Part shown: piece by piece, positions 1-64,000 of the stretch
Layout: each line of letters starts with the position of its first letter
Position numbering within the stretch: the first letter of the stretch is position 1
The notes under the pieces: model-generated
Seen by the model: the letters and a program-made list of their open reading frames with translations, nothing else
What the model was told of the DNA's origin: nothing
The model's database searches: none
Made by a program: the position numbers and the translations under genes
From: Alphaproteobacteria bacterium
Lineage (GTDB): Bacteria > Pseudomonadota > Alphaproteobacteria > MPNO01 > UBA830
Length of the DNA stretch: 64,000 bases
Reading direction: 5' to 3'
Assembly: GCA_965243135.1 (NCBI GenBank)
Contig: OZ251539.1
Location: 6,016,001 to 6,080,000 of the forward strand

Positions 1-473
1 ATCAGGCTCGCCAGCTCCACCATCGCCTCCTCGCCGAAACGGTCCGCGGCGCGGCGATAGGCGTCGTCGCCCAGGCGTTTCGTTTCGACGACCTCGCGGG
101 CCACGTCGTAGACCAGCGCCTCGTCCTCGTTCAGGTGGCGCGGCGTCCGGCGTCGGCGGATGTCCTCGACGGCGCGCGGATCGACGCCGTATTCGGCGGC
201 GCGCCGCGCATGAATGAACCATTCGTAGTCCGCCGAGAAGCCCCGGGCGATCGTTACGATCGCGAGTTCCTTCAGGCGAATGGGAATGCGGGAGGCCTCC
301 TCGGACAGCGAAAGGTCCACGAAGTTGGCGAACGGCTCGGCGATTTCGGGCGCGTGGAGAAGGATGGCGAAAGGGCCGCGCACGGGCGCCCGCCGTTGCG
401 CCGAGATCAATTCGGAAACGCGTTTCTGCTCGGCGGTTTGCCGTTCCGGGGGTATCGGCCGTATTCGCGCCAT
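1..473 (-). CDS. Carboxymuconolactone decarboxylase/AhpD-like family protein (3' end outside window)
   Basis: Manual translation from ATG at 473 (GGAGG upstream): MARIRPIPPERQT...VRGPFAILLHAPEIAE...LKELAIVTIAR...YEWFIHARRA, the pattern typical of this family. Not in the ORF track because it is truncated. Confidence 0.75.
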   Translation of the reverse strand, partial: MARIRPIPPERQTAEQKRVSELISAQRRAPVRGPFAILLHAPEIAEPFANFVDLSLSEEASRIPIRLKELAIVTIARGFSADYEWFIHARRAAEYGVDPRAVEDIRRRRTPRHLNEDEALVYDVAREVVETKRLGDDAYRRAADRFGEEAMVELASL

Positions 474-710
474 GCCTGCCTCCATCGATGCCGACGAACC
501 GCTATCACGGCTCCACGCGCGGGACAATCGGGGACCGCGGGCCGGCCGCCGGTCGGCTTGCCTGAAGCCGCGGCCGCCCGGGGCCGGTTCCCGGCCGATC
601 GCAGGGGGCGGCCGAGCCGCCTCTCGCTGCCGCCGTTCTTCGGCTTGCGGCTCCGTCAAGGTTCGCTTCCGCCGCCCGGCGCAGGCCAGCCGCGAGAGAA
701 GGATCCGACG

Positions 711-2159
711 TCACTTCAGTTGCTTGGGCAGCCAGGTGGCGATTTCCGGCGTCGCGATCAGCAGCGCCAGCACGGCGAGTTCGAGGGCAATGAACGGAAG
801 CGCCGAGCGCACGACCTGCCCGAGCGAGACCTGAAACGGCGCGACGCCTTTCATCACGTAGAGCAGCAGGCCGAAGGGCGGGGTGAGCAGGCTGATCTCC
901 ATGGTGATCAGCATCAGCACCATCAGCCAGATCACGTCGATGCCGAACGCGGCCTGCAGCGACTGCCCGCCGAGAAGGAAGAAAGGCAAGGTGAGCAGCA
1001 GCATGCTCACCTGGTCCATGAACGCTCCGAGAAACAGGAGCACGAGCATCATCATGATCACGACCGCGAGCGGCGTCAGCTCCATGGCCGTGAACTGGCG
1101 CAGCAGGCCGTCGGTGGCGCCGGAATTCGCCAGCGCTTGGCTGAAGACGAGCGACCCCGCGATGATGAACAGGATCATGGTGTTTATCTTGGCGGTTTCG
1201 ACGAGCGATTTCGTGATCGCCCGCCACGTGAAGTCCGCGCCGTCGATGCCGGATATTCGAATCGTCCCGTTGAAGATGCGGAAGAAATAGCAGGCGCCGA
1301 GCGAAGCGAGGCAGCCGAGCGCCGCCGCCTCGGTCGGCGCCGCGAGCTTGAAGAAGATGCTGCCGACCACCACCACGAAGATAACCAGCAGAGGCAGGAT
1401 GTAGAGAAGGAAAGGAAGCAGCCGGTTGACCGCGCGGCGGCGGCGGCCGGCGTAGGTCCAGGTCCGGCGAACCCGCCCCAGATTCACCGCGACGACGAGC
1501 GGCGCATCGATTCCGCTTTCGTCCGGCGCGTAGCTGGGGGCCAGGTCCGGGTTCGCGACGCAGCGGATGATGACGTAGCCGAAGAACAGAATCGCCATTA
1601 GGATGCCGGGCACGATGCCCGCCACCAGCAGTTGCGCGACCGACTGCTCGGCGAGGCTGGCCAGCAGCACGGCGAGCGCGGACGGCGGGATCAGCATCGC
1701 GATGCCGCCGACCGCCATGATGGGCCCCATCGCAATGGTCGGCCGGTAGCCGCGCTTCACCATGTCGGGAAGCAGCACGGAACCCAGGATGGCGGTATTG
1801 GCGATGGTCGATCCGGACAGCGAGGAGAAGACCGTGCCGCCTGCGATGGAAACCACCGCGAGGCGCCCGGGAACGCGCGAAATCATTCGGTCGATGGCGC
1901 CGATGGCCTTGAAGGCGACGCCGGTTTGGAGAAGGATTTCCCCCATCAGGAGGAACAGCGGGATCGGTGCCAGCGTGAACTTTATCGCGTTGTGGAACTC
2001 CATCGGCATGAACACCAAGCCGATGTCGCCGTTGACGAAGAGGAACGTCCCGAGCACGTTGGCGGCGAAGAAGGCGAAGGCCACGGGCAGGCCGAGAAAC
2101 ATCGCCACGCAGACCGTGCCGAGCAGCAGAGACAGCGCGAGGTACCACTCCAAGATCAC
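711..2159 (-). CDS. dctM: TRAP transporter large permease (DctM)
   Basis: Hydrophobic ORF with PIPLFLLMGEIL, GSTIANTA, LIPPS and TPPFG motifs; GTG start overlaps the dctQ stop (GTGA). Confidence 0.9.
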   Translation of the reverse strand: MILEWYLALSLLLGTVCVAMFLGLPVAFAFFAANVLGTFLFVNGDIGLVFMPMEFHNAIKFTLAPIPLFLLMGEILLQTGVAFKAIGAIDRMISRVPGRLAVVSIAGGTVFSSLSGSTIANTAILGSVLLPDMVKRGYRPTIAMGPIMAVGGIAMLIPPSALAVLLASLAEQSVAQLLVAGIVPGILMAILFFGYVIIRCVANPDLAPSYAPDESGIDAPLVVAVNLGRVRRTWTYAGRRRRAVNRLLPFLLYILPLLVIFVVVVGSIFFKLAAPTEAAALGCLASLGACYFFRIFNGTIRISGIDGADFTWRAITKSLVETAKINTMILFIIAGSLVFSQALANSGATDGLLRQFTAMELTPLAVVIMMMLVLLFLGAFMDQVSMLLLTLPFFLLGGQSLQAAFGIDVIWLMVLMLITMEISLLTPPFGLLLYVMKGVAPFQVSLGQVVRSALPFIALELAVLALLIATPEIATWLPKQLK

Positions 2160-2662
2160 AGTCCCGAATGCGCCTCGCCCACCCCCGCTCGTCCGCGGCG
2201 CAAGCGCATGAGGAATTCGACGGCCAGCAGCAAGAAAGACGCCGCGAACACGGCCATCATGTAGCCGGTGGGGATTCGCAAGTCCTTGTCCGGGAGAATG
2301 CCGTCGGCGAATTCGCCGACGGCCGATCTCGCGCCGTAAGCGCAAAGCAGGACGCAAAGCGCCGCGCCGAAAAGGTTCAGCGCGCTATCCAGGCGTTCGG
2401 CCGCCGGCTTGGACAGGTTGGAGACGACGACGTCGACCCGAACGTGCGCGCCCTGCCGCAGCACCCATGGCGCGCCGAGGAATACGCCGAAATAAAGGGC
2501 GTACTCGACGGCCTCGTAGAGCCACCACATGCTTTCCCACTGGAGGCGGATCAGAAACAGGTTGAGGGGTATCAGGACCGCGAACAGGCCGATGGAAGCC
2601 GCCACCAGTCCGGCGAGGATCCGGTTGAAGCGATCGAACGCGGCCTCGAAGGCGTCGAGCAC
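2156..2662 (-). CDS. dctQ: TRAP transporter small permease (DctQ)
   Basis: 168 aa with 4 predicted TM segments and GAHVRVD motif, located between dctP and dctM. Confidence 0.88.
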   Translation of the reverse strand: MLDAFEAAFDRFNRILAGLVAASIGLFAVLIPLNLFLIRLQWESMWWLYEAVEYALYFGVFLGAPWVLRQGAHVRVDVVVSNLSKPAAERLDSALNLFGAALCVLLCAYGARSAVGEFADGILPDKDLRIPTGYMMAVFAASFLLLAVEFLMRLRRGRAGVGEAHSGL

Positions 2663-2693
2663 CGCGCGCGGTCCCGTTGCAGGCTCCGCGGCG

Positions 2694-3671
2694 CTACTGC
2701 GCCGTGAACAGTTTCCTGAGCTTCGCCCCGTGCTCCGGGCTGCGTTCGAGCACTTCGGCCCATCCTTCCTTGCGGGCGGTGTCCAGCCATTTCTTGCGGT
2801 CGGCGCCTTCGAAGGCGATGACCTTCATTCCCTTGCCCGCCATCCATTCCTTCGCCTTTTTCTGCCGGGCCAGGAATTCGGGACTGCTGGTTTCGGCTCT
2901 GGCTTCGTACTCCAGTCCGACCGCCGAAATCAGATCCCGAACCTCCTTCGGCAGCGTCTCCCATTTGCGGAGATTAGCGAGGGTGTGCAGCGCCGCGTTG
3001 TAGAAACCGGGCTCGACGCGGAACTTCGTGACCTCGATCCAGGTCGGCACCCAGCCGACGGCCGGCCAACCGAAGCCCTGAACCGTGCCGTTCTCCATAT
3101 AGGTGTACACCTGCGCGATGTTGGAGGTCTGCACCGTCGCGCCCAGCGATCGGAAGAAGGCGGTATAGACTGGCGACACCCGGAGATGCAGTCCTGCGAG
3201 ATCGGGTTTGTCGATCGGCTTGCTCAGCCAGAGGTGAAACGGCCCGTTGTCGTCATGGCGCGCGATGTAGTGAATGTTCTTTTCGGCGAGCAGCTTCCGC
3301 ATGTAGTCGAGCGCGCCGTTCTTGCGCAGTTCGGCGAAGGTGAAATCCGAAAAGCGGAGCGCCGGCGCTTCCGGCAGCACGTTGCCGAAATAGGCCTCGG
3401 TGCAGCCGACCATGTCGTAGGCGCCGCGCGCCATTTTCTGCGTGAGCGTGAAAGGGCTGCCGATCGCCGGAGCGCCGCCCACCATGTTGATCTTCACCAC
3501 GCCCTTGCCGCGTTCATTTATCGTCTTGACAAGCGCTTCGTAAACCCGCGACGGCGGGCTTCCTATGGGGAAGCAGCTGGCGCTGTTGACCACGACCTCC
3601 TTCGCAACGGCACCGGTCGTTCCCATGGCCGCCAACGCAGCCACGCACGAAAGCATGGTTTTCCTGAGCAC
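2694..3671 (-). CDS. dctP: TRAP transporter substrate-binding protein (DctP)
   Basis: Signal peptide, DLAGLHLRV, and VYTYMENGTVQG; GTG start at 3671 with GGAGG upstream. Confidence 0.88.
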   Translation of the reverse strand: MLRKTMLSCVAALAAMGTTGAVAKEVVVNSASCFPIGSPPSRVYEALVKTINERGKGVVKINMVGGAPAIGSPFTLTQKMARGAYDMVGCTEAYFGNVLPEAPALRFSDFTFAELRKNGALDYMRKLLAEKNIHYIARHDDNGPFHLWLSKPIDKPDLAGLHLRVSPVYTAFFRSLGATVQTSNIAQVYTYMENGTVQGFGWPAVGWVPTWIEVTKFRVEPGFYNAALHTLANLRKWETLPKEVRDLISAVGLEYEARAETSSPEFLARQKKAKEWMAGKGMKVIAFEGADRKKWLDTARKEGWAEVLERSPEHGAKLRKLFTAQ

Positions 3672-4205
3672 GTTCTTTCTCCCTCCTTTTGGCGCCGGGG
3701 CCGCGTCCGGACGCTCCGTCGCGGACGCCGCCTCGCAGCGCGGCGAGCGTACTTTAGCACAAGTTCCGGCTATTTCGTCCCTTCGGCCTACCGCCCGCGG
3801 ACAGCCCCGAGAGACCCCGCGGACGGCCAAAACAAACGGCAACTTCCGCTTCGCGCGCATGCATGGTTCCGCCGAATCCGCATTGCCGCGACGCAGGCGT
3901 TGCGGCGCGACGCCATGACCGACGGCGCCGCCGCCGAGACCGCAACTCTTTCCATGCTTTCCAGGGCAGCAAATGCGCGTTCCGACGCGCAAACTTTCGC
4001 CGCGCTGCGCCGGAGAAAACCACGGGCTGACGCCTCCCGCGGCGACGGCAGCGCGCCCGGCGGAGCGTCGAGGCGAAGAGCTCCCTCCGCTTTGCGCCGG
4101 CTGTCCCCGGCGGCGGACGTCCGGAGCTACCTGCCGTGCGGAGCCCGCGAATCCCGCCTCCGCAAGCGGCGTCGCCGAATTCGCGGAGCGCGTACCGGAA
4201 GGCGG

Positions 4206-6959
<2,754 letters not shown>

Positions 6960-7004
6960 GCGGTTTCTCCGATGGCGGGGCGGCGCGGGCGGGCACCGGG
7001 GGCA

Positions 7005-7033
7005 GACATAAGCAGGGCGGTCGCCGGTGTCAA
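7005..7033 (-). promoter_or_regulatory. Putative sigma70 promoter of secA
   Basis: TTGACA-N17-TATGTC on the minus strand, ~45 nt upstream of the secA start. Confidence 0.6.
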
Positions 7034-7149
7034 CGCCGCCTCGCCGGCAGGATACGTTGCGGCGCTTTCCAGCTGGCCAGCCCGCAACGTCCTCCGGAGG
7101 AGATAACCGATCTCCTGCATTGCGATTCGGAACCGATAAGGGGGCATCC

Positions 7150-8050
7150 ATTCGGCGATTTTTTTGAGGTAATTCACGAACTTCCGCAGACCGGGCTCTC
7201 TGCAAGAAGATATCCGCCGCGCTCGAATCCGAAGCCGGAAGTCTTTGAACGTCATGGATGTTCGCGGCTTCTTGGGTTTCCGAGATGTTTTCGCCGGGGG
7301 CGAGTAAAACAACTTCATTTTTTTCGAGACCTTGATCGCACAAAGTTTCGGTAGAACGCGCGCTAACCGTAACTTGAGAACCGTCGTTACCGCGAACGCG
7401 GCCGAGAATATCCGAAAACTGAATTACCGCGGAGAACGGCGAAGGCAACCCCGCAGTCCTCAGTAATGCTGTTCCGTTACCTCGTCCTTTTTCCATTAGA
7501 GGCCGCAATAAGCTTATCGAGTGGAGCGCACTGTCCGAAAATCCCGTTCGTTCCGCAACGCGCCTTGCGGGCGCGCAAATCTATTTTTGTAAAACCTTGC
7601 TTTCGCTTCCGGGACAAGGATTCCCGCGGTCAGGCGGCGTCCAGCGCCAGGTTTTGGTTTGCGGCATGGGTTCCGATCTCCATGCGGCGTCGAAACGGCT
7701 CGGCATCGCCCGGAAGGCGAGGACGTTCCGGCTTCATGCTCCCGTTCTGGCCGGCCCGCGCGCCGGTTGACCAGCACCTTTTCAATCGTCGTCCGCCCAT
7801 GATTGAACCCGCCGGCTTCCAGACAGCGCACTCGCGAAATGCGTTCTCGGTTCTCGACGGCTTTCTGGAAACCTCCTCTTTCGGGGGCGACTCGTTTCAC
7901 GGACAACAAGGCGTTGAGCAGCTTCGACTTGCCGGAGGCGTTTGGGTCGATTATCGGCAAGCGATCACGAACCTTGGAATCGGCCCAGAAGTTGCGCCAA
8001 TTCTTTGAGGCGGGCAAGGCGCGTGCGTTGTTCCCGGTTCGAATTCTCAG
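7150..8050 (-). pseudogene. Degraded ABC/AAA_21-family ATPase
   Basis: Fragments in different frames: KNWRNF...IIDPNASGKSKLLNAL (eroded Walker A), GGFQKAVENR..ISRVRCL, NERDF, and a C-terminal part [24 protein letters not shown] is lower than the flanks. Confidence 0.6.
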
Positions 8051-8306
8051 AGACGAATATGGATTGTGGGACGACATGATAATTGTCGGTATCCTTGTCC
8101 GTACAACTCGAAAATTTCTTGTATCGCAGTTGTGCGGGTCGGTCTGCCGAATTCCCGAGGTTGTCGGCGAAGCGGCGGCCTGCGGAGGTTGCGGTCAACC
8201 GAGCGGCGTCGGACCGCTTGCCGCGATGGCGGTTTCGGGTTCATCTCGCGTCCCGATGCTGCTATGCTTCCCGGGCTGCCTGTTTCATCAAGCGCAGGAG
8301 AACGCG

Positions 8307-8618
8307 ATGGGCATTGCGGACGCGAAGCGGAATCTTCCTTCGAACCGGATGATCTTCGAGGTTCGCAGGGATCCGGCGAAATTCAATGATTTTCCCGCGA
8401 ATCTGGAAGCCTTCATGGATCGGTACGGACTCTCGGACGACGAGCGGCAGGCGTTCAGGGACGTCGATATCAAGCGGCTTGGCGAGCTTGGCGTCCATCC
8501 CTACTTTCTGCCGCAGGTCTCGCGGCTGTTCCACGGGACCGGGTACAACCACAATCGGTCGGCGGCGGCCGTGGCCTACGGCAACAGCGTCGTCGAGGGC
8601 GCCGGAAAGGGCAGGTGA
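8307..8618 (+). CDS. Extradiol ring-cleavage dioxygenase small subunit (LigA-like)
   Basis: 103 aa with MDRYGLSDDERQAF..DIKRLGELGVHPY; AGGAG RBS; coupled to the LigB-like gene. Confidence 0.8.
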   Translation: MGIADAKRNLPSNRMIFEVRRDPAKFNDFPANLEAFMDRYGLSDDERQAFRDVDIKRLGELGVHPYFLPQVSRLFHGTGYNHNRSAAAVAYGNSVVEGAGKGR

Positions 8619-9472
8619 TGGCCGAACTCGTTTCCGTCGTTGCGCTGAGCCACGCGCCCGGCCTGACGGGGTGGCTCGACCAGGCCCCCGAACGCGAGAG
8701 AAAGAGCCTGACCGAGGGATTCGCGGCGCTCGGCGAAATGGTGCGGGCGTCGCGGCCGGACGTGCTTGTCGGCCTCGCAAACGATCACGTTCTCAACATG
8801 CCGTTGGACGATACCCGGGATTTCTGCGTCGGCACGGCGGATTCATGGAACGGGCCCGCGGAGTGGTTCCGGGAGTGGATCAACGTGCCCGACTACCGGG
8901 TCGCCGGAGACAGCGGGACCGCCGACAGCGTTTTCGGAGGGCTTCGCGGGCGCGGTTTCGACGTGATCGCCGACAGGGAACTTCTGTTCGACGACAACTG
9001 GTCGGTGCCGCTCTACTACCTGACGCCGGGCTACGATATCCCTCTGGTTCCGATACACATGAACTGCGTCGTGCCGCCGGTGCCGTCGCCGCAGACTTGC
9101 CTCGACCTCGGCAAGGCGATTTCCGATATCGTGGAGAACGATCTGCCGGACGGGGTGCGCGTCGCCTTCATGGGCACGGGCGGGCTCTCTCACGACCCGG
9201 GCGGACCGAAGTATTTCGACGTGGACGAAGCCTTCGACCGCTGGTTTCTGGCGCTGCTGGAGGAAGGCGACTCCGAAAAGGTGATTCGCGAGTGCACGGT
9301 CGAGAAGATGCTGGCTGCCGGCGACGGAGGAACCACCGAATTGCTGGCCTGGATCGCCGCCATGGGGGCGGCCGGCGGCGGGCCCGCGCGCACCGTCTGC
9401 TACGAACCGGCGGTGGAGCTCCGATGCGGCATGGGTTGCGTCTACTGGAACAGGGATCCCGCGCATGTCTGA
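8618..9472 (+). CDS. Class III extradiol dioxygenase large subunit (LigB family)
   Basis: SHAP, NDH, GTGGLSHDPG and FDRWFL motifs. Confidence 0.88.
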   Translation: MAELVSVVALSHAPGLTGWLDQAPERERKSLTEGFAALGEMVRASRPDVLVGLANDHVLNMPLDDTRDFCVGTADSWNGPAEWFREWINVPDYRVAGDSGTADSVFGGLRGRGFDVIADRELLFDDNWSVPLYYLTPGYDIPLVPIHMNCVVPPVPSPQTCLDLGKAISDIVENDLPDGVRVAFMGTGGLSHDPGGPKYFDVDEAFDRWFLALLEEGDSEKVIRECTVEKMLAAGDGGTTELLAWIAAMGAAGGGPARTVCYEPAVELRCGMGCVYWNRDPAHV

Positions 9473-10109
9473 ACGGTTGCTCGAAGGCCTCGCGGAAATC
9501 CTCGATCCCGCGCACGCCGCCCTCGTCGTTGTCGACATGCAGAACGATTTCTGCGCGGAAGGCGGTTACATCCACGAAACCCAGAATGCCGACATGAGCC
9601 CTTTCGCGCCGCTCGCCCGGCGCATACGGATTCTGACCGAGGCGGCGCGCGTCGCGGGCGCGGCGGTGATCTGGATCAGGGCGGCCTACGATCACGAGCT
9701 GCTGCCGGCTCCCATGCTCTCCAGGATGCTCGATAAGGGCAAGGGAGCCGTGTGCTGCGCGTCCGGCTCGTGGGGCGCCGATTTCTACGATCTCGCCCCC
9801 GCCGCGGGGGAGCCGGTGGTCGAGAAGCACTGCTACTCGGCCTTTCACGGCACGGAACTCGATTCCGTTCTGCGAAGCCGCGGCATCCGCACTCTGGTGA
9901 TGACCGGCGTCGCGACCAACGTTTGCGTCGATTCCACGCTGCGCGAAGGGTTCTTCAACGGCTACTATATCGTCATGCCGCCGGACTGCGTGGGAAGCGC
10001 CAATGCGGCGCTGCACGAGGCGACCGTGCAATCCGTCGATCTCGTATTCGGTCACGTCCCTGACAGCGGGGAGGTGATGCGGGTTTGGGAAACGGCGCGG
10101 GCGGCATGA
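9465..10109 (+). CDS. Isochorismatase-family cysteine hydrolase (RutB/NicF-like amidohydrolase)
   Basis: VVDMQNDF, EKHCYSAF and GVATNVCVDST (Asp-Lys-Cys triad). Confidence 0.9.
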   Translation: MSERLLEGLAEILDPAHAALVVVDMQNDFCAEGGYIHETQNADMSPFAPLARRIRILTEAARVAGAAVIWIRAAYDHELLPAPMLSRMLDKGKGAVCCASGSWGADFYDLAPAAGEPVVEKHCYSAFHGTELDSVLRSRGIRTLVMTGVATNVCVDSTLREGFFNGYYIVMPPDCVGSANAALHEATVQSVDLVFGHVPDSGEVMRVWETARAA

Positions 10110-10858
10110 CGGACGAAGCCATCGCGGCGCTTGCCGATGCCATCGATGCGGCGAAGCGCGTCGTGGTGTTCACGGGAGCGGGGATTTCGACGGAATCGGG
10201 AATTCCGGACTTCCGGAGTCCGAACGGCATATGGGCGCGCACGACGCCGATCTATTTCGACGAGTTCGTGAATTCCGAAGACGCGCGCCGCGAAGCGTGG
10301 CGGCGCAAGTTCGAGATCGACCGCGATATGATCGGAGCCGAACCCAACCGCGGGCATCGCGCCGTCGCCAAGCTCGTGCGCACCGGGAAGGCGTCTTCGG
10401 TGATCACCCAGAACATCGACGGATTGCATCAGGAAGCGGGCGTGCCGGACCAACAGGTCGTCGAGTTGCATGGCAACGGCACCTATGCGGCTTGCCTCTC
10501 CTGCGGCGCTCGCCACGAGCTCGATCCCATCAAGGCGGAATTCGAAAAGGACGGCGCTCTGCCGCTGTGCAGTTTTTGCGGCGGGATCGTGAAGACGGCG
10601 ACGATTTCCTTCGGGCAGGCGATGCCGGACGCCGAAATGGAGCGCGCCCGAGTCGAATCCCTGGCCTGCGATCTGTTCATTGCGGCAGGCTCCTCGCTCG
10701 TGGTCTATCCCGCTGCGGGTTTTCCCGTCATGGCGAAACGCAACGGTGCCCGTCTCGCGATCGTCAATCGCGAGGCGACCGATCTCGACGGGATGGCCGA
10801 TCTCGTCCTCAACCGGGAGATCGGTCCGACGCTCGGAGAAGCGGTCGGCGTGAACTGA
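10106..10858 (+). CDS. cobB: Sir2-family NAD-dependent protein deacylase
   Basis: FTGAGISTESGIPDFR, TQNIDGLH, ELHG, CxxC..CxxC and GSSLVVYPAA; ATGA overlap with the upstream gene. Confidence 0.9.
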   Translation: MTDEAIAALADAIDAAKRVVVFTGAGISTESGIPDFRSPNGIWARTTPIYFDEFVNSEDARREAWRRKFEIDRDMIGAEPNRGHRAVAKLVRTGKASSVITQNIDGLHQEAGVPDQQVVELHGNGTYAACLSCGARHELDPIKAEFEKDGALPLCSFCGGIVKTATISFGQAMPDAEMERARVESLACDLFIAAGSSLVVYPAAGFPVMAKRNGARLAIVNREATDLDGMADLVLNREIGPTLGEAVGVN

Positions 10859-10883
10859 ACCGCTCGCCGCAGAGGAAGTCGGC

Positions 10884-11993
10884 ATGCTTGGGCGTATCTA
10901 CATCGACAATTATAAATGTTTGGTCAATTTCGAATTGCGGTTTCAGGAACTGACCTTGCTCCTGGGAGATGACGGCGCGGGCAAGAGCTCCGTGCTGGAG
11001 GTGGTGCTGGCGCTTCGCCGATTGCTCAATGGAGAAGCCAGACTGACCGATTCCGGAATTTTTCCGGCGAATACGCTTACGAGTTGGCGATCGCACGATC
11101 TTCAGGTTTTCGAGATCGAGGCGAATCTAGGTGAGGATTCGCTGGTCTATCGGCTGGAAGTGGAACATGAGACCGGCGGGAAAAAAGCCAGGATCGCCAT
11201 CGAATCTCTTGAAGCCGACGATCGGCCGCTATTCGCTTTCAAAGGCGGTGAAGTGCGCCTTTTCCGCGACGACCATTCGGAGGGGCCGATTTTTGGATCT
11301 GACCCGTCGGAGTCGGCATTGGCCAAGGTCGTCGAGGCCAAGGATAACGTTCGGTTAACGAGATTCCTAGGCTTTGTAAGAAAGATTCTGGTTTGCAGAC
11401 TTTGTCCTTTCAACTTTGAAACCGAAGCGTCCTCCGACGGCGCGGCGTTGCGCCCGGATGGACGCAATTTCGGTTCATGGTATTGGCATGCGCAACTGGA
11501 ATGGCCAGAACGAGTTACGGAGTTGACGAAGGAACTGCAGGAGATAATGGGCAACTTCCGGGGGCTTCGCCTTGAACGGGTTGGGTCGGGCATTCGTGCG
11601 TTGAAGGTGAAATTCGACGAAGCAGGACGGGACTACGAACTCGGGCTTGACGAAATATCGGATGGTCAGCGGGCGCTTATCGCCCTCTACGCCTTGCTTC
11701 GTCTGGGTGCAGAACAAGGGCATGCGCTGTTTCTGGACGGGCCGGAAAACTACGTCGCATTGTCTGAAATCCAGCCTTGGTTGATCGAGCTTGCCGACAG
11801 CTGCGGCGACGCGGCGGCGCAGGTCGTGCTCTGTTCTCACCATCCCGAACTGATTGATTATCTCGGCGACGACTGCGGCCTGCTGCTGCGCCGGGAGAGC
11901 TCCGGAGTTACCCGGGCGGAGAAAATACTCGAAAACACGGACGGTCGCGGTCTTAAACTTTCTGAACTACTCGCGCGGGGATGGGATCCTTGA
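10884..11993 (+). CDS. ABC/AAA_21-family ATPase (probably decaying)
   Basis: Walker A GDDGAGKSS, signature ISDGQR, Walker B LFLDGPEN (E replaced by G), H-loop SHHPELID; lower GC than the flanks. Confidence 0.8.
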   Translation: MLGRIYIDNYKCLVNFELRFQELTLLLGDDGAGKSSVLEVVLALRRLLNGEARLTDSGIFPANTLTSWRSHDLQVFEIEANLGEDSLVYRLEVEHETGGKKARIAIESLEADDRPLFAFKGGEVRLFRDDHSEGPIFGSDPSESALAKVVEAKDNVRLTRFLGFVRKILVCRLCPFNFETEASSDGAALRPDGRNFGSWYWHAQLEWPERVTELTKELQEIMGNFRGLRLERVGSGIRALKVKFDEAGRDYELGLDEISDGQRALIALYALLRLGAEQGHALFLDGPENYVALSEIQPWLIELADSCGDAAAQVVLCSHHPELIDYLGDDCGLLLRRESSGVTRAEKILENTDGRGLKLSELLARGWDP

Positions 11994-12420
11994 GTCGCAA
12001 TGTACAGATTGCTTTTTTAAGACCAACAACGTGATCTGCGCCGCTTCTTCAAGGAGATGTAGAAAACCCGTTCACGTCGAGAGAGCTCCGGCAGGCAGGG
12101 GAGCGGCGGAGCGATTCGCGCGCAGGCGCTTCGCGAAGGAGTTGAACCATTGCCGCCGTAAGCGCCATCGCGTCGATCCGGCGCTTATGATGAATGGAGA
12201 TGCGGGCGGAAAGAACGAACCGCCCGGTCGTTGCTCCGGCAGATGGCCTCGGCTTGCGTCGCCGGGACTTGCCGGCAGGATCCAGGCGGGGTCGGGATTG
12301 GCGCGAGGGCATCGGCAAGCTGAGGCGGCAATCCGGCGCGCTTCGCGTCGGCGCAAGCTCCTTGTTTGCCGTCGCTCGCGACGACATGCGGGCAGCCCTT
12401 TCTGGCGGCACGTCGTTCCG
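11990..12420 (+). pseudogene. Frameshifted partner gene of the ATPase (DUF4276/TOPRIM-like)
   Basis: TTG overlaps the ATPase stop; MSRNVQI.. then, in another frame, VERAPAGRGAAERFARRRFAKEL..ALMMNGDAG; broken reading frame. Confidence 0.5.
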
Positions 12421-12810
12421 TCGTATGCCGCGTCGCTCCGTTTCGCCGCCGCTCCGATCCGGTTCACGAAAGCTGCCGTTCAAACGGAGACCGCGACAGG
12501 ACTGAGGTCGGCTTCGTCGATCAGCGCACCCCATATTCGCCGACGCGTCGTACGGCCGCCCTGGTCCGAAGCGCCCCCAAGAGATGCCGCAGCCCCGAAA
12601 CAGGCTGCAAGCCGCCGCGTCAGGATGAGCGCTACGCCGTCTTCGCCCGTCAACGCGAGAGCGCGGCCAAACGCCTTTTCGAACTTCCCCTGCGGCGGTT
12701 CCGTCAGCTGACGCCGCGGCGCGGAAACGTTCTGCAACCGGCGTTTGGTGAACGGACCGGTCGTCCGTTGATGACGTGTCGTCCGTTAACGACGCTCCGG
12801 CAGACAGGTC

Positions 12811-12838
12811 TTGCGTCATCGGGGTTTGCCGGTAGGAT
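12811..12838 (+). promoter_or_regulatory. Putative sigma70 promoter, likely giving a leaderless transcript
   Basis: TTGCGT-N16-TAGGAT, 7 nt before the ATG at 12846; no SD. Confidence 0.4.
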
Positions 12839-12845
12839 CAAGTCC

Positions 12846-13388
12846 ATGCGGGGATATTTCGGAATTGGGGTCGAGGGCGTCAGCAAGCCGATCAACGTCG
12901 GCAATCTGATGCGTTCCGCGCATGCGTTCGGCGCAAGCTTCGCGTTCACCGTCGCCGCCAACTGCGACATGACGTCCAGCGCTGCGGATACCTCGAATGC
13001 CGCGGACCAGGTGCCGTTCCACCGTTTCGATTCCGTGGAGGCCATGCGCCTGCCCGAGGGCAGTGTCCTCGTCGGCGTCGAAATCGACGACCGGGCCGTG
13101 GATTTGCCTGCGTTCCGCCATCCCCGCCGCGCGGCCTACGTGCTGGGCATGGAGCGGCTCGGCCTGAGCGAGGCCATGATCGCTCGCTGCGACCATATGG
13201 TGAAGATTCCGACGGCTTTCCCCCTCAACCTGGCGACGACGGGCGGCATCGTCATGTATGATCGCATGCTGTCCATGCGCCGCTTCGCCGACCGTCCGGT
13301 CATGCCCGGCGGCGCCGTCGAACCTCTGCCCGCGCATGCGTTCGCCGCGCCGATTCTCAACGGACATCTCACGAAAGGAAACAGATGA
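12846..13388 (+). CDS. SpoU/TrmH-family RNA methyltransferase
   Basis: MRGYFGIGVEG.SK..NVGNLMRSAHAFGA, YVLGMERLGLS, IP..FPLNLA. Confidence 0.9.
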   Translation: MRGYFGIGVEGVSKPINVGNLMRSAHAFGASFAFTVAANCDMTSSAADTSNAADQVPFHRFDSVEAMRLPEGSVLVGVEIDDRAVDLPAFRHPRRAAYVLGMERLGLSEAMIARCDHMVKIPTAFPLNLATTGGIVMYDRMLSMRRFADRPVMPGGAVEPLPAHAFAAPILNGHLTKGNR

Positions 13389-13876
13389 AGATCCTGGTTA
13401 TCGCACTTGTTCTGTTCGTTTCCTCGGCGGCGGCCGGGAAGGAACTCGGAGCGTTCAAGGACTGGGCGGCCTATTCGGAAGGAAAAGGCAAGAACCTTAT
13501 CTGCTGGATCTACAGCGAGCCCAAGAAGGCCGAAGGAAAGTACACGAGGCGCGGACGCATCTACGTGGTCGTCAGCCATCGTCCCGGCCAGAACACGACC
13601 GACGAGGTCCAGTTCACGGCGGGCTACACCTTCAAGAAGGACAGCGAATTGACGGTGGCCGTCGACAAGAAGTCGTTCGCCCTCTTCACGGACGACGATG
13701 CCGCGTGGACCCGCAGTCCGGAGGAGGACAAGGCTCTCGTCGCCGCCATGCGGGCGGGAAACCGGATGATCGCCACCGGCGTGTCCTCGCGCGGGACCCG
13801 GACCAAGGACACCTATTCTCTGGCCGGCGTCTCGGCGGCGCTCAAAGCCATCGGCAAGGCGTGCGGAACGAAATAG
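13385..13876 (+). CDS. Invasion-associated locus B (IalB) family protein
   Basis: Signal peptide, FKDW..C, AMRAG, G.SSRGT.TKDTYSLAG..AAL...C. Confidence 0.8.
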   Translation: MKILVIALVLFVSSAAAGKELGAFKDWAAYSEGKGKNLICWIYSEPKKAEGKYTRRGRIYVVVSHRPGQNTTDEVQFTAGYTFKKDSELTVAVDKKSFALFTDDDAAWTRSPEEDKALVAAMRAGNRMIATGVSSRGTRTKDTYSLAGVSAALKAIGKACGTK

Positions 13877-14131
13877 CCGCGCGACCGCCGGGCCGATGCG
13901 CGACGGACGGGCGCGTCGAAAACGTTTCGTCGGGAGGTCCGGACCGTTCGCGCGGGCGAACGCCCTTCCGGTGTCCGAGAGCGGCGCCCGGTAGCCTTGC
14001 CGGGGCGGAGCGTCCGGCCCCCTTCCTCCGCGCGCGCCGTCGATAGCAGGTTCCCCGGATCCGGGCGGAAGCGAGGCGCAAGCCGCGGCCGCCGGGAAGC
14101 TTTCGCGCGCGAATCGGCGTAGACTGCCCGC

Positions 14132-15340
14132 ATGCCTCTTCCGCGCATGAAGCGAAACGTCTCGCTGCTGGCGGCCTGCCAAGGTTACGCCCAGACATCG
14201 GTCACCATCGTGATCGCGATTTCCGCGTTGGCCGGCGCGATCATCGCCGAGGACAAGTCGCTTGCGACTTTGCCGCACGCGTTCATGTGGGCGGCGACGG
14301 CGCTTGCCGCCATGCCGGCCTCGCTGCTGATGAAGCGCTTCGGACGCCGGGGCGGATTCGCGATCGGCTCGCTTTTCGGCCTGGCGGGCTCCGGCCTCTG
14401 CACGCTCGGGGTCTACGCCTCCGATCTCTGGGTGTTCATCGCCGGCACGTCCTGCATGGGCGCGTTCAATGCGTTCAACCAATACCTGCGCTTCGCGGCG
14501 GCGGAGGCGGCGGACGAAAGTTTCCGGCCCAAGGCCATCGCGCTGGTGATCGGCGGCGGCGTGATCGCCGCTTTCGTCGGCGGCGCCATCGCCAACGGCA
14601 CCAAGGACCTGCTCGCGCCGGTGGAGTTCGCCGGCACCTACGTCGCGCTGGCCGTGCTTCCGGTTCTGCTCGCGATCACCATCCAGTTCGTCCGCATGCC
14701 GGAACCGGCCGCGCCGGCCGCGGCGCCGAGCGGAAGAAAGGCGCCGAGCGGCAGAAAACTGACGGAGATCATGCGGCAACCGGCTTTCGTGGTGGCCGCC
14801 ACGGGAACCGCGGTGTCGTGGGCCGGCATGATCCTGATGATGGCGGCGACGCCGTTGTCCATGAAGCTCTGCGGCCATGCCTTCGGCGACATCGCCTTCG
14901 TGATCCAGTGGCACATGTTCGCGATGTTCGCGCCGTCGTTCGTCGCCGGTTCGCTGGTTGCGCGCTTCGGCAGTCTCAACGTCGTTCTCGCGGGTTTCGC
15001 GCTGTTCGGCGGCGGCATCGCGGCGGGCCTCGCCGGGATTTCCGTCGTCCACTTCCTCCTGACCAACGTGATGATCGGGGCCGGCTGGAACCTGATGCTG
15101 ATCGGATCCACCGACCTTCTGGTGACGTGCCACACCCACGAGGAAAAGGGCAAGGTGCAGGGGGCCAACGAGACCATCGCCTATCTGCTGGCGGCGATCT
15201 CTTCTTTTTTCGCGGGCTATCTCCAGATCGAGATCGGCTGGGACGCCGTGATGATCGCCATCGCGCCGCAGATCCTCGTCGTGGCCGCGGCCGTATGGTG
15301 GATGCGTTCTCTGCAGGGGAGGGCCGCCGCGGCCCGGTAG
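14132..15340 (+). CDS. MFS transporter
   Basis: ~12 TM segments, [30 protein letters not shown]. Confidence 0.88.
14723..14758 (+). repeat. In-frame 18-bp tandem duplication (APSGRK x2) in the MFS central loop
   Basis: gcgccgagcggaagaaag / gcgccgagcggcagaaaa. Confidence 0.7.
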
Positions 15341-15357
15341 GCGGCGCGCCGGCGCGT

Positions 15358-15386
15358 CTCGACCGCCGCGGGTTTCCGGCTATATT
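15358..15386 (+). promoter_or_regulatory. Putative sigma70 promoter of rlmN, likely leaderless
   Basis: CTCGAC-N17-TATATT, 6 nt before the ATG at 15393. Confidence 0.5.
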
Positions 15387-15392
15387 GCGCCG

Positions 15393-16517
15393 ATGCAGAC
15401 CGTCGCACGACCGCCGGACCATGCCGGCGCGGATCTGGTGGGCCTCTCGCGCGCCGACATGGAATCCGCCCTGGCCGAACTGGGCCTCGAGCGCTTCCGC
15501 GCCAGGCAGGTCTGGCACTGGATCTATCATCACGGCGCGCGCGATTTCTCGGCGATGAGCACCCTGGCGAAAGGGGTGCGCCGGGATCTCGCGGAACGCT
15601 TCCGCATCTCGCGGCCGGGCGTCGCGAGCGACCGGATTTCCGGCGACCGCACGCGCAAGTGGCTGGTCTCGTTCGCCGACGGCCATACCGCCGAGACGGT
15701 GCACATACCGGAAGAGGACCGCGGCGCCGTGTGCATATCGTCGCAGGTCGGCTGCACCCTCGCCTGCCGGTTCTGCCATACCGGCACGCAGCGCCTCGTC
15801 CGCAATCTCGCGGCGAGCGAAATCGTCGGCCAGTTCATGGTCGCGCGCGATTCCTGCGGCGAATGGCCGTCCTCGAAGGAGCCCCGCCAGCTCACCAACA
15901 TCGTCATGATGGGAATGGGAGAGCCTCTCTACAATTTCGAAAACGTCTCGACCGCGCTCCGCATAATCATGGACGAGGAGGGCATCAACGTTTCGCGGCG
16001 GCGCATCACGCTTTCGACGGCCGGAGTCGCGCCCATGATTCCCAGGGTCGGCGCCGAACTCGGCGTGCAGCTCGCGATTTCGCTGCACGCGGTCGAAGAC
16101 GGGTTGAGGGACCGGATCGTTCCGATCAACCGCAAGTACCCCATCGCGGAACTGCTGAACGCCTGCCGCGCCTATCCGACGGCGCGCAATTCGCGGCGCA
16201 TCACTTTCGAATACGTGATGCTCAAGGGCGTCAACGACTCGCCGTCCGACGCGCGGGAACTCGTGCGCCTGATCTCGGGAATTCCGGCGAAGGTCAACCT
16301 CATCCCGTTCAACCCGTGGCCCGGAGCTCCGTTCGAGTGCTCCTCCGGCGAATCGATCGCCGCCTTCGCCGAAATCGTCAACCGCGCCGGCTATTCGTCG
16401 CCGGTCAGGGCGCCGCGCGGACGCGACATCATGGCCGCTTGCGGCCAGCTCAGGACGGCGAGCGAACGCGCCGAACGAAAACCCCTTGAAGGAGCTTCCG
16501 ATGCCTCGACCCGGTGA
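15393..16517 (+). CDS. rlmN: 23S rRNA m2A2503/tRNA m2A37 radical SAM methyltransferase
   Basis: [30 protein letters not shown] and DIMAACGQL. Confidence 0.97.
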
Positions 16518-17709
16518 AGTCGACAAGATCGTCCTGGCCTACTCCGGAGGGCTCGACACCTCGGTGATTCTCAAATGGCTGCAGGAGACCTATCGCTGCG
16601 AGGTGGTGACCTTCACCGCCGATCTGGGGCAGGGCGAGGAACTGGAGCCCGCCCGGCGAAAGGCGGAAGCCGCGGGCGTGAAGGAAATCCACGTCGACGA
16701 TCTGCGCGAGGAGTTCGTTCGCGATTTCGTCTTTCCGATGTTTCGCGCGAACGCCCTGTACGAAGGGGTCTATCTGCTGGGGACGTCCATAGCCCGGCCG
16801 CTGATCGCCAAGCGCCAGATCGAGATCGCTCGCGCGACGGGGGCCGACGCCGTCGCGCACGGCGCGACCGGAAAAGGCAACGATCAGGTCCGGTTCGAAC
16901 TCGGATACTACGCGCTGGAGCCCGACATCAAGGTGATCGCGCCGTGGCGGGAATGGGATCTCGATTCGCGGACGGCCCTTCTCGATTTCGCGCGCGAGCA
17001 CCAGATTCCCGTGGCGCGCGACAAGATCGACGAACCGCCCTATTCGACCGACGCCAACCTGCTTCACATCTCCTACGAGGGGCGCGCCCTCGAGGATCCG
17101 TGGGTCGAGCCGAACGAGTCGATGTACACCCGTTCGGTCGCGCCCGAGAACGCGCCCGACGTCCCCCGCTGCGTGGAAATCGAATTCGAGGGGGGCGATC
17201 CCGTCGCGGTCGACGGCGAACGACTCTCGCCCGCCGCCCTGCTCGCCCGGCTCAACGAGTTGGGCGGAGCTCACGGCGTCGGGCGGGCGGACATCGTGGA
17301 GAATCGTTTCGTCGGCATGAAGTCCCGCGGAGTCTACGAGACGCCCGGCGGCACCGTCCTGATCGCCGCCCGTCGCGGCATCGAGTCGATCACGCTGGAT
17401 CGCGGCGCGGCCCATCTCAAGGACGAACTGATGCCGCGCTACGCCGAACTCGTCTACAACGGCTTCTGGTTCTCCCCCGAACGGGAGATGCTCCAGGCCG
17501 CCGTCGATCGAAGCCAGGAGCGCGTGACCGGCACGGTGCGCCTCAAGCTGTTCAAGGGATCGGTCAGCGTGGTCGGGCGCAAGTCGCCGGTCAGCCTCTA
17601 CTCTCAAAGGCACGTCACCTTCGAGGCGGACACCGTATACGATCAACGGGACGCGGAAGGATTCATCAAGCTCAACGCCCTGCGGCTGAGGCTCATGAAC
17701 GCGCAGTGA
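16501..17709 (+). CDS. argG: Argininosuccinate synthase
   Basis: [24 protein letters not shown] and [10 protein letters not shown]; AAGGAG RBS before the ATG at 16501. Confidence 0.98.
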
Positions 17710-18644
17710 AGAACGGGAGGCGGACAGGGCGGCGTTCCGGCCGGAGGCCGCGAGGCGACGCGGCGCCTTCCGGCGGCGAGCCGGCCCGTCCGCCGTTCGT
17801 CGTCGGCGCCGTCTGGGCGGTGATGGCGGCCGCCAGCTTCGCCGTCATGATGACCAGCGTCCGCTACATGGACGGCAAGTTCGACGCCATCGAAATCGTG
17901 TTCGTCAGGGCGCTGGTCGGGCTGTTCATGGTCGGCCCGCTGGTCGCGAGATCCGGATTCGACGCCCTGCGAACCTCCCGGATGCCGCTTCACGCCCTGC
18001 GCACGTTGTTCGCCCTTTCCGCCATGGCGACGCTCTACTACGCCCTGGAGGAGATGGCCGTTGCCGACGCGATCGCGCTGACGTTCCTGATCCCGTTGTT
18101 CACCACCATCGCCGCCGCGGCGGCGCTGCGCGAATCCGTCGGGCCGCATCGCTGGATCGCCACGGGCGTCGGTTTCTGCGGCGCGCTCGTGATCATTCGT
18201 CCGGGCTTCGCGGAGATCGGCGCGCCGGTCGCGCTCGCGGTTCTTTCGTCGGCGCTCTACGCTGGCGCCTGGTCCAGCATCAAGATCCTGACGCGCACCG
18301 ATTCGGCGGTCGTCACCGTCTTCTGGATGAACGCGTTGATGGTGCCGCTGACCGCGATTCCGACGGCGTTCGTCTGGGTGACGCCGGGGCCGGAAGACCT
18401 GTTGCCGCTGTTTCTGATGGCGGTTTCGGGCTGGGCCGCCCACGTATGCCAGGCGCGCGCGTTCGCGGCCGCCGACGCCAGCGCCGTGATGCCGTTCGAC
18501 TTCCTCCGCCTGCCCTTCGGCGCCGCGTTCGGTTTCCTCCTGTTCGCGGAGACCGTCGACGGCTGGACCTGGGCGGGCGCCGTGATCGTTTTCGTCGCCG
18601 GCTATTACATCGCCCGGCGCGAGGCGCGCCGAAGCGCGCGGTAG
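17706..18644 (+). CDS. DMT/EamA-family transporter
   Basis: GTG overlapping the argG stop; ~10 TM segments, [26 protein letters not shown]. Confidence 0.85.
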
Positions 18645-18675
18645 CGCGGCGGCGGCCGCCGCGAGGCCCGGCTCG

Positions 18676-19554
18676 TCAGATCCCGGGGGCCTCGACGCCG
18701 CATTGCCTGCAAGCGGCGATCAGGGCGTTTCGCAGCAGGCAGGCGATGGTCATGGGGCCGACCCCGCCCGGAACGGGCGTGATCGCGCCCGCGACTTCGA
18801 CCGCCTCGGCGAAGTCGACGTCTCCCGTCAGGGTCCGGTCCTCCCCGGTTCGGTTGATGCCCACGTCGATGACCGTCGCGCCCGGTTTGATCCAGTCGCC
18901 CCGGATCATGCCCGCGCGTCCGACGGCCGCGACCAGGATGTCGGCGCCGCGGCAGACGGCGGGAAGATCGCGGGTTCGCGAGTGCGCCACCGTTACGGTG
19001 CAATTGGCCGCGAGCAGCAGCTGCGCAAGGGGCTTGCCCACGATGTTGGAGCGTCCGACGACAACCGCATGGCGCCCCTCCAGATCGCCGAGCCTATGCT
19101 GCAGCAGCATCATGCACCCCAGGGGGGTGCAGGGCGCGAGGCCCTTTCGGCCGGTCGCGAGAAGCCCGGCGTTGCGAAGGTGGAAGCCGTCGACGTCCTT
19201 GTCCGGGTCGATCGCGTCGATCACCGCGTTGGGATCGATCTGCGGCGGCAGCGGAAGCTGAACCAGGATGCCGTGCACGGAGGCGTCGGCATTGAGGCTC
19301 TCGACGACGGCGAGAAGTTCGGACTGGGACGTTTCCGCCGGAAGCGTCCGTCCGAAGCTGTTCATTCCCGCCTCGGCCGTAAGCCTGTTCTTGTTGCGCA
19401 CGTAAATTCGACTCGCGGGATCCTCGCCGACCAGCACCGCGGCCAGCCCCGGCGCGACGCCGTGCTTCCTTTTGACGCGACCCGCCGCTTCGGCGACCCG
19501 AGCCCGCAGGCCCGCGGCGAAGGCTTTGCCGTCTATGATCTGCGCGCGGCTCAT
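18676..19554 (-). CDS. folD: Bifunctional methylenetetrahydrofolate dehydrogenase/cyclohydrolase
   Basis: [32 protein letters not shown] and [11 protein letters not shown]. Confidence 0.98.
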
Positions 19555-19677
19555 CGCCGTCCGTCTCGGCCGCTTTCCGCGCGCCGCGGGGAGGTTGGCG
19601 GACGGACCGGGCGGTCTTCGACCGCGGCGGCCGCTCCGGGCGCCCTGCGCGCCGCCGCCGACCGGCGGCGAGGGCCG

Positions 19678-19959
19678 TCAGCCATACGCGAGATCCCGCA
19701 GCAAATCCTGGACGAAGATCAGCAGCAGGATCAGGACGACCGGAGAAATGTCCAGCCCGCCCAGGTTGGGCAGAAACCGGCGTATCGGTCGAAGCGCGGG
19801 TTCGGTGGCGCGGTACAGGAAATCGACGACGACGTAGACGACGCGGTTCGTCGTGTTGATCACGTTGAACGAGATCAGCCAGCTCGCGACAACGGCGAGT
19901 ATCAGAACCCAGACGTAGAGATCGATCACATTGGCGATCAGATTGAAGAGAGCATTCAT
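19678..19959 (-). CDS. yggT: YggT family membrane protein
   Basis: SWLISFNVIN..LYRATEPALRPIRRFLPNLGGLDISP; usual neighbour of folD. Confidence 0.92.
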   Translation of the reverse strand: MNALFNLIANVIDLYVWVLILAVVASWLISFNVINTTNRVVYVVVDFLYRATEPALRPIRRFLPNLGGLDISPVVLILLLIFVQDLLRDLAYG

Positions 19960-20125
19960 CGCGGACCGCGCCATTCGTTCGGCGGCAAGCCTAACCGGAC
20001 GGAAGGGTTGTCGCAACCGAATCCGCGCTTCCGCCGGCCTCCTTGCCGGGTCGCCGTCCGGCCCGGCGGGCGGGCGCCGAAAAACGCTGCCGCGGCGTCG
20101 CCGGACGGCGGCCGCGGACCTCGAC

Positions 20126-20154
20126 TTGACAGACGCGACGGGGATCGCCATTAT
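20126..20154 (+). promoter_or_regulatory. Putative sigma70 promoter of tRNA-Ala
   Basis: TTGACA-N17-CATTAT upstream of the tRNA. Confidence 0.6.
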
Positions 20155-20190
20155 CAGGCTGCCCGAAGGCCGGACGCCCGAGGGTTCCGT

Positions 20191-20266
20191 GGGGCCGTAG
20201 CTCAGTTGGGAGAGCGCAGCGTTCGCAATGCTGAGGTCAGGGGTTCGACTCCCCTCGGCTCCACCA
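20191..20266 (+). tRNA. tRNA-Ala(CGC)
   Basis: GGGGCCG..TAGCTCAGTTGGGAGAGC, anticodon arm CAGCG-TTCGCAA-TGCTG, GGTTCGACTCC, encoded CCA; 76 nt with G3:U70. Confidence 0.97.
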
Positions 20267-20287
20267 ACCTTGTTCGCGAGGTAAGTC

Positions 20288-22423
20288 ATCGTTCGGCACC
20301 GTTCCGCGGAAGAACCGTCGCGCGGCGGCGTTTCTCCGCCTCGCGCCTCCCGCCGGCCGGAGGTCTTCGAACGCCACGGGCGCCGCATCGAGGATCCCTA
20401 CGCCTGGTTGCGCGATCCCGACTGGCAGCGCGTCATGCGCGAGCCTCGAACACTCGATCCGGAAATCCGAGCCCATCTCGAGGCCGAGAACGCCTACACC
20501 GAACGGACGCTCGCGCCGGTCGCGGCGTTGCGCGAGGAACTGGTCGCCGAACTCAGGGCGCGAATCAAGGAAGACGACTCGACGGTGCCGGCGCCGGACG
20601 GCGAGTGGGCGTATTACCGGCGGTTCGTCGAAGGAGGGCAGTATCCGCTCCTGTGCCGGCGGCCGAGAGACTCCGGCGATGCCGGCGAACCCTGTCCTCG
20701 GGAGGAGGTGCTGGTCGACGGCGACCGGGAGGCGGAAGGGCGGAGCTTCTTCGCGATCCGGGGCGCGGCCCATGCGCCCGACCACCGCCTGTTCGCCTAC
20801 GCGGTCGATCTCGACGGCTCCGAATACTGCACCGTCCGGTTCCGGGATCCCGCGACCGGCGCCGACCTCGACGACCGGCTGGAGGATGCGCAGGGAGACG
20901 TCGCCTGGGCGAACGACGGCGCGACGTTGTTCTATACGGTTCTGGACGAGAATCACCGGCCCCATCGAGTGATGCGCCACCGCGTCGGACGCTCCGGCGA
21001 CGCCGTCGCGTACGAGGAAACCGATCCGGGTTTCTTTCTCTCCCTCGGCAGGACGGAGAGCGGGCGTTTCATCGTCATCGAAGCCCGCGACCACGCCGAC
21101 ACTTCCGAAGTCCGGCTGATCGACGCCGACGACCCCGAAGGTCCGGTCCGCGTCGCCTTCGCCCGGCGGACCGGCGTGACCTGCGAGTTCGGCGACCACG
21201 GCGACCGTTTTTTCATCCGCACCAACGCGGGCGGCGCGATCGATTTCAGGATCGTCGAGGCGCCGGTCGCCGATCCCTCGCCGGAAAACTGGCGGGAGGT
21301 CGTGCCGCACCGGGAGGGGCGGCTCGTGCTCGGCATGATGGTTTTCGCGGACTTCCTCGTTCGCATCGAGCGCGAGGACGCTTTGCCGCGAATCGTCGTC
21401 CGCGCCCTCGCGGACGGCGCCGAGCACGCCGTCGCGTTCGACGAGGAAGCCTACGCCCTGTCCCTCGTTCCCGGATACGAATACGCCACGCCGGTTCTGC
21501 GCGTCGCGTTCAGTTCGCCCGTCACGCCGCAGCGCGTCTACGACTACGACATGGCGGCGCGCCGCCTCACGCTTCGCAAGGAACAGGAAATTCCTTCCGG
21601 GCACGATCCGTCCCGCTACGTCTGCCGCCGCCTTCACGCTCCCGGCCACGACGGCGCGCCGATTCCGATCACAGTGCTGCACGCGCGGAACGCCGCGGGT
21701 CCGCTGCTGCTCTACGGATACGGCGCCTACGGCCACGCCGTCCCGGCGGCGTTCTCGCCGAACGTCTTCAGTCTCGTCGATCGCGGTTTCGCCTACGCGA
21801 TCGCGCACGTGCGCGGCGGAACCGAATGCGGCTATCGCTGGTATCTGGACGGCAAGATGAAAAACAAGCGGAACACGTTCCGCGACTTCATCTCGGCCGC
21901 GGAATATCTGCGCGAGCGCCTTCCGGCGGATTGCATCGTCGCCCACGGCGCGAGCGCCGGCGGCATGCTGATGGGAGCGGCGGCGAACATGCGGCCCGAC
22001 CTGTTCCGCGCGGTGATCGGCCAGGTGCCGTTCGTCGACGTGATCAACACGATGTCGGACGAAACCCTGCCGCTCACCCCGCCCGAATGGGTGGAATGGG
22101 GCGATCCGATCCGCGATCCCGAGGCGTTCGCCGGCATGGCGGAATACTGCCCCTACACCAATCTCCGCGACCAGGCGTATCCGCGCGTTCTCGCGACCGG
22201 CGGGCTCGCGGATCCGCGGGTCACCTACTGGGAACCCGCGAAATGGATCGCCGGATTGCGGCACCACGACACCGCGGGCAGCGCGATCCTGCTGCACGTG
22301 AACATGGACGCCGGTCACGCCGGGGCGTCGGGAAGATTCGACAGGTTGAACGAGGTCGCGCTCTGTTACGCCTTCGCGCTCATGGCGGCGGGCCGGGGCG
22401 CCGAGGCGCCGCCGTCGCCGTGA
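20288..22423 (+). CDS. ptrB: Oligopeptidase B (S9A); start probably non-canonical (ATC)
   Basis: HGRRIEDPYAWL, LYGYGAYG, HVRGG, GASAGG (Ser), DPRV (Asp) and AGH (His). The conserved N-terminus extends upstream of the first TTG at 20408. Confidence 0.9.
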   Translation: MVRHRSAEEPSRGGVSPPRASRRPEVFERHGRRIEDPYAWLRDPDWQRVMREPRTLDPEIRAHLEAENAYTERTLAPVAALREELVAELRARIKEDDSTVPAPDGEWAYYRRFVEGGQYPLLCRRPRDSGDAGEPCPREEVLVDGDREAEGRSFFAIRGAAHAPDHRLFAYAVDLDGSEYCTVRFRDPATGADLDDRLEDAQGDVAWANDGATLFYTVLDENHRPHRVMRHRVGRSGDAVAYEETDPGFFLSLGRTESGRFIVIEARDHADTSEVRLIDADDPEGPVRVAFARRTGVTCEFGDHGDRFFIRTNAGGAIDFRIVEAPVADPSPENWREVVPHREGRLVLGMMVFADFLVRIEREDALPRIVVRALADGAEHAVAFDEEAYALSLVPGYEYATPVLRVAFSSPVTPQRVYDYDMAARRLTLRKEQEIPSGHDPSRYVCRRLHAPGHDGAPIPITVLHARNAAGPLLLYGYGAYGHAVPAAFSPNVFSLVDRGFAYAIAHVRGGTECGYRWYLDGKMKNKRNTFRDFISAAEYLRERLPADCIVAHGASAGGMLMGAAANMRPDLFRAVIGQVPFVDVINTMSDETLPLTPPEWVEWGDPIRDPEAFAGMAEYCPYTNLRDQAYPRVLATGGLADPRVTYWEPAKWIAGLRHHDTAGSAILLHVNMDAGHAGASGRFDRLNEVALCYAFALMAAGRGAEAPPSP

Positions 22424-23883
22424 AGGACTTCGCGAGGAGGCACGGCCTCCGCACGGAGGAGCAGGAGCGGCGCGCCGCCGAGGTCGCGAAGGAGGCCGCC
22501 GGCCTGCGGATGATCCGCCTCGCCTGGGCCGACCCGCACGGCGCCGCGCGAGCGAAATCGCTGTCGCCGCCTTCCTTCCGCGCCGCGCTCGCGGACGGCT
22601 ACAACATCAACGTCGCGACCTCGACGCTCGACGCCTCCGGCGGGCGGGTCTTCGCGTCTTTCTCGCCCGGCGGCGGCATGGATCTCGACGAGATGACGGG
22701 ATCTCCCAACCTCGTCGTCGTGCCGGATCCCGATACGTTTCGAAGCCTGCCCTGGGCTCCCGGCGTCGGCTGGATCCTTTGCGACGAATACTTCCGCGAC
22801 GGTCGGCCGTTCAGCTTCTCTTCCCGCCATCTTCTGCGCCGCCAGGCGAGGCTGCTGGCCGAAAAGGGCCTGACGCACGTCGTCGGCCTGGAGGTCGAAT
22901 GGTACCTCGCGGAGACGGTTCAGGAGCGGCTCGCGGCCGAAAACGTCAACAGTCCCGGAGAGCGCGGCGTTCCGATCGAGACCGCGCCGGTCGAGCCGGG
23001 CTACTCCTATCACGGCGAGACCAACCTCGACCTCATGCAACCCGTTCTCGACGAACTGGCGCGGGCCTACGAGGGTCTCGATCTGGGCTTCCGCTCTCTG
23101 GAGAACGAATACGGGCCGGGACAGGTGGAAACCACCTTCGAGGCGGTCGAGGCGCTGCGCGCAGCGGACAACTACGTGCTGTTCCGCACCGCCACCCGTC
23201 AGGTCTGCCGCCGCCTCGGGCGTTTCGCGACGTTCATGTGCCAGCCGCGCCTCGCGCGCCACTTTCCGAGCGGCTGGCATCTTCACCAGTCGATCGCAGG
23301 GGAGGAAGGGAACCGTTTCACGCCCGCGGCCGGCGAAGTCCTGTCGCCGACCGGCCGGGCGTTTCTCGCCGGATTGCTCGAGCACGCGATTCCCGCGACG
23401 GTCTTCGCGTCGCCCACGGTCAACGGGTACCGGAGGTTCCGCCCGAATTCCCTCGCCCCCGACAGGGCCGCCTGGGCGTGCGACCATCGAGGCGCGCTGA
23501 TGCGCGTGATCTCGGACCCGGCGGACCCGGCGTCGCGGGTGGAGAACCGCGCGGGCGAGCCGGCCGCCAACCCGTATCTGTTCGTCGCTTCCCAGATCGC
23601 CGCCGGACTCGACGGGATGGAGCGGAACCTCGACCTGCAACCGCCGGACGACGCCCCTTACGAGGCCGACCGGCCGCGGTTGCCCGCGACGCTCGGCGAC
23701 GCGCTCGAAGCGCTCGAGGCCAGCGCCCTGTTTCGCGAAGCTTTCGGCGCCAGGTTTCTCGATTACTATCTTCGGCTCAAACGCGCCGAACTGGATCGTT
23801 TCCGGCGATGGTGCGAGGATAACGGGGACGATGGCGGCGACGTGACCCCATGGGAGCAGAACGAGTATTACGACTTCTTCTGA
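22420..23883 (+). CDS. Glutamine-synthetase-like gamma-glutamyl ligase (TdnQ/AtdA1-like)
   Basis: GTG overlapping the ptrB stop; GLEVEWY, ENEYGPGQVE, SGWHLHQS, VENRAGEPAANPYL and WEQNEYYDFF. Confidence 0.88.
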   Translation: MKDFARRHGLRTEEQERRAAEVAKEAAGLRMIRLAWADPHGAARAKSLSPPSFRAALADGYNINVATSTLDASGGRVFASFSPGGGMDLDEMTGSPNLVVVPDPDTFRSLPWAPGVGWILCDEYFRDGRPFSFSSRHLLRRQARLLAEKGLTHVVGLEVEWYLAETVQERLAAENVNSPGERGVPIETAPVEPGYSYHGETNLDLMQPVLDELARAYEGLDLGFRSLENEYGPGQVETTFEAVEALRAADNYVLFRTATRQVCRRLGRFATFMCQPRLARHFPSGWHLHQSIAGEEGNRFTPAAGEVLSPTGRAFLAGLLEHAIPATVFASPTVNGYRRFRPNSLAPDRAAWACDHRGALMRVISDPADPASRVENRAGEPAANPYLFVASQIAAGLDGMERNLDLQPPDDAPYEADRPRLPATLGDALEALEASALFREAFGARFLDYYLRLKRAELDRFRRWCEDNGDDGGDVTPWEQNEYYDFF

Positions 23884-23899
23884 CTGCGGGAGACGGGGC

Positions 23900-25243
23900 A
23901 TGGACGGAACGGCGATTCGCCCGAACGATTTCGGAGACCTGATCCGGGAGGATCGCGTGCATCGCCGGATCTACACCGAGGACGCGATCTTCCGCGCGGA
24001 GATGACCAAGGTCTTCGGCGGCGTCTGGGTGTATCTCGGCCACGAGAGCCAGATTCCCCGCAACGACGACTTCGCGCGCACCCGGCTGGGGCTTCGCCCG
24101 CTGATCCTGGTGCGCGATTCGGAGGGGCGCATACGGGCGCTCTACAACCGCTGCACGCATCGCGGCTCGACCGTGTGCCGCCGCGACTCCGGTTCCGCGA
24201 AGGCGTTCCAGTGCCCGTATCACGGCTGGACCTTCCGCAACTCCGGAAAGCTCGGCGGCGTCCCGTGGCCGGAGGGGTATGCCGACGGCGTCGACGATTC
24301 CAGGTTCAATCTCGCGCAGGTTCCGCGGGTCGAATCGTTCCGCGGCTTCATTTTCGGGACGCTGAACGTTTCGGCTCCGCCGCTGCCGGACTATCTCGGT
24401 CCGGTCGCGCGCCCGCTGGAGGAGTGGCTCGACCGCCATCCCGGAGGCAGGGTTGCGTTGTGCAACGCCAATCGCCTGAAGCTGCACGGCAACTGGAAAC
24501 TGGTCTACGACAATTCGGCCGACGGCTACCACGTTCTGTTTTCGCATCGCTCGCTGCTCGCGATGGAAAACCGCATGTCGGAGGGCAAGGGCATGGCGTT
24601 CTACAGGGAGTCGCCCGATACGCGGCCGATGTACGTATACGCCTACGCCAACGGCCATCACTTCAAGGACAAGCGCGGCAACGTCGAGCGCGGCCGCCCG
24701 GGCGCGCTCTGGGAAATCGAAAGCGCGCATCCGGGGATGGAGCATTTCGAGGACAAGCTGCGGCGGGAGCATCCCGAGCGCGCCGACGAGTTTCTCGACC
24801 TCGCCTCCTCCGAACCCGTCAACATCAACGTATTCCCGAATCTCCACATCCTCGGCAACCACGTCCAGGTCGTGCAGCCGCTGTCGGTCGCCGAAACCGA
24901 CACGACGTGGTGGGGAACCGCGGTCGTCGACGACGACGGCGCGCTCGACGGCGCGGTCGACGACATCAACGCCGTCCGGATGCGCACCCAGGAAGGCTTC
25001 CCGAATTTCGGGGAGGTCGACGACCTGATGAATTTCGAACAGATCCAGGAGGGGCTCGCCGCCGAGGAGGACGAATGGGTCTACACGCATCGCGGTCTCG
25101 GCCTTCCTGAGCGCTACGCCGTTCAGCCGGACGGCTCCATTCGGGGTCCCGCCACAGACGAGGTCTTTCTGCGCGAGTACTTCAGGCACTACCGCGACCT
25201 GATGACGTCCGAGCCGGATATCCGGATCATGCGGGAGCCATGA
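23900..25243 (+). CDS. Rieske aromatic ring-hydroxylating oxygenase alpha subunit
   Basis: Rieske CTHRG...CPYHGW; mononuclear Fe site DGYHVLFSH and GEVDD. Confidence 0.95.
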   Translation: MDGTAIRPNDFGDLIREDRVHRRIYTEDAIFRAEMTKVFGGVWVYLGHESQIPRNDDFARTRLGLRPLILVRDSEGRIRALYNRCTHRGSTVCRRDSGSAKAFQCPYHGWTFRNSGKLGGVPWPEGYADGVDDSRFNLAQVPRVESFRGFIFGTLNVSAPPLPDYLGPVARPLEEWLDRHPGGRVALCNANRLKLHGNWKLVYDNSADGYHVLFSHRSLLAMENRMSEGKGMAFYRESPDTRPMYVYAYANGHHFKDKRGNVERGRPGALWEIESAHPGMEHFEDKLRREHPERADEFLDLASSEPVNINVFPNLHILGNHVQVVQPLSVAETDTTWWGTAVVDDDGALDGAVDDINAVRMRTQEGFPNFGEVDDLMNFEQIQEGLAAEEDEWVYTHRGLGLPERYAVQPDGSIRGPATDEVFLREYFRHYRDLMTSEPDIRIMREP

Positions 25244-25292
25244 ATTTCCGTCCGTCGGTCGCCGCGCCGCGTTCCGTTTCCGGAGAGGGTCG

Positions 25293-25877
25293 GTGAAGGC
25301 GCGTTCCCCGTCCGAAAGCTCCCACTACGTGAGCGCCGAATTCTATCGCGATCTGATCGCGAACTTTACCGGGTGGGCGACCGACGACGCCGAGGCGTCC
25401 GATTCCGGGCTTCGCGATTCCTGCCGGCGGCTCCTCGAGAAGGAAGCCCGCCTGCTCGACGAAGCCCGCCACGAGGACTGGCTCGCCCTCTACGCCGACG
25501 AGTGCCTCTACTGGGTGCCGGCTTCCCCCGGCGGCGGCGACCCGCGAAAGGAAGTCGCCGTCGCCTTCGACGACCGGCGCCGTCTGGAGGACCGGATCTA
25601 CCGGCTTCGCAGCGAGTACGCCTGGTCGCAGCAGCCCGCGTCCCGCACCAGCCGGATCGTTTCCAACGTCGCCGCGTACCTTACCCGCGATGCCGACATC
25701 GTGATGGCGCGGTCGAATTTCCTGACTTCGGAATTCCAGGACGGCGATTACCGCACGTGGGCGGGATGGTATGCGCACCGTCTGCGCCGACGGGCGGATT
25801 CCTGGGAAATCCTCGTCAAGCAGGTCAACCTCATCGACTGCGACCGGAATCTCCGCAATCCCAGCATAACGCTCTGA
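25293..25877 (+). CDS. Ring-hydroxylating dioxygenase beta subunit
   Basis: EARLLD..WL.LY...YWVP, RTSRIVSN and KQVNLIDCD. Confidence 0.92.
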   Translation: MKARSPSESSHYVSAEFYRDLIANFTGWATDDAEASDSGLRDSCRRLLEKEARLLDEARHEDWLALYADECLYWVPASPGGGDPRKEVAVAFDDRRRLEDRIYRLRSEYAWSQQPASRTSRIVSNVAAYLTRDADIVMARSNFLTSEFQDGDYRTWAGWYAHRLRRRADSWEILVKQVNLIDCDRNLRNPSITL

Positions 25878-25894
25878 AGCGAGCGGCGGCCGGA

Positions 25895-26347
25895 CTACGC
25901 CAACCGGTCGAGGTCCGCGAGCACCTGCGCCGGATGGTCCGCGGGTTTCACCTGCTCGTAAGCCGCGGCGACGCGGCCGTCCGGTCCGATAAGGATCGAT
26001 TTGCGCGGCGCGCGCGGACTGTCCGGCGCGGACACGCCGCAGGCCACGGAAACGGACCCGTCCTCGTCGCTCAGCAAATCGAAAGGGAAGGAGAATTTCT
26101 CTCGGAACGCCTTGTTGCTCGCCGGGCTGTCGTAGCTGACGCCGACGACGGAGGCGTTGCGCGTTTCGAAGTCCTGGATTCTGTCACGGAATCCTTTGCC
26201 TTCGATGGTTCATCCGGGCGTGTCGGCCTTTGGATACCACCAGAGCAGAACGTAACGGCCGGTGAAATCGTCCTTCTTCACCGTCGTTCCGTCCTGATTC
26301 GGAAGAGCGAAATCGGGCGCGTCGGCGCCCGTCGGGATCAACGCCAT
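25895..26347 (-). CDS. bcp: Bcp/PrxQ peroxiredoxin with selenocysteine (in-frame TGA at 26210-26212)
   Basis: APDFALPNQDG..WYPKADTPG-TGA-TIEGKGFRD..VGVSYD..FPFDLLSD is one continuous frame of 150 codons; the TGA occupies the peroxidatic Cys position of the PxxxTxxC motif. Confidence 0.88.
26176..26194 (-). promoter_or_regulatory. Candidate bacterial SECIS element
   Basis: mRNA: UGA + 15 nt + GGAUUC-CGUGACA-GAAUCC, a perfect 6-bp stem with G at loop position 2. Confidence 0.65.
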
Positions 26348-26403
26348 GCGGGCATCTCCGTGCTGGGGAACGCGCTCGCGGCGCGTCCGGTTCTCGGGGC
26401 GGG

Positions 26404-26580
26404 TCAGAAGTAGTCGGGCGCGCTGCGCTTCCGGCATCTCAGGCAGAGGCGGTTGTGCCAGCCCTCGCTCATGAACTTTTCGCCGCAGGAGAGGCAGCTT
26501 CGCTCTCCGGGGACATTGTGCGCGGCCTTGTGGTCGTCTTCGACGAATTCATCGTCCTGCAGCATCGATGTTTCATTCAT
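26404..26580 (-). CDS. Small zinc-ribbon-like hypothetical protein
   Basis: 58 aa: RSCLSCGEKFMSEGWHNRLCLRC (CxxC-x15-CxxC) with an acidic N-terminus. Confidence 0.7.
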   Translation of the reverse strand: MNETSMLQDDEFVEDDHKAAHNVPGERSCLSCGEKFMSEGWHNRLCLRCRKRSAPDYF

Positions 26581-26654
26581 GCCCGTTGTCCCAATCTTAT
26601 CGTTTGTTTCGTTGCCCCGGATCGTCCGAGGGCGCCGTGCGGTGTCGCCGCGCC

Positions 26655-26770
26655 TCCGCGCATCTCCCTTCGCCGAGCGCGCGGAGAGGATTATTTTTTC
26701 GGGACGCCCGCTCGAAAGCCTGCACCCCTTCCTCTTCCGCGCCGGAACGGTTTTCCACCGCAGCCTCGAA
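26655..26770 (+). repeat. Imperfect direct repeat A, copy 1
   Basis: Aligns by eye with 27850-27964; shared core ttccgcgccggaacggttttccac. Confidence 0.8.
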
Positions 26771-26870
26771 GACAGGTTACAGAAAACGCGGAGCGTGCGC
26801 AATCGCCCTGGGGGACGGCGCGAGCGGCCTTCGGCGGCGCCGTTTTCGCTCGAGCGGCGAGTCGACGGCT

Positions 26871-26922
26871 CCAGGTCGACGGGCGGGTCGGAGAGCGCGG
26901 CGTTCCGGCGCGTCGCGCTTCA
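26871..26922 (+). repeat. Imperfect direct repeat B, copy 1
   Basis: gtcgacgggcg(g/c)gtcggagagcgcggcgt...cgtcgcgc(t/a)tca, also present at ~28387-28440. Confidence 0.75.
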
Positions 26923-27064
26923 GGCTTGAACAGGCGGGGCGTTGCGCGATCATGCGTTGCAGGCGATGCTCATGGTCGCGCTGTCCGCTGGTTCGTTCGC
27001 CTGTCGTCAGCGCCTGAGTGCGTCATTCACGCGTTGCCAACAATGACGCAGAATGGAGAGCATC

Positions 27065-27814
27065 ATGCCCGGCATCGTCGATATCCTGCGGAACGATCCG
27101 GAACCGTTCCCCGAATGGTTGGCCGCCAGCCCGCCGCGCTTCGATCGCGAGAAATTCTTCGCCTGCCGTACCGTCTATTATCCGGGTAGCGGAGACGATG
27201 GCCAGCCAGTGAAGCTCTGCGCGTTGGCCCACGCCGCGCACGCGTTCCTCTATGTCGACCAGAGTGTGGAACGGGAAACGCTCGCCGAAACCCTGCGCAA
27301 CCCGGAGAGGGGCCTTCGCGGCTATGCGGTCGTCCATCAGGAACAGCTGACGGAGGACAGGTTGCGGCCGGGCGGGTGGACGCCGCACGTTTCCCCGGAA
27401 GAGGCGCAGCGCTCCACCCGTTTCAAGGATAGCTTTGCAGTTCCGTTCGCATGGTTCGTTGCATTCGACCGGCAGGAGGGCTTCGGCGACGACCACGGGC
27501 CGGAGCGCCTCGCGATCCTGTTCGTCGGCGGCGACGGCGTCGCCAGCTACGATGCCCTCTATTGCCAAGAGGACGGTACGCCGCCGCCGTTCCTGGCGGT
27601 TATCCAGGACCATGGTTTCGGCGGCAGTTACACGAGCTTTGGCGATGGAGGGATTCTGGCGAGAATCGCCCGAGAGCGCCGGATTCTGCCAGCGTATCTG
27701 TTGGTCGCGAGAAACTCCAGACCGTGGTCAGGCTATGCGGACACCGGCGCTATCGCCGAACCTGGCGGTATGCATGCGCATCTGAGGCGCCTTTTCCGTC
27801 GCAATCCCCCATAG
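27065..27814 (+). CDS. Hypothetical protein (possible Rossmann/SAM-binding-like fold)
   Basis: GGAG RBS; 249 aa with protein-like composition; VYYPGSGDDG..AFLYVD and QDHGFGG motifs. Confidence 0.7.
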   Translation: MPGIVDILRNDPEPFPEWLAASPPRFDREKFFACRTVYYPGSGDDGQPVKLCALAHAAHAFLYVDQSVERETLAETLRNPERGLRGYAVVHQEQLTEDRLRPGGWTPHVSPEEAQRSTRFKDSFAVPFAWFVAFDRQEGFGDDHGPERLAILFVGGDGVASYDALYCQEDGTPPPFLAVIQDHGFGGSYTSFGDGGILARIARERRILPAYLLVARNSRPWSGYADTGAIAEPGGMHAHLRRLFRRNPP

Positions 27815-27849
27815 CGGCCGGAATCGATCTTCGCCGGACAGCGTTGCGT

Positions 27850-27964
27850 TCCGCGTCTTTCCCTTCTCCGAGTTCGCAGAAGGATTGTTTCCGGGACGTC
27901 CGCTCGCAAGCCGACGCTCCCATTCCTTTTCCGCGCCGGAACGGTTTTCCACTGTGGCCTCGAA
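27850..27964 (+). repeat. Imperfect direct repeat A, copy 2
   Basis: Aligns by eye with 26655-26770. Confidence 0.8.
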
Positions 27965-28003
27965 AAGGGCCCGCTATCAACTCGGGATGGGTTGGCCGGT
28001 GAG

Positions 28004-28440
28004 TCAGGGCGCTGGGGCGGCGGCGGCGAACGCCCTGACATAAGCGCACGCCAAGTGAGCGTATCGCGCCGCCGTCCGAACCTGCGTGGCCCGAGCAACT
28101 TTTCGATCGTCGGCAGGCTCTTGCCAAGAGCCTGCGCTCGCGAAACCAAGCTGTGCCGCAAGCCGTGGACGCGGATGTCGCCCGAACCGGCGCGCTGCGT
28201 CGCCGGGAGCGCTGCAGGTCGGCGAGATGGGCGCTTGGCTTCCTGTCGGAAATGACCCGAAGATTGTCCAGGTCGCGGGGTAGGGCGGTGAGCAACCTCG
28301 CCGCCGCGCGCGACAACGTTGCCATCGCCGGTCTTGTCGTCGGGCGATTCGCCCGCCTCCAGGTCCAAGTTCTCCTGACGAAGCGCGTCGACGGGCGCGT
28401 CGGAGAGCGCGGCGTCCCGTTTCCGGAGCGTCGCGCATCA
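28004..28440 (-). pseudogene. Tyrosine recombinase/integrase C-terminal remnant
   Basis: Frameshifted pieces: LDLEAGE..DKTG, LSRAAARLLTALPR, DIRVHGLRHS..ALGKSLPTIEKLLGH, QVRTAARYAHL (HxLRH, LGH and catalytic Y). Confidence 0.8.
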
Positions 28441-28466
28441 AACCCGAAGACGCCGCCGCCGAACGG

Positions 28467-28889
28467 CTAAAAGGATCGGGATCCCGTAATCGCGGCGATG
28501 GCGGCGGTGGCCACCTCGAGGTCCTGCTCGCCGGTGCCGGATCCCACGCCGACTCCCCCGATGCAATCGCCGTCGACGACGATGGGCAGCCCGCCGGGCA
28601 GGTTGATGCGCTCGCCGTCGGTGCCGACCGCGAGCTTCATGTCGATGCCTTCGGCGATTCCGCCGGTCGGCGCTCCGTAGCAGGCGGCCGTGCGCGCCTT
28701 TCTCAGCGAGGTCTGCATGGACATGTGGAACGCGCCGTCCATGCGTGCGAACGCGAGCAGGTGGCCGCCCTCGTCGACTACCGAGATGCACTGCGGCTGC
28801 CCCATTGCGGCGGCCTTCGCGATCCCCGCGTGGAGCGCCTTGAGCGCGCCTTCATGCGTCAGTTTCAGTTTTCGCGCCGTTTCGCTCAT
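28467..28889 (-). CDS. GlcG/HbpS heme-binding family protein
   Basis: ISVVDEGGHLLAFARMDGA..KARTAA, GGLPI and GGVGVGSG..EQD. Confidence 0.88.
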   Translation of the reverse strand: MSETARKLKLTHEGALKALHAGIAKAAAMGQPQCISVVDEGGHLLAFARMDGAFHMSMQTSLRKARTAACYGAPTGGIAEGIDMKLAVGTDGERINLPGGLPIVVDGDCIGGVGVGSGTGEQDLEVATAAIAAITGSRSF

Positions 28890-28963
28890 CCGTCCTCTCC
28901 CTGTCCGGTCGGCTTCGCGCCGCCTCGTCTCGAATCGTCGGCAGTCTTCCGGCAAAGGCGCAA

Positions 28964-30196
28964 TCATGCAAGGCGCGGTTGCCGGCCGCCGGTGCGCAGC
29001 AGAAGCAGCGTCACAAGCCCGATGTTCAGAAAGTTCCAGGCGATGCCGTTAATGAACGCTGCCTGGTACGAAGCCGTGAGATCGTAGATCCAGCCCGATA
29101 CCCAGCCGCCGAGCGCCATGCCGACGATGGTCGCCATGATGAGGATTCCGACGCGCTCGCCGGCGACTCGCGCTGGCATGTATTCGCGGACGATGATCGC
29201 GTAGCTCGGAACGATCCCGCCCTGCGCGAGGCCGAACGCCAGCGAGACGACGTAGAGCGAGGTAAGGCCGTCGAACGGAAGGTACAGAAACAGTGCGACG
29301 CACTGCATCGCCGATCCGAGAAGCAGGGTCCTCGCGCCGCCGATCCGGTCGGCCAGAAGGCCCGAGACGATTCTGCTGACGGCGCCGCCCGCCAGCATCA
29401 GCGACAGCATCTCCGCGCCGCGGGCGACGCCGTAACCGAGGTCTCCGCAATAGGCGACGATATGCACCTGCGGCATCGACATCGCGACGCAACAGCCGAT
29501 GCCCGCGATGGCGAGCAGAACGATCAGGCTCCGCTGGGAAAGCGCGACCGTCTTCAGGCCCGAAAGGCCGCCGCCTCCGGCGGCTGCGTGATCCTCCAGC
29601 GGCGGACGCCTGCGAAGAAGGAGGGCGAGCGGCACCATGGCGAGACAGATGATGCCGATGGCGACGTAGGCCGCCCGCCAGTCCGCGAAGTCGAGAACGA
29701 ACCGGATGAACAGGGGCCAGACGACGCCCCCGAAATAGTTCCCGCAGGCGGTCAGGGCGACTGCGATCCCGCGGCGCTTGCGGAACCAGTGCGAGACGTC
29801 GGCGATCAGCGGTCCGAACGTTCCGGCCGTTCCGATCCCGATAAGGATTCCCTGAATCAGCGCGAACTGCCAGATGGAATCCGCCATCGCCGCCAAAATG
29901 AAACCTGCGGCCAGGGCGAAAGCGGTGACTATCAGCGGAAGAACGATTCCAAGGCGGTCGACGTAGCGGCCGATGATGAGATTGCCGAAGGCGAAGCCGG
30001 CCATTGTCAACGTATAGGGAAGCGAGGCGCTTGATCGCTCGACGCCGAACTCGTTCTGGACCGCCGGCAGGACGACGACCACGGCCCAGAATCCGACGCT
30101 GCCGATCGTTCCCAAAAGCATCGATACGGCGAGGCGCAACCGGGCGTAACGCCCGTCCGGAGAACCGGGGCCGAGTCGGCGGGATGCCGCTGTCAC
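28964..30196 (-). CDS. MFS transporter
   Basis: ~12 TM segments, GRYVDRLG, WFRKRRG and LADRIG. Confidence 0.9.
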   Translation of the reverse strand: MTAASRRLGPGSPDGRYARLRLAVSMLLGTIGSVGFWAVVVVLPAVQNEFGVERSSASLPYTLTMAGFAFGNLIIGRYVDRLGIVLPLIVTAFALAAGFILAAMADSIWQFALIQGILIGIGTAGTFGPLIADVSHWFRKRRGIAVALTACGNYFGGVVWPLFIRFVLDFADWRAAYVAIGIICLAMVPLALLLRRRPPLEDHAAAGGGGLSGLKTVALSQRSLIVLLAIAGIGCCVAMSMPQVHIVAYCGDLGYGVARGAEMLSLMLAGGAVSRIVSGLLADRIGGARTLLLGSAMQCVALFLYLPFDGLTSLYVVSLAFGLAQGGIVPSYAIIVREYMPARVAGERVGILIMATIVGMALGGWVSGWIYDLTASYQAAFINGIAWNFLNIGLVTLLLLRTGGRQPRLA

Positions 30197-30430
30197 GGCC
30201 GCTCCCCGTGCAGAGCGAGAATAGGCTCTTTTTCGTTATGGGCTTCAGTCTGGGCTTCCGTCTGCGGGGCAGGGCGCTTCCACGCGCCGGTCGGAACGTA
30301 CTGGGCGCGCGGCCGTAAGCGGTCACGCCGTCCGGAACGCGCGGAAGAACAGGCGGGCCGATCCGGTCTGGGCTGACGGTGCGTCTCTGCGCAGAAGAAG
30401 GTCACTGAACGATGCTGCTGGAGGATGCCG

Positions 30431-31663
30431 TTACGGCCGCGCCTTTCCGGCCGCCGCCTCCTGTTCCCGGCTCCAGCGTTCCACGGGAGTGTCGTCGATG
30501 CTCCAGTGAATCAGAGCGGCGATGCCGCCGAGAGCGATCGCGAGCCACCATCCTGCGTCGTAGGTGCCATAGAGATCGTAAAAGTAGCCGCCGAGATAGA
30601 TGCCCATGAAACTGCCGACCTGGTGGCTGAAGAATACGATCGCGAAGAGCGTGGCCATGTAACGGGGGCCGAATACCTTGGCGACGATGCCCATGGTGAG
30701 CGGCGCCGTCGACAGCCACAGCAATCCGAAGATGGAGGCGAATCCGAGAACCGTGATCTCGTTGACGGGCAGCATGATGAATACGAGGAACAATATGCCG
30801 CGGGAGAGGTACAGGAGGCTCAGCAGGTTCTTCATCCGCCACCGCGATCCCATCCAGCCGGCGGCGATCGTTCCGAAGATGTTGAACAGCCCGATCGCCC
30901 CGAGGGCCCAGGCGGCGAGCCAGGGATTGGCGCCCGCGTCTTCGAGAAAGCCCGGCAGGTGAGTGCCGACGAACTGGATCTGGAAGCCGCAGACGAAGAA
31001 CCCGGCGACCAGAAGAAGGTAGCCGCGATGCTGGCTGGCTTCGCGAAGAGCCGACGACAGACTCTGGTGATCCGGCCTTGCGAGAGTGGCCGCGCTGCCG
31101 GCCTGCATCGACAGCGTCAGCGGGACGCATACCGCGACGATGATTCCGAGCACGACGATTCCGTCGGACCAGCCGAAAGCGCTTATCAGTCCGGCGTTGG
31201 TCGGCGCGAAAACGAATTGTCCGGCGGAGCCGCCGGCGGTGACGATGCCGAGCCACAGGCTTCGCCTCTTGTCGGACGCGACCCGCCCGACAAGGGCGAG
31301 CGGCAGGGTGAAGCCGATGCCCGAAGCCCCGAGGCCCACGATAAGGCCTGCCGACAGCGTCATCGCCTCGGGCGACGTGGAGACCGATATCAGCGCGACG
31401 CCGACGGCGTAGAGGGCGCCGGACAGCGCGATTATGCGAATCGGACCCAGCCGGTCGCCGAGAGCGGCCACGAAGGGAGCGGCGGCGCCCATGGTGAAGT
31501 TCTGTATGGCGATGGCGAACGAGAATTCGCTGCGTCCCCAGCCCAGATCCTGGCTGAGCGGCACCAGGAACAGGCCGAAATTCTGGCGCGAGCCGTTCGC
31601 GATCAGGAGGAGCGCCGTTGCGGCGAACAGGACATAAAACGGCGTGCGCCAGAACGGCGTCAT
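30431..31663 (-). CDS. MFS transporter
   Basis: RQNFGLF, LGDRLG, GFFVCGF and FFSHQVGSF. Confidence 0.9.
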   Translation of the reverse strand: MTPFWRTPFYVLFAATALLLIANGSRQNFGLFLVPLSQDLGWGRSEFSFAIAIQNFTMGAAAPFVAALGDRLGPIRIIALSGALYAVGVALISVSTSPEAMTLSAGLIVGLGASGIGFTLPLALVGRVASDKRRSLWLGIVTAGGSAGQFVFAPTNAGLISAFGWSDGIVVLGIIVAVCVPLTLSMQAGSAATLARPDHQSLSSALREASQHRGYLLLVAGFFVCGFQIQFVGTHLPGFLEDAGANPWLAAWALGAIGLFNIFGTIAAGWMGSRWRMKNLLSLLYLSRGILFLVFIMLPVNEITVLGFASIFGLLWLSTAPLTMGIVAKVFGPRYMATLFAIVFFSHQVGSFMGIYLGGYFYDLYGTYDAGWWLAIALGGIAALIHWSIDDTPVERWSREQEAAAGKARP

Positions 31664-31949
31664 TGCGAAACTCCACGGGATTGCCGAACTCCATCATAGC
31701 ACGCGGCGGCGTTTCCGGGAGAGATGGCGGAGTGGCCGCCGGGCGAGGCGGGCAACGCTCCGGAAGGCGGGCGGAGTTCGGGACCGGACGGGAACATTGC
31801 CGGCAAGACGCCTCGCCGTCTCCGTTCGCGGACGGCGCGGCGGATAGGCGAGAGTCCCGGAAGGGCGGGAATCAGGGTATAAATTCCGCGGTCTCGACGG
31901 TCCGGCCCGTGTGTCGGTTGCGAGACCGTAGATCGAGAAGGGAACGGCC

Positions 31950-32171
31950 ATGTGGGGCTGGAGGGCGCTGAAGATACTGCTTCACTTGGCTGCGCTTGCC
32001 GGTCTTTGCCTTGCATTCTTGTTCAGCCTGTTTCTCGGGCTTCAGGTCCGCCCCCTTTACGGCAACGTCGGCATCGCAGCGACCGTGGTTTTGGCGGGGC
32101 TCTACGTCTATTTCGGCATCTTGAGGAGATCCCGGCGGACGAAGCCCGGAAAAACGACGGGACGGACCTGA
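31950..32171 (+). CDS. Small two-TM membrane protein
   Basis: 73 aa with two hydrophobic helices; purine-rich RBS upstream. Confidence 0.55.
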   Translation: MWGWRALKILLHLAALAGLCLAFLFSLFLGLQVRPLYGNVGIAATVVLAGLYVYFGILRRSRRTKPGKTTGRT

Positions 32172-32362
32172 AACGCGAGGGGACGTGGAGCGTCCTTGCT
32201 GGGGCGCAGGGCGATTTCTTTGGCGGGGACGCCGACGACGAGAATTTCGACGAGCGGGGGCCGTAGGAATCGTCCGGCGCGAATCCGCGCGCCCGGCGAA
32301 AGCCGGCGTTCGTCCGAACGACCGCACGGGTCGGACGCGCCTGCCCGGTTCGCCGCTCGTCG

Positions 32363-33796
32363 CTACTGCCCTGCGCCGCCCATCCGTTCGTCGAAGTTCG
32401 CCGGCTCGTCGTCGAGTCGTTTCTTGGCCTTCAGCACATCGATCCGCCGTTGGAGATCGGCGTACGGTTGACCGCCCGGGTCGAGCAGGTCGAGCAATGC
32501 GCTCCAGTGCCTGACCGCGGCTTGTTCGTCGCCCGTCGAGAGGGCGAGCGCGCCGGCCAGCCAGAGGCCGCGGCGATTTCGGGCGTCCAGGGCGAGAATT
32601 TTCTCGACCACGGGAGCGAGCTCGTCGCGACTCGGCGGTCTCGGCTCTGCTTCCGCGGCGATGCTGTCGGCCCACGCCATCAGCAGGCCGACGTCGTCCG
32701 GCCGCAAGGCCGACGCCTTGGCGTACGCCGCTTTCGCCTTTTTCCTTTCGGCCAATACGGCATAGGCGCGCGCCAGCCGTTCCCAGCCGGCCGCATCGTC
32801 GGGAGCGTCTTCGAGCCGGGCGGCGAGCCCGTCGACCATCGAGCGGATCATCGCCATGCGCTCTTCGGCGGAAAGTTGCCGGGCCGCTTCGATATCCTCC
32901 CGGGTCGGCCCCGGTCCGGCCTTCGACCGGCCTTTCATCCTTTCGAGCGCGTCGTCGCCGACGCCGGCCTCGGCCGCCAAGGCCGAGATTCGCGGGCGCA
33001 GGAACCCGAGCAGCGGAGAGTCGGGCGGCAAATCTGCTTCCAGCGCCAGCCAACGGTCCAACGCCTTTTTCAGGCGTCCGCCCTGCCGGTCCGCGACGCC
33101 GAGATAGTAACGGGCGCGAGGATCGCCGGCGTCGCGGCGCAGAGCTTCGTCGAAAGCGGAGGCGGCCTGCGGCGTCACCTGGCCGTCGGCTGCCCGGGTC
33201 AAGGCTTCGCCGCGGAGCGAGAAGAATTCGGCGCTGGACGGCGCGATTTTCGCGGCTTGCGCATAGGCGTCGGCGGCCTTCTCGTGGCGACCGAACTGCG
33301 TCAGGATCTCGCCCAGCGCCCGCCAGCGCGACAGATCGTAAGGGTTTTCGGCCAGTTCGGAGGCAAGCGCCGAGACCCGATCCTTCGACGGTCGGTTCGC
33401 TTCGGCGGCGACCGTCTCCGGCCCGGCAGGACGGGCCGGCAGGTCCGGATCGCCGTGAACCAGATAAACGGCGGCGGCGATCGCGGGCACGCCCACCGCC
33501 GCGGCGGCGGCCGCCAGCGGGGCCCTTCCGACTGGCCGGCGGTCGCCGGTTTCGGAGCGGTCGCCGTCGAGGGCGAGAATGCGGCGCCCGATTTCGGCCT
33601 TCGCCGCTTCGGCATGTTCCTGCGAGATCATCCCCGACTCGAGATCGCGATCGACTTCCCGCAGCCGGTCGCGATGAACCTCCAGTTCATGGCTCTCGCG
33701 GGACGGCGGCGCCCGGCCGCCGCGCAGCAAAGGCAGGGCCACCAGCGCGCCGGCGCCGGCGGCCATGAGCGTCAGGACGACCAGCAAGAGCGTCAT
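32363..33796 (-). CDS. ccmI: Cytochrome c biogenesis protein CcmI (CycH), TPR-containing
   Basis: N-terminal TM, HRDRLREVDRD..EIGRRIL, TPR repeats and MIRSMVDGLAARL; coupled to ccmH. Confidence 0.9.
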   Translation of the reverse strand: MTLLLVVLTLMAAGAGALVALPLLRGGRAPPSRESHELEVHRDRLREVDRDLESGMISQEHAEAAKAEIGRRILALDGDRSETGDRRPVGRAPLAAAAAAVGVPAIAAAVYLVHGDPDLPARPAGPETVAAEANRPSKDRVSALASELAENPYDLSRWRALGEILTQFGRHEKAADAYAQAAKIAPSSAEFFSLRGEALTRAADGQVTPQAASAFDEALRRDAGDPRARYYLGVADRQGGRLKKALDRWLALEADLPPDSPLLGFLRPRISALAAEAGVGDDALERMKGRSKAGPGPTREDIEAARQLSAEERMAMIRSMVDGLAARLEDAPDDAAGWERLARAYAVLAERKKAKAAYAKASALRPDDVGLLMAWADSIAAEAEPRPPSRDELAPVVEKILALDARNRRGLWLAGALALSTGDEQAAVRHWSALLDLLDPGGQPYADLQRRIDVLKAKKRLDDEPANFDERMGGAGQ

Positions 33797-34257
33797 TCCT
33801 TCGGCGTCGCGAGCATGGCCTCCAGCCGGCGTTTCTCCTGTTCCGAAAGCGGCTCCGCCTCCTCCCGGACGCGGCGGCACCGGATCGCGATCGCGGCGAC
33901 GCCGACGGCCAGCAGCGCCCATGGCCCGATCCACAACGCGAAGGTCGCCGGCTTGAACGGCGGTCGCAACAGCACGAACTCTCCGTAACGCGCGACGATG
34001 TAGTCGACGACCTGGTCGTCGCCGTCGCCCGCTTCGAGGCGATCGCGCACCAGCAGGCGCAGGTCGCGGGCGAGGGGCGCGTCGGAATCGTCGATCGACT
34101 GATTCTGGCACACCAGGCATCTCAGCGAACGACCGATTTCCCGCGCTCGGGCTTCCAGCGCAGGGTTCTGGAGGATTTCGTCCGGCTCCAGGGCAGGGAC
34201 GGGAAGCGCCGAAAAAAGGAAGGCGACCAGCGGCGCGAAGAAGAAGAACGCCCTCAT
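33793..34257 (-). CDS. ccmH: Cytochrome c biogenesis protein CcmH (CycL)
   Basis: LRCLVCQNQSIDDSDA and RYGEFVLLRPP. Confidence 0.95.
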   Translation of the reverse strand: MRAFFFFAPLVAFLFSALPVPALEPDEILQNPALEARAREIGRSLRCLVCQNQSIDDSDAPLARDLRLLVRDRLEAGDGDDQVVDYIVARYGEFVLLRPPFKPATFALWIGPWALLAVGVAAIAIRCRRVREEAEPLSEQEKRRLEAMLATPKE

Positions 34258-34802
34258 GGGTCGCCCGCCCTGGCGAGAGCCGGACGGATGATCCGGTCGA
34301 GCTCGCCGGGATTGATCGGTCCGACGTGCCGATGGCGAATGCGTCCTTCTGCGTCGACGACGAAAGTCTCGGGGTATCCGGAAACGCCCCAGTCGATGGC
34401 CGCGCGCCCGTTCGCATCGGCGCCGATCCGCGAATAAGGGTTTCCGAGCTCGTCGAGGAACGCCAGAGCGTCCGCCGGCTTGTCCTTCACGTTGACGCCC
34501 ATCACCGGCACGCCTTCTTCGGCGAGGGTCATCAGCACGGGGTGTTCGACGCGGCATGGCGGGCACCACGACGCCCAGAAATTCACCAGCGATACCCGGC
34601 CCATCAAATCCGCGGTCTCGAGGCCCTGCTCGCGACCGGCGATCGGCGGCAACGCCAGGGTCGGAGCCGGCTTTTCGATCATCGGCGACGGGATGCGGGA
34701 AATGTCCTTTCCGCCGGGACCGATCTGCCAGAGATAGGCACCGAAAACGGCCGCCAAAACCGCTAGAAGCAGAGCCGGAGCGATATGGACAGCGCGGATC
34801 AT
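34254..34802 (-). CDS. ccmG: Thiol:disulfide interchange protein CcmG/DsbE
   Basis: NFWASWCPPCRVEHP and GVSGYPETF. Confidence 0.95.
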   Translation of the reverse strand: MIRAVHIAPALLLAVLAAVFGAYLWQIGPGGKDISRIPSPMIEKPAPTLALPPIAGREQGLETADLMGRVSLVNFWASWCPPCRVEHPVLMTLAEEGVPVMGVNVKDKPADALAFLDELGNPYSRIGADANGRAAIDWGVSGYPETFVVDAEGRIRHRHVGPINPGELDRIIRPALARAGDP

Positions 34803-35229
34803 AGCCGAAGCGCAAGTCCGGAACGAACGGGAATTTCTTTCATGGCGGGCGCAAGTCCTGACCGGGCCGACGGGCTTTCGAAGATACGACGATTGGCCCG
34901 AGGGCGGAAGGTCGAACGCATTTCTTCCGCCACGTGCCGGTTCGCCAGCGCGCGCTCGGGCACTGGCGGCCCGTTCGGGTGTCCAGTGAGTCACGCTGGC
35001 CTCCGGCGTCGCCGGCAGGGGCCGTGTTCCAGCCTTGCAGGTTCTGGACATCCACGCGAACGCCGAGTGCATGGAATCTCCGGCGATGCGCATTCTTTTT
35101 CACCGGTATCCGGCCAGTTTGACGAACGAACAATTCCGCGAGGCGGCACAGAAATCCGGCTGACCGGCGATGAACGCCGACGCAATGAGCCTGACGGGAC
35201 CCGGCAGGACTCCGGTTCAACTGACCAAG

Positions 35230-37311
35230 CTATCGGTCCGTTCGCAGGTCATCGAGAAACTCGGAGGCTGGCTCCACGCCGGTGACCAGGAGACGGTCGC
35301 GCGCGCGCGTGCAAGCGACATAGAGAAGATGCCGCTCGGTCTCGTAGGTATCCTCAAGGTCGGCTTCGTCGGCGACGCTCTCGATTCTGGATTGCAGCGG
35401 CAGGATTTCGTCGTCGCACGCCGCGACCGCCACGGCGCGGAACTCTAACCCTTTGGCAAGATGCATGGCGCCGACCGCGACGCTGTCCACGGTCGCGACC
35501 GCGCGTTCGCCCAATTTTGCGAAGGACATTCCAGCAGATCGGACAGCTTCGACTGCGCGTTCCATTTCGGCCTCGGACCGGACGAAGACGCCGATCTCGT
35601 GCGGGGCGTACCCCTCTTGCCGCAGGGCGGAGAGCCACGCGGAGACGGCGGCGCGTTCCGTATCCGCCGATTCGTGGATCTCGACGGCCGGTTCCGGTCC
35701 GTTGAACGCCGAGACCGCGCCGCGCCGGCTCTCGGCAATGCCGTCCACATCGGAAATTTCGCCCGGCAGAAGTCGATCCGCCTGCTGCCGGATCTGGTGG
35801 GAAGTCCGGTAGTTGACGGTGAGCGTCAGAGACCGACCGCGCACGTCCACGCCAAGCGCGCGCCAAGAGAACGGCGTCTGGAAGATTCGTTGCCCGAGAT
35901 CGCCGGCGAAGAACAGGCAGTCAGGCCGGTTCTCGCCGAGGGCGGCGAAAAAGCGGAGCGCCGGCACGTCGATATCCTGCGCCTCGTCGATGACGCAAAA
36001 ATCGAACGGAGGACGACTCGCTTCCGCAAAATGCCGCTCAAGGCGGCGAAACAGTTCAGGCTCCGTCAGCCGTCCCCGTTCATCGAGCGTAGAGCGCACC
36101 CTGGAAAAGATGGACCAGAGGATGGCGCGTTGCGTCTCTGCCAGCCGCGTTTTTCGCCCCAACCGCGCAACGTCTCGATAAGCTTCCCAGCTCTCGATCT
36201 GCCACGCATCGATCACTTTGCTCCATTCCGTACGCAGGAAGCGTCGGCTGAACTTGCGTTCCCCGGCTTGGTCCGCCGCCCTGTCGATCAGTTCTCCGAT
36301 CTCTTCGTCGGAAGCGAAGACGGGCGTTCCGAAATTGGCCTCGTAAAGGCGATATCCGATGCCGCGCATCGAGTGAACTTCAAGGCGCTCGGCGATGCTC
36401 GGCTGGTTGTGGATCAGGCGTCGGAGCCTCGTGCGCAACGCGTTCGCGAGAGCGTCGGAGAATGTCGCGAGAAGGGTCCGTGCATCCGGGTGCGCGCGGG
36501 CGAGATGGACGGCGCGATGAAGCGCTACGACCGTCTTTCCCGTTCCGGCGGATCCCGATACGCGGACAGCGCCGCCGTAGTCGCGTTCGATGATCCGGCG
36601 CTGCGCCGGGTGGAGGAAGACGGTCCATTTCTCCCACGGGTATTCGAGCGCGCGCTTCAGCTCTTCCACGTTCGCCATAACGCGAAAGCGGCGCTGCGCG
36701 TCCGGATGTTCGAACGGGTCTTCGTCCGCGGCCGCCGGTGCCGGCCGATCGGGCGCGCCGCCGGTCGCGAGCTGCAACAACGCTTCTGCCGCCTCCGCCG
36801 GCAGGCGTTCGGCGAGATCGAGCAGGCTATCCTCGTCTGCGCGCCTCACTTCCTCCAGCCACTCGGCGGGAACGCCGTAGCCGAGCAGCTCGTCTTCGGG
36901 CGTGTCGGCGAAAAGCGCGGGCTTCGCCGAGGAGCCCGGCAGGTCTTCCGCGCCGTAGCTCGGTCTTACGGTTTCGCGCACGGTCTCGCGAATTTCGACG
37001 ATCTGTGCGGCGCCGGTTTTGGGGTGGCGACCGATTCGTCGTCGCTCGGCCCAGCGATAGGCATCGTCGTGATGGGCGACATAGGCGAGCAGCAGGCTCG
37101 AGGCGGTCTTGTGGACGATCAGGCGGATGTCGCGGCTTGACCGGACAGACCAGAAATTCTTGTCCTTCGCGCGGTCGAGCTTGTGAAGCGACAGTCCGGG
37201 CGACGAGAGATTCATCTGCAAGTCGAAGGCCGTCATCTTGGCGGCTTTCTGCTCCTCGCCGGTCAGCTTTGCAAGGCTGGCGGTGAACGTATCTGCGATT
37301 CGGAACAGCAC
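35230..37311 (-). CDS. UvrD-like SF1 helicase with N-terminal RelE/ParE-like domain
   Basis: GSAGTGKT, IDEAQD, GDLGQRIF, NYRT, HLAKGLEF and LYVACTRARD; N-terminus SPGLSLHKL..WSVR..DIRLIV..YVAHHDDAY. Confidence 0.88.
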   Translation of the reverse strand: MLFRIADTFTASLAKLTGEEQKAAKMTAFDLQMNLSSPGLSLHKLDRAKDKNFWSVRSSRDIRLIVHKTASSLLLAYVAHHDDAYRWAERRRIGRHPKTGAAQIVEIRETVRETVRPSYGAEDLPGSSAKPALFADTPEDELLGYGVPAEWLEEVRRADEDSLLDLAERLPAEAAEALLQLATGGAPDRPAPAAADEDPFEHPDAQRRFRVMANVEELKRALEYPWEKWTVFLHPAQRRIIERDYGGAVRVSGSAGTGKTVVALHRAVHLARAHPDARTLLATFSDALANALRTRLRRLIHNQPSIAERLEVHSMRGIGYRLYEANFGTPVFASDEEIGELIDRAADQAGERKFSRRFLRTEWSKVIDAWQIESWEAYRDVARLGRKTRLAETQRAILWSIFSRVRSTLDERGRLTEPELFRRLERHFAEASRPPFDFCVIDEAQDIDVPALRFFAALGENRPDCLFFAGDLGQRIFQTPFSWRALGVDVRGRSLTLTVNYRTSHQIRQQADRLLPGEISDVDGIAESRRGAVSAFNGPEPAVEIHESADTERAAVSAWLSALRQEGYAPHEIGVFVRSEAEMERAVEAVRSAGMSFAKLGERAVATVDSVAVGAMHLAKGLEFRAVAVAACDDEILPLQSRIESVADEADLEDTYETERHLLYVACTRARDRLLVTGVEPASEFLDDLRTDR

Positions 37312-37312
37312 T

Positions 37313-39808
37313 TCAGGCCTCCACCGCAACCGGGGCGCCGATCCGGTTCGCGACTTCGGCATATAGATCGACCTCGGTTTCCGGAGTTCGGATGCCGACG
37401 ACCAAGGCGTATCTCGCCGCTTGATCGTATCGTTCGAGCGCATGACGAGTTTTCCACCATCCCGGCGCAGGATAGACGGCGATGTGTCCGCGGCTCGCGA
37501 GATCGGCGGCGTTTCCCCGCCAAATATCTCCATGCAAAGATCCCCGGTGACGCCCTCGCGCTCCGATCAGCCACTCTGGATCTCCGTCGCCTGAGTCGGT
37601 TCCCGCCTCCTCGTTTCGCGCCGCTGCGTTGATCCGGCCGCGAAATGCGTCGATCTTCTCAAGGGGACGTTTGACGTCGAAGCGGAGGCCGTGAGATTCG
37701 TACCGGTAGCGCGACCGAACGCCCCGCTGCGACGGGTTGGGCTCGATGAAATAGGAGAGCGTCACTCGCATTTCTACCGGCATCTCTCCCAAGCCTTCCA
37801 GAACGTCGATTGGCCATGGAAGGCTGTGGAGGTGCATGTTTCTCGTGGTGGGCGTTTTGCCAGCCTCTCGCTTAAAGGGATGCAGGCTTTCCTGGACGAT
37901 CATGGTCAGGGAATTCGCGACGCTCCAGAGCGCCCGGTCGAGATCGGGACAACCGAACCCGCAGCGCCGCAACAGTTTTCCGTAATCTGCCTTCGACGGA
38001 TCGCCGGTTGCGGGCAAGTATGTTCGCTTCATGGCGTCGGTCCATTCCGCCGACTGCACGATGAGCGCCCGAATCGTTTCCGGCCAAAATTCGGGATAGG
38101 CCGCCATCACCTGCGCCGCCATGCGGGACGCAAGCGCCGTCGCGGCGCTGGTGGCGTTGGTTGTTGTGAAGAGCCGGTCGGCCGGTTGGTGGTTGGTCAT
38201 CAACAGGCTCAGGCTCGGCATCGGGACGGCGCTCAGCGAATCCTTCGCGGCGTTGCCGCCTTCGAGCACGACATCGGGTTTCAGCGGCCAGTGCGGCTGC
38301 CACGTCAAGGAGGTCGTGCTGAACGGGATCAGCCCGCCTGGCGGCGCGACGGGCGAATAGCCGTCCGCGTCCGGCTCGGTGATCCGTGCGAGGTCGGTGC
38401 AGGCGCCGGCGGTGAGCACGTTCCATGCCTGGGCCGGATCGTGCACCCCGTCTGTGTCGTTGCTGTCGGGATATTCGAAACATGCGTTCTGATCCTTGAT
38501 GTTTCCGGCGGAGACGACGATCAAGCGCGGAGTCTCGCCCTGTCCGTCGGCGTCCGCCGCGAGCGCATCCAGCGCCGCTGACCAAGCGGATGGACGGCCC
38601 CGATCTCGATTGTCTCGGGCCGTAACGGCCATGCTGAACACCCTTTGCCGAAGAGGGGCGGTGATCTCGGGTCGCGCAATGGCCTCCTTGGTCAAATATC
38701 CATGATGACGAGGATCGTTTCCCGTCGCTCCTTCCATTGGCAGCAGTTTCACCGATTCCAGACGGTGGTCGATTTCCAGGGGATCCCTGCCGGAAAGATG
38801 GTCCGTCAAGTTGCCCGCGAGGGCCAACCCCGCCATCTGCGTCCCGTGGCCTTCGTCGTCGTTGGTTCCCCAAGCGGGTTCGACGGTATGCAGGTCTTCG
38901 GCGGCGAGCGCGGAGGACAGAAATCTGTGGCCGCGATTGACGCCTGTATCGAGCAGGCAAACATGGGGTGCCTCGTCGTTGTCGGAGTACTGGATTCGGG
39001 CCAATAGATCGTCGAGCCATTCCCGTTGCTCGTCGCGGCGCATGGAATCGAAAAATTCCGCTGTCTCCTTCGCTCGCCGCAATTCGGCAATGCTGTTGAG
39101 CGTCACTATGGAACGCCGCATCTTTTCGGCCGACGCGCGAACCAGCAGTACGCTCCGCTCCGGAAAGAACAACTCTCCTTGGGCGATCTCTATTTCCTGC
39201 GCTTCGGCCCCTTGGCGAAATGCGGCGATTGCCGCTGTCCGATTTCGCCGAACGGGCAGCCACATTTCCCACCAGAACGACTCCGCGTCGTCGGTCGGGA
39301 AGGCTTCGGGATCGTCCGTCCAGAGCGCATGCAGACTTGCCATGCGGATCCTCTCGATGGCGTCGATCAGCCGCCGGTTGTCGCGAGGGCGCCCGGCTCC
39401 GTCCCGCTTCTCCGTCAAATAGTCGCGAATGAGGTTTTCGAAGTGATCGAGCTTTCCCTCGGGTACGAAAACGGTGGCGCTGGTGCGGCCGTCCTTTTGG
39501 CGGACATTGAGCAGCTCGATTCCCGAACGTTCCCTCGTCAGGCTTTCGAAGGCCATTTCAATGTCCGGAAAACTTTCGAACTCGACCCGAAGCCCCAGCC
39601 CCTCTTCGATCTCGACAACTTGTTGAGCGTTCCGATCGGCTTCCAACCGAAGAGCGTCGATTTGCCGTTGCAGGGATCTCCCGTGCCGGGCCCGGTCTCG
39701 AACCGGAACCGGAGGCCGTCCGCCGCGAACCGGCGAACGATACGCTTCGGTCTCCGTTACGTCTTCGAGGACGAAGTGCCGATGTCGCTCCTCCTTTCCG
39801 TTCGCCAT
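37313..39808 (-). CDS. S8 subtilisin-like serine protease (IetS-like)
   Basis: Catalytic triad CLLDTGV / GHGTQMAG / ATSAA; SAGN, KPDVV; no signal peptide; directly follows an AAA ATPase. Confidence 0.88.
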   Translation of the reverse strand: MANGKEERHRHFVLEDVTETEAYRSPVRGGRPPVPVRDRARHGRSLQRQIDALRLEADRNAQQVVEIEEGLGLRVEFESFPDIEMAFESLTRERSGIELLNVRQKDGRTSATVFVPEGKLDHFENLIRDYLTEKRDGAGRPRDNRRLIDAIERIRMASLHALWTDDPEAFPTDDAESFWWEMWLPVRRNRTAAIAAFRQGAEAQEIEIAQGELFFPERSVLLVRASAEKMRRSIVTLNSIAELRRAKETAEFFDSMRRDEQREWLDDLLARIQYSDNDEAPHVCLLDTGVNRGHRFLSSALAAEDLHTVEPAWGTNDDEGHGTQMAGLALAGNLTDHLSGRDPLEIDHRLESVKLLPMEGATGNDPRHHGYLTKEAIARPEITAPLRQRVFSMAVTARDNRDRGRPSAWSAALDALAADADGQGETPRLIVVSAGNIKDQNACFEYPDSNDTDGVHDPAQAWNVLTAGACTDLARITEPDADGYSPVAPPGGLIPFSTTSLTWQPHWPLKPDVVLEGGNAAKDSLSAVPMPSLSLLMTNHQPADRLFTTTNATSAATALASRMAAQVMAAYPEFWPETIRALIVQSAEWTDAMKRTYLPATGDPSKADYGKLLRRCGFGCPDLDRALWSVANSLTMIVQESLHPFKREAGKTPTTRNMHLHSLPWPIDVLEGLGEMPVEMRVTLSYFIEPNPSQRGVRSRYRYESHGLRFDVKRPLEKIDAFRGRINAAARNEEAGTDSGDGDPEWLIGARGRHRGSLHGDIWRGNAADLASRGHIAVYPAPGWWKTRHALERYDQAARYALVVGIRTPETEVDLYAEVANRIGAPVAVEA

Positions 39809-39828
39809 ATCGGGGAAAGAACTTTCGG

Positions 39829-40818
39829 TTATCCGTTTCTACTATGCAGCCGGTCGGCGATGACCTTGCGCTCCTCGATCATCGTCCGGATATCGGCTTG
39901 GCGGACCTTGGCGCGTTGTTGGATCAGCGCGTTCTTCAGCACTTCGTTCGCGGCGCGCGTGACCTCGGCGTAGTTCAATCCCTCGGCTGCCCTGGCGAGA
40001 ATCATCCACTGGACGGGGGTTACGGCGCTTCCGGCTAAGCGCGTCTCGAGCAGGGCCGCGATCTGCGGTTGGGTGGGCAGGTCGTAGTGCAGGACGTCGT
40101 CAAAACGGCGGAACAACGCCGAATCGAGGATCTCAGGGTGGTTGGTCGCCGCAACGATGAGGCTGTGCGACCGGTCGTGTTCGATCATTTGTAGAAAGCT
40201 GTTCAGCACGCGGCGAATCTCGCCGATGTCGTTGGCGATTCCGCGCTGAGAGCCGATAGCATCGAACTCATCGAAAAAATAGATCCCTCGGGTCCGGCTG
40301 GTGGCGTCGAACACCTGCCGAAGCTTGGCCGCCGTCTCTCCCATAAATTTCGTGATAAGGCCGTCCAGCCTGACCAAGAAAAGCGGAAGCCCGAGTTCGC
40401 CTGCGAGAACGGAGGCCGTCAGCGTCTTGCCCGTGCCCGGGGGGCCGACCAGCAGCAGCTTGCGCCGCGGCGAAAGGCCGTGATCCAAGATCTTTCCGGC
40501 ATGACGCTGTTCGCGGATGACGCGCTCGATCTGCTCGGAGAGAGGCTTGCCGAGGATCATCTCTTGCAGCCGGGTCTTCGGATAGGAAACCTCCAGAATG
40601 TTCGCCAGTTCGCCGCGCGGGCGGCTGATCGGCACGGGCGCTCCGGCTTCGCGTCGGCCCTTGGCGTCGTCGATCATGGCGCGGAGCTCTTCGGCGAGCT
40701 TGCCGTGGCCTCGCCGCGCTTCGTGGGCGGCGACCTGCATGGCGACCGAGAAGAAACGGTCGTCGTCGCCCTCCAGATGCGATTTCAGCAGCGCCTTGAG
40801 CTGATCTGCGCTAGCCAC
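39829..40818 (-). CDS. AAA+ ATPase (IetA-like)
   Basis: MASADQLKALL, GPPGTGKT, FFDEFDAIG and AATNHPEILDSALFRRFDD; GTG at 40818 fits the GGAGG spacing (alternative ATG at 40824). Confidence 0.9.
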   Translation of the reverse strand: MASADQLKALLKSHLEGDDDRFFSVAMQVAAHEARRGHGKLAEELRAMIDDAKGRREAGAPVPISRPRGELANILEVSYPKTRLQEMILGKPLSEQIERVIREQRHAGKILDHGLSPRRKLLLVGPPGTGKTLTASVLAGELGLPLFLVRLDGLITKFMGETAAKLRQVFDATSRTRGIYFFDEFDAIGSQRGIANDIGEIRRVLNSFLQMIEHDRSHSLIVAATNHPEILDSALFRRFDDVLHYDLPTQPQIAALLETRLAGSAVTPVQWMILARAAEGLNYAEVTRAANEVLKNALIQQRAKVRQADIRTMIEERKVIADRLHSRNG

Positions 40819-40848
40819 GGACATCCTCCCAATGACGCGACAGCCGAT

Positions 40849-43643
40849 TCATACCCGAAACACCTTCATTGCTTCGTCGCCCAGATGGTTGATGACCTTG
40901 ACGGCGATGCGGCCCGAGGCGGGGCGGCTGAAGGGGCGGGAAACGTCGCTGTGGAGCGTTGCCCAGGCATCCGGATCGATCTCGGCTTTGAGCGTGGTCT
41001 TGAGCGCTTTGTAGGGGTCGTCCGCTCCCAGAAAATAGGCATGGCGAACGAAGAAGCTTTCTTCGTTGTAGTTGGTGTCGACGAACCAGCAGGCGATGCC
41101 CTCGGGGCCGTCGCTTCGGATTTCGCCGGTATTGGGGTGAAACACGTCGACGCCGTTGATCCGTACCTGGATTTGGCTGTCCTCCAAGTCTTCGATTTCG
41201 ATGTCGGGTTCGCCGAAGACGACGAACAGGTTGCCCTTGCCCGTATTCTTGAGGTCGGTGGCCATGTGCAGATCGGCGTTGATCCGCGCCTTGAGAACGG
41301 GTACGCGGCCGAGCTTCTCGAACTCGGTGGCATGGGCCTCGTAGCTGAAAGCGCAGGAGATGAGCACGTCGAAGCCGGCGTCCGCCGCTTCGCGCGCCGC
41401 GGCGACAAGGTCGGGACGCTGCACGGTGCCGAATTCGGGTCCGATGAAGATGCCGGCGCTGCGCTCAACGCTTTCCCCCCCCCCCCCCCCCCCCCATCTT
41501 CGGCGTAACGGCCTTCGGCGCAGACGTGGTCGCCCGCCCGGGGGGCGAGGGAGGAGAACGCGATGCGATCCTCCCGATGCGCCTGCTGGACGCCCGCTGT
41601 CTTCAGGTTCTCCAGGATCATGGCGACGAAATCCGGTGTTTCGCCATAGCCGAGCCTGCCGTCGGCCAGGCTGCGGAACGCCTCGTCGTTTTCGTCCACC
41701 GCCAGCGTCTGATGCGGCGCGACGCTCTCGACGGTGAACGGTCCGGCGACGCGGACGCGAGTCCTGTCCTCGTAAGGTTTGTCGTAGAGATATTCGGTGT
41801 CGGCCTTCACGGCGATGGAGGCATCGATTTCCTTCTGGCGAGCGATGCGGGCCGCCCACCATTCGGCATGCGCCGCCTTCGCTTCGTCCGGCCAGCCGGC
41901 ACCGGCTTCGCGCGGGATTTGCCATTCCTCCCGTGCCTCGCCCAAGGCGGCATTGAGCGTCTCGCGCAGCGGCTCCAGCGTTTCCTGCCATGCTTCCCAA
42001 ATGGTGTCGATTTCCGCGTTGTTGGCGATGGACTTGAGGGTGACATGGGGGACGCGCTCGTAGACGAAGCCCTGGCGCACGTCGCCGCCGGTCGGAGTTT
42101 CGGCGGGCGCGCGGTTCGTGAGTTCGGCTTCCCTGCGTTGGCCTTCCGGGCTGTCGGCGAGCAGATACCACGGGTAGCGCGAGCCCATGATCCGCATGCG
42201 GGCAAGCGCTAAAGCGACACGGGAGGTGTCGATGGTAATCCAGCGCCGGCCCCACTGCTCGGCGACATAGGCGGCGGTACCGGAACCGCAGGTTGGGTCG
42301 AGAACGAGGTCGCCAGGGTCGGTGGTCATCAGGAGACAGCGTTCGATGACCTTGGGTCTTGTTTCCACCACATAAGTTTGATTGGTTGTAAAACCGCTTG
42401 TATCGGTCCATACGTCTCCAAAACTTCTCACCGGATAATCGTCGATATAAAGTCTGTATCTTAACTTGTTCCCCTGAATTGAAATACGACCAGATAGAGA
42501 AATTCGTTTCATGCCGTCAGGATAGCTGACTTGCCAATGTCGATTATTATTCGGGCGATAAATCCTTCCTTCAAACTTGAATGGTGTGTCGATATTCGCT
42601 TGACCCGAGCTCTCCAATGAGACATATCGAAAAATCCTGCCCTTTATTTTTGATGGAGACAATAGTTTCTCCTTATCATTTATCATCCGATATGAGAATG
42701 GTTCTATTTCAATGTTTTTATAGAAATTATCGTGCCATTTTTCTTCAAAAACAGGTCTGAATTTGCATTGTTCTATAATTTTTGCGTACCAGATTATTCT
42801 GTCTCCAGTTCGCCCAATAAAATTCGATTCAAGACTTCCCGTTTTCGTAAAAAAGATTTCCCTAACGAAATTCCCCTCGCCAAACACCTCGTCCATCACT
42901 ACCCGAACGCGATGCACGTTCTCGTCCCCGATCTGCACAAACACCGAGCCGCTCTCGGCCAACAGGTCCCGCGCCACCGTCAGCCGGTCGCGCAGATAGC
43001 TCAGATACGAATGAATGCCGTCCCGCCATGTGTCGCGGAATGCCTTCACCTGTTCTGGCTCCCGTGTGATGTGCGCCGCCTTCCCGTCCTTAACGTCGCG
43101 GCTGGTGGTGGACCATTGGAAGTTGGAGTTGAAGCGTATGCCGTAAGGCGGATCGACGTATATGCACTGCACCTTGCCGCGCAGCCCCTCGCGCTCGGCG
43201 AGGCTGCCCATGACTTGGAGCGCGTCTCCCAGGATCATGCGATTCGACCAGTTGGCCTCATGCCGATAGTATTCTGTCCGCTCCGCGCCTTCCGGCAGAC
43301 CGTTGAAATCGGCGAAGAGATCCGGCGCGTCCTCCGTTGCATCGTCGCGGCGGCGCTTCGCTTCGCGCAGCAGGTCATCGATCAGAGCCTTGGGGTGGAC
43401 CTTCTCCTGGATATAGAGGGGCGGAGCTTGGACGATCAGGTCGGCTTCGTCCTGCTCGTCCTTGCCGCGCCAGACTAACTGTGGATCGAGGTCGCGGTTG
43501 CGGCGCTCGTAGACGAGGCGGACCGGAGCCTTGTCCTCGTCCGCCATCAATGGCTGGCCCTCGGCCGACGGATTGTTGAGCCGAGTCGCCCCTTCGTGCG
43601 TCAGGGTTTCGACTTGCAGGGGGTTCTTCGGTTCTCGCGCCAT
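40849..43643 (-). CDS. mod: Type III RM DNA methyltransferase (Mod), frameshifted at a G21 tract as sequenced
   Basis: NRMILGD, YVDPPYG and DLVLDPTCGSGT in the frame ending at 40866; the conserved-looking C-terminus (AGIFIGPEFG..IAVKVINHLGDEAMKV) is in the frame ending at 40849; the switch falls at 41475-41495. Confidence 0.88.
41475..41495 (-). repeat. G21 homopolymer within mod (candidate phase-variation tract)
   Basis: 21 consecutive C on the + strand; no other long homopolymer was seen in the window. Confidence 0.85.
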
Positions 43644-44425
43644 CACGCCGCGACTCGCCGCAGGAGTTTGCGGTCGAGATCCCCACGCGACTCCAGAGAC
43701 GAAACCATGTCGCCGCCCACGTCCGACAACCTGGCGAGATCCGCCCTCGGGATCTCGGCCTGATTCTCGAAGACGAGGATCGACTCGAACGCAAGCTCGT
43801 GCCGATGGAAATGCGACAGCATGATCGTCGTCAACCGCGCTTTGTCGCGGTTGGGTACGCCGTAGAGGAACAGTGGAACGCCGTCCTTGCCTTCGATCCG
43901 GTAGTCGACGGGATAGGCGTTGGCGTTCGGCACGTCCGGTCGGTAGTCGGGTTGGAACTTGTCCCCGCCCACCAGATGAGAGAGGAGGTCGGCCAGATCG
44001 TCGTAGAAGGTGGAACCGACGTTGGAGCGTGAGAGTAGCGTCAAGTCGTAGATCCTGGTCAGCGCCTGTCCGAAACGGAAGATGGCTTCCGACAGCCGCT
44101 CGGGGGAGGCGTCAAGGCAGAATGCCCCGCCATCCCATTGCAATTCGCTCTCGGCCATGATGCGTTCGAGCAGCATCCCCCGTGCTCCTTCCAGGAACGA
44201 ATCGACATCATGCTCGTAGCTGATATGCATAAGGGTATGGCCGCGGTCTGACAGCCGGAAGCCGCCAGCCGACGCCTCGGCGAGATGGATCGGAAAACGG
44301 TCTCCGTCGGGGAACTGAAAGCGCGTCTGCAGCGTTAACGCACCATCCGGACGCCGTTCGATTCGTATATCCTCGCAGAGGCGTTCGCAAAGCAGTCTTT
44401 GAAGCGCATCGTGGTCGGCGATCAT
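43643..44425 (-). CDS. DUF1828-like hypothetical protein
   Basis: TRFQFPDGD..I.L....FRLSDRGHTLM N-terminus and YPVDYRI C-terminal part; overlaps both neighbours. Confidence 0.7.
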   Translation of the reverse strand: MIADHDALQRLLCERLCEDIRIERRPDGALTLQTRFQFPDGDRFPIHLAEASAGGFRLSDRGHTLMHISYEHDVDSFLEGARGMLLERIMAESELQWDGGAFCLDASPERLSEAIFRFGQALTRIYDLTLLSRSNVGSTFYDDLADLLSHLVGGDKFQPDYRPDVPNANAYPVDYRIEGKDGVPLFLYGVPNRDKARLTTIMLSHFHRHELAFESILVFENQAEIPRADLARLSDVGGDMVSSLESRGDLDRKLLRRVAA

Positions 44426-44892
44426 AACGGCAGTCCCAGCTGATCGTGTTCAGCGCCGATCCCGCTCAGATTGAAGTCGTCGATCAGACAGGCTAACGCA
44501 CCTTCGAGAGTTTCGTATCGATCGGTCTCCTCTGCCTCCCGCTCTGGCTTTCTTGCCGTCGCGATCGCTTTTTCGGTAACGCGGTGGATACGCGAACGCC
44601 AGACGATATCGTCGTGCGCATAACTCGGACCATTGTAGCGCGTCAGAGTGAGTGGCGGCCCGTCAGGTGGAAGATATGCGATACCGCAGGAGAAATCGTT
44701 CGCGTCTGTCAGATTCTGACGCACGTAGACCGAAAAATGAGCATCCTTGCCCCCCGCACCCTTGAAGCCGCGTTGGCGATGCGCAGGTCTTGTCTTAGGT
44801 TTGTCCGACCGGCTCGCGCCTGGGTTTGTCACCCGCTTCGGCATCGACCGGAGAGCGTCGATTTCTGCTTTCGTATAGGGCCGAATGTTCAT
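44422..44892 (-). CDS. Hypothetical protein, upstream partner of the DUF1828-like gene
   Basis: 156 aa with IDALRSMPKRV, YVRQN..DFSCG and LTRYNG..H..IH; ATGA-type coupling. Confidence 0.7.
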   Translation of the reverse strand: MNIRPYTKAEIDALRSMPKRVTNPGASRSDKPKTRPAHRQRGFKGAGGKDAHFSVYVRQNLTDANDFSCGIAYLPPDGPPLTLTRYNGPSYAHDDIVWRSRIHRVTEKAIATARKPEREAEETDRYETLEGALACLIDDFNLSGIGAEHDQLGLPL

Positions 44893-45218
44893 CGCCGAAC
44901 CCACTCTCCGCCGCACGAGACGAACCGCGGATCGTGGCAATCGCTGGCGAGGCGGGCGGACATCTTGCGTTCGTCAGCTTTCATGGCCCGGAATATGACC
45001 GTCGGACGGAATTTCGCTCCGAAAGCGGAAGCGCCCGCTTCCCGCGTCGCAGTTGAGCGGCGGTGAACCAGAAGTGTAGGTCTGAATCGAGACAACGACG
45101 CTTGCGTCGCGTCTGTCCGCCGAAAGATCAATCCGTCATCAAGGGTTTTACCGAAACGCTTTCGGATTATTCGGTCGCGCAGTTGTTCGACCCGCATCGA
45201 TGTATTTCCACAGATCAT
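44889..45218 (-). CDS. Small hypothetical ORF or gene remnant
   Basis: 109 aa; overlaps the res stop and the next start by 4 nt each; no recognisable motif. Confidence 0.35.
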   Translation of the reverse strand: MICGNTSMRVEQLRDRIIRKRFGKTLDDGLIFRRTDATQASLSRFRPTLLVHRRSTATREAGASAFGAKFRPTVIFRAMKADERKMSARLASDCHDPRFVSCGGEWVRR

Positions 45219-48200
45219 CCGGGCAGCGCGCTCTGTCGCTGAGAAATGTCTCCGATATCCGGTCGGCTTCCGCCAGATGTTTGGTGCGCGGCGGCGCGGG
45301 GGGCGGACAGGAACGGTTCGAGCATCTCTTCGAAGCGGATTTTAACCGATTCGCTGAGATCCTTCTCCATTTCGTAGGGGTCGCTGAACTCGGCGAAGGC
45401 CCAGTGACCGTACGTATCGAGCCGGTTCACGCCGGGGACCCAGCAGTTCTCCATCGTCATTTTTTTATCTTTCGCGTCTTCTCCACGGTAGCCCTTGATC
45501 TCGACGATCAGATGGAGGGGGTCGTCGATGCCGCGCCCGTCGTTCACCAGGAGGATGAAATCGGGAATGTAGGTCCGGGCTGCGGAACCTGATCGGTAGG
45601 GGACTTCCAGTCCCAGACCCTGATTCTTGACGTAGGCGCGAACCCGCGGATGCGCTTCGGCGATGCGGCAGAACTCGACCTCCCAGTCGCTGTCGCAGAT
45701 TGCCCAGTTGACGTGGCAGCGGGAGGGCTGGGTTTTCCAGCGGGTCTTCTTCGAGGTGGTGAAGCGGACATGAGACGTCGAGCCGGCTGGATTATAGGGG
45801 TCGAGAACGACAGTGATCGGTTTTTCACCCATATGGCGAGCGACGATTCCCAGCGTGATGCGTTCGCAAGCCATATCGGCGAGCTCCTGGTACGCAAGCT
45901 GCGCTGGCCAAGTGCCCCCCTTACAGACGAGGTGTCCGTCGAGCCATTGACGCGTAATCCGCTTGAGCTGGCCGAAGAGATGGAGTTTCGGATCCTCGCC
46001 CGGATCCCGCCACTTCGTCTCCAGCAGCCGCTTCGTCAGGTGGAACAACAAGGTCGAGCGGCGCATCTCCTTGAGATGCTCAAGGTTCAGGGTCACGCCT
46101 TCGCCGACGATGCCTTCGTTGCGGGTGATCGAAGGGCCGACGAGGTCGGGCGTGAGTACAAGGGTGGAGTCTTCGTTGAACTTGGCTTCAAGGCGTTCTT
46201 CCGGCAGTTCGACCCGGTACCCGGCGACTCGCGGGAACCGGATCTCGCAGGTGTCGCGATCCGGCGTGACGGCTCTGACCTGCACCACGTCGCGCGGCTT
46301 CGGCGGCGACGCGATCACCGGCACGGCCGTGAAGTCGAAAGGGATGCCGAGCACGTCGGCATATTCGGGGTCGAGCAGGTTCTTGTCGTTGAGATCGTAC
46401 GACTGTCGGCGAAGCGCCCGCCCGACCACCTGCTCGCACAGCAGCTGCGTACCGAAGGCGCGCACGCCGAGAACGTGAGTGACAGTGTTGGCGTCCCAGC
46501 CCTCCGTCAGCATGGAAACCGAAACGACGCAGCGGGTCTCGCCGCCAAGCCGTCCCGCTCTTCCGACGGTATTCACCGCCTCGCGGAGCAAGTCCTGATC
46601 GGAGAGGTCATCCGCCCGGCGGCGGTCGCCGGTGCGGGCGACGACCTCGCGGCGAAAGCGGTCTATTTCGTCGGCGGCAGCGGCGCGGAATTTGCTGTCC
46701 AAGGTCTCGCCGGATTCGAGCTGCCGGCTGTCAATGAGGAGAGTGCGCGGTCGGCCGAGCGAATTGCCGTGGTCGTCGAAATTGCGGAACAGCGGAAGGC
46801 GGCCGTTTTCGAGGGTCGTGGAGCCGTCGGCGTTTTCGCGGAGGAAGCCGGAAACGTAGTCGTAGACGAGCTTCGAGGTCGATACGTTGTTGCAGACCAC
46901 GATGAAGCACGGCGGAACCTCGATATCGGCCTCCCGCCATGCTTCGAACGTTTCCTTGTAGTGTCCATAGAGAGCTTCGAGCGCGGTCTGGAGTTCGACA
47001 GGAATGCTCAACGGATCGAGCGCGGAGGCATTTCCGCCCTTCTTTTTCGGCATTTTCTTGCCGATATGGTCCCAGAGATTGCGGAACTTGGGCATCTCGC
47101 TCCTGGAGATGACGTTATCGGCCACCGGCACGCGCGGCAGCTTTACGATTCCGCATTCGATCGCGTCCATCAGCGAGAAGTCGCTCGCTGTCCAGGGGAA
47201 AAGCGTACCTTCCGCATAGCCCGAGCCGCGCAGGAAGAACGGAGTTGCCGAGAGGTCGATCACGCGGGCGAGGCTCAGCTTCTGTCCGACCGCTTCCAGC
47301 CCCGAAACCCAGAGCCGGGCCGCTTCCCGATCCTTCTCCGCTTCCTTGCGGTCGTCGCCGGTGAGGGCGTTTTCCTCGCCGTCGTCCGGCTTCTCGCGAT
47401 AACAATGATGCGCTTCGTCGTTGAGCGCTATCACGCTTCTGAGCCCCAGGAGCTCGGGCATGACGCGCCGCAACATCTGCCCTTCGCTTTCGAGAGACTG
47501 GATTTCGCCGTTCCGGTCCACGCGACCCTGGAGAAGCGCGCGGCCGCCGTTGGAGACCGTCATTGTCTCGCGCAGCTTGAAAGCGTGGAAGTTGGTGACG
47601 ACGATCTTCGCCCGTTCCAGGTCGCGCAGCATGTCGGTGGGGACGAGTTCACGACTGCGGTAGTAGCTGTCCGGATCGTTGGGCAGCAGTACGCGAAGGC
47701 GGTCACGGATCGTTATGCCCGGCGTCGTCACCAGAAAGCCTCGGGTAAAGCGCCCGCTGTTCGGCCGGCGAACCGCGTTCACGGTTTGCCATGCGATCAA
47801 CATCGCCATGACCGCTGTCTTGCCGGCTCCCGTGGCGAGCTTCAACGCCAGTCTGGCAAGCCCCGGGTTCGCTTCCGCGTTTACCGTTTCGAGGTGATCG
47901 AGGAATCGCCGCCCGGCGTTGCCCAGCGCCGGCGCCACCTCGGTCAGCCAGATCACCGTTTCCACCGCCTCGACCTGGCAGAAGAAAGGACGAAAGCCAT
48001 CGGATCGACCGCGGCGCCAGTGCTTCAGCAGCCGGGCGGTTTCCGGCGTCACCCGCCACCGCGCTTCCGGCAACGCGCGCCATTGGTCGACGGCTCGGCG
48101 GAGGCTGTCGATGATCTCCGTCAGATCGTATTGCTGACCATTGGCGGCGAGCCGCTGCGCCTCTGCGTCGAAGACCATCTCATGTTGGTTTCCTTTGCGC

Positions 48201-48355
48201 TTCTTCGGCTTCGGGATCGGCGTAATGAACGAGAACCGCCGCCGCCGGTCGACAACGCGGTTTGTCGGTTGACCGGTTTCATCAAGTTCCCAGTGGCGAG
48301 AGGGATATTCGTAAGGCGAGTTGAGAACTGGACGTTCGAAGAAACGATCCGTCAT
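45215..48355 (-). CDS. res: Type III restriction endonuclease (Res)
   Basis: LATGAGKT, NDEAHH, SATP, MLTEGWD and QVVGRALRR helicase motifs; C-terminal nuclease YIPDF..VEIKG. Confidence 0.92.
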   Translation of the reverse strand: MTDRFFERPVLNSPYEYPSRHWELDETGQPTNRVVDRRRRFSFITPIPKPKKRKGNQHEMVFDAEAQRLAANGQQYDLTEIIDSLRRAVDQWRALPEARWRVTPETARLLKHWRRGRSDGFRPFFCQVEAVETVIWLTEVAPALGNAGRRFLDHLETVNAEANPGLARLALKLATGAGKTAVMAMLIAWQTVNAVRRPNSGRFTRGFLVTTPGITIRDRLRVLLPNDPDSYYRSRELVPTDMLRDLERAKIVVTNFHAFKLRETMTVSNGGRALLQGRVDRNGEIQSLESEGQMLRRVMPELLGLRSVIALNDEAHHCYREKPDDGEENALTGDDRKEAEKDREAARLWVSGLEAVGQKLSLARVIDLSATPFFLRGSGYAEGTLFPWTASDFSLMDAIECGIVKLPRVPVADNVISRSEMPKFRNLWDHIGKKMPKKKGGNASALDPLSIPVELQTALEALYGHYKETFEAWREADIEVPPCFIVVCNNVSTSKLVYDYVSGFLRENADGSTTLENGRLPLFRNFDDHGNSLGRPRTLLIDSRQLESGETLDSKFRAAAADEIDRFRREVVARTGDRRRADDLSDQDLLREAVNTVGRAGRLGGETRCVVSVSMLTEGWDANTVTHVLGVRAFGTQLLCEQVVGRALRRQSYDLNDKNLLDPEYADVLGIPFDFTAVPVIASPPKPRDVVQVRAVTPDRDTCEIRFPRVAGYRVELPEERLEAKFNEDSTLVLTPDLVGPSITRNEGIVGEGVTLNLEHLKEMRRSTLLFHLTKRLLETKWRDPGEDPKLHLFGQLKRITRQWLDGHLVCKGGTWPAQLAYQELADMACERITLGIVARHMGEKPITVVLDPYNPAGSTSHVRFTTSKKTRWKTQPSRCHVNWAICDSDWEVEFCRIAEAHPRVRAYVKNQGLGLEVPYRSGSAARTYIPDFILLVNDGRGIDDPLHLIVEIKGYRGEDAKDKKMTMENCWVPGVNRLDTYGHWAFAEFSDPYEMEKDLSESVKIRFEEMLEPFLSAPRAAAHQTSGGSRPDIGDISQRQSALPG

Positions 48356-48489
48356 TGTCGACGATCCCCGGGTCGAGTGTCCCAAGCTCCAGCCAGCGCC
48401 GCGCCCTCATGACGCAGACCTTCTCCTTGATGGCGCCGTCGGCCACGCGGCATCGACAGCTAACCCGAAATTGTACGTAACTCTGGGGT

Positions 48490-48640
48490 CGCTATGTCTG
48501 TAGCGGATTTAAGCGCGTGATCGACGCGATGTCGAGTCCGATATCGACGCCTTTCCGCCGCAAAGCGGGCATGAGGTCGTCGTCGGTCAAATCGGCGACC
48601 CTGCGGCGACCGTTGAGGAGATTCTTCCAAGCCTGCGGTC
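48490..48640 (-). pseudogene. NYN/LabA-domain nuclease fragment
   Basis: Translates as KNLLNGRRRVADLTDDDLMPALRRKGVDIGLDIASIT, resembling the NYN-family KGVDMRIGLDIAS motif; no intact start. Confidence 0.5.
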
Positions 48641-48903
48641 TCCGACCCCATGATCGGCTTCGACCTACGCGACCCTCGCCGAGCCGAAGCGCGAAACTCC
48701 GCTAGCTGCAGATATCCACCGAAGGAATGCAGCTTCGGTCATTCGAGACGCGAGCTAGGAAAAGCCCCGAGGGTTCAGCCTCGCTGTCGGAGAGAGTTCC
48801 CAGACTGGATTCCGAGAGTTCCAAAGGTAACGCAAGGATCGTTGATCGGCCGGGTCGCGTGAAGTCCGCACTGGCGCCGCAACGACGATTTCGGAAAACC
48901 GGC

Positions 48904-50895
48904 TCAGAAAGCGCGTCGGACCGCTTCGTCCGGCGACGCCGCGGTTCGACGCCGGGGAGCGCCGACGCGAAGGCGCCGGTCGCTGAGAGACACGCAACCG
49001 CCGGCCGCCATCATGATCGCGCCAGCCCAGATCCACGGCACGAGAGGGTTATGATAAAGGCGCGTCGTCCATCCGCCGTCGCCGTCCGGTTCGCCCAGAA
49101 CTGCATAGACGTCCGCCATCAACGTCGTGTGGATCGCCGCTTCGGTCGTGGCGGACCGTTCGGCCGGATAACTCCGTTTTTCCGGATGCAGCACGGTCAC
49201 AGTCCGGCCTTTTCGCAGAAGCTCGTAGACGCCGCGAGTCGCCGCGTAGTTGGGGCCTTCCACGGCGTCGGCGCCGCGGAAGCGCACTTCGTAACCCGCG
49301 AGTTCGACGGTCTCTCCCGGGCGCATGACGAGGATGCGTTCCGTCTGCCATGCGGACGAGGCGGCGATGCCGGCGACGACGATCCCGAGCGCCGCGTGGG
49401 CGATCGCCGTTCCCCATGCCGAGCGCGGCAACTTTGCGGCGCGCTTCAGCGCGGCGGACAGGGGAAGCCTGAACGTCCCCGTTCTTTCGAGAAGTTCGAT
49501 GCCGGCCCCCGCCACCAGCCATGTCGCTATGCCGAGCGCGAGCGCCGCAAACAGGTCGCTTCGCGAGTCGAAGCCCGCGGTTGCGACCGCGACGCCCACG
49601 GCGAGAGCCGCTGCCGCCTTGAGCCGGCCGAGGACGCCGGACAGGTCTCCCCGTTTCCATGCCATCGCCGCGCCCGCAGGGCAGGCGATCAGCAATGGGA
49701 TCATCAGCGGCACGAAGGTGGCGTTGAAGAACGGCGCGCCCACCGAAACCCTGCCGCCGCCCACCGCGTCGAGCAGGAGCGGGTAGAGGGTGCCGATCAG
49801 AACGACGGCGCAAGCGGTCGCAAGCAGAAGATTGTTCAGCACCAGCGCGCCCTCGCGGCTGATCGGGGCGAACAGGCCGCCGGGCTTGAGGGCCGGCGCG
49901 CGCAGCGCGTAAAGGACGAAGCCTCCTCCGGCCACGGCGACCATGAGCGCCAGGATGAAGACTCCTCGCTCGGGATCCGTCGCGAATGCGTGAACGGAGG
50001 TCAGCACGCCCGAGCGGACGAGGAAGGTTCCCAGAAGCGACAGGCCGAAGGCGATGATCGCGAGAAGTATCGTCCAGCTCTTGAGGGTGTCTCGCCTCTC
50101 CACCACGAGCGCCGAATGCAGCAACGCGGTTCCGGCGAGCCACGGCAGAAAGGAGGCGTTTTCGACCGGATCCCAGAACCACCATCCGCCCCAGCCGAGC
50201 TCGTAGTAGGCCCACCAGCTGCCGAGCGCGATCCCGACCGTGAGCGCGGTCCAGGCCAGCAGGGTCCAGGGCCGCACCCATCGTGCCCACGCCGCGTCCA
50301 CGCGCCCCTCCAAAAGCGCGGCGATCGCGAAGGAGAACGCCATCGAGAACCCGACGTAGCCGAAGTAGAGAAAAGGCGGGTGAAAGGCGAGGCCCGGATC
50401 CTGCAGCAGGGGATTCAGGCCTTGCCCCTGCGCGGGCGCCGGGTGGAGCCGTTCGAACGGATTCGAAGTGAAGAGCACGAAGGCCAGAAAGCCGGCGCCG
50501 ATCAATCCGTGAACGCCCAGCACGCGGGACCTCAGCCCGGCCGGCAGATTGCGCCCGAACTCCGCGACCATCAGCCCGAACAGCGCGAGGATAAGCACCC
50601 AGAGCACCATCGAGCCTTCGTGGTTTCCCCACACGCCGGTGATCTTGTAGAGCATGGGTTTGAGCGTGTGCGAGTTCGTCGCGACCAGCTTTACCGAAAA
50701 ATCGGAAACCGAGAACGCGTGGATCAACGCGCCGAAGGCCGCCGCAACGAGCAGGAACTGGCCGCGCGCCGCCGGCGCCGCGACGCTCATGAGAGCGCCG
50801 TGCCCGAAATGCGCGCCGACGAGCGGCAGGGTTCCCTGCACCGCCGCCAGGGCGAAGGCCAGCGCCAGCGCGAAATGTCCGATCTCGGCGATCAA
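48904..50895 (-). CDS. ccmF: Heme lyase CcmF
   Basis: WGNHEGS, NPLLQ, HPP, WAYYELGWGGWWFWDPVEN and SVHAF. Confidence 0.97.
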   Translation of the reverse strand: MIAEIGHFALALAFALAAVQGTLPLVGAHFGHGALMSVAAPAARGQFLLVAAAFGALIHAFSVSDFSVKLVATNSHTLKPMLYKITGVWGNHEGSMVLWVLILALFGLMVAEFGRNLPAGLRSRVLGVHGLIGAGFLAFVLFTSNPFERLHPAPAQGQGLNPLLQDPGLAFHPPFLYFGYVGFSMAFSFAIAALLEGRVDAAWARWVRPWTLLAWTALTVGIALGSWWAYYELGWGGWWFWDPVENASFLPWLAGTALLHSALVVERRDTLKSWTILLAIIAFGLSLLGTFLVRSGVLTSVHAFATDPERGVFILALMVAVAGGGFVLYALRAPALKPGGLFAPISREGALVLNNLLLATACAVVLIGTLYPLLLDAVGGGRVSVGAPFFNATFVPLMIPLLIACPAGAAMAWKRGDLSGVLGRLKAAAALAVGVAVATAGFDSRSDLFAALALGIATWLVAGAGIELLERTGTFRLPLSAALKRAAKLPRSAWGTAIAHAALGIVVAGIAASSAWQTERILVMRPGETVELAGYEVRFRGADAVEGPNYAATRGVYELLRKGRTVTVLHPEKRSYPAERSATTEAAIHTTLMADVYAVLGEPDGDGGWTTRLYHNPLVPWIWAGAIMMAAGGCVSLSDRRLRVGAPRRRTAASPDEAVRRAF

Positions 50896-51338
50896 CTGCC
50901 GTCCGCCTTTCCGTTGCCTTGCCAGCGGCCGGATTCCTTCAGCGCTTCCGCGACCTCGGGCGGCATGTAGGTCTCGTCGTGCTTCGCCAGAACGCCGTCG
51001 GCGCGAAAGACGCCGTCGGGCAGCAGGCGTCCCTCCACGACGACGCCCTGACCTTCGCGGAACAGGTCCGGCAAAATCCCTTCGTAAATCACCTCCACCT
51101 CGTTTTTAAGATCCGTCACGCGGAAGGCGACTCTGGCGCCCTGTTTGAGCAGGCTGCCCGTCTTCACCAGGCCGCCCATCCGCATCCTTTCGCCGGAAGC
51201 TTCCCGGGCGGCGATTTCGGAGGGGCTGCGGAAGTAAACGAGGTTGTCGTCGAGCGCCGTCAGCACCAGGGCGGCGGCGGTTCCGGCAGCCAGGGCCGCG
51301 AGAAGGAGGACGGACAGGCGGCGATGCTTGCGCTTCAT
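50892..51338 (-). CDS. ccmE: Heme chaperone CcmE
   Basis: LPDLFREGQGVV and LAKHDETY. Confidence 0.97.
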   Translation of the reverse strand: MKRKHRRLSVLLLAALAAGTAAALVLTALDDNLVYFRSPSEIAAREASGERMRMGGLVKTGSLLKQGARVAFRVTDLKNEVEVIYEGILPDLFREGQGVVVEGRLLPDGVFRADGVLAKHDETYMPPEVAEALKESGRWQGNGKADGS

Positions 51339-51508
51339 TCGGGCCGGTCCGCCCCGCGGCGGTCCGCTTCGAGGGCCGCGAGCTCTTTCTCCCGGGCTCG
51401 CATGGTCCGTATGCTGGCGATCGCGAGCGCCGCGAGCGTTGCCGCCGCGATTCCCCAGGCTGGCCAGACATAGGCGCCGTAACCGCCCATTTGAAGGAAT
51501 TCGTTCAA
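51335..51508 (-). CDS. ccmD: Heme exporter protein CcmD
   Basis: MGGYGAYVWPAWG plus a charged C-terminus; TTG start with GGAG RBS. Confidence 0.9.
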   Translation of the reverse strand: MNEFLQMGGYGAYVWPAWGIAAATLAALAIASIRTMRAREKELAALEADRRGADRPE

Positions 51509-51536
51509 CGTCGGTTTCTCCGCCGGACCGCCCGCA

Positions 51537-52280
51537 TCAGGCCGGCGCGTCTTCCTGCCCGGCGCGCAGCCGGGACAAACGCAGGGCGCGGACACGCCGC
51601 GCCGCGAGTTCGCCGCGCGCCCGCACGATCACGAGCGACACGAACAGCATCGTGAAACCGGCGGCCATGAGCAGAAGCGGAATCAGCATCGATACGTGGA
51701 TCGACGGCAGGCCCAGCTTGCTGACGCTCGCCGGCTGGTGCAGCGTGTTCCACCAATCGACGGAGAACTTGATGACCGGCAGGTTGATCGCTCCGAAGAG
51801 AGCGAGAATCGCTGCCGATTTTTCCCCTCGCGCCGGTTCGTCGAACGCGTTGGCGAGCGCGATGAAGCCGAGATACAGGAAAAACAGTATCAGCACGGAG
51901 GTCAGTCTGGCGTCCCATACCCACCACGCGCCCCACATCGGCTTGCCCCACAGGGAGCCGGTTGCGAGGCAGATCAGGGTGAAGCAGGCCCCCACGGGAG
52001 CCGCCGCGCGCGCCAGGACATGCGCCACCGGGTGCCTCCAGACGAGGCCGACGGCGCTGGCGGCCGCGACGCAGGCGTACGCGAACATCGCCATCCACGC
52101 GGCGGGAACGTGGACGTACATGATGCGCACCGTCTGCCCCTGCTGGTAGTCGGGCGGAGAGGCCGCGAACGCGAAATACAATCCCGCCGCCAACGCCACC
52201 GCCGCCAGCGCGGTCGACCAGGGCAGAACGGCGTTCGCGAGGCGCAGAAAGCGCGTCGGGTTGGCGAAACGATGCAACAT
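51537..52280 (-). CDS. ccmC: Heme exporter CcmC
   Basis: YVHVP, WGKPMWGAWWVWDARLT and WWNTLHQ. Confidence 0.97.
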   Translation of the reverse strand: MLHRFANPTRFLRLANAVLPWSTALAAVALAAGLYFAFAASPPDYQQGQTVRIMYVHVPAAWMAMFAYACVAAASAVGLVWRHPVAHVLARAAAPVGACFTLICLATGSLWGKPMWGAWWVWDARLTSVLILFFLYLGFIALANAFDEPARGEKSAAILALFGAINLPVIKFSVDWWNTLHQPASVSKLGLPSIHVSMLIPLLLMAAGFTMLFVSLVIVRARGELAARRVRALRLSRLRAGQEDAPA

Positions 52281-52366
52281 GAGCGAGTTCTCCGCGCGGC
52301 CAGCCCGCAATCAGTAGCGCCTTGCGGCGCTCGATTGAAGGTTCTTGTTTCCGCTCCGCGGCAAGG

Positions 52367-53032
52367 CTATTCGACCGACGCTTTCAGCGCCGCCGCGCAG
52401 GCCCACGGGCAGAGCGCGAGGCAGCCGAGCGACATGGCGCACAGCATCAGGAGCGGCGGAGCGACGGCGAAGCCGCCGATCGCCGCTTGCACGGCCGACG
52501 TTCCGAAGACGAGCACCGGGACGAGCAGCGGAAGCACCAGCAGAGACAGCAGAACGCCGCCGCGCCGCGCGCCGAGGACGAGGGCGGCGCCAAGCGCGCC
52601 GATCTGGCTTACGACGGCCGTCCCCGCGGCCATCGCGGCCGCCATCGCGCCCAGCCCGGCCGGCTCCAGGCGAAGCATGACTCCGATCGCCGGCGCCGCG
52701 ACCAGAAGGGGCAGGCCGGTCGTGAGCCAGTGCGCGCACACTTTGGCCAGGACCGACAACCACAGCGGAAAAGGCGCGAGGACGAGTTGGTCCAGAGTGC
52801 CGTCCTCGAAGTCGCTCTGAAACAGCCGGTCGAAGGACAGCATCGCCGCCAGCAGCGCGGCAACCCAGAGAATGCCGGGCGCAATTCGCGCGAGCAGGTT
52901 CGGTTCCGGGCCGACGCCGAACGGAAACAGGGCGGCGGCGATCGCGAAAAAGGCGATAACGAGCAGAGTATCGCTCGATTGACGCAGGGCCAGGCGAACG
53001 TCGCGTTCCGCGACGGCGTAAAACGCCCTCAC
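52367..53032 (-). CDS. ccmB: Heme exporter CcmB
   Basis: LFPFGVGPE, LF.SDFEDGTL and LLVLPLLVPVLVFG; GTG overlapping the ccmA stop. Confidence 0.95.
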   Translation of the reverse strand: MRAFYAVAERDVRLALRQSSDTLLVIAFFAIAAALFPFGVGPEPNLLARIAPGILWVAALLAAMLSFDRLFQSDFEDGTLDQLVLAPFPLWLSVLAKVCAHWLTTGLPLLVAAPAIGVMLRLEPAGLGAMAAAMAAGTAVVSQIGALGAALVLGARRGGVLLSLLVLPLLVPVLVFGTSAVQAAIGGFAVAPPLLMLCAMSLGCLALCPWACAAALKASVE

Positions 53033-53667
53033 TGCGGACCGCCCGGCGACGGAGCGTAATCGGAGACGTCGAGGCTCCGGCCGTCGATGTCGAGCGGGTC
53101 GTTGCTCGAAACGACCGCCATGCCGCCGTCGGCGCAGTGCCGGCCGATGGCCTTCGCGACGGTCGTCGCCGCCGCCGCATCGAGAGATGCCGTCGGCTCG
53201 TCCAGCAGCCAAAGCGGCGCGTCGGAGGCCAACGCGCGCGCCAGCGCCAGACGCCTGGTCTGTCCCGCGGACAGGAAACGCGCCGACAGGTCGGCCAGGG
53301 CGGCGATGTCCATGCGGCGCAGCGCGCCCGCCAGTTCTTCTTCGCGGACGGCGCTGCGCAGGCGGGCGTGAAACGCCAGATTCTCCATGACCGTCAGCGC
53401 CGGCTTCACGGCGTCGCGATGGCCGAGAAAATGGATCGCGCCGTTGAATTCCTCCCGGTCTTCGCGCGCCGGCCGGCCGTTCCAGCGGACTTCTCCGGCG
53501 GCGGGCCGGGCGAGTCCGGCCATCAGCCGCAGGAGGCTCGTCTTGCCGGCGCCGTTGGGTCCGCGCAGGACGAGCGCGCCGCCCGGCGCGAGCGAAAAAT
53601 CGAGGCCCTGAAACACGAGGCGCTCGCCCCGGATGCAGGCCAGGCCGTGTCCGGCGAAGCCCTTCAT
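53029..53667 (-). CDS. ccmA: Heme exporter ATP-binding protein CcmA
   Basis: GPNGAGKT, LSAGQ and WLLDEP. Confidence 0.95.
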   Translation of the reverse strand: MKGFAGHGLACIRGERLVFQGLDFSLAPGGALVLRGPNGAGKTSLLRLMAGLARPAAGEVRWNGRPAREDREEFNGAIHFLGHRDAVKPALTVMENLAFHARLRSAVREEELAGALRRMDIAALADLSARFLSAGQTRRLALARALASDAPLWLLDEPTASLDAAAATTVAKAIGRHCADGGMAVVSSNDPLDIDGRSLDVSDYAPSPGGPQ

Positions 53668-53887
53668 GGCGCGGCGGCAACATCCGCCGCGCCGGCGAAC
53701 GCCAAGGGCCGCGGCGACCTGCAGCCGAAGGTCATTGTCTTGAGCGCCTCCCGCCGCGGCGTGCCGGTCATGCGCGAGGCGTCGCGAGCAAGGGGCGAGG
53801 AAGGCTGGGTCGTCCGGCAGGATTTTCGGTCCGTAGGTTTCGCCCGCCCGATTCGGCCTCCGGGCTCCGACGTTCGCGCGCGTCGTC

Positions 53888-54331
53888 TCATGAAAAAATC
53901 GTCGCGTTGCTTCCGTCAGGGAATCGCCGCAGTAGATCGCTCGGTCGTTCCGCCCATCGGATCATCTTGTCCGGATCTCCCAAGTCTTCCGACTGCCGTT
54001 TGTCGGCGATTTTGGCGATGGCAACCGGAACGAAATCGGAATCGATCCATCGAGGCGCGATTCTGGCAGCTGCGTCCGCGCCTGGTTGTCCGGCTATTTT
54101 ATTGCGACCGAGCCTGGTCGCCTTCAGTTCGACGGGCGTTACCCAGTTTTTTCCTCCGGCGGCTACGAACGAATAATCGCAACGCTTGCTGCGCGCAGGC
54201 GCGTTCTCGTCTTCCGAACGAGGTTGCGGCGCGTTTTCCAGAGAAATCGAACATTCTCCCTTCTGAACTTCATTCGTTTCCACGTGCGATTCGTTCGAGT
54301 TTCCTCGAACGCAATCGACTATATTCGTCAT
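53888..54331 (-). CDS. Small PD-(D/E)xK-like partner of the ATPase (possibly eroded)
   Basis: ATGA-coupled to the ATPase; KRCDYSF...PVELK motif. Confidence 0.55.
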   Translation of the reverse strand: MTNIVDCVRGNSNESHVETNEVQKGECSISLENAPQPRSEDENAPARSKRCDYSFVAAGGKNWVTPVELKATRLGRNKIAGQPGADAAARIAPRWIDSDFVPVAIAKIADKRQSEDLGDPDKMIRWAERPSDLLRRFPDGSNATIFS

Positions 54332-55752
54332 TCCGACTTTCCCATGCGACTTCTTATTTCCGCCCAGTTGTTGTGAAGAGCAGCGGATACCCTGGAAAAA
54401 CCAGAGGGGTAAAGTCCGGTCTCCTCGAGACGGATTTCCTTGACGACGGATCCCCCTTCTTGCGGTTCGAACGACCAAGCTCCGACCTGATCCGTTCGCA
54501 GTGCCATCTCGCCGTTCGGAAGGCCATGCCTCGCGTCGCTCGGGAGTTCGGAAATTTGAACCAGATTCGCCAGTTCTTCCAATATCCACTCGCTGTGGGT
54601 CGTGACGATCACCCTGACTCCCGTTCGGACGATCATCGCGAGTTGGCGCGTGAATTCGACCTGCATCCCGGGATGCAGGTGCGATTCCGGTTCTTCGACG
54701 ATCAGCACGTCGTCGGGTCGGACCAGGTGCCGCAGGTACAGGACCAGCGGCGCCAGCTCGGATACCATGGACGAAGCGTTCGTCAGCGGCAAAGTCCGTT
54801 TCCATCCGTTTGGCCGATAGGCGAAGGCCGGATAGCCGCTCGCCCTGCGAATCCTTACGGATCCCTCAAGGATTCGGTCTTCGATGGGCGCGCCGAGGTC
54901 CGGTCGAGATTCGGAGCGCGGCTGCGGCTGACCGCCAAGTTCGGCGAGTCGTTCCAGAAAGTCCGCTAGAACGCCGGGGAGCGCGGCCGTCGATGAACCT
55001 TCCCTCGGCGCGCCGACGATCAAGGCGCCATGCGCATGCATGATGCCGGTCCTGTCGGCGGGGAGATAAAACGGTCGAAAAATCAGCGCGCCGCAAACCT
55101 GCCGTAGAACCATATCAGCGACAGCTCGCGCCAAAGAATGAATTTCGTCCGTTTCCCATCTCTTCAAGGATGACGCAAGCGTTTCTATGTCTTCAATTTG
55201 TTCTTGGTCGTAGATTTGAACATTCTTTGGAACTTTCGTCGCAATCGTAGCCTTGCGCGCGCCAATCAATATGTCGTGCCGGGCGGATTCGTTGTTTCTT
55301 CTTATGATAACTTTCGCCTCATTTTTATTTCCTCCTGAAATCAAGAATTTAGACTCGCTTATCCCGAAACATCTGCATAATTCGTCTTCAATTTCCGACG
55401 AATTCGATTGAGAAATCATATCGCTAATTCCGTCGGCTAAAATATCCGGTATCGCAATATCGTCTCCAATCCTAACTTCTCCATTAAATGTTTTTTTCGT
55501 CCATTCAATCACTTCTCGCGATATGGATTTTTCGTATCCGTAATTTGTTGAACTAACGAAAGGAAATCGACCAGAAATACAGCCGGCATTGTTGAAAAAT
55601 TTATGAAGCGCATAAATCAAAATAGTGAGATAGGATTTGCCCGCGTTGCCGGGGCCGACAAATACCGTCAACGGTCGCAGGTCTATTTTGGCTTTTGAAA
55701 TCGGACCGAAGTCGGAGACCTCGATTTCAAGATCGTTGGGCGCGTTGTTCAT
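54328..55752 (-). CDS. ABC/AAA_15-21-family ATPase
   Basis: DFGPI..LTVFVGPGNAGKS, YLPADRTG, ASSMVSELAP, IVEEPESHLHP and TTHS; AT-rich central part. Confidence 0.88.
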   Translation of the reverse strand: MNNAPNDLEIEVSDFGPISKAKIDLRPLTVFVGPGNAGKSYLTILIYALHKFFNNAGCISGRFPFVSSTNYGYEKSISREVIEWTKKTFNGEVRIGDDIAIPDILADGISDMISQSNSSEIEDELCRCFGISESKFLISGGNKNEAKVIIRRNNESARHDILIGARKATIATKVPKNVQIYDQEQIEDIETLASSLKRWETDEIHSLARAVADMVLRQVCGALIFRPFYLPADRTGIMHAHGALIVGAPREGSSTAALPGVLADFLERLAELGGQPQPRSESRPDLGAPIEDRILEGSVRIRRASGYPAFAYRPNGWKRTLPLTNASSMVSELAPLVLYLRHLVRPDDVLIVEEPESHLHPGMQVEFTRQLAMIVRTGVRVIVTTHSEWILEELANLVQISELPSDARHGLPNGEMALRTDQVGAWSFEPQEGGSVVKEIRLEETGLYPSGFSRVSAALHNNWAEIRSRMGKSE

Positions 55753-55969
55753 TTATCGGTTTCCGATTTTCCCGTTCCGTATCCTGGCGAACGCTAATGC
55801 GAAAAAGAATCCCGGCCAGCCGTTCCCCGTTCTTCGTTGCGAAACCAGAGCCGAAAAACGAAGCTACGCCGCGGCGGCCGTCGATCGCGCGAAGGGAATC
55901 GCGCAAGCGCCCATGGTGCGTCGGTCCGGTTGCATGAATTTTCCCTTGGCGGCTTGCGTCCGTCTTCCG

Positions 55970-56743
55970 TTACAGGGCGAATCTGTGGATGATCGCAAGC
56001 CGCAGGAGACCGAGGCTGTTTTCGACGCGGTAGGGACAGGCTCTCCTTTCGCCTCCCCGGCGGCAACTGCTGTTGGCGGAGCGATTGAGGGTGTGCTTGC
56101 TCTGCCCGAAATCCAGATACGAGCCTTCGATCCGCAGCGTCCAGGCATTGGTGAGGGCGGTTTCGGCGCCGACCCCGATCACCCAGCCGATTTTGGTCGG
56201 TCGGTCGCGGAAGGAATCGTCGGGGTCTACATGCCACGCGCTGGGGTCAATTCCGGGACCGTCTAGATCGGTGACCGAATTTTCGATCCAGGCGGCCGCC
56301 AGCCCTGCGGTGGCGAAGATGGTCGCGGGTCCGATGGCGTGCTCCAATCCGGCGCGCGCCGTGGCGAGCCATTGGAGTTTCGACGCCGCCGTCTCGTCTC
56401 CGACGTTCGGGTCCAAAGCCTTTGTGAACGCCGGAAGGTCGGCGAACACCGTGTCGATTTCGATTCGGACGGGCACGGCCTCGAACTTCATTCCGATCAG
56501 TACGCCGCCAGCGAGTCCGGGGTCATCGTAATCGACGCTATAGCCAGGATTGCCCGTGTTGGAAAAGCCGTCGACATCGACGATCCGGTTACGGGTATCC
56601 GCTGCGCCGACGAAGACGCCGCCGTAAACCCCCGAGGCGGCATCCACGGCGTTGGTGGAATAGCCGAGAACGAGCGCGGCCGATAAGCAGACAGCTGCAT
56701 ACCGCCGAGCGGCACCGAACTTCAAAACGACGCGTTCCTTCAT
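55970..56743 (-). CDS. Outer-membrane beta-barrel protein (Omp25/RopB-like)
   Basis: Signal peptide, G.YGGVFVG, ATARAG, GWVIGVGAE..WTLRIEGSYLDFG and terminal aromatic residue; start uncertain. Confidence 0.8.
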   Translation of the reverse strand: MKERVVLKFGAARRYAAVCLSAALVLGYSTNAVDAASGVYGGVFVGAADTRNRIVDVDGFSNTGNPGYSVDYDDPGLAGGVLIGMKFEAVPVRIEIDTVFADLPAFTKALDPNVGDETAASKLQWLATARAGLEHAIGPATIFATAGLAAAWIENSVTDLDGPGIDPSAWHVDPDDSFRDRPTKIGWVIGVGAETALTNAWTLRIEGSYLDFGQSKHTLNRSANSSCRRGGERRACPYRVENSLGLLRLAIIHRFAL

Positions 56744-56948
56744 GGTCACCATATCCGTTTTCCACAGAGAAGCATCCGAAGATCGCTTCCAGAATACCAA
56801 AATGCGCCGAAGTAGTCGAGGATCTCGCGTTCGCGCCGCTCGGCGCCGGCTCGACGGCGGCGAACAGGAACCTTTTCCTCCAAACCGTCCGCCACCAACG
56901 TATAATTTTCAAATTTATAAAGATCGCTGGATGCCGTAATCTGCTTCT

Positions 56949-57960
56949 CTAGAGCGAAAAAGATCCCGGGATCTCGCCATGCCGTTTCAGAGCCGCCGGT
57001 CCCCGCTGGAACTCGCCGCGGACATTCGAGCGGCGTTGGAAACCATCAGCCGGTCAAGGTCGGAACCAGTGCATCGGGTGACGCGAGCGGCCATGCTGCT
57101 CGCCTACGCTTCCGGCGCGACGATCTCTTCCATCGCCCGCAGCCTCGGCGCCGATCGTCAGAAGGTCGGGCGCTGCGTCGACAAGGCGCTTCGGCTTGGC
57201 GCGCTGGCTGCGTTGGAGGACCTGCCGAGATCCGGCCGCCCGCCGCAGATTTCTTCGGAAGCGCGGAAGTGGGTTGTCGCGCTGGCTTGCCGGAAGCCGA
57301 AGGACTTGGGCTATGCGGAGGAGTCGTGGACGATGAAGCTGCTGGCGCAGCACGTTCGGCAGCATTGCGAAGGAGCGAACCACCCGAGCCTTTCGAAACT
57401 GGCGCCCGCAACGGTGTGGAAGATTCTTTCGCGGCAGGAAAACCGCCCTCGCAAGAACTCCTATCGCCTTGAACGACGGGGTTCGACAGGAAGGTAGTTG
57501 AAGCGCCAACGTTCTGCGGGCGGGTCGCTGCGCGAGCGGGAAAGCCGATCGGACGCGCCGTCGGTCGCCCGCGTTTCCCGCGACGGGAAACCGGGCGTCC
57601 AGGCGATCGGCAAGACCGCGCCCGACCTTCCGCCCGTTCCCGGACGCCGCTCCGCCCACGCCTGCGAGCGCAAGCGTCACGGTCGCGACCGGCATGGACG
57701 CGGCGACCGGTCGCAGTGCGGTCGTCGACCCGGGATCTCGTCGCCTTTCGCCGGCAGCTGGACGCCAGTCGCCCTCCGGCAACCAGGCTCCGGCCGTTCC
57801 GGACAACCGCGCGCGCCGAAACGCGAGCCTTTCCGGCGGTCCGCCGGTGCGAGCTCGCGTTCAAGCCGAAGCATGGGCTGAGCGGAGTCGGTAAGGCCGC
57901 TTGCGCCCCGCTTCCCGGGGCGGACTCGAAGCAAGAGCCGCGGCGTCGTCCGGACGTTCC
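56949..57960 (+). mobile_element. Degraded IS630-family insertion sequence
   Basis: HTH ORF 56979-57497 (ALEDLPRSGRP, WVVALAC.KPKDLGY..WT..LLA), then broken DDE fragments KPGVQAIGKTAPDLPPVPG, PDN and F.PKHG. Confidence 0.82.
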
Positions 57961-58304
57961 TTTTCCGGCGCTCGGGCTTCCGGCAGGAATCGTTTGGCTA
58001 TGCGCCGGGCGCGCTCCGGCGCCGGCCTCCCGTCGCAAGGCTCGCCTCCCGTCAGAAAGCGAAGGATGCCTTCGTGGGGGCGATCCCGCGCCGGTTCCGG
58101 CCCGCGCGTCCCCGGAGCCGGTCCGGTTCAAGTAAGGCTCTCCGAAGAACGACCCGCGTGGCGAGTTCGCCGTTGAAGTTGAAGAAGTGCGCCCGCGCGG
58201 AGGGCCCGCGTCCGGGAGCGAGGATCCCGAGGGCGGCCGCGCCGCTCTTGGAAACCGCGTCGTCTGCGGCTATTTTGCCGTCGGATCGACATGGAGACGA
58301 CGAC

Positions 58305-60980
58305 GTGAGCGTTACCGGACAAGACACGCTGAAGGCGCGGCGCACCCTCGAAGCGGGCGGCCGCGCGTACGATTACTTTAGCCTGGATGCCGTGTCGGAA
58401 GCCGGTTTCGGCGATATCTCGCGACTGCCCGCCTCGCTCAAGGTGCTCGTCGAGAACATGTTGCGTTACGAGGACGGCCGCTCGGTGACCGTCTCCGACA
58501 TCGAAAGGGCCGCTCGGTGGGTCGATACGCGCCGCTCCGACCTCGAAATCGCCTATCGGCCCGCCCGCATTCTTCTTCAGGACTTCACTGGCGTGCCGGC
58601 CGTGGTCGATCTGGCGGCCATGCGTCAGGCGATGGTCGACCTCGGAGGAGACCCGCAGCGCATCAACCCGCTCAGCGCCGTCGATCTCGTGATCGACCAC
58701 TCGGTGATGATCGACGAGTTCGGCAGCAGCGACGCGTTCTCCAGGAACGTCGAACTCGAGTTCGAGCGCAACCGGGAGCGCTACGAGTTCCTCAGATGGG
58801 GCGCCAACGCTTTCGACAACTTCCGCGTCGTGCCGCCCGGCACCGGAATTTGCCACCAGGTCAACCTCGAGTACCTGTCGCAAACCGTCTGGGTGACGAA
58901 GGGCGCCGATGGCGCGGACATCGCCTATCCGGACACCGCCGTCGGCACCGACAGCCACACCACGATGGTCAACGGCCTCTCCGTTCTTGCCTGGGGAGTC
59001 GGCGGCATCGAGGCGGAGGCGGCGATGCTGGGCCAGCCCATATCCATGCTGCTGCCGGAAGTGGTGGGGTTCAGGCTCGCCGGCCGGTTGCGGGAGGGCG
59101 CCACCGCGACCGACCTCGTCCTGACGATCACCCAGATGCTGCGAGAACGCGGAGTGGTCGGGAAGTTCGTCGAGTTCTTCGGCACGGGCGTGGGCGAGCT
59201 GTCCCTTCCCGATCGCGCGACGATCGGGAACATGGCGCCCGAATACGGCGCCACCTGCGGGTTTTTTCCGGTCGACCGAGAAACCTGCGACTACCTCGAG
59301 TTCACCGGCCGCGACCGGGCGGCGCTGGTCGAAGCCTATGCTCGCGCGCAGGGCATGTGGCGCGGCGACGATGCGCCGGAGCCGGTGTTCACCGATACGC
59401 TCGAACTCGATCTGGACGCCGTGGAACCGTCGCTCGCCGGGCCCCGCCGGCCGCAGGACCGGGTCGTCCTGTCGCAGGTCCGGCAGACGGCGCTCGACGC
59501 CATCGCCGAACACCGAGGCGCGGAGCCGGCCGACGCTCCGAGGCAGGACGGCGGGGTGGAGGACGGCGACGTCGTTATCGCGGCGGTCACCAGCTGCACC
59601 AACACGTCGAATCCTTCGGTTCTGGTCGGCGCCGGGCTGCTGGCGCGCAACGCCGTCGCCCGCGGACTGAAGGTCAAGCCGTGGGTCAAGACTTCGCTCG
59701 CGCCGGGCAGCCAGGTCGTGCGGGACTATCTGGAAAAGGCGGGTCTGCAGGACGACCTCGATCGCCTCGGCTTCAATATCGTCGGTTTCGGATGCACGAC
59801 CTGCATCGGGAATTCCGGGCCGTTGCCTGAAAAGGTGGCGGCCGCGGTGGACGACGGCGATCTCGTGGTCGGCGCCGTGCTGTCGGGAAACCGCAACTTC
59901 GAGGGCCGCGTTCATGCGCAGGTGCGCGCCAATTTTCTCGCGTCGCCGCCGCTTGTCGTCGCCTACGCGCTCGCGGGTTCGCTCAAGGTCGACCTTACGC
60001 AGGATCCCCTCGGAGAGGATTCGGACGGCAATCCCGTCTACCTGAAGGACGTGTGGCCCGCCGACTCGGAAATCCGGGACACGATCAGGGATTGCCTGAC
60101 GTCCGACATGTACCGGAGCCGCTACGCCAACGTCTTCGAAGGCCCGGAGCAGTGGAAATCCATCGACAGCCCCGGCAGCGAGACCTACGCTTGGCAGGAT
60201 TCGAGCACCTACGTCAAATACCCCACGTTCTTCGCCGGCATGGAACGCGAACCGGACGAGGTCGTCGATATCGAGGGGGCCCGGCCGCTCCTGATCCTCG
60301 GAGACTCGGTCACGACCGACCACATCTCGCCTGCGGGCGGCATCCAGCGCGAAAGTCCCGCCGGGGAGTATCTGCTCGAACGCCAGATCCGGCCGGCCCA
60401 GTTCAATTCCTACGGTTCGCGGCGCGGCAATCACGAAGTGATGATGCGCGGCACGTTCGCCAATATCAGGATTCGCAACGAGATGGCGCCGGGCGTCGAG
60501 GGCGGCGTCACCCGCCACCAGCCGTCGGGCCGGCAAATGCCGGTCTACGACGCGGCGATGGAGTACCGGAAGGACGGGGTGAACCTCGTCGTCGTCGGCG
60601 GCAAGGAATACGGTACCGGATCGTCGCGCGATTGGGCGGCCAAGGGGACGGCGCTGCTGGGCGTCAAGGCGGTGATCGCCGAAAGCTTCGAACGCATCCA
60701 CCGCTCCAACCTGATCGGGATGGGCGTGCTGCCCCTGCAGTTCAAGCCCGGCACGACGCGCCGGGCGCTCGCTCTCGACGGCACCGAGGTCTACGACATC
60801 GCGGGCATCGCCGAAGGCCTCGCGCCGCGCTGCGAGCTGTCGTGCAGCGTCCGCCGGGCGGACGGCGAAACCGCGAGCTTTCCGCTGGATTGCCGTATCG
60901 ATACGCTGGACGAACTCGACTATTACAGGCACGGGGGCATCCTGCGGTACGTCGTCCGCAACATGCTGGAGGCGGCGTAG
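58305..60980 (+). CDS. acnA: Aconitate hydratase A
   Basis: LQDFTGVP, DLVIDHS, GTDSHT, TSCTNTSN, GCTTCIGNSG and GSSRDWAAKG; GTG start with GGAG RBS. Confidence 0.98.
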   Translation: MSVTGQDTLKARRTLEAGGRAYDYFSLDAVSEAGFGDISRLPASLKVLVENMLRYEDGRSVTVSDIERAARWVDTRRSDLEIAYRPARILLQDFTGVPAVVDLAAMRQAMVDLGGDPQRINPLSAVDLVIDHSVMIDEFGSSDAFSRNVELEFERNRERYEFLRWGANAFDNFRVVPPGTGICHQVNLEYLSQTVWVTKGADGADIAYPDTAVGTDSHTTMVNGLSVLAWGVGGIEAEAAMLGQPISMLLPEVVGFRLAGRLREGATATDLVLTITQMLRERGVVGKFVEFFGTGVGELSLPDRATIGNMAPEYGATCGFFPVDRETCDYLEFTGRDRAALVEAYARAQGMWRGDDAPEPVFTDTLELDLDAVEPSLAGPRRPQDRVVLSQVRQTALDAIAEHRGAEPADAPRQDGGVEDGDVVIAAVTSCTNTSNPSVLVGAGLLARNAVARGLKVKPWVKTSLAPGSQVVRDYLEKAGLQDDLDRLGFNIVGFGCTTCIGNSGPLPEKVAAAVDDGDLVVGAVLSGNRNFEGRVHAQVRANFLASPPLVVAYALAGSLKVDLTQDPLGEDSDGNPVYLKDVWPADSEIRDTIRDCLTSDMYRSRYANVFEGPEQWKSIDSPGSETYAWQDSSTYVKYPTFFAGMEREPDEVVDIEGARPLLILGDSVTTDHISPAGGIQRESPAGEYLLERQIRPAQFNSYGSRRGNHEVMMRGTFANIRIRNEMAPGVEGGVTRHQPSGRQMPVYDAAMEYRKDGVNLVVVGGKEYGTGSSRDWAAKGTALLGVKAVIAESFERIHRSNLIGMGVLPLQFKPGTTRRALALDGTEVYDIAGIAEGLAPRCELSCSVRRADGETASFPLDCRIDTLDELDYYRHGGILRYVVRNMLEAA

Positions 60981-60986
60981 CCGCCT

Positions 60987-62126
60987 TCAGCGGCCGGGGT
61001 CCCGCAAACGCCACGCGATGAAGGCGCCCAGCGCCATGGCTGCGCCTCCCGTCAGAAAAACCGGAACGTGGCTGTCGGCGCGGGCGAACAGCGCCACGTA
61101 ACCGTACCCTCCCGCCGCCTGGAGGCAGCCGCCGACGACGTTCATGCGCCGCCATACGGTCGGAAACCATTCGCCCGCGAGCTGGCGCGTGCGTCCCGTG
61201 ATGATGGCGGAAAAACCGGGCTGGGCGCCGACGGCAAGCGACGACAGCGCCAGCGCCCACGAGGCCGTCTCCAGCACCGGCAGGGCGACGCCGACGGCCA
61301 GCGCCGAGAACACGAGCACGAGGCCGCCGCGGAAGCCGATCGCGTCGGCGAGCCTGCCCCACAGATAGGTGCCGGCCAGCGCGCCGGCGCCGAAAAGCAC
61401 CCAATGCATGCCGCCGAACTCCACGGTTCGGCCGAGTCCGCGCACGAGGTAATCCACCCAATAGACGGTATGGGGGATCAGCCCGAGCATGAAGAGCGTC
61501 TGCGCGGCGGTCAGCGCCCGCACGATGCGCGCGGCCGGCGCGGGCCCGTTCGCGCCGGTTTCGTCGGCCCGTTCCAGCGAACCGGCTTTCCAGCCCCATA
61601 AACCGACGACCGTGCCCGTCGCGCCGAGCGCCGCAAGTCCGGCCCACGCTGCCGCAAGTCCGCGATCGAGCAGGAACGGCACGAGGGTTCCCGTCAGCAG
61701 GATCGCCGCCCCGACGCCGGCGAACGCGATTCCGGTGGCGGCTCCCAGCCTGTGCGGCGGCGCATGACGCGTGACGACCGCCAGGGCGAGGATCATCATT
61801 GCGCCCATCGCGGCTCCGACCAGGGACCGCCAGAACGCCAGCCAGGCGAAACCCCAGGGCAGGACGCTGGCGGCGAGGCAAAGCAGCGAAATCAGCAGGC
61901 AGAGCCGGAGCCAGAAGATTTCGTTCCGCCTCATGAGCGGCGCCGCCAGAATGCCGCCGAGGAAGAACGCGAGATTGAAGGCGCCCACGGCCCCGGCTTC
62001 CGCCGCCGTCATCTGTCCGGAATTCACCAGAGCGGGAATCATCGGCGCGTAGGAAAAGCGACCGAGCCCCATTCCGACCATCAGCGTCGCGGCCCCGGCG
62101 ACCGACAGGCGCAGCCACGGGCTCAT
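60987..62126 (-). CDS. YbfB/YjiJ-family MFS transporter
   Basis: MVGMGLGRFSYAPMIP N-terminal motif and LADAIG; ATG overlaps the upstream stop. Confidence 0.85.
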   Translation of the reverse strand: MSPWLRLSVAGAATLMVGMGLGRFSYAPMIPALVNSGQMTAAEAGAVGAFNLAFFLGGILAAPLMRRNEIFWLRLCLLISLLCLAASVLPWGFAWLAFWRSLVGAAMGAMMILALAVVTRHAPPHRLGAATGIAFAGVGAAILLTGTLVPFLLDRGLAAAWAGLAALGATGTVVGLWGWKAGSLERADETGANGPAPAARIVRALTAAQTLFMLGLIPHTVYWVDYLVRGLGRTVEFGGMHWVLFGAGALAGTYLWGRLADAIGFRGGLVLVFSALAVGVALPVLETASWALALSSLAVGAQPGFSAIITGRTRQLAGEWFPTVWRRMNVVGGCLQAAGGYGYVALFARADSHVPVFLTGGAAMALGAFIAWRLRDPGR

Positions 62127-63007
62127 TTCTTCGCGCTTCCTGAGCGGTTGCTGCGCAGACCGATGTAGCAGGTGCTCGTGCAGATCATCGTTGCGCCGAG
62201 CCATGTCCAGACGTCCGTGGTCTGGCCGAAAACCAGCCAGCCGAGCAACGCGATCATCGGCATTTGCACGTAGGTGACGATGATGGCGAGGCTCGCGGGA
62301 GCGACGCGGAACGCGCGCGTCTGGCATTGTTGAGCTCCCACCGTGCAGGCGCCGAGCGCCAGCAGCAGAGGAAGGTCTTCGATGCCGGGATCGTTCCAGC
62401 CCCAGACGGCGCCGAGGGCGGCGGGAGGAATCATCAGGGCGTACAGATAGAAGACCATCGCGTTCGGGTTCTCGGTCGCCGTCAGTTTCTTCGTCCCGAT
62501 AAGCGCGGCCGAGAAGGAGGCGGCCGCGAGAACGGTGGCGAGCGCCGGCAACGAGATTTCGATCAGGCCAGGGCGCAGGATGACCAGCGTGCCCGCGAAC
62601 CCCGCCGCGGTCGCCGTCCAGCGATGGACGTCCACGCGCTCGGCCAGCCAGACCGCGGCGAAGACGACCGTGAAGAGGGGCATCGTGAACATCAGGGCGC
62701 CGGCGTCCGCAAGCGGAATGAACGCGATCCCGTACATCCACGCGACGGCGCCCGCATAGCTGAACGCCATGCGCCACAGATAGAGCGGCATGTGGCGCGT
62801 TCGCAACGCTCCGGGTCCGGCCATGAACACCCAGGGCAGCATCATCGCGGATCCGAGCAGCGCTCTGAAGAGGACGAGCTGGTTCGCCGGGAAGCTCTCG
62901 GAAAGCGCGCGAATCACGACGTAGATCAGCGCGTAGAAAGCGCTCGAGAACAGCATCCAGATAATGCCGCGCAGCGAGGCGTTCAGGCTTGGCGGTTGCG
63001 AACGCAT
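62123..63007 (-). CDS. DMT/EamA-family transporter
   Basis: ~10 TM segments, FTMPLF, LAERV..RW and ILRPG. Confidence 0.88.
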   Translation of the reverse strand: MRSQPPSLNASLRGIIWMLFSSAFYALIYVVIRALSESFPANQLVLFRALLGSAMMLPWVFMAGPGALRTRHMPLYLWRMAFSYAGAVAWMYGIAFIPLADAGALMFTMPLFTVVFAAVWLAERVDVHRWTATAAGFAGTLVILRPGLIEISLPALATVLAAASFSAALIGTKKLTATENPNAMVFYLYALMIPPAALGAVWGWNDPGIEDLPLLLALGACTVGAQQCQTRAFRVAPASLAIIVTYVQMPMIALLGWLVFGQTTDVWTWLGATMICTSTCYIGLRSNRSGSAKK

Positions 63008-63070
63008 GCGAATTCCCGGATAGTGGCCGTCGGCTTCGGCGGCGAAACGGAACGACGGAGGAGGCGCTCA

Positions 63071-64000
63071 ATGTCCACCGAACAGCATGGTGCGTCCACT
63101 CCCGCGCCGCGGTCTTATTTCGCGGCCGCGCCCGATTTTCCGGCCGGCGACGATTCTCCGCGCGCGTTCCTGGAACGTTGCATCGAGACGATCGACGCCG
63201 AGGAGACCCTGATCGGCGCTTTCGTCGAGACGGATTTCGAAAAGGCGCGAACGGATGCCGACGCTTCGACGGCGCGATGGTCCTCGGGCCGGCAGTTGTC
63301 CCGGATCGACGGCATGCCGGTCGGAATCAAGGACATCATGGAAACCGCCGATATGCCGACCGCGCAGGGGTCGCCTCTGTTCGAAGGCTGGAACGGCGGT
63401 CGCGACTGCGCCGCGGTCGCGGCGTTGCGCGAGGCCGGCGCCGTAATCCTCGGCAAGACCGTCACGACGGAGTTCGCCGCCACGCATGCGCGAGGGACGC
63501 GCAACCCCTGGGATCCGGATCGCACGCCCGGCGGTTCTTCGAGCGGGTCGGCGGCCGCGGTGGCGGCGGGCATGGCTCCGGCCGCGCTGGGTTCGCAGGT
63601 GATCGGATCCACGATTCGGCCCGCCAGTTATTGCGGGGTGTTCGGGTACAAGCCGAGCGTCGGCGGCATCAACCGCGGCGGCAGCTTCGACGGCTTCAGT
63701 CAGAGTTGCACCGGTCTCATCGCGGCCAGCCTGGACGAGGTCTGGACGGTCGCCCGCGAAATCTCGGTCCGGGCGGGCGGCGATCCGGGGCATGTCGGCA
63801 TCGCCGGTCCGATGCAACTGCCTGCGTCGGCGCGGCCCTCATCGGCGGCGTTTCTCCGGACCGCTGGCTGGGACAAGGCCACCGAAGATGCCAAGGCCGC
63901 GTTGCGCGAAGCGCGGGAGCGGGTCGAGGCGGCCGGCATCCGGGTCGTCGACATGACGACCGCGCCGGGCGTGGCCCTGGTGGAAGAGGCGATCGGCGAC
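63071..64000 (+). CDS. Amidase signature family protein (3' end outside window)
   Basis: Manual translation: GMPVGIKD, GKTVTTEFA, TPGGSSSGSAAAVA and GSTIRPASYCG; GGAGG RBS. Confidence 0.92.
   Translation, partial: MSTEQHGASTPAPRSYFAAAPDFPAGDDSPRAFLERCIETIDAEETLIGAFVETDFEKARTDADASTARWSSGRQLSRIDGMPVGIKDIMETADMPTAQGSPLFEGWNGGRDCAAVAALREAGAVILGKTVTTEFAATHARGTRNPWDPDRTPGGSSSGSAAAVAAGMAPAALGSQVIGSTIRPASYCGVFGYKPSVGGINRGGSFDGFSQSCTGLIAASLDEVWTVAREISVRAGGDPGHVGIAGPMQLPASARPSSAAFLRTAGWDKATEDAKAALREARERVEAAGIRVVDMTTAPGVALVEEAIGD

Follow-up and report, generated by a model that had tools for sequence, protein, structure and literature searches.

Genomic context

The 64-kb window (the whole stretch of DNA analysed) stems from a 6.1-Mb genome with 65% GC and carries, on its minus strand, an NF046055-family operon with the layout res-[cargo]-mod-[IetA-IetS cargo]-helicase. 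The first gene, res (ORF 45215..48385), encodes an SF2 helicase followed by a putative C-terminal endonuclease-like region; since the gene on record encodes 987 aa (P0272), it starts later than the ORF. Its product matched the NCBIfam model NF046055 ('BPTD_3080 family restriction endonuclease') end to end with 1290 bits, against a cut-off of 800, and Pfam ResIII above the cut-off (27.7 bits), with a weak Helicase_C match. The score against RE_endonuc (PF19778) was 16.2 bits, under the cut-off of 23.4, with the homologue P0301 reaching 26.7, and a sequence search of Res against the PDB gave no match. Its relatives include P0273 and P0274, at 92–94% identity. At 43643..45218 (minus strand), between res and mod, lies an embedded cargo of three small ORFs that encode 109, 172 and 260 aa, the last with DUF1828, and that overlap at their ATGA/TGATG junctions. 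These gave matches to Pfam DUF1828 (E 1e-14) and PADLOC PDC-M24B (E 2e-10), and the three ORFs were absent from all 86 of the 86 related loci tested.

Downstream of mod, at 37313..40824 on the minus strand, are two genes which the first-pass annotation had labelled only as ATPase and protease. PADLOC identified them as an embedded IetA-IetS defence pair, comprising the ATPase gene ietA (39829-40824; E 1.5e-74) and the S8 protease gene ietS (37313-39808; E 1.5e-31). IetA is found behind mod in 12 of 160 related loci, and also in a congener (G004). The last gene, at 35230..37311 (minus strand), encodes a UvrD-like helicase (Pfam UvrD-helicase and UvrD_C), which operons of this family usually have in third place, and its true start is probably just past the ietS stop. 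In 79 of the 160 related loci, the gene directly after mod, in the same orientation, encodes a homologue of the helicase (58–65% identical).

The two-gene mod-then-res order of type III systems was not found. Instead, res is situated upstream of mod, and not downstream. This holds here, for a paralogous pair elsewhere in the genome, and for 21 or more metagenome loci, the family order being res-mod-helicase. With a Res above the family cut-off, a Mod of the long PDLC03632 type and a UvrD-like helicase downstream, the locus has all components of an NF046055-family operon. A polar effect on ccmGHI, which had also been proposed, found no support; ccmG/H are situated beyond the island. Promoter and terminator scans over the operon gave sites no more numerous than in shuffled sequences, so it is just the 25-nt gap between mod and ietA that points to their co-transcription.

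The Mod protein

The 5' part of mod (41496..43643, minus strand; 716 codons) encodes an N-terminal region, a beta-class MTase core, a helical region and the start of a C-terminal module. The core matched Pfam N6_N4_Mtase (E 5e-27), and its motifs occur in the order DPPY, target-recognition domain (TRD), DPTCGSG (motif I, FxGxG), as in the beta-class N6-adenine MTases of type III systems. The best solved-structure matches of Mod in Foldseek were the type III Mods 6k0w, 4zcf and 7dsu (4zcf core, E 3e-16), in agreement with the original assignment as a type III-like mod. In the composition profile the TRD (42370..42870, minus strand) stands out with 36–40% GC against 62–66% in its flanks. Contigs from two other sequencing runs (X7 and X8) have joints at 42341->42868 and 42341->42960, corresponding to other TRD alleles between the same flanks, and the homologues P0014, P0015 and P0021 have sequences in the TRD region that are unrelated to that of this mod. 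In a cluster look-up, P0014, P0015 and P0061 each proved to be singletons.

The remaining, true-frame part of mod (40849..41472, minus strand; 207 codons and the stop) is 78–89% identical to homologues from many phyla, and is among the most conserved parts of Mod. Its dN/dS of 0.14–0.20, together with the intact res, mod core and helicase, led us to reject a pseudogene as the main explanation. Residues 83-207 of this part were modelled as an FN3/Ig-like sandwich, a generic fold (best VIA-align hit 2vtf_A; Z 9.6, rmsd 2.5, 82 aligned), a comparison in which the first 82 residues were barely probed. Foldseek gave no PDB match to the C-part model at E <= 0.001, matches of a full-length Mod homologue in a sequence search of the PDB were restricted to the MTase core, and the Protein Atlas returned unnamed clusters for the C-terminal module, with a lead to PF18273 (0.75) too weak to use. 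By these three routes (sequence against the PDB, Foldseek and VIA-align), homology of the module to the C-terminal domain of EcoP15I was not detected.

A G21 tract and three reading frames

The two parts of mod are separated by 21 consecutive G at 41475-41495 on the minus strand (C21 on the plus strand), a presumed slippage tract which reads as seven Gly as assembled. It is flanked upstream by GAT (Asp, codon 716 of mod if the ATG at 43643-43641 is codon 1) and downstream by AAAGCGTTGAGC. Within the 64-kb window, matches to a G10 pattern were confined to this run (12 overlapping matches vs 0.36 expected), and none of 100 shuffles reached 12. In PADLOC, the part of mod upstream of the tract covers positions 73-759 of the 983-position profile PDLC03632 (MTase_III; E 1e-283) and the part in the other frame covers positions 762-983 (E 5e-104); because the profile match splits at 759/762, the frame of mod breaks exactly at the tract. 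The sequence and the profile split thus confirm the position first given for the tract, after 716 codons, and translation likewise places both DPPY and DPTCGSG upstream of it.

Tract lengths were classed by the frame that they open, and translation of all three frames gave the three outcomes originally proposed. With a length of 3n+1 (G19/G22, the true frame), mod joins 40849-41472 and thereby the homologous C-terminus, which gives the full protein of 930/931 aa. With 3n (G21, shift+1), Asp and seven Gly are followed by a 202-aa tail rich in Ser, Ala, Pro, Thr and Arg, read from 40866..41474 on the minus strand (202 codons and TGA, no internal stop); the TGA at 40868-40866 sits 17 nt ahead of the normal mod stop at 40851-40849. 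With 3n+2 (G20/G23, shift+2), the sequence continues as GGA AAG CGT TGA, and translation immediately meets the stop at 41465..41467 (minus strand). That this immediate stop is a designed feature was rejected, since a shift+2 stop also occurs there, at codon 0-1, in some 7 of the 74 metagenome homologues. The locus shares with phase-variable mod genes a simple repeat in the mod frame whose length sets the frame. The tract comes late in the ORF, with 716 of 931 codons ahead of it, so that the bulk of Mod is translated whatever the tract length.

AlphaFold modelling of an in-frame homologue puts the tract site (pLDDT 50–80) in a loop that connects two strands of a module starting near residue 672. 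This departs from the picture in the first-pass annotation, as the site is not a clean inter-domain linker. The length of this loop varies by about 15 residues among homologues. Judging from the model, the tract most likely sits in a length-tolerant loop of the conserved C-terminal module, past all catalytic and target-recognition parts. As the tract cuts inside the module, shortened forms of Mod may misfold and lose methylation too, which we hold with moderate confidence.

The stop-free alternative frame

The new feature of this locus is the stop-free G21 read-through frame behind the mod tract. The C part here has no internal shift+1 stops, compared with 3–5 in six orthologues, 2–12 in 74 metagenome homologues and 2–12 in 79 species representatives; all 159 of 159 homologues have at least two. 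The Leu (5/5) and Val (2/2) codons ahead of a codon starting with A avoid NTG, whereas 5 of the 8 remaining Leu codons in the C part are CTG or TTG. Moreover, Ile replaces Met before NADLH, where Met is found in 159 of 162 sequences; the change, which eliminates the most universal shift+1 stop, is found in 2 other homologues as well. Under the context usage of the genome, 5.3 shift+1 stops would be expected in the C part, with P(0) = 1.5e-4, and a within-gene synonymous shuffle gave P = 0.003 for zero stops. By comparison, the upstream 716 codons of mod are normal (27 observed vs 21.9 expected), and the other tract-bearing genes of the genome (n=15) have shift+1 stops about as expected. The idea of a three-state switch, offered at first as one possibility, thereby gained support that had not been anticipated.

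The depletion is nonetheless less unique than the raw count implies. When the same shuffle was applied to 162 homologues, the mean z was -0.64 and this mod had the second lowest value (z = -2.83), but three tract-less homologues were similarly depleted (z = -2.85, -2.73 and -2.70). With family-specific codon use, P(0) at seven sites was about 0.02. Other tract-bearing family members that were seen do not have open alternative frames, and in the congener a stop follows about 18 codons on. The whole alternative tail was not found in other proteins of a 5.8-billion-cluster collection, the two matches coming from homologues that are normal apart from a short, locally frameshifted stretch. These codon patterns suggest that selection keeps the 3n frame open, and at most suggest it, because the three tract-less homologues show similar relative depletion.

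The main competing explanation is ordinary two-state phase variation, in which the C-terminal module would be needed for folding or activity of Mod, both out-of-frame lengths would be null, and the open 3n frame would be a chance effect of codon usage. We regard this as possible, if unlikely. Because Res needs Mod, the null states would also not restrict. Such a role of the module would agree with its conservation across phyla and with the modelled tract site between two strands, where no free linker is found. Chance is likewise favoured by the value under family codon use, by the tract-bearing relatives that lack an open frame, and by the family as a whole, which is somewhat below the number of shift+1 stops predicted by shuffling, with the three tract-less homologues equally depleted. 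Chance accounts less well for a count of zero where no homologue (n=159) has fewer than 2, and for Leu and Val codon choice that, inside this one stretch of 207 codons, depends on whether the next codon starts with A. Nor would it lead one to expect a Met-to-Ile change at precisely the most common stop, in a gene whose upstream part has, like the 15 other tract genes, a normal number of such stops.

The tract in other samples and genomes

The G21 tract is not an assembly invention, since contigs of three other samples (runs X7, X8 and X1) terminate within the tract or span it, and further runs of this kind occur in the genome. A 570-letter contig of X7 aligned to 41464-42035 (572 positions) with no other letters and 2 gaps of unassigned position, which is consistent with G19. 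A second X7 contig stops after 19 C, the X8 contigs stop after 20, and X1, from a separate study and labelled sponge metagenome, has a 97%-identical contig beginning with at least 15 G. The homologue P0015 reads ...AEDGGGGG, after which it follows the shift+2 frame of this downstream DNA; its run is shorter and leads into another frame. Tract length probably varies in vivo; the lengths elsewhere come from contigs, in which such variation is not separable from library or assembly slippage. The count of exactly 21 G may itself reflect miscalling of the homopolymer. Unlike the classic poly-G organisms, this genome encodes intact MutS and MutL.

In total, the genome has 55 G/C runs of 10–21 nt in a second length mode, compared to a single A/T run of at least 10. 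Four Type ISP-like ORFs and one Eco57I-type ORF contain such tracts, which also occur at the 5' ends of genes for surface proteins (an autotransporter and a giant adhesin). The mod of the paralogous res-mod pair (mod2) contains C18 at about codon 46, out of frame. Elsewhere in the Mod family, two paralogues of the congener G004 carry G12 and G11, both out of frame, a Pseudomonadales MAG (L186) carries an in-frame G18 at the site used in G004, and a Latescibacterota MAG (L181) carries G14 at a third site, out of frame.

Were the length miscalled, practically every cell could in truth carry G22 or G19, leaving the gene intact, with a poly-glycine loop and no switching at a useful rate. We consider this improbable. 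No platform sizes homopolymers of about 20 nt easily, G19 fits one X7 contig, the L186 run shows that an in-frame tract occurs in the family, and the mismatch repair genes are intact. However, G runs of 19–22 nt are intrinsically unstable, and contigs breaking at 19 C in X7 and at 20 C in X8 would be expected with several lengths present. Moreover, independent assemblies show P0015, both G004 paralogues, L181 and mod2 out of frame, and a miscalled length would not explain why the alternative frame is free of stops.

Slippage at the RNA level would turn each DNA length into an mRNA mixture encoding all three proteins, with the tract tuning their amounts and the open frame limiting the cost of the commonest wrong product. 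The RNA-DNA hybrid in transcription is roughly 8–9 bp, far shorter than the 21-nt run. Transcriptional slippage at homopolymers has been described (PMC5009743, PMC6260861), and the tracts of this genome (mode 12–21 nt) exceed typical contingency tracts. We consider a rheostat of this kind highly improbable. Slippage is best documented for A/T runs, and the immediate stop of shift+2 would still give a truncated protein.

Discussion

The reading that we favour, and consider probable, is that G21 is a slippage-prone contingency tract in the Mod of a type III-like NF046055-family operon with three products, for which changes in tract length, uncoupling from Res and selection for the open frame are proposed. 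Gain or loss of G's during replication would shift mod between these products. A length of 3n+1 (G19, G22) would give full-length Mod, 3n (G21) a 723-residue core with a basic, Ser/Pro/Thr/Ala-rich out-of-frame tail of 202 residues (925 aa in all), and 3n+2 (G20, G23) a protein truncated three codons past the tract. In EcoP15I, the C-terminal domain of Mod contacts Res extensively, while dimerisation and stand-alone methylation are mediated by the N-terminal and MTase domains (Gupta et al. 2015, PMC4490356). By analogy, the predicted C-terminal module may dock Res, and its loss could uncouple Mod from Res and turn restriction off, whereas methylation may or may not persist. If selection keeps the 3n frame open, our preferred reason would be that ribosomes then reach the end of mod, so that IetA, IetS and the helicase escape polarity; a second possible reason would be a stable, Res-free form of the methylase.

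In its most elaborate form, this would be an evolved three-position switch between a complete RM enzyme, a Res-uncoupled methylase with a selected translatable tail (by synonymous codons and the Met-to-Ile change) and continued expression of IetAS and the helicase, and a truncation with polar loss of these. We think that this full scheme is rather unlikely to hold and offer it as speculation. If it were true, one homopolymer would set two defence systems (restriction and IetAS) together.

Phase-variable type III mod genes are already well known. They had initially been described as occurring mainly in Haemophilus, Neisseria, Moraxella and Helicobacter, but their distribution is wider: in the survey of Atack et al. 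(2018, PMC5909438), 662 of 3805 type III mod genes bear repeats, environmental species included, and repeat-bearing genes are there also said to have been reported as generally restricted to small-genome pathogens. As in the phasevarions treated in that survey (ModA, ModH, ModM), a simple repeat in the frame of this mod has a length that sets the frame, G[n] being among the known repeat types, and the survey also lists environmental examples and the possibility of several such genes per genome (PMC5909438). In phasevarions, tract lengths differ among cells or strains, and switching alters genome methylation and the expression of other genes. Unlike in phasevarions, the tract here comes after codon 716 of 931, so that the off lengths retain the whole MTase core, and one off frame is stop-free to the end of the gene. 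Further differences are the res-mod-helicase order with defence cargo and the host, with its large GC-rich genome and intact mutS and mutL. A parallel to the late position is C-terminal phase variation in Helicobacter canadensis, where a late homopolymer alters the C-terminus and synthesis continues (Snyder et al. 2010, PMC2823697). The changes described in that report are mostly of a few residues, whereas this Mod, when out of frame, loses a conserved module of 207 residues, with or without an unrelated 202-residue tail in its place.

With EcoP15I Mod2Res1 (PDB 4ZCF), the present system shares a beta-class Mod with N-terminal, MTase, TRD and C-terminal parts. In that complex the C-terminal domain of one Mod touches Res, and the Mod dimer is a stand-alone methylase (PMC4490356). 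In EcoP15I-like systems, Res is an SF2 helicase-like ATPase with a C-terminal endonuclease of PD-(D/E)XK type, and ATP-dependent cleavage needs two sites in inverse orientation. The C-terminal region here is about 440 residues longer than in EcoP15I and matches its C-terminal domain in neither sequence nor fold; res precedes mod, and the operon includes a UvrD-like helicase as a third gene. The NF046055 'BPTD_3080 family' (NCBIfam, PADLOC) has in common with this locus a res, a long site-specific methyltransferase, a helicase and cargo slots, to which this copy adds the tract and the stop-free alternative frame. A literature search by family name (BPTD_3080) gave no experimental paper. The Cj0031-type Type IIG enzyme of Campylobacter jejuni is a single polypeptide, in a small, AT-rich genome without mismatch repair. 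It resembles the present Mod in having poly-G in a large RM gene, slippage of which changes methylation (PMC4889913). On off-frame stops and phase variation, the literature as searched offered general 'ambush hypothesis' papers only, and on phase-variable restriction systems in sponge symbionts it yielded no paper.

The favoured three-product reading would extend repeat-driven methylase switching, known mainly from small-genome pathogens, to a 6.1-Mb, GC-rich, mismatch-repair-proficient genome. If the open frame reflects selection, a contingency tract would shape the coding sequence downstream of itself, and the locus would provide a concrete, testable case in which a switch uncouples restriction both from modification and from the expression of neighbouring defence genes. 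Should chance be the cause, this mod would be just another phase-variable gene of the ordinary kind. Near-identical DNA is also present in the run labelled sponge metagenome.

A homopolymer run behind the catalytic core of mod

The type III-like methylase gene mod (window 40849–43643, minus strand) is interrupted by 21 unbroken G at 41475–41495 (minus strand), with GAT as its 5' neighbor and AAAGCGTTGAGC as its 3' neighbor. A G10 pattern gave 12 overlapping matches in the 64-kb window, all within the G21 run (0.36 expected), and none of 100 shuffles reached 12. Counted from the ATG at 43643–43641, which overlaps the stop codon of the upstream gene and at which the homologs also begin, 716 codons precede the run. 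As assembled, the G21 run encodes seven Gly followed by 202 more codons up to a TGA at 40868–40866. With one G fewer (G20) the frame reads GGA AAG CGT TGA, and G19 or G22 connects the mod core to the frame at 40849–41472 (minus strand). The upstream part matched positions 73–759 of the PADLOC profile PDLC03632 (MTase_III, 983 positions) and the other-frame part positions 762–983; mod is thus broken exactly at the G21 run, with no other part absent. The sequence reading and the PDLC03632 match bear out all numbers given for the tract and the mod frames in the first-pass annotation.

Operon structure and embedded cargo

The upstream res ORF comprises 1056 codons (987 aa as called, P0272) and matches NCBIfam NF046055 ('BPTD_3080 family restriction endonuclease') with 1290 bits (cut-off 800), in addition to ResIII, a weak Helicase_C and a RE_endonuc match under threshold. 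In at least 21 metagenome loci, a res homolog ends directly 5' of mod, and in 79 of 160 related loci mod is followed, on its own strand, by a UvrD-like helicase 58–65% identical to the window copy, which makes res-mod-helicase the usual unit. Between res and mod (43643–45218), the window holds three small ORFs encoding proteins of 109 aa and 172 aa and a DUF1828/PDC-M24B protein, which are translationally coupled to both neighbors with overlapping stop and start codons. As they are absent from all 86 related loci tested, these ORFs are an uncharacterized cargo set. The defense pair IetA-IetS (ATPase and S8 protease) is encoded between mod and the helicase gene, with 25 nt separating the mod stop from the ietA ATG; IetA is also found 3' of mod in 12 of 160 related loci and in the congener G004. 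The resulting 13-kb defense island (35230–48385), which runs from res through the small ORFs, mod and the IetA-IetS pair to the helicase gene, has ccmB on one side and ccmG/ccmH-like genes on the other (flanks 32363–35093 and 52367–53683, in order of position) and may represent an insertion into a cytochrome c maturation cluster. Elsewhere in the window, a 76-nt Rfam tmRNA match at 20191–20266 scored 47.6 bits (gathering threshold 47) and is far shorter than the 374-position model.

An alternative frame without stops

The frame entered at 3n lengths (shift+1; codon positions 2, 3, 1') stays open across the full 201 codons, to a stop that a conserved Met-Lys makes near the C-terminus. Among 572 confident long ORFs of the host genome, read from 209 codons before their stops, shift+1 was open for at least 200 codons in 1.2% (median 26 codons), and shift+2 in 73%. 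Internal shift+1 stops in the C part number 3–5 in six orthologs of related genomes, 2–12 in 74 metagenome homologs and 2–12 in 79 of 80 species representatives; six of 80 metagenome loci were excluded (no anchor motif, or a C part outside 195–215 codons), the four readable ones among them containing 4–8 stops. The C part of mod escapes such stops by three means: all five Leu codons preceding an A-starting codon are CTC, the other Leu codons being CTG or TTG in five of eight cases, both Val codons preceding an A-starting codon are GTC, and Ile precedes NADLH at a site occupied by Met in 159 of 162 sequences. The context-specific codon usage of the host genome predicts 5.3 stops, with a P(0 stops) of 1.5e-4; P(0) was 0.003 in a within-gene synonymous shuffle and 0.002 when codons were drawn from the whole gene. 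The 716 upstream codons of mod contain 27 shift+1 stops vs 21.9 expected, and the counts in 15 other tract-bearing genes of the genome match expectation.

Alternatively, mod could be an ordinary two-state switch in which the open 3n frame arose by chance. Counting against selection, 162 homologs put through the within-gene synonymous shuffle gave a mean z of -0.64, and mod (z -2.83) ranks second lowest, beside three homologs lacking a tract (-2.85, -2.73 and -2.70). Furthermore, P(0) at seven sites is about 0.02 with family-specific codon use, and a large protein collection contained no protein carrying the whole alternative tail. From these sequence statistics, we lean slightly towards an open 3n frame kept by selection. 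The immediate shift+2 stop is, in the same comparison, unremarkable, because about 7 of the 74 homologs stop at the same place.

The tract in contigs and relatives

A second alternative is that the tract length was miscalled and that mod is intact. Sample evidence on the tract was drawn from Logan contigs only, not from raw reads. In sequencing run X7, a 570-letter contig covers 41464–42035 (572 positions) with two gaps and no other differing letters, which is consistent with G19, and a second contig ends after 19 C. Both flanking contigs of run X8 end after 20, and in X1, from a separate study and labeled sponge metagenome, a 555-letter contig of 97% identity starts with at least 15 G. A long run is thus present in at least three samples from two studies, with assemblers breaking within it. 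Such breaks would be the pattern expected of mixed lengths, and library slippage would look alike. Relatives with the tract in other frame states also exist, as seen from the homologous proteins P0015 (from another assembly and with a different target-recognition domain, TRD), which reads ...AEDGGGGG and continues with what the same downstream DNA encodes in shift+2, and P0014, with the C-terminal end ...EDGGGAGGNC.

The TRD and the C-terminal module

The TRD of mod (42370–42870) has a GC content of 36–40% within a gene of 62–66% GC. Contigs from X7 and X8 join the conserved TRD flanks across other sequence, and these other alleles between the same flanks indicate that specificity cassettes are exchanged at this site. 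An AlphaFold model was made of the in-frame homolog P0002 (82% identity to the first 724 residues of Mod; 51-sequence alignment; mean pLDDT 68, pTM 0.52), in which the core and TRD were well predicted, residues 632–670 disordered, and a C-terminal module spanned about 672–925 (pLDDT 50–80). In this model, the tract site is a predicted loop between strands 709–715 (..CAEGRY) and 720–728 (RRAGVFIGPE). The loop is Gly/Glu-rich in 159 homologs, with a length range of about 15 residues. A homopolymer at this site was found in none of the 159 homologs.

When modeled alone (pLDDT 72), the 207-residue post-tract part was predicted to form an FN3/Ig-like sandwich over residues 83–207 (best Z 9.6, generic) along with a small alpha/beta region, and a Foldseek search with this model returned no matches at E <= 0.001. 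The part shares 78–89% identity over many phyla, with dN/dS of 0.14–0.20 vs its nearest relatives, which together indicate functional constraint. The only precedent found for the role of a Mod C-terminal part is EcoP15I, where the C-terminal domain of one Mod protomer is described as contacting Res extensively, and where the Mod dimer, built by the N-terminal and MTase domains, methylates alone (PMC4490356); homology between the two C-terminal parts was looked for and not found. A lone relic of the Mod C-terminal part (60% identity) lies elsewhere in the host genome (C1:587359–587940) without an adjoining mod core.

A proposed three-state switch

We propose that the run length would be altered by replication slippage, with 3n+1 lengths giving a complete Mod. 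A 3n length would yield the whole catalytic core followed by a tail that is basic and looks disordered (202 residues, including Ser 42, Ala 30, Pro 30, Thr 26 and Arg 23), and translation would end 42 nt short of the ietA ATG. A 3n+2 length would yield a truncated protein, with about 640 nt of the message up to ietA left untranslated; this stretch is slightly C-rich (C 33%, G 28%). Since mod is a mid-operon gene, early termination could mean that less IetA, IetS and helicase is made, a loss that the open 3n frame would avoid. We further infer that the shortened Mods might still methylate and might fail to bind Res. Slippage at the RNA level, giving mixed products, is another possible account of the tract. 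Gene decay of mod is argued against by the intact partner genes and the low dN/dS.

Phase variation of type III mod genes is firmly established: repeats were reported in 662 of 3805 such genes surveyed, some in environmental species (PMC5909438), and late-gene tracts that change only the C-terminus have been described as C-terminal phase variation (PMC2823697). To this, the present analysis adds a tract behind the entire catalytic core, in the middle gene of a three-gene operon with embedded defense cargo, and an alternative frame without stops. It also adds the scale of the tract set in a large, GC-rich, mismatch-repair-proficient genome and, for one Mod family, tracts that recur at several sites in different phyla.

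Tracts in the Mod family and across the genome

A paralogous pair in the host genome (C1:1264800–1270189; 33% and 41% identical), with mod directly after res, has a C18 run at about codon 46 of its mod gene (mod2), out of frame as assembled. Among 166 loci of other genomes (6 + 80 + 80), four carry post-catalytic tracts. Two of them are G004 paralogs (L006 and L019), with G12 and G11 separating ..ALG from WEEWEIPRE and neither in frame. That site holds G18, in frame, in a Pseudomonadales MAG (L186), and in a Latescibacterota MAG (L181) a G14 follows shortly after the MTase core, out of frame. With the N-terminal tract of mod2, tracts have arisen at no fewer than four sites in the family.

The host genome is a single contig of 6.10 Mb and 65% GC, encoding both MutS and MutL without stops. 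Its G and C runs fall to 3–9 instances at lengths 8–9, and a second length mode comprises 55 runs of 10–21 nt (31 C, 24 G); for A/T, a single run has 10 nt or more. G12 runs occur in 28 of 61 related genomes, several with dozens to hundreds of overlapping matches; G043, G059, G002 and G049 have hundreds, in runs up to about 33 nt. No G12 run was found in the other 33, many of them fragmented assemblies that may conceal long G/C runs.

A Pfam scan covered the surroundings of the other 54 tracts, up to 400 nt away (135 stop-to-stop ORFs). Four tract-holding ORFs encode Mrr_cat_2 and ResIII (Type ISP-like), one of them open for 1634 codons including Type_ISP_C, and an Eco57I-type ORF has one internal tract. 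An autotransporter and a giant Calx-beta/He_PIG/LapA protein each have a tract at the 5' end, and in about 11 large high-GC3 ORFs without a Pfam match it is at or near the 5' end. The mod tract is thus one of a large contingency-locus-like set and not an isolated oddity. Three of the tracts, at C1:2208758, 3781408 and 5147512 (L050, L058 and L066), fall within or next to ORFs that match NHase_alpha weakly (E about 1e-6); these ORFs may encode nitrile-hydratase-like leader peptides from clusters of modified-peptide genes.
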